Positions 1 to 23,326 of a stretch of 23,326 nt of DNA are shown piece after piece. The notes beneath the pieces were generated by a model. The model searched no databases. It was not told the DNA's origin and worked only from the letters and a program-made list of their open reading frames with translations. Every line of letters starts with the position of its first letter. The stretch's first letter is position 1. Source of the stretch: a bacterium (GTDB lineage: Bacteria > Bacillota > Clostridia > Christensenellales > Aristaeellaceae). Both the position numbers and the translations under genes were made by a program. The stretch spans positions 3,757-27,082 of the forward strand of contig CAVFPH010000019.1 of assembly GCA_963624325.1 (NCBI GenBank). The letters run 5' to 3'.

Positions 1-2
1 GT

Positions 3-233
3 GCCTGCCGTGTTACCGCCAGCGAGGATGGCGGCAAGCGCAAGTATATCCGTAATTTGATCGACAGACTCTCCGAGGATAACCCGAAAGTCAAAAACAA
101 CATTTTTGCCGCACTGTCGGCGGTTGATTTGGATACGGTGCTGGGCTACCGCGCAGTCGGCGCGGATGCCGTAACACCCTTTACGCAGGATTACACCGCG
201 CCGCAGCGGCCAAAACCGGAGGTGAAAACATGA
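3..233 (+). CDS. 3' end of an upstream CDS cut by the window edge; product not identifiable from the 76 C-terminal residues
   Basis: Frame 3 is open from the window edge (ACRVTASEDGGKRKYIRNLIDRLSEDNPKV...QRPKPEVKT*) with G/C-rich third positions. Its TGA (231-233) overlaps the next gene's ATG (230-232) as ATGA, a typical coupled junction. It is absent from the ORF track because it has no in-window start. Confidence 0.5.
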   Translation, partial: ACRVTASEDGGKRKYIRNLIDRLSEDNPKVKNNIFAALSAVDLDTVLGYRAVGADAVTPFTQDYTAPQRPKPEVKT

Positions 234-1090
234 ATCCGCAGAAGATCGCCATTTTGACGGACTCCTGCACCGATGTCCCGCAGGAACTAATTGCGCAGTA
301 TCAGATGTATGTAGTCCCCATGCGCGTGATCTATCACGATGGGGAATTTACCGACAAGGTGGATATTACCCCGCAGCAGGTGTATGACCGCCTGGAGACG
401 GAAGTGCCGCATACCTCCCTGCCCAGCATTGATACCGTGTGCGATGCCCTGCGCAGCATTGAGCAGGCGGGGTATGAACATGTGATTGCCGTGTCCATCT
501 CCGGCGCACTTTCGGGGACGGGCAATGCCATGCGGTTGGCCGCGGAGCAGTTCCCGAACCTTGACTGCCGCGTGATGGATACCCTGAATATCGGCATCGG
601 AGCGGGTTTTCAGGCAATTTACGCGGGACGGCTGATTGAACAGGGCTTGGATATGGACGAAATCTGCCGAAAAATCCACTACAGCATTGAACATACCCAC
701 GTATACTTTTGCCTGGCAACGCTGGAATATCTGCGCAAGGGCGGAAGAATCGGCCGGGTGGCCTCCATGCTGGGCTCGGTGCTGAACCTGAAACCCATCA
801 TTTCCTGCGATGCGGACGGCGCATACTATGTTGTCAGCAAGGCACGCGGACGGGTTAAGGCCGTCGCAGAGACGGTTGCGCTGGCATTGAAACAGGCACA
901 GGGAAACGCAAAATACTGTATTGCAGTGGCAAACGGCAGCGCAAAGGAGGAAGCCGCCAAGCTGGCAGCCGAGCTGAAAAAGCTGCTGCCAAATGCCCAG
1001 CTGTTTTTGGAATGTGAGGTTAGCCCTGCCCTGGGTGTCCACACCGGCCCGGGGCTGCTGGGCATCGGTGTGCAGCTGCTGGAAGGCTGA
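230..1090 (+). CDS. DegV-family fatty-acid-binding protein (FakB-like)
   Basis: 286-aa ORF with SD GGAGGTG 6 nt upstream. N-terminus KIAILTDSCTDVP, then HTSLPS and VSISGALSGTGNA, match the DegV hallmarks (DS..d.p, TSqPs, lSs.LSGTy). Confidence 0.9.
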   Translation: MNPQKIAILTDSCTDVPQELIAQYQMYVVPMRVIYHDGEFTDKVDITPQQVYDRLETEVPHTSLPSIDTVCDALRSIEQAGYEHVIAVSISGALSGTGNAMRLAAEQFPNLDCRVMDTLNIGIGAGFQAIYAGRLIEQGLDMDEICRKIHYSIEHTHVYFCLATLEYLRKGGRIGRVASMLGSVLNLKPIISCDADGAYYVVSKARGRVKAVAETVALALKQAQGNAKYCIAVANGSAKEEAAKLAAELKKLLPNAQLFLECEVSPALGVHTGPGLLGIGVQLLEG

Positions 1091-1131
1091 ATGCAGACTG
1101 CGCCATCAAGAACAAAATTGCATATACTTGT

Positions 1132-1158
1132 GCCGTGCGCTGTGCGTACGGCATTTTA
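1132..1158 (+). terminator. Rho-independent terminator after the DegV-family gene
   Basis: GCCGTGCGC (1132-1140) / loop TGT / GCGTACGGC (1144-1152) gives a 9-bp stem (one G-U), followed by ATTTTAGG. Confidence 0.6.
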
Positions 1159-1218
1159 GGTAAAGACAGAAAAAAGAATTATTCAACAGAAGCGGCGTCC
1201 GCCAGACAAAATCTTTTA

Positions 1219-1247
1219 TGGACGGACAGCTGAATTGCTGATATAAT
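1219..1247 (+). promoter_or_regulatory. Sigma-A-type promoter with extended -10 for the STAS/PP2C-kinase operon
   Basis: TGaTATAAT (TG 1239-1240, TATAAT 1242-1247). A weak -35 TGGACG (1219-1224, 4/6) sits at 17-nt spacing, just downstream of the DegV terminator. Confidence 0.5.
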
Positions 1248-1306
1248 AGCCAAGTAGGGCAGCTGCTTTTTGCTGCCATCGCATGCGCAAAGCGGGAGAA
1301 GAAGCT

Positions 1307-1606
1307 ATGAGCTTAAACATTGAACAGCACATTTCGGAAAATGCCGTGATCATCCTATCGGGACGGCTGGATACATCCACGGCCCCTCAGCTGGAGGAGG
1401 CAATTGACCGGGCACTGCCGCAGATAGAATCCCTGACGCTGGACCTTGCCGATACGGAATATGTTTCCTCGGCAGGGCTTCGCGTTATTCTGAAGGCATA
1501 CAAGGCCCTTGTGCACAAGGGTGGACTAAAACTTAAGCATGTTCGGGAGAATGTGCGGGAAGTGCTTGATATTACCGGATTTTCGGATTTTCTTGTGATC
1601 GAATAG
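1307..1606 (+). CDS. STAS-domain protein (anti-sigma-factor antagonist family, SpoIIAA/RsbV-like)
   Basis: 99 aa from ATG 1307, with SD GGGAG 1294-1298 at 8-nt spacing. The ORF-track start 1283 has no SD. Motif DLADTEYVSSAGLRVILKAYK aligns with SpoIIAA DLSFMDSSGLGVILGRYK. The Ser aligned to the phosphosite is Ser55. Confidence 0.9.
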   Translation: MSLNIEQHISENAVIILSGRLDTSTAPQLEEAIDRALPQIESLTLDLADTEYVSSAGLRVILKAYKALVHKGGLKLKHVRENVREVLDITGFSDFLVIE

Positions 1607-1637
1607 TGCCTATCTGCCGATGATTGGGGAAAATCAG

Positions 1638-3776
1638 ATGAAAATACTTCAGATGGGAATTGCCACGATGCTTCCGGTGCTTGTCTCCGGATTGCTGATG
1701 CTGCTGACAAAAAAAGTCGCGCGGTTCAGGCAGAACATCGGCAAAAGAAATATGCTGGTGGGCGTGGCATTCGGCATGCTGGCAATTCTGGCCACGGAGT
1801 TCGGAGTTCCTGCCGGCGGCGGCGCGGTGATGAACGTGCGGGATGCCGCCCCGTTGTGCGCAGGGCTTTTCTTCGGCTGCCCCGCCGGCCTTGTTTCCGG
1901 CTTCATCGGCGGCCTGCATCGCTGGCTGTGCATGCATCAGGCAAACGAAATTACCCGCATGGCCTGCGCACTGTCCACTTTTCTTGCGGGAATTTTCAGC
2001 GATATGATGCGGCGGCAGATGTTTGAAAACCGCAATCCCGGGGTGCTTTCCTGCATCGGCATCGGTTCAACCATGGAAGTGCTGCATATGCTGCTGCTTC
2101 TGGCAACAAACCTTGCAAAAGTTTCCCATGCCTTTTCCTTTGTCCAGGCCAGCGCACTGCCCATGTGCATATGCAGCGGCATTTCCGTTGGATTGTCTTC
2201 CTTGATTTGCAGTCTTCCCATTACGCCGGACCGGCTTGAATTTAAATCCAAGAAAATCAGCCATGTCTTTGGCTTTTGGCTGCTGGTATGCGTTATTGTC
2301 GCTTTTTTGACAACCAGTGCTTTTACGCAGCAGGTTGTGTATCGTATCACAACCAACGATGCGGAGCTGTACCGCAAGGTGACGATCTATCTGGTTGCCT
2401 TTATCGAAATCCTGATTTATACGGCGCTTTTTATTCTGATTTATCAAATGCTGAAAAAAAAGATTGTCCGCAACCTGCAAAAGGTGAATGAAGGACTCAA
2501 CGCCATTACAAACGGAAACCTGAATACGGTGATTGATGTACGGGACTTTCGGGAATTTTCCGAGCTTTCGGACGATGTAAACGCCACGGTATCCTCCCTG
2601 AAGCACTATATCAAAGAGGCCGAGGAGCGCATCGACCAGGAGCTTGAAATCGCCAGGCAGATTCAGCATTCCGCCCTTCCATCTGTCTTTCCGCCCTATC
2701 CCGACAGGCAGGAGTTTGAACTGTTTGCGTCCATGAATTCGGCCAAGGAGGTCGGCGGGGATTTTTACGATTTCTATTTTGCGGGCGAAGATCAGCTGGC
2801 CTTTATGATTGCCGATGTATCCGGCAAGGGCATTCCAGCTGCCATGTTCATGATGACGGCAAAGACAACCATCAAGGATCTGGCAGAAAGCGGGCTTCCC
2901 ATCGACGAGGTGATGAACCGCACCAATGAGCGGCTGTGCGCCGGCAACGAGGCAGGCATGTTCGTAACTGCCTGGATGGGTATCCTGAATTTGAAAACAG
3001 GCCTTGTGCGCTTTGTCAATGCCGGGCATAATCCCCCCCTTGTGTGCTGCGGGGACAGCGATTATACGTATTTCAAAACCCGCCCCAATCTGGTGCTTGC
3101 CGGCATGGAGGGGGTTCGTTACCGCGCGGGCGAACTGCAGCTTTCTCCGGGTGATACGATTGTTTTGTACACTGACGGCGTAACCGAGGCCACCAACAGC
3201 AAGGGCAAGCTCTACGGCGAAGAGCGGCTGAACCGTGTGCTCAACACGTACAAAATCCTGCCCATTGAAGAATTATGTGAGCGTATTCGCGCCGATGTGG
3301 ATATTTTTGTGGATGATGCGCCGCAATTTGATGATATTACCCTGCTTGCACTGAAATATAAAGGTGGCGGCATGAAAAAGATGACACTTGAAGCAGCTGT
3401 TGACAACCTTGAACGCGTGACGGCGTTTGTGGATGATTTGCTGGAGGCGCATGGCTGCACGCCTCGCGCCCGCACGCAGATTGACGTGGCCATTGACGAA
3501 ATTTTCTGCAATATTGCCAGCTACGCCTATGCGCCGGGGAAAGGAAGCGTGACCGTGGCGGCCGATGTGCAAAACGGCGCCGCTGTAATTGAGTTTACGG
3601 ATGAAGGCATGCCCTTTAACCCCTTGGCGGCGGACGATCCCGATTTGACGCTGGATGCCGAGGAGCGCGAGGTCGGCGGTCTGGGCATCTATCTGGTAAA
3701 GAAAACGATGGATGATCTGCAGTATACCCGTGAAAACGGGAAAAACATCCTGAAAATCACCAAGCGCATCCAATGA
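1638..3776 (+). CDS. Membrane sensor fused to PP2C (SpoIIE/RsbU-type) phosphatase and RsbW/SpoIIAB-type serine kinase (HATPase_c_2): 5TMR-LYT-like TM domain - HAMP - PP2C - HATPase
   Basis: Single ORF. Alternative in-frame starts are 1620, 1638 and 1653; 1638 is preferred because of GGGGAA 7 nt upstream. The N-terminal ~280 aa are polytopic, with MNVRDAAPLCAGLFFGCPAGLVSGFIGGLHRW resembling LytS/YhcK 5TM receptors. HAMP-like segment: NLQKVNEGLNAITNGNLNTVIDVRDFREFSELSDDVNATVSSL. PP2C motifs: EVGGDFYDF, IADVSGKGIPAAMFM, YTDGVTEA, FDDITLLAL. C-terminal 135 aa carry the N-box DEIFCNIASYA, G1-like FTDEGMPFNP and G2 GGLGIYLV. Confidence 0.9.
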   Translation: MKILQMGIATMLPVLVSGLLMLLTKKVARFRQNIGKRNMLVGVAFGMLAILATEFGVPAGGGAVMNVRDAAPLCAGLFFGCPAGLVSGFIGGLHRWLCMHQANEITRMACALSTFLAGIFSDMMRRQMFENRNPGVLSCIGIGSTMEVLHMLLLLATNLAKVSHAFSFVQASALPMCICSGISVGLSSLICSLPITPDRLEFKSKKISHVFGFWLLVCVIVAFLTTSAFTQQVVYRITTNDAELYRKVTIYLVAFIEILIYTALFILIYQMLKKKIVRNLQKVNEGLNAITNGNLNTVIDVRDFREFSELSDDVNATVSSLKHYIKEAEERIDQELEIARQIQHSALPSVFPPYPDRQEFELFASMNSAKEVGGDFYDFYFAGEDQLAFMIADVSGKGIPAAMFMMTAKTTIKDLAESGLPIDEVMNRTNERLCAGNEAGMFVTAWMGILNLKTGLVRFVNAGHNPPLVCCGDSDYTYFKTRPNLVLAGMEGVRYRAGELQLSPGDTIVLYTDGVTEATNSKGKLYGEERLNRVLNTYKILPIEELCERIRADVDIFVDDAPQFDDITLLALKYKGGGMKKMTLEAAVDNLERVTAFVDDLLEAHGCTPRARTQIDVAIDEIFCNIASYAYAPGKGSVTVAADVQNGAAVIEFTDEGMPFNPLAADDPDLTLDAEEREVGGLGIYLVKKTMDDLQYTRENGKNILKITKRIQ

Positions 3777-3801
3777 ATTAGCAAAGGGAGAGGACAGAAC
3801 C

Positions 3802-4974
3802 ATGCTGAATGCAAGAAGCGAAAATGAAGTGCTGACAATTGCTCTTAGCGGGCATATTGATTCCACCAACGCACCTGAAATGGAAAAAGAGGCCGCCGAG
3901 CTTCGGCAGCAGTACCCGCACAAGGCGCTGGTTCTGGATATGGAGAACCTGGAATACATTTCCAGTGCCGGGCTGCGCGTGATCCTGCGCCTCCGCAAGC
4001 AGGAGGATAACCTGAGCCTGATCAACGTAAGCTCCTCGGTTTATGAGGTGCTGGATATGACGGGCTTTGCCGAGATGATGCCGGTGCAAAAGGCCTTTCG
4101 CCGCCTGAGCGTGGAGGGCTGCGAGGTAATCGGCCGCGGCGCCAACGGCAAGGTTTACCGCTTGGATCGGGATACCATCATCAAGGTCTACTATAACCCC
4201 GACAGCCTGCCCGACATTCGCCGGGAGCGTGAGCTGGCGCGCAAGGCGCTGGTGCTGGGCATCCCCACGGCCATTCCCTTTGACGTGGTTCGGGTGGGGG
4301 ACAGCTACGGCTCGGTGTTTGAGCTGCTCAACGCCAAGTCCTTTTCCAAGCTTCTTATTGCCGATCCCGACCATATGGATGACTATGTGTCCCAGTATGT
4401 TGACCTGCTGAAAACCATCCACAGCACGCACGTAAAGCCGGGCGAAATGCCGCGGATGAAGGATGTCGCCGTCGGCTGGGGCAATTTCCTGCGGGATTAT
4501 TTGCCTGAGGAACAGGCAGAACGCCTGTGCGCCCTGATTGCCGCTGTACCCGATCGGGATACCATGCTGCACGGGGATTATCACACCAACAACCTGATGA
4601 TGCAGGATGGCGAGGCCCTGCTGATTGATATGGATACCGTATGTGTCGGCCACCCGATTTTTGAACTGGCCAGCATGTATCTGGGCTTTGTGGGCTTTGG
4701 CGAGCTGGATCATGAGGTGACAAAAAAGTTCATGGGGCTGGATTATTCCCTCACCTGCGAATTCTGGCGCCGCAGCCTGCGCCGTTATCTGGGCGATGCC
4801 GATGAGAATAGCGTGCGCGCCGTTGAGCGCAAGGCCATGCTGATCGGCTATGCCCGCCTGATGCGCCGCACCATCCGCCGGGAGGCCGATACCGAAAGCG
4901 GCCGGGCCGTGATTGCATCCTGCAAAAAGCACATCGGGGAGCTGCTGCCCACAATCGACACGCTGGATTTTTAA
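3802..4974 (+). CDS. STAS domain fused to an aminoglycoside-phosphotransferase/choline-kinase/CotS-like (eukaryotic-like kinase fold) domain
   Basis: SD AGGGAGAGG lies 8 nt upstream. aa 1-~97 form a STAS domain (DMENLEYISSAGLRVILRLRK; Ser55 at nt 3964-3966). aa ~100-390 carry the Gly-loop IGRGANGKVY, the Lys in IIKVY, the catalytic loop LHGDYHTNNL (HxDxxxxN Brenner motif) and the metal-binding LIDMDT. Confidence 0.85.
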   Translation: MLNARSENEVLTIALSGHIDSTNAPEMEKEAAELRQQYPHKALVLDMENLEYISSAGLRVILRLRKQEDNLSLINVSSSVYEVLDMTGFAEMMPVQKAFRRLSVEGCEVIGRGANGKVYRLDRDTIIKVYYNPDSLPDIRRERELARKALVLGIPTAIPFDVVRVGDSYGSVFELLNAKSFSKLLIADPDHMDDYVSQYVDLLKTIHSTHVKPGEMPRMKDVAVGWGNFLRDYLPEEQAERLCALIAAVPDRDTMLHGDYHTNNLMMQDGEALLIDMDTVCVGHPIFELASMYLGFVGFGELDHEVTKKFMGLDYSLTCEFWRRSLRRYLGDADENSVRAVERKAMLIGYARLMRRTIRREADTESGRAVIASCKKHIGELLPTIDTLDF

Positions 4975-5021
4975 GCCGAAAAAAATTTTTCCTGCCGAAT
5001 TGTAAAAATCAAAATTTGCAC

Positions 5022-5050
5022 TTGCTTTTTTAGCGAATATCTGTTATGCT
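5022..5050 (+). promoter_or_regulatory. Candidate sigma-A promoter for the Cys-rich protein gene leader
   Basis: TTGCTT (5022-5027), a 17-nt spacer, then TATGCT (5045-5050), inside an AT-rich intergenic region. Confidence 0.4.
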
Positions 5051-5116
5051 CAATACGCGTACATGAACGAGATGTAACCAAGTGCAGTTAAACGTGAACA
5101 ATGAGGCAAGACAAAG

Positions 5117-5218
5117 ATGAAAACAATTCTTGATTTTCGGCATTCGATCCTTCAGGAGAAGGGCCTGCCCTTTTACCATACCGTCAAGCCGGTTGTGCCG
5201 CCGCGTGCGGGCTTTTAG
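5117..5218 (+). CDS. Candidate 33-codon leader uORF (MKTILDFRHSILQEKGLPFYHTVKPVVPPRAGF)
   Basis: ATG 5117 follows GAGG (5103-5106, 10-nt spacing). The stop TAG (5216-5218) falls in the loop of the downstream hairpin. It is too short for coding statistics, so this is speculative. Confidence 0.2.
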   Translation: MKTILDFRHSILQEKGLPFYHTVKPVVPPRAGF

Positions 5219-5244
5219 CCTGCGCCCGGCGGTTTTGCTTATTT
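5198..5244 (+). terminator. Intrinsic terminator-like hairpin in the leader of the Cys-rich gene (an attenuator, or the distal terminator of the upstream operon)
   Basis: CCGCCGCGTGCGGGC (5198-5212) / loop TTTTA / GCCTGCGCCCGGCGG (5218-5232): 14 of 15 positions pair (two G-U). It is followed by TTTTGCTTATTT. Confidence 0.6.
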
Positions 5245-5284
5245 CAGTTTCAAATACAGTTTTTTACAGCGAAAGGAGAAAGAA

Positions 5285-7939
5285 ATGAAAAAAACGCTGG
5301 CCATGCTGCTGACCCTGTGCCTGCTGGCATCCTGCCTGCCCATTGTTCACGCTGAGGATTGCCCCAAAGGCGGCGTCCACGACGTGACACAGGATATCGG
5401 CACCTACACCATCACCACCACCGATCCTACCTGCCAGAAAAAGGGCATGCGCATCTATACCTGCACCGAGTGCGGAGAGGTATTCTGGGAGGAAGGCTAC
5501 TTAGATCCGCTGGATCACAACTATCGGGAAACCGAACGCAAGAATCCTACCTGCACGGAAAACGGCTATGTTACCTATGCCTGTTCCAAGTGCCTTGACA
5601 GCTATACCGACATCCTTCAAGCCGAAGGGCATAATCAGAGCGGCCCTCTCTTCTTTCAGAAAGCTACTTGTACTCAACCGGAGACGGAATACGTGCAATG
5701 CACCAAGTGCCTGCAGCTGCAGGAGAACGGCACAACCGGAGAGGCCCTCGGCCATGACTATCGGCAAACGAACGTGGTTCCCTCCACCTGCGCGGTGGCA
5801 GGCTATATCACCTATACCTGCAACCGCTGCCCGGCTACCTATAATGATCCCTTGCCGCTGGCTGACCACAATTATGAGGTGAAGACTGCTCCCGCCACCT
5901 GCACCGAGGGCGAGCGGTGCTATGACGAGTGCAGCGAATGCGGCGATACAACAACGGGTGAATATGTCAGCGATCCCCTCGGCCATGATTATCATGTGCA
6001 GGAATTCAAGCACGTGGAACCCACCTGCGAGGAGCGCGGCAGCGATACCCACAAGTGCGCCCGCTGCGGTGAGGGCTACATGACCGCCCTGGGTGCCCTG
6101 GGCCATGATTGGACGACCACCGACGGCTATACCTACACCTGTACCCGCTGCGGCAAGGTCGAGGTGGATGAGGAGGCCAAGGCCGAGGCCGAGGCTACGC
6201 CGATCCCCAGCGCATACGGCAGTGCCAACGAAAAGGATGAGCTGACCGACCTGACGCTTACCAGCGCCATCAAGGAAGTGGGCGGCGGCTACTCCCTGCG
6301 CCGCGAGGAAGCCACGCTGAACAGCATCTCGCTGGCAGCCGAGCGCGACCCCGAAAATTCCTGGATGCGCCTGACCGCGGCGGATCCTGCCAGCCAGCTG
6401 GGCATGGTTTCCGGCTTTATCGGGGACGATATGACCATGACGCTGACCGAGAATGATAAGGAACTCAAAATCACGGGCGTCAGTATGAAGGATTCCGTGC
6501 TGACCATCACCACATCCTCCGGCGCTGTATTCGAGCTGAGCACGCCGGGCGTATCGCTGGGCTATACCGAGCTGGACAGCATTTCCGAGAAAAACCTGGA
6601 CCGCATCATATTCAAACGTTCGGGCGGCGTGCTGATGATCGATTTCGGCTCCGCTGAGGCGATGAAGGCGGAGGTTGCGGCCGCGCTTGCCACCCCCGCG
6701 CCCACATACCATGTTGAGATTAAATTCTCCAAGGCGAACATTACGACCCCCACTCCCACGCCCGCGCCCATATACGTGGTTAACATCACATTCAGCAAGG
6801 CGAACATTACAAGAGAGGAGCCGTCCGCTACCCCCGAACCGACGGTCGCAATCGTGCCGGAAGAAGAGTGCAGGATTGTTATCATCGCATACGACGACGA
6901 GGAGGATGTCGCGAAATACGAGCGCTCCATCTGCCCGCATCAGTGGGAGTATGCCGAAGAGAACACTTGCCAGGCATCCAGAACATGCAAGCTCTGCGGA
7001 AAGCAGGAGGATACCCCGTCGGAGCACTGCTGGTACGCATGGAATAAGGTTGTAGACGGCAAGCAGTATGATATGAACGTAACATCGATCACTGATGCAA
7101 ACGGTTTTGTCATCACTGACTATGTGGTGTCTACATACATTTTGAAATGCCGCTACTGCGATGCCACGATGGAGGAAACCTCGCTCAATCAGGTGGCGGG
7201 CAAGTGTACGCATCCCCGGCTGAAAGAGAAAACAACAGCATACGTAAATGACGGCGATGATGTAAGAAAATATTGGTGTACCAACGCGATGCAGTGTCCG
7301 GATTGCCATTCACAAGTCAAGGCTGTCGGTCACAACTGGAAAATTACCGGCGAGAGCGGCGATTATTACACGGCCGTTTGCCAGCGCTGCGGAAAAACCA
7401 TCAACGCAAACAAGAAATACTACAACAGCGCAAAAGGCAAGCTGGACACAAGTGAAATGTCCTGCGCGGATGACCCCAACAACCATCGCTGGGTGACTGT
7501 CGAGTCCAACGGCTGCAAACAGACGCTTGTGTGCAGCAACTGCGGCAAGCAGACAACAACGGACCACGACTGGGAGGTTACCAAACAGCTGTGCAACTAT
7601 ACAGCCGTATGCCGGAAGTGCGGGAAAACGGAAAAGGTAACCATCCACCCCGAAATCGATGTAGAGTCAATCAACCGGGGAGAAACAGTAAAAAAATGGT
7701 GGATCGACCAGCATTACGAATATAATGTATATGTGACATATGCATATTGTACAAGCTGCGGACTGACATTAGCCAGCGAAAAAGCTGAAGAATACAAAAT
7801 TAGCTTTAATGAATATAAAAACAGTGATTACGAGACGAAAAAGATAGAGAAGCTGAAGAGGAAATTCGGTGTCGATAAATTCCCTGCCACCTATACATTG
7901 CCCGTTTATCTAACGGACGGCTACATTAACTCCAAATAA
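5285..7939 (+). CDS. Large secreted or lipoprotein Cys-rich repeat protein (884 aa), family unassigned
   Basis: SD GGAG lies 6 nt upstream. Signal peptide MKKTLAMLLTLCLLASCLPIVHA has a lipobox-like LASC (Cys17) and an alternative AxA-type site VHA/ED. About 45 Cys in the mature protein fall in regular CxxC-containing modules. There is no LPXTG, SLH or C-terminal TM segment. Confidence 0.85.
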   Translation: MKKTLAMLLTLCLLASCLPIVHAEDCPKGGVHDVTQDIGTYTITTTDPTCQKKGMRIYTCTECGEVFWEEGYLDPLDHNYRETERKNPTCTENGYVTYACSKCLDSYTDILQAEGHNQSGPLFFQKATCTQPETEYVQCTKCLQLQENGTTGEALGHDYRQTNVVPSTCAVAGYITYTCNRCPATYNDPLPLADHNYEVKTAPATCTEGERCYDECSECGDTTTGEYVSDPLGHDYHVQEFKHVEPTCEERGSDTHKCARCGEGYMTALGALGHDWTTTDGYTYTCTRCGKVEVDEEAKAEAEATPIPSAYGSANEKDELTDLTLTSAIKEVGGGYSLRREEATLNSISLAAERDPENSWMRLTAADPASQLGMVSGFIGDDMTMTLTENDKELKITGVSMKDSVLTITTSSGAVFELSTPGVSLGYTELDSISEKNLDRIIFKRSGGVLMIDFGSAEAMKAEVAAALATPAPTYHVEIKFSKANITTPTPTPAPIYVVNITFSKANITREEPSATPEPTVAIVPEEECRIVIIAYDDEEDVAKYERSICPHQWEYAEENTCQASRTCKLCGKQEDTPSEHCWYAWNKVVDGKQYDMNVTSITDANGFVITDYVVSTYILKCRYCDATMEETSLNQVAGKCTHPRLKEKTTAYVNDGDDVRKYWCTNAMQCPDCHSQVKAVGHNWKITGESGDYYTAVCQRCGKTINANKKYYNSAKGKLDTSEMSCADDPNNHRWVTVESNGCKQTLVCSNCGKQTTTDHDWEVTKQLCNYTAVCRKCGKTEKVTIHPEIDVESINRGETVKKWWIDQHYEYNVYVTYAYCTSCGLTLASEKAEEYKISFNEYKNSDYETKKIEKLKRKFGVDKFPATYTLPVYLTDGYINSK
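5360..6154 (+). repeat. Protein-level tandem array: 6 full + 1 partial ~40-aa modules, [GD]-H-[DN]-[YW]...P-[ST]-C-x9-C-x2-C
   Basis: Cys triplets at aa (50,60,63), (90,100,103), (129,139,142), (169,179,182), (206,216,219), (248,258,261) and the partial (286,289). Each is followed 13 or 15 aa later by the His of DHNY/GHNQ/GHDY/DHNY/GHDY/GHDW. The DNA copies have diverged, with no long exact nucleotide repeats. Confidence 0.7.
6704..6835 (+). repeat. Two tandem 22-aa units (TYHVEIKFSKANITTPTPTPAP / IYVVNITFSKANITREEPSATP) in a Pro/Thr-rich linker
   Basis: The exact 14-nt AAGGCGAACATTAC occurs at 6731-6744 and again at 6797-6810 (66-nt period). Both copies encode FSKANIT. Confidence 0.6.
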
Positions 7940-7950
7940 CCGGCCTCATG

Positions 7951-7992
7951 GGGCGGCACTCCACGCGGGTGCCGCCCGTCTTTTTGCGTTTT
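7951..7992 (+). terminator. Rho-independent terminator of the Cys-rich protein gene
   Basis: GGGCGGCAC (7951-7959) / 9-nt loop / GTGCCGCCC (7969-7977) is a perfect 9-bp GC-rich stem, followed by GTCTTTTTGCGTTTT. Confidence 0.75.
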
Positions 7993-8006
7993 CGGCCGTT
8001 TCGGGG

Positions 8007-8035
8007 TTTTCAGCCGCTTTTTTTTATGCTATAAT
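8007..8035 (+). promoter_or_regulatory. Sigma-A promoter with extended -10 for the yicC-to-rsmA housekeeping array
   Basis: -35 TTTTCA (8007-8012, 4/6), a 17-nt spacer, then TGcTATAAT (TATAAT 8030-8035). Roughly phased T-tracts between 7980 and 8025 could act as an UP-like element. Confidence 0.5.
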
Positions 8036-8060
8036 CAATGGTTGCAGGGAGGGTGAAGCC

Positions 8061-8933
8061 ATGCAGAGTATGACCGGCTACGGCCGAGAACAGGTAGTGC
8101 GGGACGGACGGGAAATGACGGTGGAGCTGAAATCCGTCAACCACCGCTTTCTGGATATTTCCCTTCGGATGCCCAGGGTGCTCAGCTTTGCGGAGGAGGA
8201 TATCCGCCGTCAGCTGGGCGCGGCAATGAAGCGCGGGCATGTGGATGTATTTGTTACCTATCGCAACGCCCGCGCGGACGCAAAAAAGGTATCAGTGGAT
8301 ACCGCGCTGGCAAGGGCGTACCGCGATGCCATGCGGGAATTGAGCGAGGCGGTGGGCGTCCCCTGCGATGTGCCGCTGGATCGCTATGCGCAGCTGCCCG
8401 ATGTGCTGACCGTGACCGAAAACGAGGAGGACTGCGAGGCGGTGGGCGCTCTGCTGCGGGATGCCGCGGCGCTGGCGCTGGAGGATATGATCCGCATGCG
8501 CAGCCGCGAGGGCGAGGCGCTGAAGGCAGATTTGACGGTGCATTTGCAGCTGCTGGAGCAACTGCGGCAGCAGATCCTTGCCCGTGCGCCCGGCGTTTCG
8601 GAGGACTATCGACAGCGCCTGATGCAAAGGATGAATGAGCTTGGCGTAACGGAGATTGATCCTTCCCGCATTGTGCAGGAGGTGGCCATCTTTGCCGACC
8701 GTGCCGCCATTGATGAGGAGCTGAGCCGCCTGGACAGCCATATCCGCCAGGCCTATCTGCTCATGGACGGCGAGGCGGAATGCGGCAGCAAGCTGAACTT
8801 CCTGGTGCAGGAAATGAACCGCGAGGTAAACACCATCGGCTCCAAGGCGCTGGATGCCGAAATTGCCCGCCTGGTGGTGGATGCGAAATCCGAAATCGAA
8901 AAGCTGCGGGAGCAGATTCAAAACGTGGAGTAA
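8061..8933 (+). CDS. yicC: YicC/YloC-family stress-induced protein
   Basis: N-terminus MQSMTGYGRE...ELKSVNHRFLD and C-terminal EMNREVNTIGSKA are YicC N-terminal and DUF1732 hallmarks. SD GGGAGGGTG lies upstream. Confidence 0.9.
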   Translation: MQSMTGYGREQVVRDGREMTVELKSVNHRFLDISLRMPRVLSFAEEDIRRQLGAAMKRGHVDVFVTYRNARADAKKVSVDTALARAYRDAMRELSEAVGVPCDVPLDRYAQLPDVLTVTENEEDCEAVGALLRDAAALALEDMIRMRSREGEALKADLTVHLQLLEQLRQQILARAPGVSEDYRQRLMQRMNELGVTEIDPSRIVQEVAIFADRAAIDEELSRLDSHIRQAYLLMDGEAECGSKLNFLVQEMNREVNTIGSKALDAEIARLVVDAKSEIEKLREQIQNVE

Positions 8934-8958
8934 TCCACCGCTGTAAAGGAGCGTTTAT

Positions 8959-9564
8959 ATGCGCGAGGTACGCAAGGGCATGCTGCTGGTGATCTCCGGC
9001 CCCTCCGGCGCGGGCAAGGGCACGCTGTATACAAGGCTGCTGAACGAAGACCCCAGCATGACATTTTCGGTAAGCTACGCAACCCGTTCCCCCCGCCCGG
9101 GCGAAATAGACGGCAATGATTACTACTTTGTGGATGAGGACAAGTTTCAGCAGATGGTGGCAGCCGACGGCTTTCTGGAGTATGCTTCGGTGCACGGCCA
9201 TCACTACGGCACCCCGCGTCAGCCTGTGCTGGATGCGCTGGCAAAGGGGAAAAACGTGATGCTGGATATCGACCCGCAGGGCGCGCTGCAGGTAATGGCC
9301 AGCATGCCCGGCTGCGTATCGGTGTTCATCCTGCCCCCTTCCTTTGCCGAGCTTCGCCGCCGACTGGAAGGCAGGCATACCGAGCAGCAGGAGGAGATAG
9401 AACGCCGCCTGCGCAACGCAAGGGGCGAGGTGGCACAGAAGGAAAAGTACCAGTATCTGCTGATCAATGACGACATCGAAACCGCCTACGAAGCCCTGAA
9501 GAACATCGTGGCGGCCGAAAAACAGCGCTCCGTGCGCTATTTCCCCGAAATCGGGGAAGAATAA
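8959..9564 (+). CDS. gmk: Guanylate kinase
   Basis: P-loop ISGPSGAGKGTL, then SYATRSPRPGEIDGNDYYFV. SD AAGGAG. Confidence 0.95.
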   Translation: MREVRKGMLLVISGPSGAGKGTLYTRLLNEDPSMTFSVSYATRSPRPGEIDGNDYYFVDEDKFQQMVAADGFLEYASVHGHHYGTPRQPVLDALAKGKNVMLDIDPQGALQVMASMPGCVSVFILPPSFAELRRRLEGRHTEQQEEIERRLRNARGEVAQKEKYQYLLINDDIETAYEALKNIVAAEKQRSVRYFPEIGEE

Positions 9565-9603
9565 GCCAACAAAACCAATATAATATAAACGGAGGAAAAC
9601 AAA

Positions 9604-9819
9604 ATGTCTGTAAACAAGCCCGGCATCGTGGAACTGAGCAAAAAGGTAGACTGCCGCTATACCCTGGTGGTGGAAACGTCCAAGCGTGCGCGCCAGCTGG
9701 TTGCGGGCGCACAGCCCTTGATCGATCCCAAGGATATGAAGCCCGTCGGCATCGCCATTGAGGAGATCAACCGCGGACTGCTGACCTATCGCCGCAACCT
9801 GGAAGACGAGGAGCAGTAA
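9604..9819 (+). CDS. rpoZ: DNA-directed RNA polymerase subunit omega
   Basis: 71 aa, with CRYTLVVETSKRARQL typical of omega. It sits between gmk and coaBC as in Bacillus. SD GGAGG. Confidence 0.85.
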   Translation: MSVNKPGIVELSKKVDCRYTLVVETSKRARQLVAGAQPLIDPKDMKPVGIAIEEINRGLLTYRRNLEDEEQ

Positions 9820-9821
9820 AA

Positions 9822-11024
9822 ATGGGCGTACTGGACGGGAAGACAATTGTATACGGTGTAACGGGCGGCATCGCAGCCTACAAGAGCTGCGAGGCTGTTT
9901 CGCGCCTTAAAAAGATGGGCGCTGCGGTGTGCGTGATCATGACGAAAAACGCCACCGAGTTTGTTGCGCCCCTGACCTTTGAAACCCTGTCCAATCAGCC
10001 CTGCGTGACGGATACCTTTGCAAGGCCGGAGCGCTGGGAGGTGGAGCATGTCTCCCTTGCCAAGCGCGCGGATCTGTTTGTCATTGCGCCCGCTACCGCC
10101 AACATCATGGCAAAGCTGGCGCACGGCATTGCCGATGATATGCTGTCCACCACCTGCCTTGCCACCCGCGCGCCCATTCTGATTGCCCCGGCCATGAACA
10201 CGGGCATGTGGCAGAACCCTGCCACGCAGGAAAACGCAAAGATCCTGCAGGTACGCGGCATGCAGTTTATCGGCCCGGAGGGCGGATACCTGGCATGCGG
10301 TGATGTGGGCGCGGGACGCATGAGCGAGCCGGAACAGATTGTGCAGCGCTGCGTGGAGATGCTGACGAAGGACAAGGATCTGCAGGGCGTGCATGTGCTT
10401 GTAACCGCCGGTCCCACCTGCGAAAACATTGACCCCGTGCGCTTTATCACCAACCGCTCCAGCGGCAAGATGGGCTATGCGCTGGCCGAGGCTGCCTGCC
10501 GCCGCGGGGCCGAGGTAACGCTGGTAACGGGACCCGTGAGCCTGACGCCGCCTGCCAATGTCAAAACGGTATCGGTGCGCACAACGGAGGATCTGCTGGA
10601 GCAGATGCTGCTGCTGGCTCCCCGGCAGGATGTGATCATCCAGGCTGCCGCTCCGGCGGACTACCGCCCGCAGCAGGCTGCATCGCAAAAGCTGAAAAAG
10701 CAGGGGGACGGCACATTGAACATCTCCCTTGTATCCACACCCGATGTGGCAAAGCGGGTGGGGGAGATCAAAAAGGACGGGCAGATCCTGGTCGGCTTTG
10801 CCGCCGAGACCGAGGATGCCATTGAAAATGCACGCAAAAAGCTGGACAGCAAGCATCTGGATATGATCGTGGCCAATGATGTAACGTTGCCCGGCGCGGG
10901 CTTTGACGTGGATACCAACATTGCCGCGATCATCACCCGCGACAAAATCGAGAACCTGCCCATCATGACAAAAAAGGCGCTGGCGGATGAGATACTCAGC
11001 CGCGTTGCGGCACTGCGGGGATAA
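9822..11024 (+). CDS. coaBC: Bifunctional phosphopantothenoylcysteine decarboxylase / phosphopantothenate-cysteine ligase
   Basis: 400 aa. N-terminal flavoprotein motif GVTGGIAAYK...APATANIMAKLAHGIADD. C-terminal ligase part ITNRSSGKMG...AAAPADYRP. Confidence 0.95.
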   Translation: MGVLDGKTIVYGVTGGIAAYKSCEAVSRLKKMGAAVCVIMTKNATEFVAPLTFETLSNQPCVTDTFARPERWEVEHVSLAKRADLFVIAPATANIMAKLAHGIADDMLSTTCLATRAPILIAPAMNTGMWQNPATQENAKILQVRGMQFIGPEGGYLACGDVGAGRMSEPEQIVQRCVEMLTKDKDLQGVHVLVTAGPTCENIDPVRFITNRSSGKMGYALAEAACRRGAEVTLVTGPVSLTPPANVKTVSVRTTEDLLEQMLLLAPRQDVIIQAAAPADYRPQQAASQKLKKQGDGTLNISLVSTPDVAKRVGEIKKDGQILVGFAAETEDAIENARKKLDSKHLDMIVANDVTLPGAGFDVDTNIAAIITRDKIENLPIMTKKALADEILSRVAALRG

Positions 11025-11026
11025 GC

Positions 11027-13252
11027 ATGTACGCACAGGTTATCGTAGATATCGCCAGCGAAAGCGTGGACCGGGTGTTTACCTACCGCGCGCCGCAGGA
11101 CATGAACATTCTGCGCGGCATGCGTGTCAGCGTGCCCTTCGGCCCGCGCAGCACGGAAGGGTATGTGCTGGGGCTGTCACACAGCGCACAGCTGGAGGAA
11201 AGCCGCATACGGGATATCATCAAACCCTTGGAAGACTATCCTGCCTTGCTGCCGCAGCTGATTGATCTGGCGCAGGAAATTGCGAAAAGCACGCACTGCC
11301 CCTTGGCCGAGGCTCTGCACCTGATGCTGCCCGCACAGATGCGCGGCGGTCGGGTGAAGATCAAGACCGAGACGGCTGCCCGGCTGCTGATATCGGGCAG
11401 CGAATTGCAGACGGCCATCACAGGGTGCAAAAACGCAAAAAAACGGCGTTTGCTGCTGGAAATGCTCTCCGATGGAAAACCGTATGCGGTGTCGGAGCTG
11501 AATCAGCTGGTAAAGGATGCGCGGACAGGACTGAATGATCTGTGCCGGCGCGGATACGCGGAGCTCATTGAACAGGAAATACTGCGTTCTCCCTATCCGG
11601 ACACGCTGACACCGACGCCTGATCCCGTGCTGACAGATGAGCAGCAGGAGGCTCTGTCCGAGCTTTTGCCTGCCATCGACCGCGGAATGGGCGCTTTTTT
11701 GCTGCATGGCGTTACCGGAAGCGGGAAATCCGAGGTCTTTATTCGCGCCGTCCGCCGCTGCTTGCAGCGCGGGCGCGGTGCCATCGTGCTGGTGCCGGAA
11801 ATCGTGCTGACCCCGCAGATGGTTACCTGGTTTCGGGCACGCTTTGGCGATGTGGCGGCAGTGCTGCACTCACGCTTGTCGGCAGGGGAGCGCTTTGACG
11901 AATGGCGCCGTATCCGCATGGGGTACGCCCGCGTGGTGATCGGCGCGCGCTCCGCTGTGTTTGCGCCTGTGGATCACCTGGGGCTGATCGTGGTGGATGA
12001 GGAGCATGAGCAAAGCTACCAGAGCGAGCATTATCCGCAGTACGATGCGCGCGAAATTGCCGCATCCCGTGCAAAGCGGGAAGGTGCGGCCCTGGTGCTG
12101 GCCAGCGCAACCCCATCCGTTTTGAGCTTTGCGCGCATGGAGCGCGGCGACTATACGCTGCTGGAAATGCCGCATCGCGTGCACAACCGTCCGCTGCCCG
12201 AGGTAACGGTGGCGGACATGCGGCAGGAGCTGCGGCTGGGCAACAAGGGCATTTTTTCAACGGCGCTGATGCAGCGCATGGATGACTGCATCGCCTCCGG
12301 CAGGCAGATGATGCTTTTTATCAACCGCCGCGGGTATGCGCAGTTTGTAAACTGCCGATCCTGCGGTGAGGCCATCCGCTGCTCGCAGTGCGATGTAACC
12401 ATGACCTACCACGAGACGGATCACCGCCTGCACTGTCATTGGTGCGGTGCCTCCATTCCCATGCCCGACAAATGCCCCTCCTGCGGGAGCATTTACATCC
12501 GTGCCTGCGGCATCGGCACGCAGCGGGTGGAAACGGAAGTGAAAAAGCGCTATCCGAACATCGGCGTCATCCGCATGGATATGGATACCACCGCCACCAA
12601 GGATGCCCACGCGCAGCTGCTCAGCCGTTTTCGTGCCCGTGAGGCGCAGGTGCTGATCGGCACACAGATGATTGCCAAGGGACTCGATTTCCCAGAGGTG
12701 ACGCTGGTTGGGGCGATATTGGCCGATACATCCCTGAACATGCCCGATTACCGCGCGCCGGAAAGGACGTTCCAGCTGCTTACCCAGGTAGCGGGGCGTG
12801 CAGGACGTGCCGATTATCCTGGTCAGGTGGTGATTCAAACCTACATGCCGGAGCATTACGCCATCCGCGCGGCAGCGGCACAGGATTACCGTGCGTTTTA
12901 CCGGATGGAGTTTGACCGCCGAAAGAAAGATCTGTATCCGCCCTTTACCATGATGGCAAGGCTTCTGTGCACGGCGGATAATGCCGAGATCGCACAGGCG
13001 GTCAGCTGTCAGCTGCTTGACAATTTAAATGAATTTCTTGCAAAAAATCCATCTCTGCGCAGGCGCATCCTGTTCATGCGGCAGGATGAAGCGCCGCTCA
13101 AATTCCTGCGCGGCAGGCATCGCGCGCAGGTGCTGCTGAAGTTGCTTGAGCATCCAGACAGCCGTGCAGCACTGGATTACATGCAGGATCTTTCTCAGCA
13201 GGCGTGGCCCTGCGATGTATTACTGGAAATCAATCCCGCCTCCATGGCGTAA
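11027..13252 (+). CDS. priA: Primosomal replication restart helicase PriA
   Basis: Walker A GVTGSGKSEV, DEEH box VVDEEHE, and the Cys-rich insert CRSCGEAIRCSQCDVTMTYH...LHCHWCG...CPSCGS. Confidence 0.95.
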   Translation: MYAQVIVDIASESVDRVFTYRAPQDMNILRGMRVSVPFGPRSTEGYVLGLSHSAQLEESRIRDIIKPLEDYPALLPQLIDLAQEIAKSTHCPLAEALHLMLPAQMRGGRVKIKTETAARLLISGSELQTAITGCKNAKKRRLLLEMLSDGKPYAVSELNQLVKDARTGLNDLCRRGYAELIEQEILRSPYPDTLTPTPDPVLTDEQQEALSELLPAIDRGMGAFLLHGVTGSGKSEVFIRAVRRCLQRGRGAIVLVPEIVLTPQMVTWFRARFGDVAAVLHSRLSAGERFDEWRRIRMGYARVVIGARSAVFAPVDHLGLIVVDEEHEQSYQSEHYPQYDAREIAASRAKREGAALVLASATPSVLSFARMERGDYTLLEMPHRVHNRPLPEVTVADMRQELRLGNKGIFSTALMQRMDDCIASGRQMMLFINRRGYAQFVNCRSCGEAIRCSQCDVTMTYHETDHRLHCHWCGASIPMPDKCPSCGSIYIRACGIGTQRVETEVKKRYPNIGVIRMDMDTTATKDAHAQLLSRFRAREAQVLIGTQMIAKGLDFPEVTLVGAILADTSLNMPDYRAPERTFQLLTQVAGRAGRADYPGQVVIQTYMPEHYAIRAAAAQDYRAFYRMEFDRRKKDLYPPFTMMARLLCTADNAEIAQAVSCQLLDNLNEFLAKNPSLRRRILFMRQDEAPLKFLRGRHRAQVLLKLLEHPDSRAALDYMQDLSQQAWPCDVLLEINPASMA

Positions 13253-13264
13253 AGGAGAATCAAC

Positions 13265-13750
13265 ATGGCAGTAAAAGAAATCCTCAAAATCGGCAATGAT
13301 ACCCTGCGGAAAACCTCGCACCGCGTTGAAAAGTTCAACCTGCGCCTGTGGCTGCTGCTGCGCGACATGGCGGAAACCATGTATGAGGCGGACGGCGTGG
13401 GTCTTGCGGGCCCGCAGGTGGGCATTCTGCGCCGCGTGGTTGTGATTGACGTGCAGGATGATCACGGCCTGATTGAACTGGTCAATCCCGAAATCATCGC
13501 AGCGGAGGGGGAACAGGGCGGCCCCGAGGGCTGCCTGAGCGTACCCGGACGGCAGGGATTTGTCTATCGCCCGCAGAAGGTTACCGTGCGTGCGCAGGAT
13601 CGCCATGGCAAGGTATTTGAGCTGACGGGCGAAGGCTTGCTGGCGCGCGCATTGTGCCACGAGATTGACCATCTGGACGGCAGAATGTACGTGGATATTG
13701 AGGATCACGAGATCGTGAACGAAGAAGAGGACGGGGAGGAGCAGGAATAA
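13265..13750 (+). CDS. def: Peptide deformylase
   Basis: Motifs GVGLAGPQVG, EGCLSVPG and HEIDHLDG. It ends in an acidic tail, NEEEDGEEQE. Confidence 0.95.
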   Translation: MAVKEILKIGNDTLRKTSHRVEKFNLRLWLLLRDMAETMYEADGVGLAGPQVGILRRVVVIDVQDDHGLIELVNPEIIAAEGEQGGPEGCLSVPGRQGFVYRPQKVTVRAQDRHGKVFELTGEGLLARALCHEIDHLDGRMYVDIEDHEIVNEEEDGEEQE

Positions 13751-14694
13751 TGCCGCTTCGCGTAGTATTTATGGGTACGCCCGATTACGGCGTGCCGTCG
13801 CTGGAGGCACTCATCCGCGCCGGATACGATGTGGTGGGGGTGTTCTGCCAGCCGGATAAACCCTCGGGCAGAGGCAAGAAAATTACCCCCTGTCCCGTTA
13901 AGCAGTGCGCCGCTGCGCATGGTATTCCCGTCGTGCAGCCCCTAAAAACGCGGGTGGACGGCGTGGAGCCGCTGCGGGCGCTGGCACCCGATCTGTGCGT
14001 TACGGCAGCGTTCGGCCATATTCTGTCGCAGGAAGTGCTGGACATCCCGCGCATCGGTACGGTCAATGTGCATGCCTCCCTGCTGCCCAAGTACCGCGGC
14101 AGCGCGCCGGTCAATTGGGCATTGATTCAGGGAGAAACGGTCACGGGTGTTACCACCATGATGACCGATAAGGGCATGGACACGGGAGATATCCTGCTCA
14201 AACGCGAAGTTGAAATCCTGCCCGATGAAACAGCGGGGGAACTGGTGGAACGCCTGGCCAAGGTGGGCGCGGAATTGCTGATTGAAACGCTGCAGGCCAT
14301 CGAACGCGGCGATTGTCCCCGTGAAAAGCAGGATGAAAGCCTGGCAAGCTACTATCCGCTGCTGAAAAAGGAAATGGGCCGTATGGACTTTTCAAAAACG
14401 GCGCGGGAGCTGGTCAATTTTGTCCGCGGAATGACGCCCTGGCCGGGTGCTTATGCCGGTCCGTATAAAGTGCTGACGGCACGGGCGGAGGCGTATCAAG
14501 GCACAGAGCAGCCCGGCACGATTCTGCACGCAGATGCCAAGAACGGTCTTTGGATACGCACGGCGGACGGAGCACTGCGCCTGGAGCGCATACAGGCACC
14601 GGGCGGCAAGCCCATGAACGACTGCGATTATCTGCGCGGTCATCAGGTGGAGGCGGGCAAGCTGATTGCGCCCGAAGAAATGCATGCAGAATAA
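13750..14694 (+). CDS. fmt: Methionyl-tRNA formyltransferase
   Basis: RVVFMGTPDYGVPSLEAL and NVHASLLPKYRGSAPVNWA. TAATG overlap with the def stop. Confidence 0.95.
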   Translation: MPLRVVFMGTPDYGVPSLEALIRAGYDVVGVFCQPDKPSGRGKKITPCPVKQCAAAHGIPVVQPLKTRVDGVEPLRALAPDLCVTAAFGHILSQEVLDIPRIGTVNVHASLLPKYRGSAPVNWALIQGETVTGVTTMMTDKGMDTGDILLKREVEILPDETAGELVERLAKVGAELLIETLQAIERGDCPREKQDESLASYYPLLKKEMGRMDFSKTARELVNFVRGMTPWPGAYAGPYKVLTARAEAYQGTEQPGTILHADAKNGLWIRTADGALRLERIQAPGGKPMNDCDYLRGHQVEAGKLIAPEEMHAE

Positions 14695-16195
14695 GCCAAA
14701 CAACGGCGGCAAAGCCGCCCGCCCGACATTTCGCGGATCCGATACAAGAAAGCCGAACACGGGCCGCACACCCCAATCCGGGCTTGCAAAGCCCGCACAG
14801 CGTCCGGCTCAGGCAAGGCCCGAGCTTCGCAGCACACCCCGCCCGCAGGGCGTCCCCGCGAAAAGCAATGCCAATGCCCGCCTGGTTGCGCTGAATGTTC
14901 TATGTGATGTGCTTGAAAATGATGCCTATGCCAGCCTGTCCTTGGATGATCGTCTGGGCAGCGTCAACCTGAACCAGCTGGATCGCCGCCTGTGCGCCAG
15001 CATTGTGTACAGGACGCTGGAAAACCTGTACTATCTGGATTATGCCCTGGGGCAGTTTCTGCAGGATGCGGATGCACTGAACATGAAAGTGCGCAATATC
15101 CTGCGCACGGCTGCCTGTCAGATCCTGCTGCATGATCGCGTCCCGGACAGCGCGGCGGTCAACGAGGCCGTCAAGCTTACCCGGGAGGTGCGTTTGGATC
15201 CCTTTGCGGGCATGGTCAACGCCGTGCTTCGCCGTCTGACGGATCAAAAGGAAAACCTTCAGTGGCCCAAGCCCGATGAAGGCGCACATTATTTATCCGT
15301 GATGTATTCCATGCCCGAATGGCTGGCGCAGTGCCTGATAGACGATTACGGCAGGGAAGAAGCCGAAAAAATCGCCGCGTACCGCACGGAAAAGCACTTT
15401 ATCACCATCCGGGCAACCTACGGCGGACGGGAAGACGACTTTGCAAAAATGCTCTCCCGCAAGGTATGGGAAACACAAAAGGGCATCATGCCGGGTGCCG
15501 TTCATGTCTTCGGTGCAATGCAGATTGCAAGGGACAGTGACTATATTAAAGGCACATATTCCATTCAGGGGGAAGGCAGCATGCTGGCGGCTGCGGCTGT
15601 AGATGCCAAGCACGGCATGAACGTGCTGGATTGCTGCGCTGCTCCCGGCGGAAAGACTGCCTATATTGCGGAACGCATGGAGGGCACGGGGCGCGTGTAC
15701 GCGTGGGATCTGCATCCTCATCGCGTGGAACTGATCCGCGCCGCTATGCAGCGCCTGCATCTGGATAACGTTCGGACAGCCGCACGGGATGCCGCGCAGC
15801 TGCGCGAAGATCTTGTGCAGAGCATGGACGCGGTATTGCTGGATGCTCCCTGCAGCGGACTCGGTGTTATGGACGACAAGCCGGATGTAAAATACCGCCA
15901 TACGAAAGAATCCCTTGCGGAGCTGTGCGAAACGCAGCAAAAGCTGCTGGATACCTGCTGCCGTTATGTTCGGCCGGGCGGCACGCTGGTGTACTCCACC
16001 TGCAGCCTGCTAAAAGACGAAAACGAACGGCAGATCAGCCGCTTCCTGCGTGAACATCCCGAGTTTGAGATTGCTCCGCTGCCCGATGCGATTCCCGCTG
16101 CTCTGCGCGCCCATTACGGCGAATACGGCCTGCAGCTGCTGCCTTATCGTGACGGCGTAGAGGGCTTCTTTGTGGCGTGCATGAAGCGCGTTTAA
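14684..16195 (+). CDS. rsmB: 16S rRNA (cytosine967-C5)-methyltransferase RsmB/Sun with a ~64-aa basic N-terminal extension
   Basis: NusB-like domain from NARLVALNVLCDVLENDAYASLSL. SAM motif DCCAAPGGKT and catalytic DAPCSGLGV...YSTCS. ATG 14684 overlaps the fmt stop; an in-frame TTG at 14666 is an alternative start. Confidence 0.9.
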   Translation: MQNKPNNGGKAARPTFRGSDTRKPNTGRTPQSGLAKPAQRPAQARPELRSTPRPQGVPAKSNANARLVALNVLCDVLENDAYASLSLDDRLGSVNLNQLDRRLCASIVYRTLENLYYLDYALGQFLQDADALNMKVRNILRTAACQILLHDRVPDSAAVNEAVKLTREVRLDPFAGMVNAVLRRLTDQKENLQWPKPDEGAHYLSVMYSMPEWLAQCLIDDYGREEAEKIAAYRTEKHFITIRATYGGREDDFAKMLSRKVWETQKGIMPGAVHVFGAMQIARDSDYIKGTYSIQGEGSMLAAAAVDAKHGMNVLDCCAAPGGKTAYIAERMEGTGRVYAWDLHPHRVELIRAAMQRLHLDNVRTAARDAAQLREDLVQSMDAVLLDAPCSGLGVMDDKPDVKYRHTKESLAELCETQQKLLDTCCRYVRPGGTLVYSTCSLLKDENERQISRFLREHPEFEIAPLPDAIPAALRAHYGEYGLQLLPYRDGVEGFFVACMKRV

Positions 16196-16206
16196 GGACG
16201 GAAAGC

Positions 16207-17256
16207 ATGGACAAACCTGAATTGCTCGGATTGTTTCCGCAGGAGCTTAGCGATGCATTGGCCGAAATGAAGCTGCCTGCCTACCGCATCAAGCAGATAT
16301 TTACCTGGCTGCACCGCGGCGCAGGGTTTGAAGAGATGACCAATCTGTCCAAACCTCTGCGCGAGACGCTGTCACAGTCCTTTACGGATCAGCCGGTAAC
16401 CCTGCTGGAGCAGCGTATATCCAAGCTCGACGGGACACGCAAGCTTCTTTACGCGCTGCGTGACGGAAACTGCGTGGAGGGAGTGCTGATGCACTACCAT
16501 CACGGTTATACGCTTTGCCTCTCTACGCAGGTGGGCTGCAAGATGGGATGCGCCTTTTGTGCCAGTACGCTGAATGGCTGTGTCCGCAGCCTGAGTGCCG
16601 CGGAGATGCTGGGGCAGGTGCACTGCGCCAATTGCCTGATTGAGGACGATCACATCTCCAACATCGTCTTGATGGGAAGCGGGGAGCCGCTGGATAACTA
16701 CGACAACGTAACGCGTTTCCTGCGTTTGGTCAGCCATCCGGATGGGCTGAACATCGGCCTTAGGCATATTTCGCTTAGCACCTGCGGGCTTGTGCCGCAG
16801 ATGCGGCGCTTTGCCCAGGAGGGGCTTCCGGTTACGCTTTCCCTGTCTTTGCATGCGCCCAACGATGCGATCCGTAAAAAGCTGATGCCCGTTGCCAACG
16901 TTTTTGCCATGGATGACGTGCTGGACGCCTGCCGTTATTATATTGAGCAAACCGGACGCCGCGTGATTTTTGAATACGCATTGGTGGATCAATTGAACTC
17001 CCGCCCGGAACATGCGGCGGAGCTTGCGCAGCGCCTGCGCGGCATGCAGTGCCATGTGAACGTGATTCCCCTGAATTCCGTGGAGGAAAAGGCGCTTCGC
17101 GGGGCAGATGAAGCGGCCATTGAGCGCTTTATGCAGGAACTTGAAAAACGGCACATTTCGGTTACGCGCCGCCGCGAAATGGGCGATGATATTGATGGCG
17201 CATGCGGTCAGCTGCGCAGACATTATCTGGCTGATCAGGCAGAACGGCAGGAATGA
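16207..17256 (+). CDS. rlmN: 23S rRNA/tRNA (adenine-C2)-methyltransferase RlmN (radical SAM)
   Basis: YRIKQIFTWLH and the radical-SAM CKMGCAFCAS. ATG 16207 has SD AAGGA 8 nt upstream; the track start 16177 is a GTG inside rsmB. Confidence 0.93.
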   Translation: MDKPELLGLFPQELSDALAEMKLPAYRIKQIFTWLHRGAGFEEMTNLSKPLRETLSQSFTDQPVTLLEQRISKLDGTRKLLYALRDGNCVEGVLMHYHHGYTLCLSTQVGCKMGCAFCASTLNGCVRSLSAAEMLGQVHCANCLIEDDHISNIVLMGSGEPLDNYDNVTRFLRLVSHPDGLNIGLRHISLSTCGLVPQMRRFAQEGLPVTLSLSLHAPNDAIRKKLMPVANVFAMDDVLDACRYYIEQTGRRVIFEYALVDQLNSRPEHAAELAQRLRGMQCHVNVIPLNSVEEKALRGADEAAIERFMQELEKRHISVTRRREMGDDIDGACGQLRRHYLADQAERQE

Positions 17257-17280
17257 GTGCTTCTTGGGAGGTGACAGTCC

Positions 17281-17979
17281 GTGAAAGCGTATATGAAAAC
17301 CCATCGCGGCCTTGTGCGTGAGCAGAATGAGGATACCGTCTGTGTATCCGATCCGCTTTATGTGCTTGCCGACGGTATGGGCGGACATCAGGCCGGGGAG
17401 GTCGCAAGCGCGCTTGCGGCACACACCCTTTGCGAAACGCTGTGCAACGTGCAGCCTTCTTCCGATGCGCTGATCCGAGGATATCAAACTGCCAACAGCA
17501 CTGTTTTTGGCCGCCAGAAAGAGGACAAAGCGCTTTCGGGCATGGGCACGACCATGACGGCCTTGTGGGAGGATCGGGAGTATGTTTTTGTCGGGCAGAT
17601 CGGCGACAGCCGTGCCTACCTGTTTCGGGACGGAAAACTGCATCAGATTACCGAGGATCAGTCCATGGTGGCCGAAATGGTGCGTGCAGGCGCGATTACA
17701 AAGGAACAGGCACGAAATCATCCGTACCGCAATGTGATCATGCAGGCAGTGGGAACGGAAACACGGCTGAATCCAGTCGTTACCCGCATTCTGAAAACCC
17801 CGGGGGATTGCTGGCTGCTGTGCTCCGACGGGCTTACCGACATGGCTAAGGATGAAGAAATCGCGGCGGTGCTTGCCGAATATCCGCCGCAGGAGGCTGC
17901 GGAAGAACTGATCCGCCTTGCCCTTGCGCATGGCGGAACGGACAACGTGAGCGTCCTGCTGCTGGAGGTGGAGGCATGA
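17281..17979 (+). CDS. stp: PP2C-family Ser/Thr phosphatase Stp/PrpC
   Basis: GLVREQNEDT, LADGMGGHQAGEVAS, LCSDGLTDM, GGTDNVSVLL. The GTG start is 9 nt after GGGAGG (ATG 17293 is an alternative). ATGA overlap with prkC. Confidence 0.9.
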   Translation: MKAYMKTHRGLVREQNEDTVCVSDPLYVLADGMGGHQAGEVASALAAHTLCETLCNVQPSSDALIRGYQTANSTVFGRQKEDKALSGMGTTMTALWEDREYVFVGQIGDSRAYLFRDGKLHQITEDQSMVAEMVRAGAITKEQARNHPYRNVIMQAVGTETRLNPVVTRILKTPGDCWLLCSDGLTDMAKDEEIAAVLAEYPPQEAAEELIRLALAHGGTDNVSVLLLEVEA

Positions 17980-19643
17980 TCGGACGCGTGTTTGCCCAGC
18001 GCTATCGGCTGGAGGAGTTTATCGGCAAGGGCGGCATGGCACTTGTCTTCCGTGCGACGGATTTGCGCACGGGTCATGATGTGGCGGTTAAAATACTGCG
18101 TCCGGAATTCAACAACGATAAGGAATTTCTGGAGCGTTTTCAGCGCGAGGCGCTTGCCGCCAGCAAGATGAGCCACCACAACATTGTAAATTTGCTGGAT
18201 GTCGGTCAGGAAGAAAACTATCGGTATCTGGTCATGGATTATATGCGGGGTCGGACACTGAAAGAAGTGATCACCGAAAAAGGCCATTTGCCCGAGCAAG
18301 TGGCGGCGCAGATCACCATACGCATCCTTTCGGCCTTGCAGCATGCGCACAATAACGGTATTATTCACCGCGACATAAAGCCGCAAAACATTCTGGTAAA
18401 CGCCGAAGGCATGATCAAGGTTGCCGATTTCGGCATCGCGCGCATTGCCGGCAGCAGTACGCTGTCCAAGGGGGACAGCGTGATGGGCTCGGTGCACTAC
18501 TTTTCGCCCGAGCAGGCACGCGGTGAGAATGTCACCTATGCCAGTGATTTGTACAGCGTTGGGGTCGTCCTTTATGAAATGCTGACCGGACAGGTGCCCT
18601 TTGACGGCGATACGCCCGTCAGCGTGGCAATGCAGCACATTTCTTCCCAGCCGAAGCCGCCTTCTCAGCTGGTGGACGGCATATCGCCTGCCATGGAACA
18701 GGTGGTGCTTACCGCCATGAGCAAGGATCCGCGCAGCCGTTATCGAGATGCGGCAGACATGGCCCGCGCCATTCATGCGGCATTGGAACATCCCGATGCG
18801 GCAGTGGGCGCGGTATCCCAGAAAACGGCCGCTCAGCACCTGCCCGGCTCGGATACGGGACGGACTGCCGCTGCGGCAAGACAGCGGAAAAAGCAGCGCT
18901 TCCGGGAAAAACTGCTGATATTGGGGCTGACTTTGGTTGCGCTGGCTGTCCTCTCGGTGGGCACGGTGGAGATTGTGCGCAGCATTGTAAACACGGTTGA
19001 AGCACCCTATCTGATTGGCGAAACCGAGGAAAACGCCAAAAAGATGGGCGAGGATCGCGGCCTTCGCGTAGAGGTCACCCGTCAAAGCGACAGCAAAACA
19101 CCGGCGGGAATCGTCATCATGCAGTCCCGCGAATACCAGTACCGCATGAAGCGCGGCGATGTAATATTGATTACCGTCAGCACCGGCCCCGAAAAACAGG
19201 GGGCTCCAGCATTGACGGGCATGCTGCTGTCCCAGGCACAAACGGAGGCAGAAAAGTACGGCTTCAAAGTACTGGCAAGCAGTTATCGGGAATCGGATCA
19301 GCCATTTAACACGGTGCTGGAGCAAACCCCGGCCGAAGGAGAAATGCTGGCATACGGCGAAATCATTCAGGTGGTTGTCAGCGGAAGCGTGACGATGCCC
19401 TCCTTGACCGATTTAACCAGTACGCAGGCAATCCAGCAGCTGCAAAGTGTCAGCATGAACAATATCCAGATTGTGGAAACACCTTCGTCCGATCCATCCC
19501 GCGTGGGGCGGGTGGCGGATCAGCTGCCCAAGGCGGGCGAGCGGGTTTTGTATGATGCCGTTGTGACATTGGCGGTATACGTTCAGGCGGCAGCTGATGC
19601 CGATCAACCTGCCGATACTGCCGCGCCGTCGGGCTCAGATTAA
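17976..19643 (+). CDS. prkC: Hanks-type Ser/Thr kinase PrkC/PknB with one TM segment and three extracellular PASTA-like repeats
   Basis: GKGGMALVF, VAVKIL, HRDIKPQNIL, DFGIAR and SPEQA. TM segment LLILGLTLVALAVLSVGTV. Three ~65-aa repeats follow, starting at APYLIGETEENA, APALTGMLLSQA and MPSLTDLTSTQA. Confidence 0.93.
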   Translation: MIGRVFAQRYRLEEFIGKGGMALVFRATDLRTGHDVAVKILRPEFNNDKEFLERFQREALAASKMSHHNIVNLLDVGQEENYRYLVMDYMRGRTLKEVITEKGHLPEQVAAQITIRILSALQHAHNNGIIHRDIKPQNILVNAEGMIKVADFGIARIAGSSTLSKGDSVMGSVHYFSPEQARGENVTYASDLYSVGVVLYEMLTGQVPFDGDTPVSVAMQHISSQPKPPSQLVDGISPAMEQVVLTAMSKDPRSRYRDAADMARAIHAALEHPDAAVGAVSQKTAAQHLPGSDTGRTAAAARQRKKQRFREKLLILGLTLVALAVLSVGTVEIVRSIVNTVEAPYLIGETEENAKKMGEDRGLRVEVTRQSDSKTPAGIVIMQSREYQYRMKRGDVILITVSTGPEKQGAPALTGMLLSQAQTEAEKYGFKVLASSYRESDQPFNTVLEQTPAEGEMLAYGEIIQVVVSGSVTMPSLTDLTSTQAIQQLQSVSMNNIQIVETPSSDPSRVGRVADQLPKAGERVLYDAVVTLAVYVQAAADADQPADTAAPSGSD

Positions 19644-19652
19644 GGAAATTGA

Positions 19653-20528
19653 ATGGAAAAAGGACAGATTATCGAAGGACGCGGCGGATTGTATACCGTG
19701 CGTGATGAAGGCGGAACGGATCATGTGCTGCGGGCCAAGAAAAAATTCCGTCGTCAGCACATGACACCATTGGTGGGCGATCGCGTTTATTTTACCCCCG
19801 GCGAGGGGGAGGAGCATGGCTGGCTGGAAGAGATTCTGCCCCGCAGCAGTGAGTGCCTGCGTCCGCCGGTTGCCAATATTACCCTGCTTGTGATGGTGGC
19901 TGCCGCAGCCCCAGCGCCCGACTGGCTGCTGATAGACAAGCTTTTGCTGGGCGCGCGGATGCAGGATATGCGCGCAGTGCTGGTAATCAACAAATGCGAT
20001 CTGGGCAGGGATACGGCAGAGCAGGCACAGCGTGATTATGCGGGGGCGGAGTTGCCTGTTCTGTGCGTCAGCGCGGATACAGGGGAAGGCATTGAATTGC
20101 TTCGTGCCGAAATGCAGGGTGAAATTGCCTGTTTTGCGGGGCAGTCCGGCGTCGGAAAGAGCACACTGCTGAATACCCTGCTTCATACGCAGCTGCAGAC
20201 GGGCGAAATCAGCCGCATCGAACGGGGCAAGCATACCACCCGCCATGCGCAGCTGATTGAAGCAAACGGCCTGCGGGTGATGGATACGCCGGGATTCAGC
20301 TTGCTGGAGTTTGAGCAGGTCATGGATCCTGTGGAGCTGATGGATTATTATCCGGAGTTTCAGCCCTATCAGGGCTGCTGCCGTTTTATGCCGTGCTATC
20401 ATGGCAGTGAGCCGGGCTGCGCCGTAACGCAGGCGGCCAAAGATGGCAAAATCAGTGCCGCCCGACTGGAAAGATATCACGAACTGCTTGAAAAAACACG
20501 CCAACTGTGGAGGGAACGCTATGATTGA
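19653..20528 (+). CDS. rsgA: Ribosome small-subunit biogenesis GTPase RsgA/CpgA
   Basis: Circularly permuted GTPase: VINKCDL comes before GQSGVGKSTLLN. C-terminal zinc-knuckle-like CRFMPCYHGSEPGC. Confidence 0.93.
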   Translation: MEKGQIIEGRGGLYTVRDEGGTDHVLRAKKKFRRQHMTPLVGDRVYFTPGEGEEHGWLEEILPRSSECLRPPVANITLLVMVAAAAPAPDWLLIDKLLLGARMQDMRAVLVINKCDLGRDTAEQAQRDYAGAELPVLCVSADTGEGIELLRAEMQGEIACFAGQSGVGKSTLLNTLLHTQLQTGEISRIERGKHTTRHAQLIEANGLRVMDTPGFSLLEFEQVMDPVELMDYYPEFQPYQGCCRFMPCYHGSEPGCAVTQAAKDGKISAARLERYHELLEKTRQLWRERYD

Positions 20529-21171
20529 AATCCTGTCATCCATCCTTGCCAGTGATTTGCTGAACGTTGGGGCGGAAGTGCGGCGCATGCTGGATAACGG
20601 CGTGGACAGCCTGCATGTGGACATCATGGATGCGCACTTTGTGCCGAACCTGTCCTTTGGACCGGCCATGGTCAGTGCACTGAAAAAAGCCTTTCCGCAG
20701 GTGCATCAGGATGTGCATCTGATGATGGATAATCCCGAAAAATATTTGGATACCTTTATTTCGGCAGGTGCCGGGGCGGTAACGATCCATGCCGAGATTC
20801 CGGGCGATGTTCGTGCCATGCTTCAAAAGATCCGTGCGGCAGGCATTAAGGCCGGCGTGTCCGTTAAGCCCGACACAGGCATCGGGCAGATAAAAGATTT
20901 GCTTCCGCTGTGTGATCTGGTGCTGGTAATGACTGTGGAGCCGGGCTTTGGCGGGCAGAAATTTATGCCCGATATGATGCCCAAGATTGCCGCCATCAGA
21001 AGCATGGGCTATCGCGGCCAAATCATGGTGGACGGCGGCATCAATGCCCAAACCGCTGCGCAGGCGGTTGCCGCAGGCGCGGATGCACTGGTGATGGGCA
21101 CGGCACTGCTGCGGGCGGAGGATCCTGCCGCTGTGGTGCGCGCCTGTCGTGCATTGGAGGAAAAAGCGTGA
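20521..21171 (+). CDS. rpe: Ribulose-phosphate 3-epimerase
   Basis: MIEILSSILASD...LHVDIMDAHFVPNLSFGP...MTVEPGFGGQKF...VDGGIN. ATG 20521 overlaps the rsgA stop (ATGATTGA). The track's upstream start 20443 lies inside rsgA. Confidence 0.93.
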   Translation: MIEILSSILASDLLNVGAEVRRMLDNGVDSLHVDIMDAHFVPNLSFGPAMVSALKKAFPQVHQDVHLMMDNPEKYLDTFISAGAGAVTIHAEIPGDVRAMLQKIRAAGIKAGVSVKPDTGIGQIKDLLPLCDLVLVMTVEPGFGGQKFMPDMMPKIAAIRSMGYRGQIMVDGGINAQTAAQAVAAGADALVMGTALLRAEDPAAVVRACRALEEKA

Positions 21172-22010
21172 AACAGCAGTATGGCAAACGTGCGCCCCAT
21201 CGCGGCAAGCCGGGAGAGTTTCAGCATAAGCACAGCCTGGGACAGAACTTTTTAACCGATGCCGCGCTGCTGGAAACCCTGGTGGATGAGACAGGCGTCG
21301 GGGAGCAGGATGCGATTTTGGAAGTCGGCCCCGGTGCGGGCGATATGACGCGCATTCTGGCATCCCGCTGCAGGCATATTACGGCAGTGGAAATTGACCG
21401 CGATCTTTTGCCCATCCTGCGCGTGGCAATGGAGAAGTACGAAAATTTTTCCCTGGTGCAGGGGGATATTCTGCACGTCAACCTGCCCGAAATCATGGCG
21501 GAATACGATGCCTACCATGTGGTGGCAAACATTCCGTACTATCTGACAACCGATCTTCTGAACCTGCTGCTGTCGGGCAAACTGCCCCTGAAATCCATCA
21601 ACGTGATGATTCAAAAAGAGGCTGCCCAGCGTCTGCTGGCTGAGCCTTCTACGCCGGAATACGGCCCGCTTTCCATCCGCGCCCAGTATTATACGCAGCC
21701 GCGCATCGCGCGCATCGTGGAGGCAGCCTGCTTTACGCCCCCACCCAAGGTGGATTCCGCCTTTGTGTGCATGCCCTGGCGGAGTCAGCCTGCCGTGCAG
21801 GTAAATGATGAGGCGCGCTTCTTCCGCATTGTCAGCGCCGCTTTTGCCCTACGCCGCAAGACCTTGTGCAACAACCTGACCATTGCCTTTCATCTGCTGC
21901 GGGAGGAAGCCCTTGCCTGGATTGCCCGTGCGGGTCTTCCCGAAAACATCCGCGGCGAAGCGCTGAGCCTGCAGCAGTTTGCAGATTTGGCGAATGCGGA
22001 AAATGCATAA
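21168..22010 (+). CDS. rsmA: 16S rRNA (adenine1518/1519-N6)-dimethyltransferase RsmA/KsgA
   Basis: HSLGQNFL, EVGPGAGDMT, VANIPYY. The GTG start overlaps the rpe stop (GTGA). Confidence 0.9.
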   Translation: MKQQYGKRAPHRGKPGEFQHKHSLGQNFLTDAALLETLVDETGVGEQDAILEVGPGAGDMTRILASRCRHITAVEIDRDLLPILRVAMEKYENFSLVQGDILHVNLPEIMAEYDAYHVVANIPYYLTTDLLNLLLSGKLPLKSINVMIQKEAAQRLLAEPSTPEYGPLSIRAQYYTQPRIARIVEAACFTPPPKVDSAFVCMPWRSQPAVQVNDEARFFRIVSAAFALRRKTLCNNLTIAFHLLREEALAWIARAGLPENIRGEALSLQQFADLANAENA

Positions 22011-22037
22011 AAAGCATCGATACCATACAAACAACGA

Positions 22038-22070
22038 AAGCCGCCCCGATGACCGGGACGGCTTGATTTA
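22038..22070. terminator. Bidirectional intrinsic terminator between convergent rsmA and the minus-strand secreted-protein gene
   Basis: AAGCCGCCCCG (22038-22048) / loop ATGAC / CGGGACGGCTT (22054-22064): 10 of 11 positions pair. T-rich flanks are present on both strands (GATTTA on plus; TTCGTTGTTTG on minus). Confidence 0.6.
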
Positions 22071-22114
22071 TAGAATTAAGAAAGAGGTCTTTGAAGGGTT
22101 ATGCGCCAAACATC

Positions 22115-22811
22115 TTAGTATTCCAATTCAACATAGCAGATTACTTCTGCACTGATGGGCTGAATGCTGTTGGCCTTCCAGTATGCTACAATATCAGTAT
22201 TCACATCCAAGCGGTATTCCAGCGTGCCGCCTGCGGGAATGCCTACCCTGTAAATGACATCGTCATCAGCATACAGCAGTGTGCCGTCCTGGTCGTATAC
22301 GCCGACGACCAGCAGCGCATCATAAACGGTCTTGTCGGTGCTGTTGGTTACAGTCAGGATAATGCGGTAGTCTGTACCGTCCCAGCCTTCATAGGCTTCA
22401 ACCACTGCGGAAGCATCCAGATGCGCTGCGGCTTCATCTTTGCTGGTTTTCCCCAAGACAGACAGGGAATGATCGGCAATTTCAGACAGCTGAACACCAT
22501 CTTCGGCATAGATGCGCTCCACAAGATAAGCCTTTTCACCGGGGGGCCAGCACATTGGGATAAGCAGAGTAGATTGCGGAGGTATCGGTAACATCGCCGC
22601 TTTCGCTGAGAACTTCCAAGACGCCGCTGTCAAATTCCGCATTGCTGTTCCCGGTATTGGTGATTTCGGCATACAGATAGCCGGTGCAGCTTCCGTAGGA
22701 TTCGACGGCGACATAGGTTTCCTGGGTAACTTCCAGTTTTCCCGCGGCCAGAGCAGCAGAACAGCACAGAGTCAGGCACAGAGCCAGCAGCAGAGAGACA
22801 AATCTTTTCAT
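22115..22811 (-). pseudogene. Secreted two-domain beta-sandwich-like protein (FxLYD/DUF4352-like by eye), reading frame broken by a +1 frameshift in a homopolymer
   Basis: The 5' part (22536-22811) encodes signal peptide MKRFVSLLLALCLTLCCSAALA plus ...ITNTGNSNAEF...YPNVLAPR*. The continuation ...PPGEKAYLVERIYAEDG...LTVTNSTDKTVYDALLVVGVYDQDG... runs in another frame to the TAA at 22115. The frames switch at G6 (22541-22546; C6 on the coding strand). Removing one C gives a continuous 231-aa ORF (..NVLAPGEKAYL..). Confidence 0.75.
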
Positions 22812-22858
22812 GAGTTATTCAACCTCCAAAGTTTAAATAGTCAGGATAGCCGGGAAGC

Positions 22859-22887
22859 ATTATAGCATTTGAAGCGTGCATTGTCAA
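22859..22887 (-). promoter_or_regulatory. Perfect-consensus sigma-A promoter for the frameshifted secreted-protein gene
   Basis: The minus strand reads TTGACA (22882-22887), a 17-nt spacer ending TGc, then TATAAT (22859-22864). GGAGG lies 11 nt before the ATG at 22811. Confidence 0.7.
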
Positions 22888-22915
22888 AACACAGCCGTGG
22901 CCTGCGGGAAACAGC

Positions 22916-23326
22916 TTATTTATTGCTGTCAATGGTTCCCGCAAACACGACAAACTTCTGATAAGGATATTCCGTTGCAAAGTTGAGCAGCATGTTCAGG
23001 ATTGTTACCAGATATTCGTTCCAGCCGAGCGTGCCGCTCAGCCAGTTTCCAAGCAAGGTGGAAAGCGGGGTAAAGACCGCATAGTAGACCAGCACCTTCA
23101 GCATGGCTGCGGGCACGTTTGCGGCGGAATGAAAGGTAAAACGGCGGTTGAAGGTGAAATTCCATACCACCGACAGCACAAGCGCAATCAGGTAGCACGG
23201 CCAGTACTGCCAGCGTGTCAGGATGTTCAGCAGCGAAAAGCTGATGATTTCAATCAGACCGGCGCTGGCGGAGAACAGCAGAAACTTGATAAAACGCAGG
23301 ATTTCCTCTTTCTTTTGCGTACTCAT
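22916..23326 (-). CDS. GtrA-family membrane protein (polysaccharide/glycolipid synthesis accessory protein)
   Basis: 136 aa with four hydrophobic segments. RFIKFLLFSASAGLIEI...WNFTFNRRFTF...YPYQKFVVF match the GtrA-like pattern. The ATG sits exactly at the window edge, so the upstream region is not visible. Confidence 0.8.
   Translation of the reverse strand: MSTQKKEEILRFIKFLLFSASAGLIEIISFSLLNILTRWQYWPCYLIALVLSVVWNFTFNRRFTFHSAANVPAAMLKVLVYYAVFTPLSTLLGNWLSGTLGWNEYLVTILNMLLNFATEYPYQKFVVFAGTIDSNK

Follow-up and report, generated by a model that had tools for sequence, protein, structure and literature searches.

A membrane-anchored phosphatase-kinase encoded beside a STAS-APH fusion: a candidate serine phospho-switch with an APH-fold kinase as its possible client

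Three neighbouring genes of a gut Clostridia genome, arranged as an operon in the window analysed here, which is the whole stretch of DNA at its full length of 23,326 nucleotides, encode a free STAS protein (g1), a membrane sensor that carries both a serine phosphatase and a serine kinase (g2), and a STAS domain fused to an APH-fold kinase (g3), and the question they raise is which protein such a switch would control. A first-pass annotation of this DNA had proposed the APH-like kinase itself as the output of a membrane-gated phospho-switch, and domain profiles, co-conservation, natural gene fusions and the lack of a sigma factor beside STAS-APH genes all lend weight to that idea. With modest confidence, we regard it as probable that the three genes act as a single signalling unit, a serine phospho-switch of the partner-switch type, whose client would be the APH-fold kinase of g3 and not a sigma factor. 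The features of the locus are as follows; the residue ranges of the g2 domains are counted from the start at 1620.

1219..1247, + strand: promoter-like site, TGGACG, 17 nt spacer and TG-extended TATAAT (TGaTATAAT)
1307..1606, + strand: g1, single-domain STAS protein, 99 aa (Pfam STAS, TIGR00377, RBS)
1638..3776, + strand: g2, membrane sensor, phosphatase and kinase in one protein, 712 aa (Pfam, RBS)
1743..2207, + strand: g2 5TMR-LYT transmembrane sensor, aa 42-196 (Pfam PF07694, 2.4e-20)
2457..2603, + strand: g2 HAMP-like linker, aa 280-328 (Pfam HAMP, E 7.6e-4)
2787..3359, + strand: g2 PP2C/SpoIIE serine phosphatase domain, aa 390-580 (Pfam PF07228, 6.5e-52)
3390..3764, + strand: g2 RsbW/SpoIIAB-type GHKL serine kinase domain, aa 591-715 (HATPase_c_2 PF13581, 5.2e-24)
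3802..4974, + strand: g3, STAS fused to an APH-fold kinase, 390 aa (Pfam, TIGR02172, RBS)
3808..4092, + strand: g3 STAS domain, aa 3-97 (Pfam STAS, 1.9e-14)
4123..4971, + strand: g3 APH/ELK-fold kinase domain with helical C-lobe (conserved residues, Foldseek)

Gene layout and domain composition

The arrangement of three co-directional genes with gaps of 31 nt (g1-g2) and 25 nt (g2-g3) holds when RBS-supported starts are used, namely GGGAGA ahead of the g1 ATG at 1307, GGGGA ahead of the g2 start at 1638 and GGGAGAGG ahead of the g3 start. The public gene call for g2 has the same start (window 1638); an in-frame ATG upstream at 1620 would shorten the gap to 13 nt and give a protein of 718 aa, and it has no RBS. 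An extended -10 promoter had also been claimed in front of the genes, and such a site is present 60 nt 5' of the g1 start, with 10/12 matches and a TG ahead of the -10 element, but sites of this kind are no commoner in the region than in shuffled sequence (3 sites, where 3.7 would be expected), and for that reason 1219-1247 is described here as a plausible promoter, on the strength of its motif, rather than a proven one.

The description of g1 as a STAS protein of about 100 aa with a canonical serine context is borne out by its length, by profile matches (Pfam STAS 9.5e-15; TIGR00377 1.2e-18) and by the motif YVSSAGLRVIL, in which the putative phospho-serine, Ser55, is encoded by the codon at 1469-1471. 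The STAS domain of g3 shares 41% identity with g1 (E 5e-20) and carries YISSAGLR, with Ser55 at codon 3964-3966; this residue aligns to a position of SpoIIAA, occupied by Ser in PDB 1TH8 and by Ala in the variant entry 1TID, that we take to be the phosphorylated serine of that protein. Ser55 would thus be a candidate phosphorylation site in both STAS domains. It is invariant in 47 diverse members of the fused family as well as in 82/82 fused loci, and Y-x-S-S-A-G-L-R, again with an invariant Ser55, occurs in 49/49 orthologous single STAS proteins, the serine motif being identical in the two classes. Median identity is 54% among members of one class and 37% across the two, each best hit lying in the query's own class, so that single and fused STAS domains are, as judged from their sequences, separate lineages that have been retained together.

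For g2, profiles and conservation agree with the earlier reading of a PP2C/SpoIIE phosphatase with intact Asp motifs joined to an RsbW/SpoIIAB-like HATPase with N, G1 and G2 boxes. The acidic motifs GGDFYD, ADVSGKG, YTDG and DD do not vary among 11 homologues, nor do D381, D384, D399, D519, D571 and D572, and the PP2C domain aligns to those of Rv1364c, SiaA-like 6K4E and RssB. RsbW models match the kinase domain at 4.6e-8, and conservation reaches 90% or more at its N, G1 and G2 positions E627, N631, D661, G663, G686, G687 and G689. The best solved relative of g2 is Rv1364c (PDB 3KE6), with E 9.4e-15 across the PP2C and kinase domains. N72, R74, D75 and P78 of the 5TMR-LYT sensor are invariant in homologues, and two more hydrophobic segments follow it in the translation. 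Profile searches support STAS, 5TMR-LYT, SpoIIE, HATPase_c_2 and APH at 1e-14 to 1e-52, but the HAMP domain that had been proposed with them matches weakly: at 20.2 bits it lies under the Pfam gathering score of 25 and is the weakest domain assignment, and NCBIfam histidine-kinase and MCP models also match this stretch weakly, so aa 280-328 are assigned to HAMP tentatively.

The view of g3 as a second, paralogous STAS domain on a kinase fold with intact motifs stands, given the profiles, the identity to g1 and the conservation of catalytic residues. The Pfam APH match covers aa 108-294 (1.2e-17) and TIGR02172 matches at 2.6e-31; among 47 sequences at 34-59% identity, K128, E174, H257, N264 and D276 are invariant, while G111, G113, E142 and D259 show 90% conservation or more. 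An AlphaFold2 model of g3 reaches pLDDT 95.5 and pTM 0.87, and the latter suggests that the STAS and kinase domains form one compact unit. The top Foldseek matches of the kinase domain are all small-molecule kinases, with APH(2'')-Ib (3UZR) at 2e-10, and further matches to methylthioribose kinase (2PUL), capreomycin and viomycin kinases, amicoumacin kinase and a choline kinase-like protein.

The STAS-APH family and its neighbours

The STAS-APH family comprises 729 clusters at 50% identity (E<=1e-30), nearly all of about 390 aa and matched over their full length, and is present in at least 585 species genomes; the same wiring is found again in hundreds of species from gut and rumen. A survey of 82 STAS-APH loci, with a subset of 45 species loci that have 5 kb or more of sequence on either side, found partner-switch genes as neighbours in related genomes, as the first-pass annotation would require: PP2C, HATPase_c_2 or a single STAS lies within 6 kb and on the same strand as STAS-APH in 38/45 full-flank loci, and all three of them together in 21/45. 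HD_4 alone is found in 3 further loci of the 45, and in 4/45 neither a partner-switch gene nor HD_4 is present within 6 kb. Beyond the module the flanks show no conservation; the most widespread gene family in them is present in 6 of about 80 loci.

The position of the kinase varies among these loci. In 29/82 loci HATPase is fused to PP2C, in 12/82 it follows STAS-APH as a C-terminal fusion, and wherever else it occurs in this set it has a gene of its own; most of the 12 loci with the C-terminal fusion also have a PP2C gene close by, which then carries no HATPase domain, and N-terminal HATPase_c_2-STAS-APH fusions also occur. These natural fusions physically tie an RsbW-type kinase to the STAS-APH protein. 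In most relatives, STAS-APH also adjoins a phosphohydrolase, either HD_4 (small-alarmone-hydrolase-like) or PHP (CV1693/RNase AM-like). Because both of these tightly coupled genes are missing from the 23-kb window, the window may hold a reduced version of the unit with a different physiology.

Candidate clients of the switch

In the mechanism that we propose, the 5TMR-LYT/HAMP membrane module of g2 would sense an envelope or membrane-associated signal and set the balance between the PP2C phosphatase and the RsbW-type kinase of the same protein, both of which would act on Ser55 (Y-x-S-S-A-G-L-R) of g1 and of the g3 STAS, two domains that appear to be ancient paralogues. The phosphorylation state of the g3 STAS would then gate the attached APH-like kinase, either directly or because g1 and g3 compete to bind the HATPase domain, as a STAS-versus-STAS partner switch, and the kinase would phosphorylate a substrate, most likely a small molecule. 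We infer this chain, from the sensor through the kinase/phosphatase balance and Ser55 to APH gating, from gene context, and the support for it is comparative.

The locus might instead be a conventional sigma switch, in which the HATPase_c_2 domain of g2 is an anti-sigma factor for a sigma factor elsewhere in the genome, g1 its antagonist and g3 a passenger or secondary substrate. The g2 HATPase does match RsbW and SpoIIAB models, and in one lineage of close g2 relatives (L091, L092), represented by the 945-aa protein P0347, a 70-aa ORF and an ECF sigma gene lie directly 3' of the STAS and LYT-PP2C-HATPase pair, the sigma gene being two genes downstream; a sigma gene is also close by at three other PP2C loci. 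However, the statement that the 23 kb encode no sigma factor was upheld by Pfam scans of all long ORFs and by sigma-seeded phmmer and jackhmmer searches, rpoZ (9604-9819) being the only RNA-polymerase-related gene in the window, and no sigma factor travels with STAS-APH, since a single ECF sigma, 7 kb off and with none closer, was found among the 82 loci, together with one YlxM-like HTH protein at 4 kb. The sigma factor of L091 and L092 is moreover of the ECF type, and to our knowledge ECF sigmas are not a class normally held by RsbW or SpoIIAB. The repeated fusion of HATPase to STAS-APH itself suggests that the partner of this kinase is STAS-APH and not a sigma factor, and we consider the sigma reading unlikely. 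Close g2 relatives (54-59% identity) also sit with a single STAS and without STAS-APH (locus L090), and STAS-APH stands beside PP2C(-HATPase)/STAS pairs in about 10/80 metagenome loci. Because the STAS and LYT-PP2C-HATPase pair is also found without STAS-APH, and in one lineage with an ECF sigma after it, it is presumably a portable switch with several outputs, and g2 and g1 could serve outputs besides STAS-APH. That STAS-APH is almost always near switch genes, while the reverse holds only sometimes, is the pattern that a client of the switch would be expected to show.

The two remaining explanations concern the role of the STAS domains and the substrate of the kinase. It is rather unlikely, in our judgement, that the free STAS protein g1 is the real output, acting on some target as SypA does, while the STAS of g3 is a mere tether or a competing phosphate sink without gating. 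A single STAS is kept in 47/82 loci, even where HATPase is fused to STAS-APH, pairs of STAS and PP2C-HATPase stand alone in many loci, which indicates that a free STAS can suffice as output, and in the SypA/SypE system of Vibrio fischeri it is unphosphorylated SypA that acts on a target (PMC8256260). Nevertheless, 17/45 full-flank loci lack a single-STAS gene within 6 kb, the family-wide invariance of Ser55 and its surrounding motif in the fused STAS is hard to square with a mere tether, and the phosphorylated STAS-enzyme fusion All4160, considered below, also speaks against it. Least probable, and quite doubtful, is the view that the APH-like domain is a protein kinase (CotS- or YihE-like) acting on a STAS serine or on another protein, which would make the locus a two-kinase cascade of protein phosphorylation instead of a switch over the phosphorylation of small molecules. 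Weak partial catalytic-loop matches to CotS/CotI spore-coat kinases, a YihE-type Ser/Thr kinase and Bud32 are compatible with it, and 7/45 full-flank loci have no HATPase-containing gene nearby and would therefore need another kinase for Ser55. Against this, the top structural neighbours are all small-molecule kinases (E ~1e-10), most loci already have a dedicated HATPase_c_2 kinase, and the phosphohydrolases that recur beside STAS-APH (HD_4, PHP) are of the nucleotide type, which suggests a small phosphorylated product.

Comparison with known systems

The STAS-APH partner-switch wiring had been taken to be uncharacterised, and no description of it was found in the literature searched; the gating principle, however, has been published for a glycosyltransferase. 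It has been reported (April 2026) that the Anabaena STAS-glycosyltransferase All4160 is under the control of the SpoIIE-type protein HenR and the kinase Alr3423, and that phosphorylation of its fused STAS is indicated to negatively regulate enzyme function. All4160 is the closest precedent, a STAS-fused enzyme gated by a partner-switch-like module: the principle of directly gating such an enzyme is already reported, while the kinase output is without precedent in the literature searched, the enzyme being a glycosyltransferase in All4160 and a kinase in the locus described here.

Domains and layout of the operon

The three genes of the operon lie on the forward strand and encode a free single-domain STAS protein (g1), a membrane sensor carrying both a SpoIIE-type phosphatase (PP2C) and an RsbW/SpoIIAB-type serine kinase domain (HATPase_c_2) (g2), and a fusion of STAS with an APH-like kinase (g3), whose family is referred to as STAS-APH. 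The co-directional arrangement proposed in the first-pass annotation is borne out by ORF calls, with intergenic gaps of 31 nt (g1/g2) and 25 nt (g2/g3). The extended -10 promoter placed before the genes stands in part; the site is present and well placed, but such sites are no more numerous in this region than in shuffled sequence.

Features of the operon in the window
1219-1247, +, promoter-like site with TG-extended -10
1307-1606, +, g1, STAS protein of 99 aa, good Shine-Dalgarno
1638-3776, +, g2, 5TMR-LYT/PP2C/HATPase_c_2 protein, good Shine-Dalgarno
3802-4974, +, g3, STAS followed by APH, good Shine-Dalgarno

The predicted 5' leader contains a GC-rich hairpin of 6 bp (GGCAGC-tgcttttt-GCTGCC, 1258-1277, +), downstream of the -10 element and ahead of the ribosome-binding site of g1; an Rfam scan of the entire window matched no RNA family.

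g1 is matched by the Pfam STAS profile (9.5e-15) and by TIGR00377 (1.2e-18). In g2, matches are found for the 5TM-5TMR_LYT sensor (PF07694, 2.4e-20), SpoIIE/PP2C (PF07228, 6.5e-52) and HATPase_c_2 (PF13581, 5.2e-24), an RsbW-like kinase and a PP2C phosphatase being placed on one polypeptide. An alignment of 11 g2 homologues (49–64% identity; residues counted from an alternative start at 1620) shows that the N-x-R-D motif of 5TMR-LYT is present, with N72, R74 and D75 invariant; that the acidic PP2C residues D381, D384, D399, D519, D571 and D572 are invariant; and that the GHKL N, G1 and G2 positions (E627, N631, D661, G663, G686-G689) are at least 90% conserved. No Response_reg match was obtained for g2 with Pfam, and its input consists of 5TMR-LYT and a HAMP-like linker. 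The STAS, 5TMR-LYT, PP2C, HATPase_c_2 and APH domains that had been assigned from the sequence alone are upheld by Pfam/NCBIfam profiles, from 1.9e-14 for the STAS of g3 to 6.5e-52 for PP2C, whereas the HAMP segment assigned with them is matched only weakly, under the Pfam gathering score (E 7.6e-4). The best solved relative of g2 is Rv1364c of M. tuberculosis (PDB 3KE6), to which g2 residues 371-655, comprising PP2C and kinase, align with an E-value of 9.4e-15.

The junction between PP2C and HATPase in g2 reads KYKGGG-MKKMTLEA (window 3360-3395, residues about 581-592) and looks like the fossil start codon of a once-separate HATPase gene. In locus L007, the nearest relative in which the two parts are unfused, LYT-PP2C (3517-5292) and HATPase (5345-5752) are two genes, and its g3 is 78% identical to that of the window. 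Because the junction is start-like and this close relative has two genes, the fusion in the window lineage looks recent; fusions of this kind arose in many other lineages.

In g3, a STAS domain (aa 3-97, 1.9e-14), which TIGR00377 matches as well, is followed by an APH domain that scores above the cut-off (PF01636, 1.2e-17). TIGR02172 matches with 2.6e-31 and 109 bits against a cut-off of 228, and no equivalog model was matched. Among 47 family members (34–59% identity), Ser55, K128, E174, H257, N264 and D276 are invariant, and conservation reaches at least 90% at G111, G113, E142 and D259. The kinase-domain residues among these make up a complete APH/ELK set for ATP binding and catalysis, and the catalytic motifs of the fold are present in g3, namely a Gly-rich loop, a Lys-Glu pair, H-G-D-x-x-x-x-N and I-D-x-D. 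From the very confident AlphaFold2 model of g3 (pLDDT 95.5, pTM 0.87), STAS and kinase are predicted to pack into a single compact body. The top Foldseek matches of this model in the PDB are all small-molecule kinases, namely APH(2'')-Ib/IIa, APH(4), methylthioribose, capreomycin, viomycin, amicoumacin and choline kinase-like structures, with E around 1e-10, 11–18% identity and TM-scores of 0.5–0.63 relative to the target; the probability against the APH(2'') and MTR kinase structures is 1.00. The substrate of the modelled kinase cannot be read from such matches. When compared with PDB sequences, the kinase part gives a best E of 0.65, and a search with the g3 sequence returns STAS proteins only. 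The candidate role of g3 as an aminoglycoside resistance gene was ruled out by the lack of an equivalog match, the 11–18% identity to APH enzymes and the chromosomal signalling context.

The STAS domains of g1 and g3 are 41% identical, in agreement with the earlier description of the second STAS as a paralogue with serine at position 55. In the alignment to SpoIIAA, Ser55 of g3 falls on the residue given as Ser in PDB 1TH8 and replaced by Ala in the variant 1TID; this position, Ser58 in SpoIIAA and Ser56 in RsbV, is that of the phosphorylated serine. The motif Y-x-S-S-A-G-L-R, with its serine invariant, occurs in all 49 free and all 82 fused STAS domains, which suggests that one kinase and one phosphatase serve both classes. 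All best BLAST hits fall within a domain's own class (median identity 54% within, 37% between), and the free and fused STAS are distinct, co-retained lineages; their separate conservation suggests differing roles.

Distribution, neighbourhoods and fusions of STAS-APH

HMMER, run exhaustively over 1.84 billion cluster representatives, gave 729 STAS-APH clusters at E<=1e-30, nearly all about 390 aa long and matched from residue 5-10 on. A scan of one genome per species, for which a 12-sequence alignment was used, placed the family in at least 585 species, and the carriers listed are mostly Oscillospiraceae, Lachnospiraceae, Erysipelotrichaceae and other gut or rumen Firmicutes. To describe the neighbourhoods, ORFs were called in 82 STAS-APH loci and searched with profiles seeded from the domains of the window itself. 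The first-pass annotation had asked whether the three architectures co-occur across genomes, and partner-switch genes do recur beside STAS-APH; in 38 of the 45 loci having at least 5 kb on both sides, PP2C, HATPase_c_2, a single STAS or several of these are encoded on the same strand within 6 kb of STAS-APH, and the complete set is found in 21 of these 45.

A putative cognate kinase and phosphatase of the fused STAS are indicated by gene context, namely by these adjacent genes and, for the kinase, by fusion to STAS-APH. HATPase_c_2 is fused to PP2C, as in the window, in 29 of the 82 loci; in 12 of the 82 it is fused at the C-terminus of STAS-APH, and the nearby PP2C, where found, is without a HATPase domain; in the remaining HATPase-bearing loci it is a separate gene. 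HATPase-STAS-APH fusions with an N-terminal HATPase are also found. A kinase domain shuffled among partners in this way is what a single functional unit predicts, and the fusions are the strongest link between STAS-APH and the switch genes. Chance adjacency of the two was ruled out by the fusion and co-location statistics.

Several other architectures were observed, including Na_H_Exchanger-STAS-APH (P0197, 809 aa), HD-CE-STAS-APH (P0235, 668 aa) and a STAS-HD_4 protein adjoining STAS-APH (L025:9100-10008); the STAS handle occurs on several different effectors. In L001 (11488-16554), and also in L009, L010, L012, L013, L015 and L035, three genes are added to the STAS-APH/STAS/PP2C/HATPase unit, encoding a Formyl_trans_N formyltransferase-like protein, an LPG_synthase_C protein resembling the MprF C-terminus, and a MatE transporter fused to HATPase_c_2; these additions hint at a connection with modification or export of an envelope component.

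Outside the unit, no conserved flanking genes were found. The largest family, an SDF transporter, occurs in 6 of about 80 loci and others are scattered, and each Pfam family accounts for at most 4 of the 128 proteins adjacent to the unit. The rest of the window is ordinary housekeeping (degV, yicC, gmk, rpoZ, coaBC, priA, def, fmt, rsmB, rlmN, rsgA, rpe, ksgA). Within the conserved rsmB-rlmN-rsgA cluster, a Stp-type PP2C phosphatase and a PrkC-like Hanks kinase with PASTA domains are encoded (17281-19643, +); the pair is ordinary and unrelated to the operon, and is a possible source of cross-talk in phosphorylation work. Downstream of g3, the window encodes a secreted Cys-rich protein of 884 aa (5285-7939, +). 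It carries a signal peptide, Cys-pair motifs with a His close to each (C-x2-C ... GHD/DHN-Y) are repeated many times in it, and no Pfam family was matched. Elsewhere, this protein is found 3' of g3 only on contigs encoding an identical g3 (L005, L006) and is otherwise not kept beside the module; its membership of the unit was ruled out because the flanks of the module show no conserved genes.

Output of the switch

A sensor-set switch at Ser55 that gates the APH-like kinase of g3 is the most likely mechanism, and it is proposed here with moderate confidence. The LYT/HAMP membrane module of g2 would set the ratio of its PP2C activity to its RsbW-type kinase activity; the kinase would phosphorylate, and the PP2C dephosphorylate, Ser55 in g1 and in the STAS of g3; and the state of the g3 STAS would gate the APH-like kinase fused to it, whether by direct action or because g1 and g3 compete for the HATPase domain. 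The domains and motifs, the operon structure, the co-location and fusions across the family and the lack of a co-encoded sigma are observed; the biochemistry of each step is our inference, as are the polarity of regulation, the signal and the substrate. What had been seen in the sequence is confirmed, and the earlier proposal that the APH-like kinase may be the output of the switch is supported as far as comparative genomics reaches.

A conventional target, namely a sigma factor acting in trans, has to be weighed against this mechanism. As had been stated for the 23 kb, the window has no gene for a sigma70-family protein, and a search of 6,975 six-frame ORFs from 86 loci with jackhmmer and phmmer, seeded with E. 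coli RpoS, FliA and RpoE, gave nothing below E 0.1. Weak candidates checked with Pfam were a true ECF sigma 7 kb upstream of STAS-APH (L034) and a YlxM-like HTH protein (L051), and no further sigma was found in STAS-APH loci after re-seeding with real ECF sequences. One distant ECF sigma across 82 loci is all that was found near STAS-APH, and a sigma/anti-sigma pair, whose consistent presence with the module the first-pass annotation had named as refuting, is not consistently encoded with it. The g2 architecture itself is very common, and its relatives have varied company: STAS-APH and the phosphohydrolase HD_4 in L093, a single STAS only in L090, and, in L091:5670-9550 and L092:3416-7296, a 945-aa relative (P0347, 59% identity to g2 over two thirds of its length) with a single STAS, followed by an ORF of 70 aa that matched nothing in Pfam and then by an ECF sigma, STAS-APH being absent. 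In the L091/L092 lineage, the pair of STAS and LYT-PP2C-HATPase sensor appears to be wired to sigma. Of 80 metagenome loci found via the PP2C of g2, about 10 have STAS-APH and two (L125, L157) a sigma gene, while most have only STAS, with or without HATPase. STAS-APH is nearly always accompanied by switch genes, and the switch only sometimes by STAS-APH; this asymmetry fits STAS-APH as one of several clients of a portable switch, and it also makes a second, trans-encoded client possible in this genome. We regard a sigma factor acting in trans as an unlikely target.

The two other alternatives concern the proteins of the operon themselves. That g1 is the real output and g3 a tethered passenger would suit the many loci in which the switch has STAS alone; it has to be set beside the invariance of Ser55 and its motif in the fused STAS, and ranks slightly lower in our estimation than the sigma factor. 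Still less probable is that the APH-like domain is a protein kinase, as its top structural matches are all small-molecule kinases. The Ser55 switch acting on the g3 kinase is retained as the preferred mechanism.

What the kinase might produce is suggested by partners that the window operon does not have. Of the 82 loci, 46 have an HD_4 protein (about 190 aa) encoded immediately 5' of STAS-APH, and 41 of these 46 junctions overlap or are at most 30 nt long; the window operon is without HD_4. A PHP-domain phosphoesterase lies directly downstream of STAS-APH(-HATPase) in 6 loci, all without HD_4, and HD_4 and PHP appear to be alternative partners.

Phosphohydrolase genes beside STAS-APH
L001:9384-9947, HD_4, directly upstream of STAS-APH
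L026:9411-9983, HD_4, directly upstream of STAS-APH
L093:4988-5569, HD_4, directly upstream of STAS-APH
L030:11181-12047, PHP, downstream of STAS-APH
L051:11557-12477, PHP, downstream of STAS-APH
L060:3861-5066, PHP, downstream of STAS-APH
L072:7137-8006, PHP, downstream of STAS-APH
L080:11406-12272, PHP, downstream of STAS-APH
L083:11938-12813, PHP, downstream of STAS-APH

The best PDB matches of the HD_4 protein are 7QOE (1e-22), 7QOC, Lmo0812 (4YF1) and MESH1, and the protein resembles, in sequence, small alarmone hydrolases; it carries LHDTVED, an HD...ED pattern which is presumably the RSH hydrolase motif. The relatives of the PHP protein are PDB 3E0F (2e-31), CV1693 (2YB1, 2e-17), whose structure is a product complex with AMP and phosphate, and RNase AM (7UG9). 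Fused forms are also found, namely HD_4-STAS-APH, HD-CE-STAS-APH, STAS-APH-PHP (P0128) and STAS-HD_4. Hydrolase families of the HD_4 and PHP types act on nucleotide-attached phosphates, and the repeated coupling of a kinase to nucleotide-type phosphohydrolases suggests, speculatively, that kinase and hydrolase oppose each other on a single phosphorylated small molecule. STAS-APH might then make a phosphorylated signalling metabolite, plausibly a nucleotide phosphorylated at the ribose 3' or 2' position, which HD_4 or PHP would destroy, synthesis and degradation both being controlled by the partner switch; this is a doubtful reading. Just as tentatively, the metabolite would belong to a second-messenger or alarmone-like system of abundant gut Firmicutes, of which the window would hold a synthesis-only version. 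As a known anti-phage system the module was ruled out, since g1, g2, g3, HD_4 and PHP match no PADLOC defence model.

Comparison with known systems

Partner-switch modules are among the commonest bacterial signalling units, and the output of sigma-less copies is usually unknown, SypA being the classic case; besides SypA, non-sigma outputs are known for BtrV and SiaC. Here, the output candidate is inscribed in the gene as an enzyme with its own STAS handle, and fusions and neighbourhoods in hundreds of species, including relatives of Faecalibacterium, Roseburia and Coprococcus, point to the same partners. STAS-APH is a large, uncharacterised kinase family of dominant gut commensals, often paired with alarmone-hydrolase-like enzymes, and it provides a sigma-less partner switch with a concrete output that can be put to the test, as well as a directly testable model for STAS phosphorylation gating an enzyme; if the kinase product is indeed a signalling metabolite, envelope sensing would be linked to a new small-molecule signal. 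In the literature library searched, nothing relevant was found on STAS-APH, TIGR02172, or STAS with aminoglycoside phosphotransferase or alarmone hydrolase.

The RsbU/RsbV/RsbW-SigB and SpoIIE/SpoIIAA/SpoIIAB-SigF switches of Bacillus use the same three protein families and the same STAS serine position as the operon, which differs from them in that no sigma is co-encoded, kinase and phosphatase are fused, and one of its two paralogous STAS domains is attached to an enzyme. In Rv1364c the sensor is a PAS domain, the C-terminus is a STAS of its own, and there is a link to the regulation of SigF; it shares with g2 the order of PP2C then HATPase in a single chain, but the membrane sensor of g2 is of the 5TMR-LYT/HAMP kind and its partner STAS domains lie on separate proteins. 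SypE of Vibrio fischeri is cytoplasmic, with the order kinase, receiver domain, phosphatase, whereas g2 is membrane-bound, with the order sensor, HAMP, phosphatase, kinase; in both, kinase and phosphatase are in one chain. It has been reported that the RsbW-like kinase and PP2C of SypE act on the STAS protein SypA at the equivalent Ser56, and that no sigma factor is known for the SypA output (PMC8256260). The SypE/SypA system is without a STAS-fused enzyme.

In the SiaABCD system of Pseudomonas aeruginosa, a membrane/HAMP-linked PP2C (SiaA) and a kinase act on a small partner protein that controls an enzyme. SiaC controls the diguanylate cyclase SiaD through binding, not fusion. The NCBIfam SiaA model is the top match of g2 (3.3e-18), with 65.6 bits against a cut-off of 700, and by this score g2 is not a SiaA equivalog. 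LytS histidine kinases share the 5TMR-LYT sensor with g2 and differ in their output domains. Similarly, APH, methylthioribose and choline kinases (ELK fold) have the fold and catalytic motifs in common with g3, but their solved members are without STAS; nothing points to an antibiotic-resistance role of g3.

The closest precedent is All4160 of Anabaena PCC 7120, a STAS-glycosyltransferase that is negatively regulated by STAS phosphorylation by Alr3423 and activated through the SpoIIE-type HenR (preprint of April 2026, bioRxiv 10.64898/2026.04.08.717354). All4160 and g3 have in common an N-terminal STAS with a phosphorylatable serine, putative in g3, fused to an enzyme; in the All4160 system the STAS is the target of both a serine kinase and a SpoIIE-type phosphatase, there is no sigma, and direct regulation of the enzyme has been proposed, an organisation that the operon would share in part. 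All4160 is a glycosyltransferase with a predicted transmembrane segment, whereas g3 is a soluble APH-fold kinase; the genes of the All4160 system are scattered over the genome, with a receiver domain driving HenR, whereas in the operon kinase and phosphatase are combined in one membrane sensor encoded alongside g3, and a second, free STAS is co-conserved. By analogy, the principle would be alike in the two systems, the one described here being set apart by its enzyme class, the fused membrane sensor, the free STAS and, in most species, a coupled phosphohydrolase.

Follow-up and report, generated by a model that had tools for sequence, protein, structure and literature searches.

A STAS domain fused to an APH-fold kinase in a putative partner-switching operon of Clostridia

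Three genes at positions 1283-4974 of a 23,326-nt stretch of clostridial DNA (the whole stretch that was analysed, hereafter the window) probably constitute an operon of the partner-switching type, which would act independently of a sigma factor and whose output would be an enzyme, a small-molecule kinase gated by a STAS domain. The last gene encodes the two domains as one polypeptide, STAS-APH, and this fusion is a genuine architecture and not an artefact. The textbook role of partner-switching modules is the regulation of sigma factors. Direct control of enzymes has been demonstrated only recently and for a few of them, and the STAS-APH family would add a kinase to their outputs. The family is widespread and no curiosity: hundreds of species carry it among the Clostridia that dominate in gut and rumen, organisms in which signalling is almost unexplored. 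Its nature is hidden by public annotation, in which the protein carries the database name "anti-sigma factor antagonist" and also appears as "phosphotransferase". No literature on the STAS-APH protein was found, nor any relevant paper pairing a STAS domain with an aminoglycoside phosphotransferase, and the surveys of partner switching that were found do not mention this architecture.

The STAS-APH fusion protein

The features of the operon are listed in Table 1. A ribosome-binding site judged good, AAAGGGAGAGGA, is located 8 nt upstream of the start codon of the STAS-APH gene. The N-terminal STAS domain of the product runs without a linker into a domain of the APH/eukaryotic-like-kinase (ELK) fold. 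In the AlphaFold2 model (mean pLDDT 90.5, pTM 0.75), the beta/alpha fold canonical for STAS precedes a bilobal kinase, and residues 91-110 at the junction have pLDDT values of 86-87, so that a disordered linker is not predicted; in the model, STAS is joined rigidly to the N-lobe of the kinase. The preliminary description, made from the letters of the DNA, had divided the protein into parts of ~97 and ~290 aa. The two domains stand, and the start of the kinase is to be placed at about K97/A98, in the conserved segment KAYRxLSVEGCE, which is also the N-terminus of homologues that have no STAS.

Table 1. Features of the three-gene operon and their positions in the window
Feature	Position	Strand	Remarks
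Sigma-70-like promoter candidate	1219..1247	+	TGGACG-17-TATAAT, extended -10 TG; consensus match only
Free-standing STAS protein	1283..1606	+	107 aa; 99 aa if the start is ATG 1307
Bifunctional membrane sensor, 718 aa	1620..3776	+	Pfam: three domains
5TMR-LYT of the 718-aa sensor	1743-2207	+	Pfam E 2.4e-20
SpoIIE/PP2C phosphatase of the 718-aa sensor	2787-3359	+	Pfam E 6.5e-52
RsbW-like HATPase_c_2 Ser kinase of the 718-aa sensor	3390-3764	+	Pfam E 5.2e-24
STAS-APH fusion protein	3802..4974	+	390 aa plus stop codon; ATG start; single unbroken ORF
STAS domain, aa 3-97	3808..4092	+	Pfam PF01740; predicted phospho-acceptor Ser55 at 3964-3966
APH/ELK-fold phosphotransferase domain, aa 98-390	4093..4971	+	Pfam APH, residue conservation, Foldseek, APH(4) profile match
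Gly-loop IGRGANG	4129-4149	+	Kinase-domain motif
K128	4183-4185	+	ATP-anchoring Lys
E142	4225-4227	+	Glu partner of K128
Catalytic loop HGDYHTNN	4570-4593	+	Kinase-domain motif
IDMD	4624-4635	+	Holds Mg-binding D276 (4627-4629)

The STAS domain was recognized by Pfam PF01740 (E 1.9e-14, 53.7 bits against a cutoff of 22.6) and by the NCBIfam profile TIGR00377 for anti-sigma antagonists (65.7 bits, cutoff 53.45). In the model its secondary structure elements are E3-7, E10-19, H24-37, E42-53, H55-67, E71-76 and H78-86, the blocks over residues 11-80 have pLDDT values of ~90-93, and S55 is positioned at the N-terminus of the second helix. The domain thus belongs to the STAS superfamily by profile and equally by fold and Ser placement, and the concern that it might lack the fold is removed by the high confidence of the prediction. 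S54-S55 are encoded at 3961-3966. A HMMER alignment matches S55 to the position of SpoIIAA at which the non-phosphorylatable complex 1tid has Ala, and hence to the predicted phospho-acceptor position. Among 120 representatives, S55 is kept in 116, G57 in 118 and R59 in 117; the remaining four have no Ser at position 55.

The kinase domain was recognized by Pfam APH PF01636 over aa 108-294 (E 1.2e-17, 64.9 bits against a cutoff of 23.2). All of the motifs named in the preliminary description (Gly-loop, Lys, HGDYHTNN, IDMD and the STAS Ser) were found in the ORF where they had been reported, and G111, G113, G116, K128, E142, H257, D259, N264 and D276 are all present. Across 150 representatives with 35-64% identity, the counts were 141/142 for K128, 139/144 for E142, 145/145 for H257, 143/145 for D259, 143/144 for N264 and 145/145 for D276. 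Together with Ser55, the catalytic residues and the three glycines are 96-100% conserved among representatives, which indicates that the Ser loop and the catalytic residues are under purifying selection. In the profile alignment to the hygromycin kinase APH(4), HGDxHxxN and IDMD fall on the catalytic loop and the Mg-binding Asp, respectively. The domain is apparently catalytically intact, and the suspicion of a pseudokinase with misassigned residues is contradicted by these alignments.

Membership in the APH/ELK fold is established by the profile score, the set of motifs and the bilobal fold. The top Foldseek matches, all with probability 1.00, were APH(2''), MTR kinase, APH(3'), AmiN, APH(4) and a ChoK-like protein, at identities of 10-19%, TM-scores normalised to the target of 0.4-0.6 and rmsd values of 5-10 A. 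APH(4) was also the best PDB profile match (E 4e-6), limited to 73 profile positions around the catalytic loop. A single-sequence PDB search gave matches to STAS only, with viomycin kinase as the best kinase at E 0.65. No NCBIfam family exceeded its cutoff for the kinase domain: the best curated match, TIGR02172 (E 2.6e-31, aa 108-294), scored 109.2 bits against a cutoff of 228.2, and CotS/CotI, YihE/SrkA, CcrZ and Bud32 scored 15.7-23.7 bits against cutoffs of 125-550. To the solved or curated families nearest to it, the STAS-APH kinase is thus similar at the level of the generic fold only, and PDB searches (single-sequence and profile), Foldseek and NCBIfam gave no substrate by homology. Relatives are labelled 'TIGR02172 family' by JGI; we found no paper on TIGR02172.

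The fusion was found in at least 498 species genomes and in 558 clusters at 50% identity (E<=1e-30), and the family numbers 2776 members. All of the best 120 matches to STAS-APH carry both domains, as do 120 of the best 150 representatives of the APH domain, and the same 390-aa architecture recurs on many independent contigs and genomes, one contig being 2.8 Mb long. This census answers the reservation that the fusion might be an assembly or frameshift artefact. The carriers include gut and rumen Clostridia of the Oscillospiraceae, Lachnospiraceae, Acutalibacteraceae and Erysipelotrichaceae. Full-length APH homologues without STAS also exist, so the STAS domain would be an add-on regulator rather than an obligatory substrate of the kinase.

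The operon and its counterparts in related species

In the window, the free STAS gene, the gene for the 718-aa sensor and the STAS-APH gene follow one another in this order with intergenic gaps of 14 and 25 nt. The promoter candidate lies inside the 190-nt gap after degV, at a position that fits the start of the operon; promoter-type sites numbered three against 3.7 expected in shuffles, and the candidate is therefore weak when taken alone. The free STAS protein, which the preliminary description had left unweighed, was recognized by Pfam STAS (1.2e-14) and TIGR00377 (66.5 bits). It is 41% identical to the fused STAS and has the same phospho-loop, EY(V/I)SSAGLRVIL, in which S62-S63 are encoded at 1466-1471.

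The 718-aa protein has the PP2C motifs GGDFYD, ADVSGKG, TDG and DDIT, conserved in 48 homologues, and the HATPase_c_2 motifs ExxxN (N-box), DxG and GGLG, conserved in 56 homologues. The complete gene set of partner switching, i.e., STAS, HATPase_c_2 and SpoIIE/PP2C, is thus found together in the operon. The earlier proposal that the neighbouring PP2C-kinase fusion acts on STAS draws its support from genomic context, namely co-directional genes, fusions and intact motifs. As for anti-phage defence, PADLOC matched neither the proteins of the operon nor the gene downstream of it in a meaningful way, its sole hit being a weak one of Csx1 to the free STAS (E 0.005).

The neighbourhood is recurrent. 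At 80 loci of related species, co-directional genes for HATPase_c_2 were found in 54, for free STAS in 52, for PP2C in 46 and for an HD_4 protein in 54. An RsbW-like gene was absent within 8 kb in 26 loci and STAS-APH stood alone in nine, counts in which some loci are cut by contig ends; free STAS was absent nearby in 28. Covalent links to the kinase partner also exist, as HATPase-STAS-APH and STAS-APH-HATPase fusions. Fusions seen in a single instance (APH-acetolactate decarboxylase, ABC_tran-APH, STAS-APH-PolyA_pol, GH3-STAS-APH, STAS-APH-PHP and STAS-APH-YezG) carry no weight here, since each may result from a gene-call read-through or be a chimera.

No sigma-factor gene was found in the operon of the window, and the 25 neighbour families that recur most often at the 80 loci include none either; this test covers neighbourhoods and would be escaped by a distant sigma factor. 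STAS-APH is therefore probably misnamed as an "anti-sigma factor antagonist".

The HD_4 partner found in relatives appears to be the strongest functional clue to STAS-APH. It is a hydrolase of the RelA/SpoT type, resembling small alarmone hydrolases (SAH), and matched SAH structures (Mesh1; PDB 7qoe, 7qoc and 4yf1) with E values from 1e-23 to 1e-15; the hydrolase motifs RK, H, HD, ED and DKLxNxR are kept. Besides the co-operonic genes counted above, HD_4-STAS-APH fusions form 25 clusters at 49-100% identity on contigs of up to 94 kb, and HD_4-APH fusions without STAS also occur. In the 23-kb window itself no HD_4 gene was detected by tblastn, and relatives with 96% identity have the same layout without HD_4.

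Proposed mechanism and alternatives

We propose that the 5TMR-LYT domain would sense an envelope or ion-related cue and, in response, tip the 718-aa protein towards its phosphatase or its kinase activity. The targets of both activities would be Ser55 in the fused STAS and the corresponding Ser in the free STAS. Whether the APH domain is active would then depend on whether the fused STAS is phosphorylated, either in cis through the junction of STAS and the N-lobe, or through capture by the RsbW-like domain, for which the free STAS would compete. When active, the APH domain would phosphorylate a small molecule, and not a protein, at a hydroxyl with the gamma-phosphate of ATP or GTP. The phosphorylation of Ser55 is an inference, and so are the effect and the sign (on or off) that it would have.

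The fused STAS might alternatively never be phosphorylated and serve purely for the RsbW-like domain to grip the APH enzyme, which would stand where a sigma factor normally does; phosphorylation and dephosphorylation would be confined to the free STAS, whose unphosphorylated form would displace the enzyme. Such pure sequestration agrees with the presence of two paralogous STAS modules and one RsbW-like domain in the same operon, with the frequent free STAS beside the fusion (52/80 loci), and with the covalent joining of HATPase to STAS-APH in some lineages. We nevertheless regard it as rather unlikely, since the acceptor loop of the fused STAS is complete, identical to that of the free STAS and as conserved as the catalytic residues, which would be surprising if Ser55 were never phosphorylated, and since more than a third of the loci (28/80) have no free STAS nearby.

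On the STAS-gated kinase that we favour, the HD_4 partner of relatives gives the nearest indication of a product. Because HD_4 is co-operonic with or fused to STAS-APH in most relatives, this product would most likely be a phosphorylated ribose or nucleotide-like compound that the hydrolase removes. For the window, whose lineage has no HD_4, this suggestion is borrowed from relatives. A bolder extension, which is speculative and which we consider unlikely, is that the APH kinase synthesises, and HD_4 hydrolyses, an as yet undescribed, phosphorylated signal of nucleotide-like character, which would be controlled by a partner switch and widespread in gut and rumen Clostridia. Candidate signals on this reading are a purine nucleotide phosphorylated at the 2' or 3' position, or a phosphorylated RNA or tRNA 3' end, and the pair would be a kinase-based counterpart of the hydrolase-synthetase pair of Rel/SpoT. 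No paper pairing a small alarmone hydrolase with an aminoglycoside phosphotransferase was found. The tight genetic and physical coupling to the HD_4 enzyme offers a concrete starting point from which a possibly new small-molecule signal, or branch of the stringent response, could be sought by experiment.

It is quite improbable that the APH domain is instead a protein kinase acting on STAS, its own or the free one, so that STAS-APH would be a unit of both input and switching and HD_4, transporters and other partners the real outputs. The eukaryotic-like kinase fold would suit this role, as would some loci at which HD_4, STAS-APH and free STAS occur by themselves, genes for a GHKL kinase or PP2C being absent within 8 kb (for example L015 of Flavonifractor sp. 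An82, L021, and L070 of Coprococcus catus), and the variety of terminal domains joined to STAS-APH (HD_4, HD-CE, GH3, Na/H exchanger and PHP). However, HATPase_c_2, a kinase dedicated to STAS, is present alongside in 54 of the 80 loci, the window included, and both HD_4-APH fusions and free APH homologues occur without any STAS. The loop HGDxHxxN is of the APH/ChoK type and does not have the protein-kinase Lys. Only ~8 residues separate D276 from the next helix in the AlphaFold2 model, which therefore has no protein-kinase activation segment, and the top structural neighbours are all small-molecule kinases.

It is very improbable that STAS-APH is a kinase that modifies antibiotics (of the aminoglycoside, hygromycin, macrolide or amicoumacin type) and has gained a regulatory domain. 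The best folds, APH(2''), APH(3'), APH(4) and AmiN, and the best PDB profile match, hygromycin-B 4-O-kinase, point in this direction, but with such low identity, a sequence match confined to the catalytic loop and no resistance-type family at its cutoff, STAS-APH does not belong to these families. In hundreds of anaerobic species, moreover, the gene is part of a conserved signalling operon of the chromosome and not of a mobile element. Strict anaerobes take up aminoglycosides poorly, which makes selection for an aminoglycoside kinase unlikely. Finally, a catalytically dead scaffold or an artefactual fusion deserves almost no credence, as no point was found in its favour and it is refuted by the conservation of the catalytic residues (at least 96% in 150 divergent representatives) and by the recurrence of the architecture on independent contigs.

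Comparison with known systems

STAS-APH shares the bilobal ELK fold, the Gly-loop, the Lys-Glu pair, HxDxxxxN and the Mg-binding Asp with APH(2''), APH(3'), APH(4), MTR kinase, AmiN and ChoK-like proteins. It differs from them in the absence of a family-level sequence match and in its C-terminal substrate-binding helices, which are unrelated in sequence and include a conserved basic helix, RLMRRTIRR at R352-R360 (R352 in 91/120). Aminoglycoside kinases have acidic pockets, unlike this basic helix. The paralogous APH-like family TIGR02172 of Fibrobacter succinogenes differs in having no STAS domain. With Rel/SpoT, the HD_4-STAS-APH fusions of relatives share the order of hydrolase, then synthetase, but the slot of the synthetase is taken by an APH-fold kinase and not by a pyrophosphokinase of the nucleotidyltransferase fold.

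The modules RsbU/RsbV/RsbW-sigmaB and SpoIIE/SpoIIAA/SpoIIAB-sigmaF resemble the operon in that the STAS fold and Ser loop align with SpoIIAA and the HATPase_c_2 and SpoIIE domains are homologous; they differ by their sigma factor, which has no counterpart in the window or among the recurrent neighbours of STAS-APH. HsbR-HsbA of Pseudomonas and SypE-SypA of Vibrio fischeri are partner-switching systems with a bifunctional kinase/phosphatase. An RsbW-like kinase and a PP2C phosphatase are united in a single polypeptide, as in the window, and act on a STAS protein with outputs other than a sigma factor, as is proposed for the window. Their input is a receiver domain, whereas the window protein has a 5TMR-LYT membrane domain, and HsbA and SypA are single-domain STAS proteins that bind other proteins, whereas the STAS of the window is inside the effector enzyme. 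SypE/SypA is also covered in PMC10120452.

The preliminary description had presented STAS domains as being usually stand-alone antagonists or tails of SulP transporters and stressosome proteins. This background is dated, as a phospho-regulated STAS-enzyme is documented in Anabaena PCC 7120: for the STAS-glycosyltransferase All4160, the switch consists of HenR, a SpoIIE-like phosphatase, and the kinase Alr3423 (PMC13555669). All4160 is a sugar transferase of a cyanobacterium, whereas the window, from gut/rumen Bacillota, has an APH-fold kinase, carries its kinase and phosphatase fused in one membrane protein and contains an extra free STAS. The catalytic domains are unrelated, and the likeness is therefore an analogy of architecture and not membership in a homologous family. 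As architecture, the window has the same elements, i.e., an N-terminal STAS fused to a catalytic domain, together with genes for a cognate Ser kinase of the anti-sigma type and a SpoIIE-type phosphatase, and in both systems the output, established for All4160 and proposed here for STAS-APH, is the activity of an enzyme and not a sigma factor.

The STAS-APH protein and its operon

The preliminary description had proposed that a STAS domain is fused to an apparently active APH-fold kinase in one protein. The motifs that it quoted were all found at their positions. Pfam assigned a STAS domain to amino acids 3–97 (E 1.9e-14) and an APH domain to amino acids 108–294 (E 1.2e-17), both far over the curated cutoffs, and the anti-sigma-antagonist superfamily model of NCBIfam also exceeded its cutoff. 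In the HMMER alignment, Ser55 fell on the phospho-acceptor position of SpoIIAA structures. An AlphaFold2 model calculated with 34 homologues as input (mean pLDDT 90.5, pTM 0.75) showed a canonical STAS fold that leads directly into a bilobal kinase; no linker of low confidence lies between them, and the junction blocks had pLDDT values of 86–87. Together with the unbroken 390-aa frame, these results confirmed the fusion in a single ORF. A strong Shine-Dalgarno sequence is located 8 nt upstream of its start.

STAS-APH is the last of three closely spaced genes, after those for a free STAS protein and a 718-aa membrane protein. In the latter, the metal-binding motifs of the PP2C domain are intact, as are the N-box, G1 and G2 motifs of the GHKL domain, and both sets are conserved. 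The free STAS and the STAS of the fusion are 41% identical and have the loop EY(V/I)SSAGLRVIL in common. The free STAS has two candidate start codons (ATG 1283, 107 aa; ATG 1307, 99 aa), and the two 96%-identical loci L082 and L081 are called as 107 and 99 aa, respectively; in the shorter form its phospho-Ser is numbered Ser55 too.

Features of the window
Feature	Position	Strand	Remarks
degV	230..1090		precedes the promoter-like site
Promoter-like site	1219-1247		after degV, before the three-gene + strand set
Free STAS protein	1283..1606	+	first of three tightly spaced genes
718-aa protein	1620..3776	+	second gene; 5TMR-LYT membrane domain, SpoIIE/PP2C phosphatase, RsbW-like HATPase_c_2 Ser kinase
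STAS-APH	3802..4974	+	390 aa, ATG start, single unbroken frame (ORF listing)
884-aa protein	5285..7939	+	signal peptide, 47 Cys, 14 CxxC motifs
Stp-like PP2C phosphatase	17281..17979	+	overlaps the PrkC-like kinase gene
PrkC-like kinase	17976..19643	+	Pkinase and 3x PASTA; second Ser/Thr signalling pair with the Stp-like PP2C

A gap of 310 nt separates STAS-APH from the gene for the 884-aa secreted Cys-rich protein, in whose N-terminal part the CxxC motifs are spaced by about 40 aa (positions 60, 100, 139, 179, 216, 258 and 286). No match to it was found in Pfam, NCBIfam or PADLOC; its gene lies behind the operon in L081 and L082, the 96% relatives, and is not conserved there in more distant loci. 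Beyond this gene lies a housekeeping block (yicC, gmk, coaBC, priA, def, fmt, rlmN, a PP2C/PASTA-kinase pair and rsgA). The Stp/PrkC-like pair belongs to the usual def-fmt-rlmN-stp-prkC-rsgA cluster and is unrelated to the STAS-APH operon. No sigma factor was found in the window.

Conservation of the fusion and its partner-switch context

All 120 best database matches to STAS-APH (63–100% identical) were STAS+APH proteins of about 390 aa, and when each species was represented by one genome, at least 498 of the genomes scanned encoded a relative; the fusion is therefore real, not an artefact. The family is widely distributed in gut and rumen Bacillota. When the kinase half alone was searched against 1.84 billion representatives, 558 clusters were obtained at E<=1e-30, rising to 2776 at E<=1e-3. 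STAS was present in 120 of the 150 best representatives; about 12 were full-length kinases without STAS, and the remainder were fragments or longer fusions. The catalytic residues were near-invariant in divergent representatives (K128 141/142, E142 139/144, H257 145/145, D259 143/145, N264 143/144, D276 145/145), and in the family profile alignment HGDxHxxN and IDMD mapped to the catalytic loop and Mg-binding Asp of the hygromycin kinase APH(4), which argues against a pseudokinase. The STAS loop was conserved to an equal degree (S54 110/120, S55 116/120, G57 118/120, R59 117/120). From its sequence, STAS-APH is apparently an active, conserved APH-fold kinase bearing a conserved, putatively phosphorylatable STAS module.

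HMMs made from the window proteins were used to annotate the 80 best species-level loci. Of these, 54 also encode an RsbW-like domain, 52 a free STAS and 46 a PP2C domain, in every case co-directional with the fusion, which was alone in only 9. The sensory N-terminus of the PP2C protein differed among these loci, while the STAS-APH end was constant, and covalent HATPase-STAS-APH and STAS-APH-HATPase proteins occurred in several clusters. These recurrent neighbours and HATPase fusions are the signature expected of a partner-switching module with the APH enzyme as output. No sigma-like family was among the 25 most recurrent neighbour families.

In relatives, membrane transporters and channels were repeatedly observed inside the module (e.g., L024:4091-5842, L075:9492-11156, L040:5519-6379 and protein P0192): a MatE efflux protein ending in an RsbW-like HATPase_c_2 domain (7 loci), a sodium:dicarboxylate symporter with an N-terminal match to our HATPase HMM (7 loci) and MscS-type channels (6 loci). 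A Na/H-exchanger-STAS-APH fusion exists among the relatives. With the 5TMR-LYT input, these proteins hint at a response of the module to membrane, ion or osmotic cues. In rare longer forms outside the window (representatives P0251, P0224, P0246 and P0128), STAS-APH is extended by a poly(A)-polymerase/CCA-adding head domain, an HD-CE domain, a GH3 adenylating enzyme or a PHP phosphoesterase. Each of these was seen in a single representative, so they may be artefacts of gene calling; should they be genuine, several of the added parts are once more enzymes of nucleotide or phosphoester chemistry.

The HD_4 partner and the proposed mechanism

STAS-APH is linked with a small-alarmone-hydrolase-like enzyme, a link previously unnoticed. 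A co-directional gene for an HD_4 (RelA/SpoT hydrolase-type) protein of about 190 aa was present in 54 of the 80 loci, directly upstream of STAS-APH in about 45; in L001–L009 it heads the operon in the order HD_4, STAS, 5TM-PP2C-HATPase, STAS-APH. It was seen in loci from L001 to L077 (e.g., L038:3571-4143 and L013:7346-7984). Among solved structures it is closest to small alarmone hydrolases, Mesh1 and Rel hydrolase domains (E 1e-23 to 1e-15), and the hydrolase motifs RK, H, HD, ED and DKLxNxR are retained near-invariantly. The two enzymes are physically linked as well: fusion proteins occur both as HD_4-STAS-APH (about 604 aa; 25 clusters, 49–100% identity, contigs up to 94 kb) and as HD_4-APH lacking STAS (about 493 aa). 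The lineage of the window is devoid of the HD_4 gene, and a tblastn search over the window gave no match to it. The 96%-identical relatives have the same layout as the window (degV, STAS, PP2C-kinase, STAS-APH), and degV stands in this lineage at the place of HD_4 in its 70–79% relatives.

STAS-APH is encoded together with a kinase and phosphatase pair of the kind acting on STAS modules. The membrane sensor would control whether Ser55 and the free STAS are phosphorylated, and the STAS state would gate the APH-fold kinase, either in cis via the rigid junction between STAS and N-lobe or through its capture by the RsbW-like domain, with the free STAS as a competitor. The earlier proposal that the neighbouring PP2C-kinase sets the STAS state, which could gate, localise or sequester the APH-like domain, finds support within the limits of sequence and comparative evidence.

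Small molecules are likelier substrates of the APH-fold domain than proteins, because the domain has an APH/ChoK-type catalytic loop, the model lacks an activation segment, and all structural neighbours are small-molecule kinases. In addition, the STAS-less homologues and HD_4-APH fusions indicate that STAS is not an obligatory substrate. The coupling to an alarmone-hydrolase-type enzyme leads us to speculate that a phosphorylated ribose or nucleotide-like compound is formed. An anionic substrate might also fit with the basic C-lobe helix, which is partly conserved (R352 91/120). It seems rather unlikely that the kinase and HD_4 constitute a synthetase-hydrolase pair for a nucleotide-like messenger not yet described; such a pair, if real, would be highly interesting.

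Comparison with known systems

The kinase domain falls into no curated subfamily. The top NCBIfam match of the kinase half was TIGR02172, at 109 bits and thus well short of the family cutoff of 228, and scores for TIGR02172, CotS, CotI, YihE, CcrZ and Bud32 were all below cutoff. Resistance APHs are related to it at the fold level only. The family is publicly named "anti-sigma factor antagonist" (NCBI/UniRef), "phosphotransferase" (NCBI) or "uncharacterized protein (TIGR02172 family)" (JGI); relatives P0085, P0336, P0337 and P0354 are inconsistently annotated. This annotation is probably misleading, since the TIGR02172 cutoff is missed and a sigma/anti-sigma pair is not evident. A literature search found no paper on the STAS-APH architecture. 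The nearest relatives of the 718-aa neighbour are presumably partner-switch proteins that combine kinase and phosphatase, such as HsbR and SypE. SypE is a bifunctional protein of this type (PMC10120452). The closest functional precedent for STAS-APH is Anabaena All4160, a STAS-glycosyltransferase under phospho-STAS control (PMC13555669). Partner-switch-type phospho-STAS control of an enzyme is of an already known kind, to which STAS-APH would add a new output class, an orphan APH-fold kinase.

Follow-up and report, generated by a model that had tools for sequence, protein, structure and literature searches.

The stretch of bacterial DNA analysed here, the window (23,326 nucleotides), carries downstream of a signalling operon a single open frame for an exported, Cys- and His-rich protein (Table 1). 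A strict sigma-70 scan of the intergenic region that precedes it (4975..5284) returned no site, and no TetR remnant or homologue was found in the window, that region included. At five orthologous loci a TetR gene precedes the orthologue, and the neighbourhoods are unrelated. Because the orthologues follow a TetR gene in these unrelated surroundings, and a separate terminator-like hairpin follows the window gene, the tie to the upstream operon that a first, sequence-only reading had allowed for is unsupported; the window gene encodes a lineage-restricted secreted protein and, on this evidence, stands apart from the signalling genes beside it.

That reading had also proposed a signal or lipoprotein peptide at the N-terminus. 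The export signal stands, but the lipoprotein option has become less likely. The sequence LASC (L14-A-S-C17) fits the lipobox [LVI][ASTVI][GAS]C in the window protein only; six orthologues have no Cys at the position of Cys17, and their signals end in ...PMANA or PMVQA, which are A-x-A-like SPase I sites. Since Cys17 is not conserved, an SPase I signal peptide is the more likely, and Sec export with a predicted SPase I cut after VHA is the likely route. Motif, Pfam and hydrophobicity checks of the 884-aa protein detected no LPXTG, SLH or TM element and no hydrophobic segment past the signal peptide, as the first reading had stated.

Table 1. Features of the locus and of the encoded protein (window positions; all on the + strand; C1 is the first Cys of a module, and the C-x2-C pair its knuckle)
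Feature	Residues	Position	Strand	Details	Basis
Upstream intergenic region		4975..5284	+	310 bp, AT-richer, GC 0.43; presumed own promoter region
ORF	1-884	5285..7939	+	single open frame, 884 aa	translation
Signal peptide (likely)	1-23	5285..5353	+	MKKTLAMLLTLCLLASCLPIVHA	orthologue comparison
M1	26-75	5360..5509	+	starter pair C26/H32; C50 = C1; knuckle C60-x2-C63	profile, 25 bits
M2	76-113	5510..5623	+	H78; C90; C100-x2-C103; canonical type	profile, 52.9 bits
M3	114-154	5624..5746	+	H116; C129; C139-x2-C142; divergent odd type without hairpin Gly	profile, strand map
M4	155-192	5747..5860	+	H157; C169; C179-x2-C182	profile, 46.5 bits
M5	193-231	5861..5977	+	H195; C206; C216-x2-C219; extra C212	profile, 22 bits
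M6	232-271	5978..6097	+	H234; C248; C258-x2-C261	profile, 43 bits
M7, cap	272-292	6098..6160	+	H274; no C1; C286-x2-C289	profile, 12.6 bits; cap statistics
Glu/Ala-rich helical linker	293-305	6161..6199	+	EVDEEAKAEAEAT	orthologues; short helix ending AF2 model
Cys-free central region	306-470	6200..6694	+	beta-rich	orthologue alignment, AF2
Pro/Thr linkers	471-528	6695..6868	+	two copies of Y-x-V-x-I-x-F-S-K-A-N-I-T	orthologue alignment
Sub-array 1		6926..7168	+	starter C550-x-H552; C562-x5-C568-x2-C571 short hairpin; H581(C582); cap C622-x2-C625	motifs, orthologues
Sub-array 2		7199..7414	+	starter C641-x-H643; C665-x5-C671-x2-C674; H683; cap C699-x2-C702	motifs, AF2 three-stranded sheet aa 685-709
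Sub-array 3		7457..7774	+	starter C727-x6-H734; C744-x5-C750-x2-C753; H761; C770-x5-C776-x2-C779; H788; long-hairpin cap C822-x2-C825	motifs, AF2
Conserved C-terminal tail	831-884	7775..7939	+	...KL.K.FGVD.FP.T.TLPVYLTDGYI, non-hydrophobic, then stop
Intrinsic-terminator-like hairpin		7951..7987	+	11-bp stem, 9 G-C pairs, T-run	12 nt past stop codon

The protein has 47 Cys. Exact C-x9-C-x2-C occurs six times (starting at C50, C90, C129, C169, C206 and C248) and is followed by a lone CxxC at 286/289; this motif count confirms the six full modules and one partial module described earlier for aa 26-290. His78, 116, 157, 195, 234 and 274 lie 15, 13, 15, 13, 15 and 13 residues past the third Cys, so that the claimed alternation holds, but one of the motifs is GHNQ, without the last position of the proposed [GD]-H-[DN]-[YW]. 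When the protein sequence was shuffled 20,000 times, C-x9-C-x2-C occurred 0.12 times on average (maximum 3, against 6 seen), C-x5-C-x2-C 0.12 times (4 seen) and CxxC 2.4 times (14 seen), and for each motif the observed count was attained by 0 of the 20,000. The 15/13 alternation follows from two module sub-types: the even modules M2, M4 and M6 share 39-42% mutual identity, and the odd ones are 15-28% identical and two residues longer past the knuckle. At the DNA level the gene has no tandem repeats beyond two hexamer runs in linkers. Among orthologues the number of N-terminal modules ranges from 3 to 14 around a conserved C-terminal half, with recent segmental duplications in one of them (P0005), and the cap, M7, is invariant.

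A profile built from 110 modules, in which the His and all three Cys are invariant, Gly exceeds 90%, and conservation is confined to ligand and turn residues, matches all seven modules of the N block, the cap included. It also reveals a very large family. At E <= 1e-3, 1e-10 and 1e-30 the profile matches 63,706, 36,488 and 11,793 representatives of 50%-identity clusters, the first being an upper figure that includes a weak tail; this tail may hold eukaryotic C2H2 poly-zinc-finger proteins, since the profile also matches their knuckle. Single proteins have up to 92 module stretches, signal-peptide-like N-termini are present in 224 of 260 sampled members, the arrays are combined with GH20, S8, CAP, SLH, cohesin and dockerin domains, and the hosts are gut anaerobes. 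The survey (Firmicutes/Clostridia) thereby bears out the earlier remark that the motif recurs in large Firmicutes surface proteins.

The family had been called unassigned, which is correct as far as curated models go: Pfam and NCBIfam scans of the 884-aa protein at E <= 10 gave noise only (SH3b_P2 at E 1.3; ExtJ at E 0.1, on the signal peptide only), as did Pfam scans of relatives with 25-39 modules, where the noise was sub-threshold and zinc-finger-like (zf_UBZ, zf-CHY, DUF7836, SAM_LFY). A described relative does exist, however. A PDB search with the single sequence gave only weak C2H2 knuckle matches, and profiles of the module (A2) and of the array (A3) matched one PDB chain, 9qa6_A, the IgA protease of Thomasclavelia ramosa (E 6.3e-7 and 1.7e-7, respectively), over residues 844-985 and 1089-1143, the published ranges of its domains ZBD1 and ZBD2. 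The module was first described in 2025 in this M64 protease, as ZBD1/ZBD2 (PLoS Pathog, PMC12237041) and as CTD2/CTD4 (PNAS, PMC12415215), and these were the only papers returned by a literature search for the module under another name. The domains were reported, from AlphaFold models, to consist of three-stranded sheets, with putative Zn sites where one subdomain meets the next, and to have neither disulfides nor a structural homologue; an extended rod was seen by SAXS for CTD2 only, and a periscope role was proposed (PMC12237041, PMC12415215). The protease and the window protein share homologous modules of three-stranded antiparallel up-and-down sheets, the latter in our AF2 model, but the protease has 2-3 subdomains per domain with mostly 2His+2Cys sites and one 3Cys+1His site, whereas the window protein has 7+7 modules, all predicted to be Cys3His. 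In the protease these domains are flanked by a catalytic domain on one side and an LPXTG-type anchor on the other; neither is recognisable in the window protein. The window protein is thus an added member of a recently described, uncurated kind of module; the size of the family, the grammar of starter, internal and cap modules, and the interleaving rule set out below are absent from both 2025 papers.

The AF2 model of aa 24-300 (mean pLDDT 92.7) has three strands per module. The His immediately precedes b1 (by two residues in M2); the b1-b2 turn, away from the His, carries C1, and the b2-b3 turn, back on the side of the His, carries C2/C3. Within one module, C1 and the knuckle are therefore at opposite ends of a sheet 6-7 residues long. 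Foldseek searches of the PDB with this model and with that of aa 296-884 found no meaningful match (best E 2.7e-3 with TM 0.09, beta-propellers). The zinc-ribbon or classical knuckle reading suggested earlier does not fit these three-stranded sheets. What the modules share with C2H2 fingers, rubredoxin and zinc ribbons is a local G-x-x-x-Y-x-C-x-x-C-G hairpin-knuckle and weak sequence matches; they lack the beta-beta-alpha fold, H-x3-5-H and a second CxxC in the unit, and they belong to exported proteins. We rejected a C2H2 finger, given one His per unit, no module helix in AF2 and no Pfam hit at E <= 10, and likewise a zinc ribbon or rubredoxin-like unit, given one CxxC per module with the other ligands a single Cys and a single His in different turns or modules. 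The local match of the profile to the rubredoxin knuckle, and the capacity of Cys3His sites to bind [2Fe-2S], might also suggest redox Fe or Fe-S sites (rubredoxin-like, or mitoNEET-like with Cys3His) that form an extracellular electron conduit. We find this scarcely credible: the match spans only ~12 knuckle residues, the sites would be about one module apart and so far beyond electron-tunnelling distance (the ZBD1 model measures ~110 A for three subdomains; PMC12237041), and there are no respiratory or cytochrome genes nearby.

How the ligands are grouped is indicated, indirectly but strongly, by strand topology, array ends and covariation. The linear periodicity of three Cys and one His had been read as a string of self-contained units, in which the three Cys of each ~40-aa module and the following His bind one metal. 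The high-confidence model speaks against this, since it places C1 and the knuckle at opposite ends of the sheet. A survey of array ends showed that arrays begin with a His and finish with caps, C1 being missing in 60% of last modules versus 7% of internal ones; with self-contained units, His-first starts and C1-less caps without a following His would leave orphan ligands (H32/C26 and C286/C289). The partial seventh module noted earlier is indeed present, but by these statistics it is a normal array cap. Where C1 of module i is lost, H-x-H occurs at the start of module i+1 in 49% of cases versus 1.6% otherwise (odds ratio 59, 36 proteins), with no such compensation at the start of the same module. 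A CxC variant of the knuckle pairs instead with H-x-H at the start of its own module (28% versus 3.9%, odds ratio 9.9, 66 proteins), and shows no association with the start of the next; in both comparisons related repeats are counted, which inflates the p-values. The first of these associations would also fit self-contained units, in which C1 of module i shares a site with the His of module i+1, but the second ties the knuckle to its own starting His and not to the following one. We consider self-contained units decidedly improbable. A further candidate, in which the His and the three Cys of the same module form one site, was dropped after strand mapping and the C1/H-x-H covariation.

We hold with moderate confidence that both Cys/His blocks of this secreted protein are arrays of one module, joined by interleaved structural metal sites, and act as spacer rods. 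Each module would be joined to the next by a tetrahedral site, most likely for Zn(II), with the composition {C1(i-1), H(i), C2(i), C3(i)}: one module would supply the Cys of its b1-b2 turn, and the next the His at the start of b1 and the CxxC between b2 and b3. At the head of an array there would be a starter pair, [C/H]-x(1-6)-H, and at its end a cap module without C1. The N block would then be one seven-module rod with the sites {C26,H32,C60,C63}, {C50,H78,C100,C103}, {C90,H116,C139,C142}, {C129,H157,C179,C182}, {C169,H195,C216,C219}, {C206,H234,C258,C261} and {C248,H274,C286,C289}. The starter site is tentative and the least certain, because aa 24-37, which hold C26 and H32, are disordered in the AF2 model. 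Site geometry is here inferred from strand topology and covariation, as, more generally, are metal identity, rod shape, spacer role and surface retention from the evidence as a whole.

The C block would form three short arrays, with the predicted sites {C550,H552,C568,C571} and {C562,H581,C622,C625}; {C641,H643,C671,C674} and {C665,H683,C699,C702}; and {C727,H734,C750,C753}, {C744,H761,C776,C779} and {C770,H788,C822,C825}. The GHNW (682), NHRW (733) and DHDW (760) motifs and the CxxC pairs at 622, 699 and 822 were all found where the sequence-only reading had seen them, as was C-x5-C-x2-C, four times, but the G-K said to follow it is present only at 562, 744 and 770, with H-S after 665. From C550 on, 22 of 22 Cys and 7 of 7 His are invariant in eight orthologues, all ligand residues of sub-array 1 among them; C529 is not conserved. 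AF2 of aa 296-884 with eight sequences reached a pLDDT of only 54.8, and since this half was modelled poorly, the seven C-block sites are predicted from the pattern only. The three-strand pattern recurs in aa 685-840 (pLDDT 70-85), and the three-stranded sheets of sub-array 3 have pLDDT 70-85. The C block had been taken as a second class of module, a division that is not borne out: the C-x5-C type also occurs within the arrays of 46 other proteins, and hhalign links the C-block modules to short-hairpin modules inside other arrays (probability 89%) and these in turn to the canonical module (probability 95%). Judged by such profile comparisons, the supposed second class belongs to the same module superfamily, as a variant with a short hairpin. 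Over the whole chain the interleaved grammar uses 42 Cys and 14 His, giving 14 complete predicted CCCH sites, and leaves over only C12 and C17 in the signal peptide, C212, C529 and C582, the last of which is invariant yet outside any predicted site.

Of the options raised at the outset, the one that fits the units best is thus that of small metal sites with a structural role in an exported protein. The other option was disulfide-knotted modules without metal, with bonds within or between modules that would stabilise an extracellular protein, as its richness in Cys and its export might suggest. A unit holds, however, three Cys together with a His that is strictly conserved, and the replacement of lost Cys by His argues for metal ligation rather than disulfides. 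The homologous IgA protease shows none and remains monodisperse only in the presence of a reducing agent (PMC12237041), and the hosts are gut anaerobes. Disulfide knots are in our view very improbable, and metal-joined rods would suit a reducing, anaerobic exterior in which disulfides are unavailable. The 14 predicted sites per chain and the abundance of the family could also be taken to mean that the CCCH sites are an exchangeable store for buffering or scavenging extracellular zinc, a role like that of the streptococcal Pht proteins. Fully coordinated Cys3His sites are normally high-affinity and structural, loss of metal from sites that bridge the fold would unfold the rod, and no zinc-uptake genes were found nearby. 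The chance that such storage is the function seems to us slim indeed.

The modules, under our preferred reading, would be rigid, protease-resistant spacers in "periscope"-type rods. They resemble the G5-E stalks of SasG and Aap (Whelan et al., reviewed in PMC9704523) in being rod-like, single-layer beta-sheet tandem modules of variable repeat number in Gram-positive surface proteins. There is no sequence relation, however, and the SasG/Aap rods fold without metal, zinc mediating dimerisation of Aap through His/acidic sites. A periscope protein would also be expected to have near-identical DNA repeats that drive its length variation, and a surface anchor at one end with a functional domain at the other. 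The modules of the window gene are 15-42% identical, and the search for a wall anchor was negative. Since the N-terminus is free, it is not apparent how the N-terminal rod could sit between an anchor and a head. An alternative is that the modules are ligand-binding repeats, adhesin- or lectin-like, and the arrays themselves the functional part. Arrays do form the bulk of many giant surface proteins (up to 92 modules), the exposed faces of the single-layer sheets are variable, and the C-terminal domains of the IgA protease modulate cleavage in vitro (PMC12237041). Against this, arrays are combined with a wide variety of catalytic and anchoring domains that have no relation to one another (GH20, S8, CAP, SLH, cohesin, dockerin), conservation is limited to ligand and turn residues, and module number is free to vary, a set of traits typical of stalks. 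We therefore regard a binding role as unlikely.

The probable seat of the protein's specific activity is the conserved Cys-free centre and/or the C-terminal tail. Between C289 and C529 there is no Cys, and the 239 aa so delimited match the ~240 aa noted before. The central region is the most conserved part among orthologues, with invariant residues clustered at aa 388-454, and has pLDDT 50-65 in the AF2 run of aa 296-884. A homology search with aa 318-470 alone returned no match, with the protein itself also missing from the output. The short strand element in the linkers that follow, Y-x-V-x-I-x-F-S-K-A-N-I-T, is present in 1-2 copies among orthologues. The combination of this centre with the C-terminal half is confined to eight proteins, which come from a small number of MAGs.

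These observations bring to light one of the most frequent modules without annotation in the large secreted proteins of gut Clostridia; the 50%-identity clusters that carry it number as many as tens of thousands, and source databases label such proteins 'hypothetical'. The grammar and the interleaved Cys3His rule predict a stoichiometry of ~7 Zn for aa 24-300 and ~14 for the mature protein, offer a basis for a family model, and would explain how anaerobes build rigid extracellular stalks without disulfides. We also put forward a broader and more doubtful proposal: that the canonical Cys3His module predominates in a very large and uncurated family of extracellular, zinc-stapled rods of gut Clostridia, that the ZBDs of the IgA protease are a divergent 2His+2Cys offshoot, that every joint needs one shared metal, and that the rods of the TetR-linked family present a new central domain. 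If this were true, zinc availability or thiol oxidation in the gut could switch the stiffness, length and protease resistance of the rods, because every inter-module joint would depend on one shared metal ion; and such proteins, at 14 Zn per chain, would together amount to a sizeable pool of zinc outside the cell.

A motif scan of the 884-aa protein, which is read from a single uninterrupted frame, found six exact copies of C-x9-C-x2-C, starting at C50, C90, C129, C169, C206 and C248, an isolated CxxC at 286/289, and His78, His116, His157, His195, His234 and His274 placed 15, 13, 15, 13, 15 and 13 residues past the third Cys of the triad. These triads and their strict alternation in the N-terminal block (N block, aa 26-292), described in a sequence-only reading, are thus real; the His motif proposed there, [GD]-H-[DN]-[YW], holds in its spacing, but one copy reads GHNQ. 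The alternation reflects two module sub-types, since even modules are canonical (39-42% mutual identity) and odd modules are divergent and longer by two residues. The Cys-free centre (no Cys in aa 290-528) and the lack of LPXTG or a second hydrophobic segment in the 884-aa protein were likewise borne out. In the C-terminal Cys/His block (C block, aa 550-825), we recovered four C-x5-C-x2-C copies, three additional CxxC pairs and GHNW, NHRW and DHDW as claimed, but G-K follows three of the four short triads rather than all. None of 20,000 shuffles of the protein approached the observed counts of C-x9-C-x2-C (6, shuffle mean 0.12), C-x5-C-x2-C (4, mean 0.12) or CxxC (14, mean 2.4). The finding is real.

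The module is very common though it has no curated family model. Neither Pfam-A (2025 copy) nor NCBIfam gave a family at E <= 10 for the protein, and no Pfam family is assigned to the module in relatives with 25-39 copies, in keeping with the earlier "family unassigned". The consensus does recur in large proteins, as the sequence-only reading had stated: the full-length query has >2,000 homologues, most aligning to the N block only (24-30% of the query), mostly within multidomain proteins of 1,000-1,500 aa, and the module co-occurs with GH20, F5/8-C, S8 peptidase, CAP, fn3, FIVAR, SLH, cohesin and dockerin domains. Among the 120 homologues listed we counted 1,117 modules, overwhelmingly C-x9-C-x2-C-x12/13-H. 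We searched 1.84 billion cluster representatives with a profile of 110 diverse modules, in which the His and the three Cys (C1, then the CxxC knuckle C2/C3) are the invariant positions. The profile matched 11,793 at E <= 1e-30, 36,488 at 1e-10 and 63,706 at 1e-3, a total that may at its weak end contain C2H2 arrays from eukaryotes, as the profile also matches the C2H2 knuckle. The longest matched proteins reach 7,583 aa, and matched stretches number up to 92. A signal-peptide-like N-terminus is present in 224 of 260 members sampled. In the source databases, family members go under "hypothetical protein" or "cell wall-binding repeat-containing protein" [Ruminococcus sp.].

How the ligands are grouped could be approached from structure prediction and from the arrays themselves. 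An AlphaFold2 model of aa 24-300, built on a 38-sequence alignment (mean pLDDT 92.7), gives each module three strands, with disorder confined to aa 24-37; Foldseek found no solved structural homologue of it. The His lies two residues ahead of b1, C1 in the b1-b2 turn, C2 at the end of b2 and C3 in the b2-b3 turn. With the strands running up and down, the His and the knuckle come to lie at one end of the sheet and C1 at the other, so that in the model C1 cannot share a metal with its own knuckle and points to the next module. Arrays almost always start with H-x-[YWF] and end in a module with His and CxxC that lacks both C1 and a following His; C1 is missing from 273 of 524 last modules versus 182 of 3,443 internal ones. 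Where an internal C1 is lost, the next module opens with H-x-H in 91/185 cases versus 53/3,297 with C1 present (odds ratio 59, 36 proteins), with no enrichment at the module's own start (3/185 versus 138/3,297). Loss of C1 is thus offset by the next module, which argues for one site holding both C1(i) and His(i+1), with 2His+2Cys taking the place of 3Cys+His. A CxC knuckle goes with H-x-H at its own start (134/471 versus 136/3,505; odds ratio 9.9, 66 proteins), placing His(i) and C2/C3(i) in a common site, and is not associated with the next start (12/471 versus 60/3,505, p 0.2); covariation p-values are inflated, the repeats being mutually related, but the effects are strong and seen across many proteins. 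Covariation and array ends together define the predicted metal site as {C1(i-1), H(i), C2(i), C3(i)}. On these grounds we reject a site made of the His and the same module's three Cys, and also one made of a module's three Cys and the following His. The latter was the grouping of the sequence-only reading, which strand mapping also contradicts; its metal-binding intuition was broadly right.

The one real PDB match to the module profile is the Thomasclavelia ramosa IgA protease (9qa6_A, E 6.3e-7); a profile of the seven N-block modules aligns to residues 844-985 and 1089-1143 (E 1.7e-7). These stretches are the domains named ZBD1/ZBD2 (PMC12237041) or CTD2/CTD4 (PMC12415215), and literature searches turned up no account of the module besides these 2025 papers. 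AlphaFold models there show chains of three-stranded antiparallel sheets, with putative structural zinc sites at the interfaces (2His+2Cys, one 3Cys+1His) and no disulfides (PMC12237041, PMC12415215). The 2His+2Cys form is also the one that replaces 3Cys+His where C1 is lost in the module family. The ZBD1 model is about 110 A long (PMC12237041), and CTD2 is a fully extended rod by SAXS, proposed as a "metal-associated periscope domain" holding the protease away from the wall (PMC12415215). In the array-profile alignment, residues 844-880 form an H-x-H starter and a full C1...CxxC module (EHTHNL...AATC...YYTCDGC) within the paper's preceding O-beta domain; the array seems to start before the published ZBD1 boundary (E879).

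Applied to our protein, this grammar would have the N block open with C26/H32 as starter, run through six C1-bearing modules and close with a cap (H274/C286/C289), making seven complete Cys3His sites. The starter is supported by the orthologues, which carry H-x-H (EHVHTY), C-x-H (CEHEW) or C-x5-H right after the predicted signal-peptide cleavage. The C block would comprise three short arrays, each running from a C-x(1-6)-H starter to a C1-less cap, with seven further complete sites. The 14 sites use 42 Cys and 14 His; the Cys that fall outside are limited to two in the signal peptide (C12 and C17), C212, the unconserved C529 and C582. All 22 Cys from C550 on and the seven His of the C block are invariant in eight orthologues. 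Cys582, beside His581 in E-H-C-W, is invariant in all eight and is the sole conserved Cys without a place in the scheme. The "two classes" of module described earlier do not hold up: the short-hairpin C-x5-C-x2-C module occurs in 165 copies within arrays of 46 other proteins, matches our C-block modules by hhalign (probability 89%, E 2.5e-6) and matches the canonical module (95%, E 5.8e-8) with a hairpin four residues shorter. By these alignments it is no separate class.

The rest of the protein is rare. A search of 5.8 billion proteins gave seven homologues of residues 296-884 and no more, and among 185,579 species genomes this part occurs at six loci in five metagenome-assembled genomes (Anaerovoracaceae, Lachnospiraceae, Anaerotignum and two further bacterial ones). 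The N block varies from 3 to 14 modules across orthologues, the remainder being conserved, with the Cys-free, beta-rich aa 388-454 best conserved. AlphaFold2 modelled aa 296-884 poorly (pLDDT 54.8), with three-stranded sheets at aa 685-840 (pLDDT 70-85). The strand-like element Y-x-V-x-I-x-F-S-K-A-N-I-T, each copy flanked by Pro/Thr linkers, occurs once or twice per orthologue. Cys17, in a possible lipobox, is unconserved in orthologues, which makes an SPase I signal peptide more likely than a lipoprotein peptide. The Anaerovoracaceae locus L001 has a second paralogue two genes downstream, of the same length as protein P0007, with a flavodoxin-like gene between.

Upstream of the gene lies a partner-switching-like cluster with unusual fusions, and the gene itself sits at the upstream edge of a conserved housekeeping run. 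It has a 310-bp AT-richer spacer 5' and, 12 nt past the stop codon, a strong hairpin resembling a terminator, and appears to be a stand-alone unit. GC content is 0.48 in the C-terminal block versus about 0.60 in neighbours. In 5/5 orthologous loci with upstream sequence, a TetR-family gene stands directly upstream; these TetR proteins are orthologous (70-100% mutual identity) and the wider surroundings are unrelated, so the place after the signalling operon is not conserved. That position, which the first reading thought "may or may not be meaningful", is probably not. No TetR homologue or remnant was found in the window, and a 33-codon intergenic ORF does not resemble the TetR proteins of the orthologous loci. 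The antisense ORF probably just reflects codon composition.

Features of the window, the orthologous loci and the C block
Feature	Location	Strand	Remark
Partner-switching-like cluster	1283-4974	+	
STAS protein	within 1283-4974	+	107 aa
5TMR-LYT membrane sensor + SpoIIE/PP2C phosphatase + HATPase_c_2 (anti-sigma-kinase-like)	within 1283-4974	+	718 aa, one chain
STAS-APH (aminoglycoside-phosphotransferase-type kinase) fusion	within 1283-4974	+	390 aa, third gene
Intergenic ORF	5117-5218	+	33 codons, MKTILDFRHSILQEKGLPFYHTVKPVVPPRAGF; GAGG upstream
Target gene	5285-7939	+	884 aa
Antisense ORF	5501-7309	-	602 aa, over most of target gene
Strand-like element, two copies	6695-6868		aa 471-528
Cys582 codon	7028-7030		
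yicC, gmk, coaBC, priA, def, fmt, rsmB, rlmN, PP2C phosphatase, PASTA Ser/Thr kinase, rsgA, ksgA	8061-22010	+	downstream
TetR-family gene, L002	6258-6944	as orthologue	
TetR-family gene, L003	926-1687	as orthologue	
TetR-family gene, L004	90-887	as orthologue	
TetR-family gene, L005	4559-5248	as orthologue	
TetR-family gene, L008	7275-7964	as orthologue	
Orthologue, L001	10001-12859		952 aa
Second paralogue, L001	14472-16844		790 aa
Predicted C-block starters	C550/H552, C641/H643, C727/H734		by array grammar
Predicted C-block caps, C1-less	C622/625, C699/702, C822/825		by array grammar

The protein joins, as a new member, a module family described in 2025 from one protein and predicted structures. 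A structural rod is the best-supported reading of the module's role, and one we hold with somewhat better than even confidence. Newly described here are how large the family is, the grammar by which arrays run from starter through internal modules to cap, the rule that Cys3His ligands interleave between neighbouring modules, the merging of both module "classes" into one and a concrete figure of 14 Zn predicted for each chain. The module family is very large, still without a curated model and only just described.
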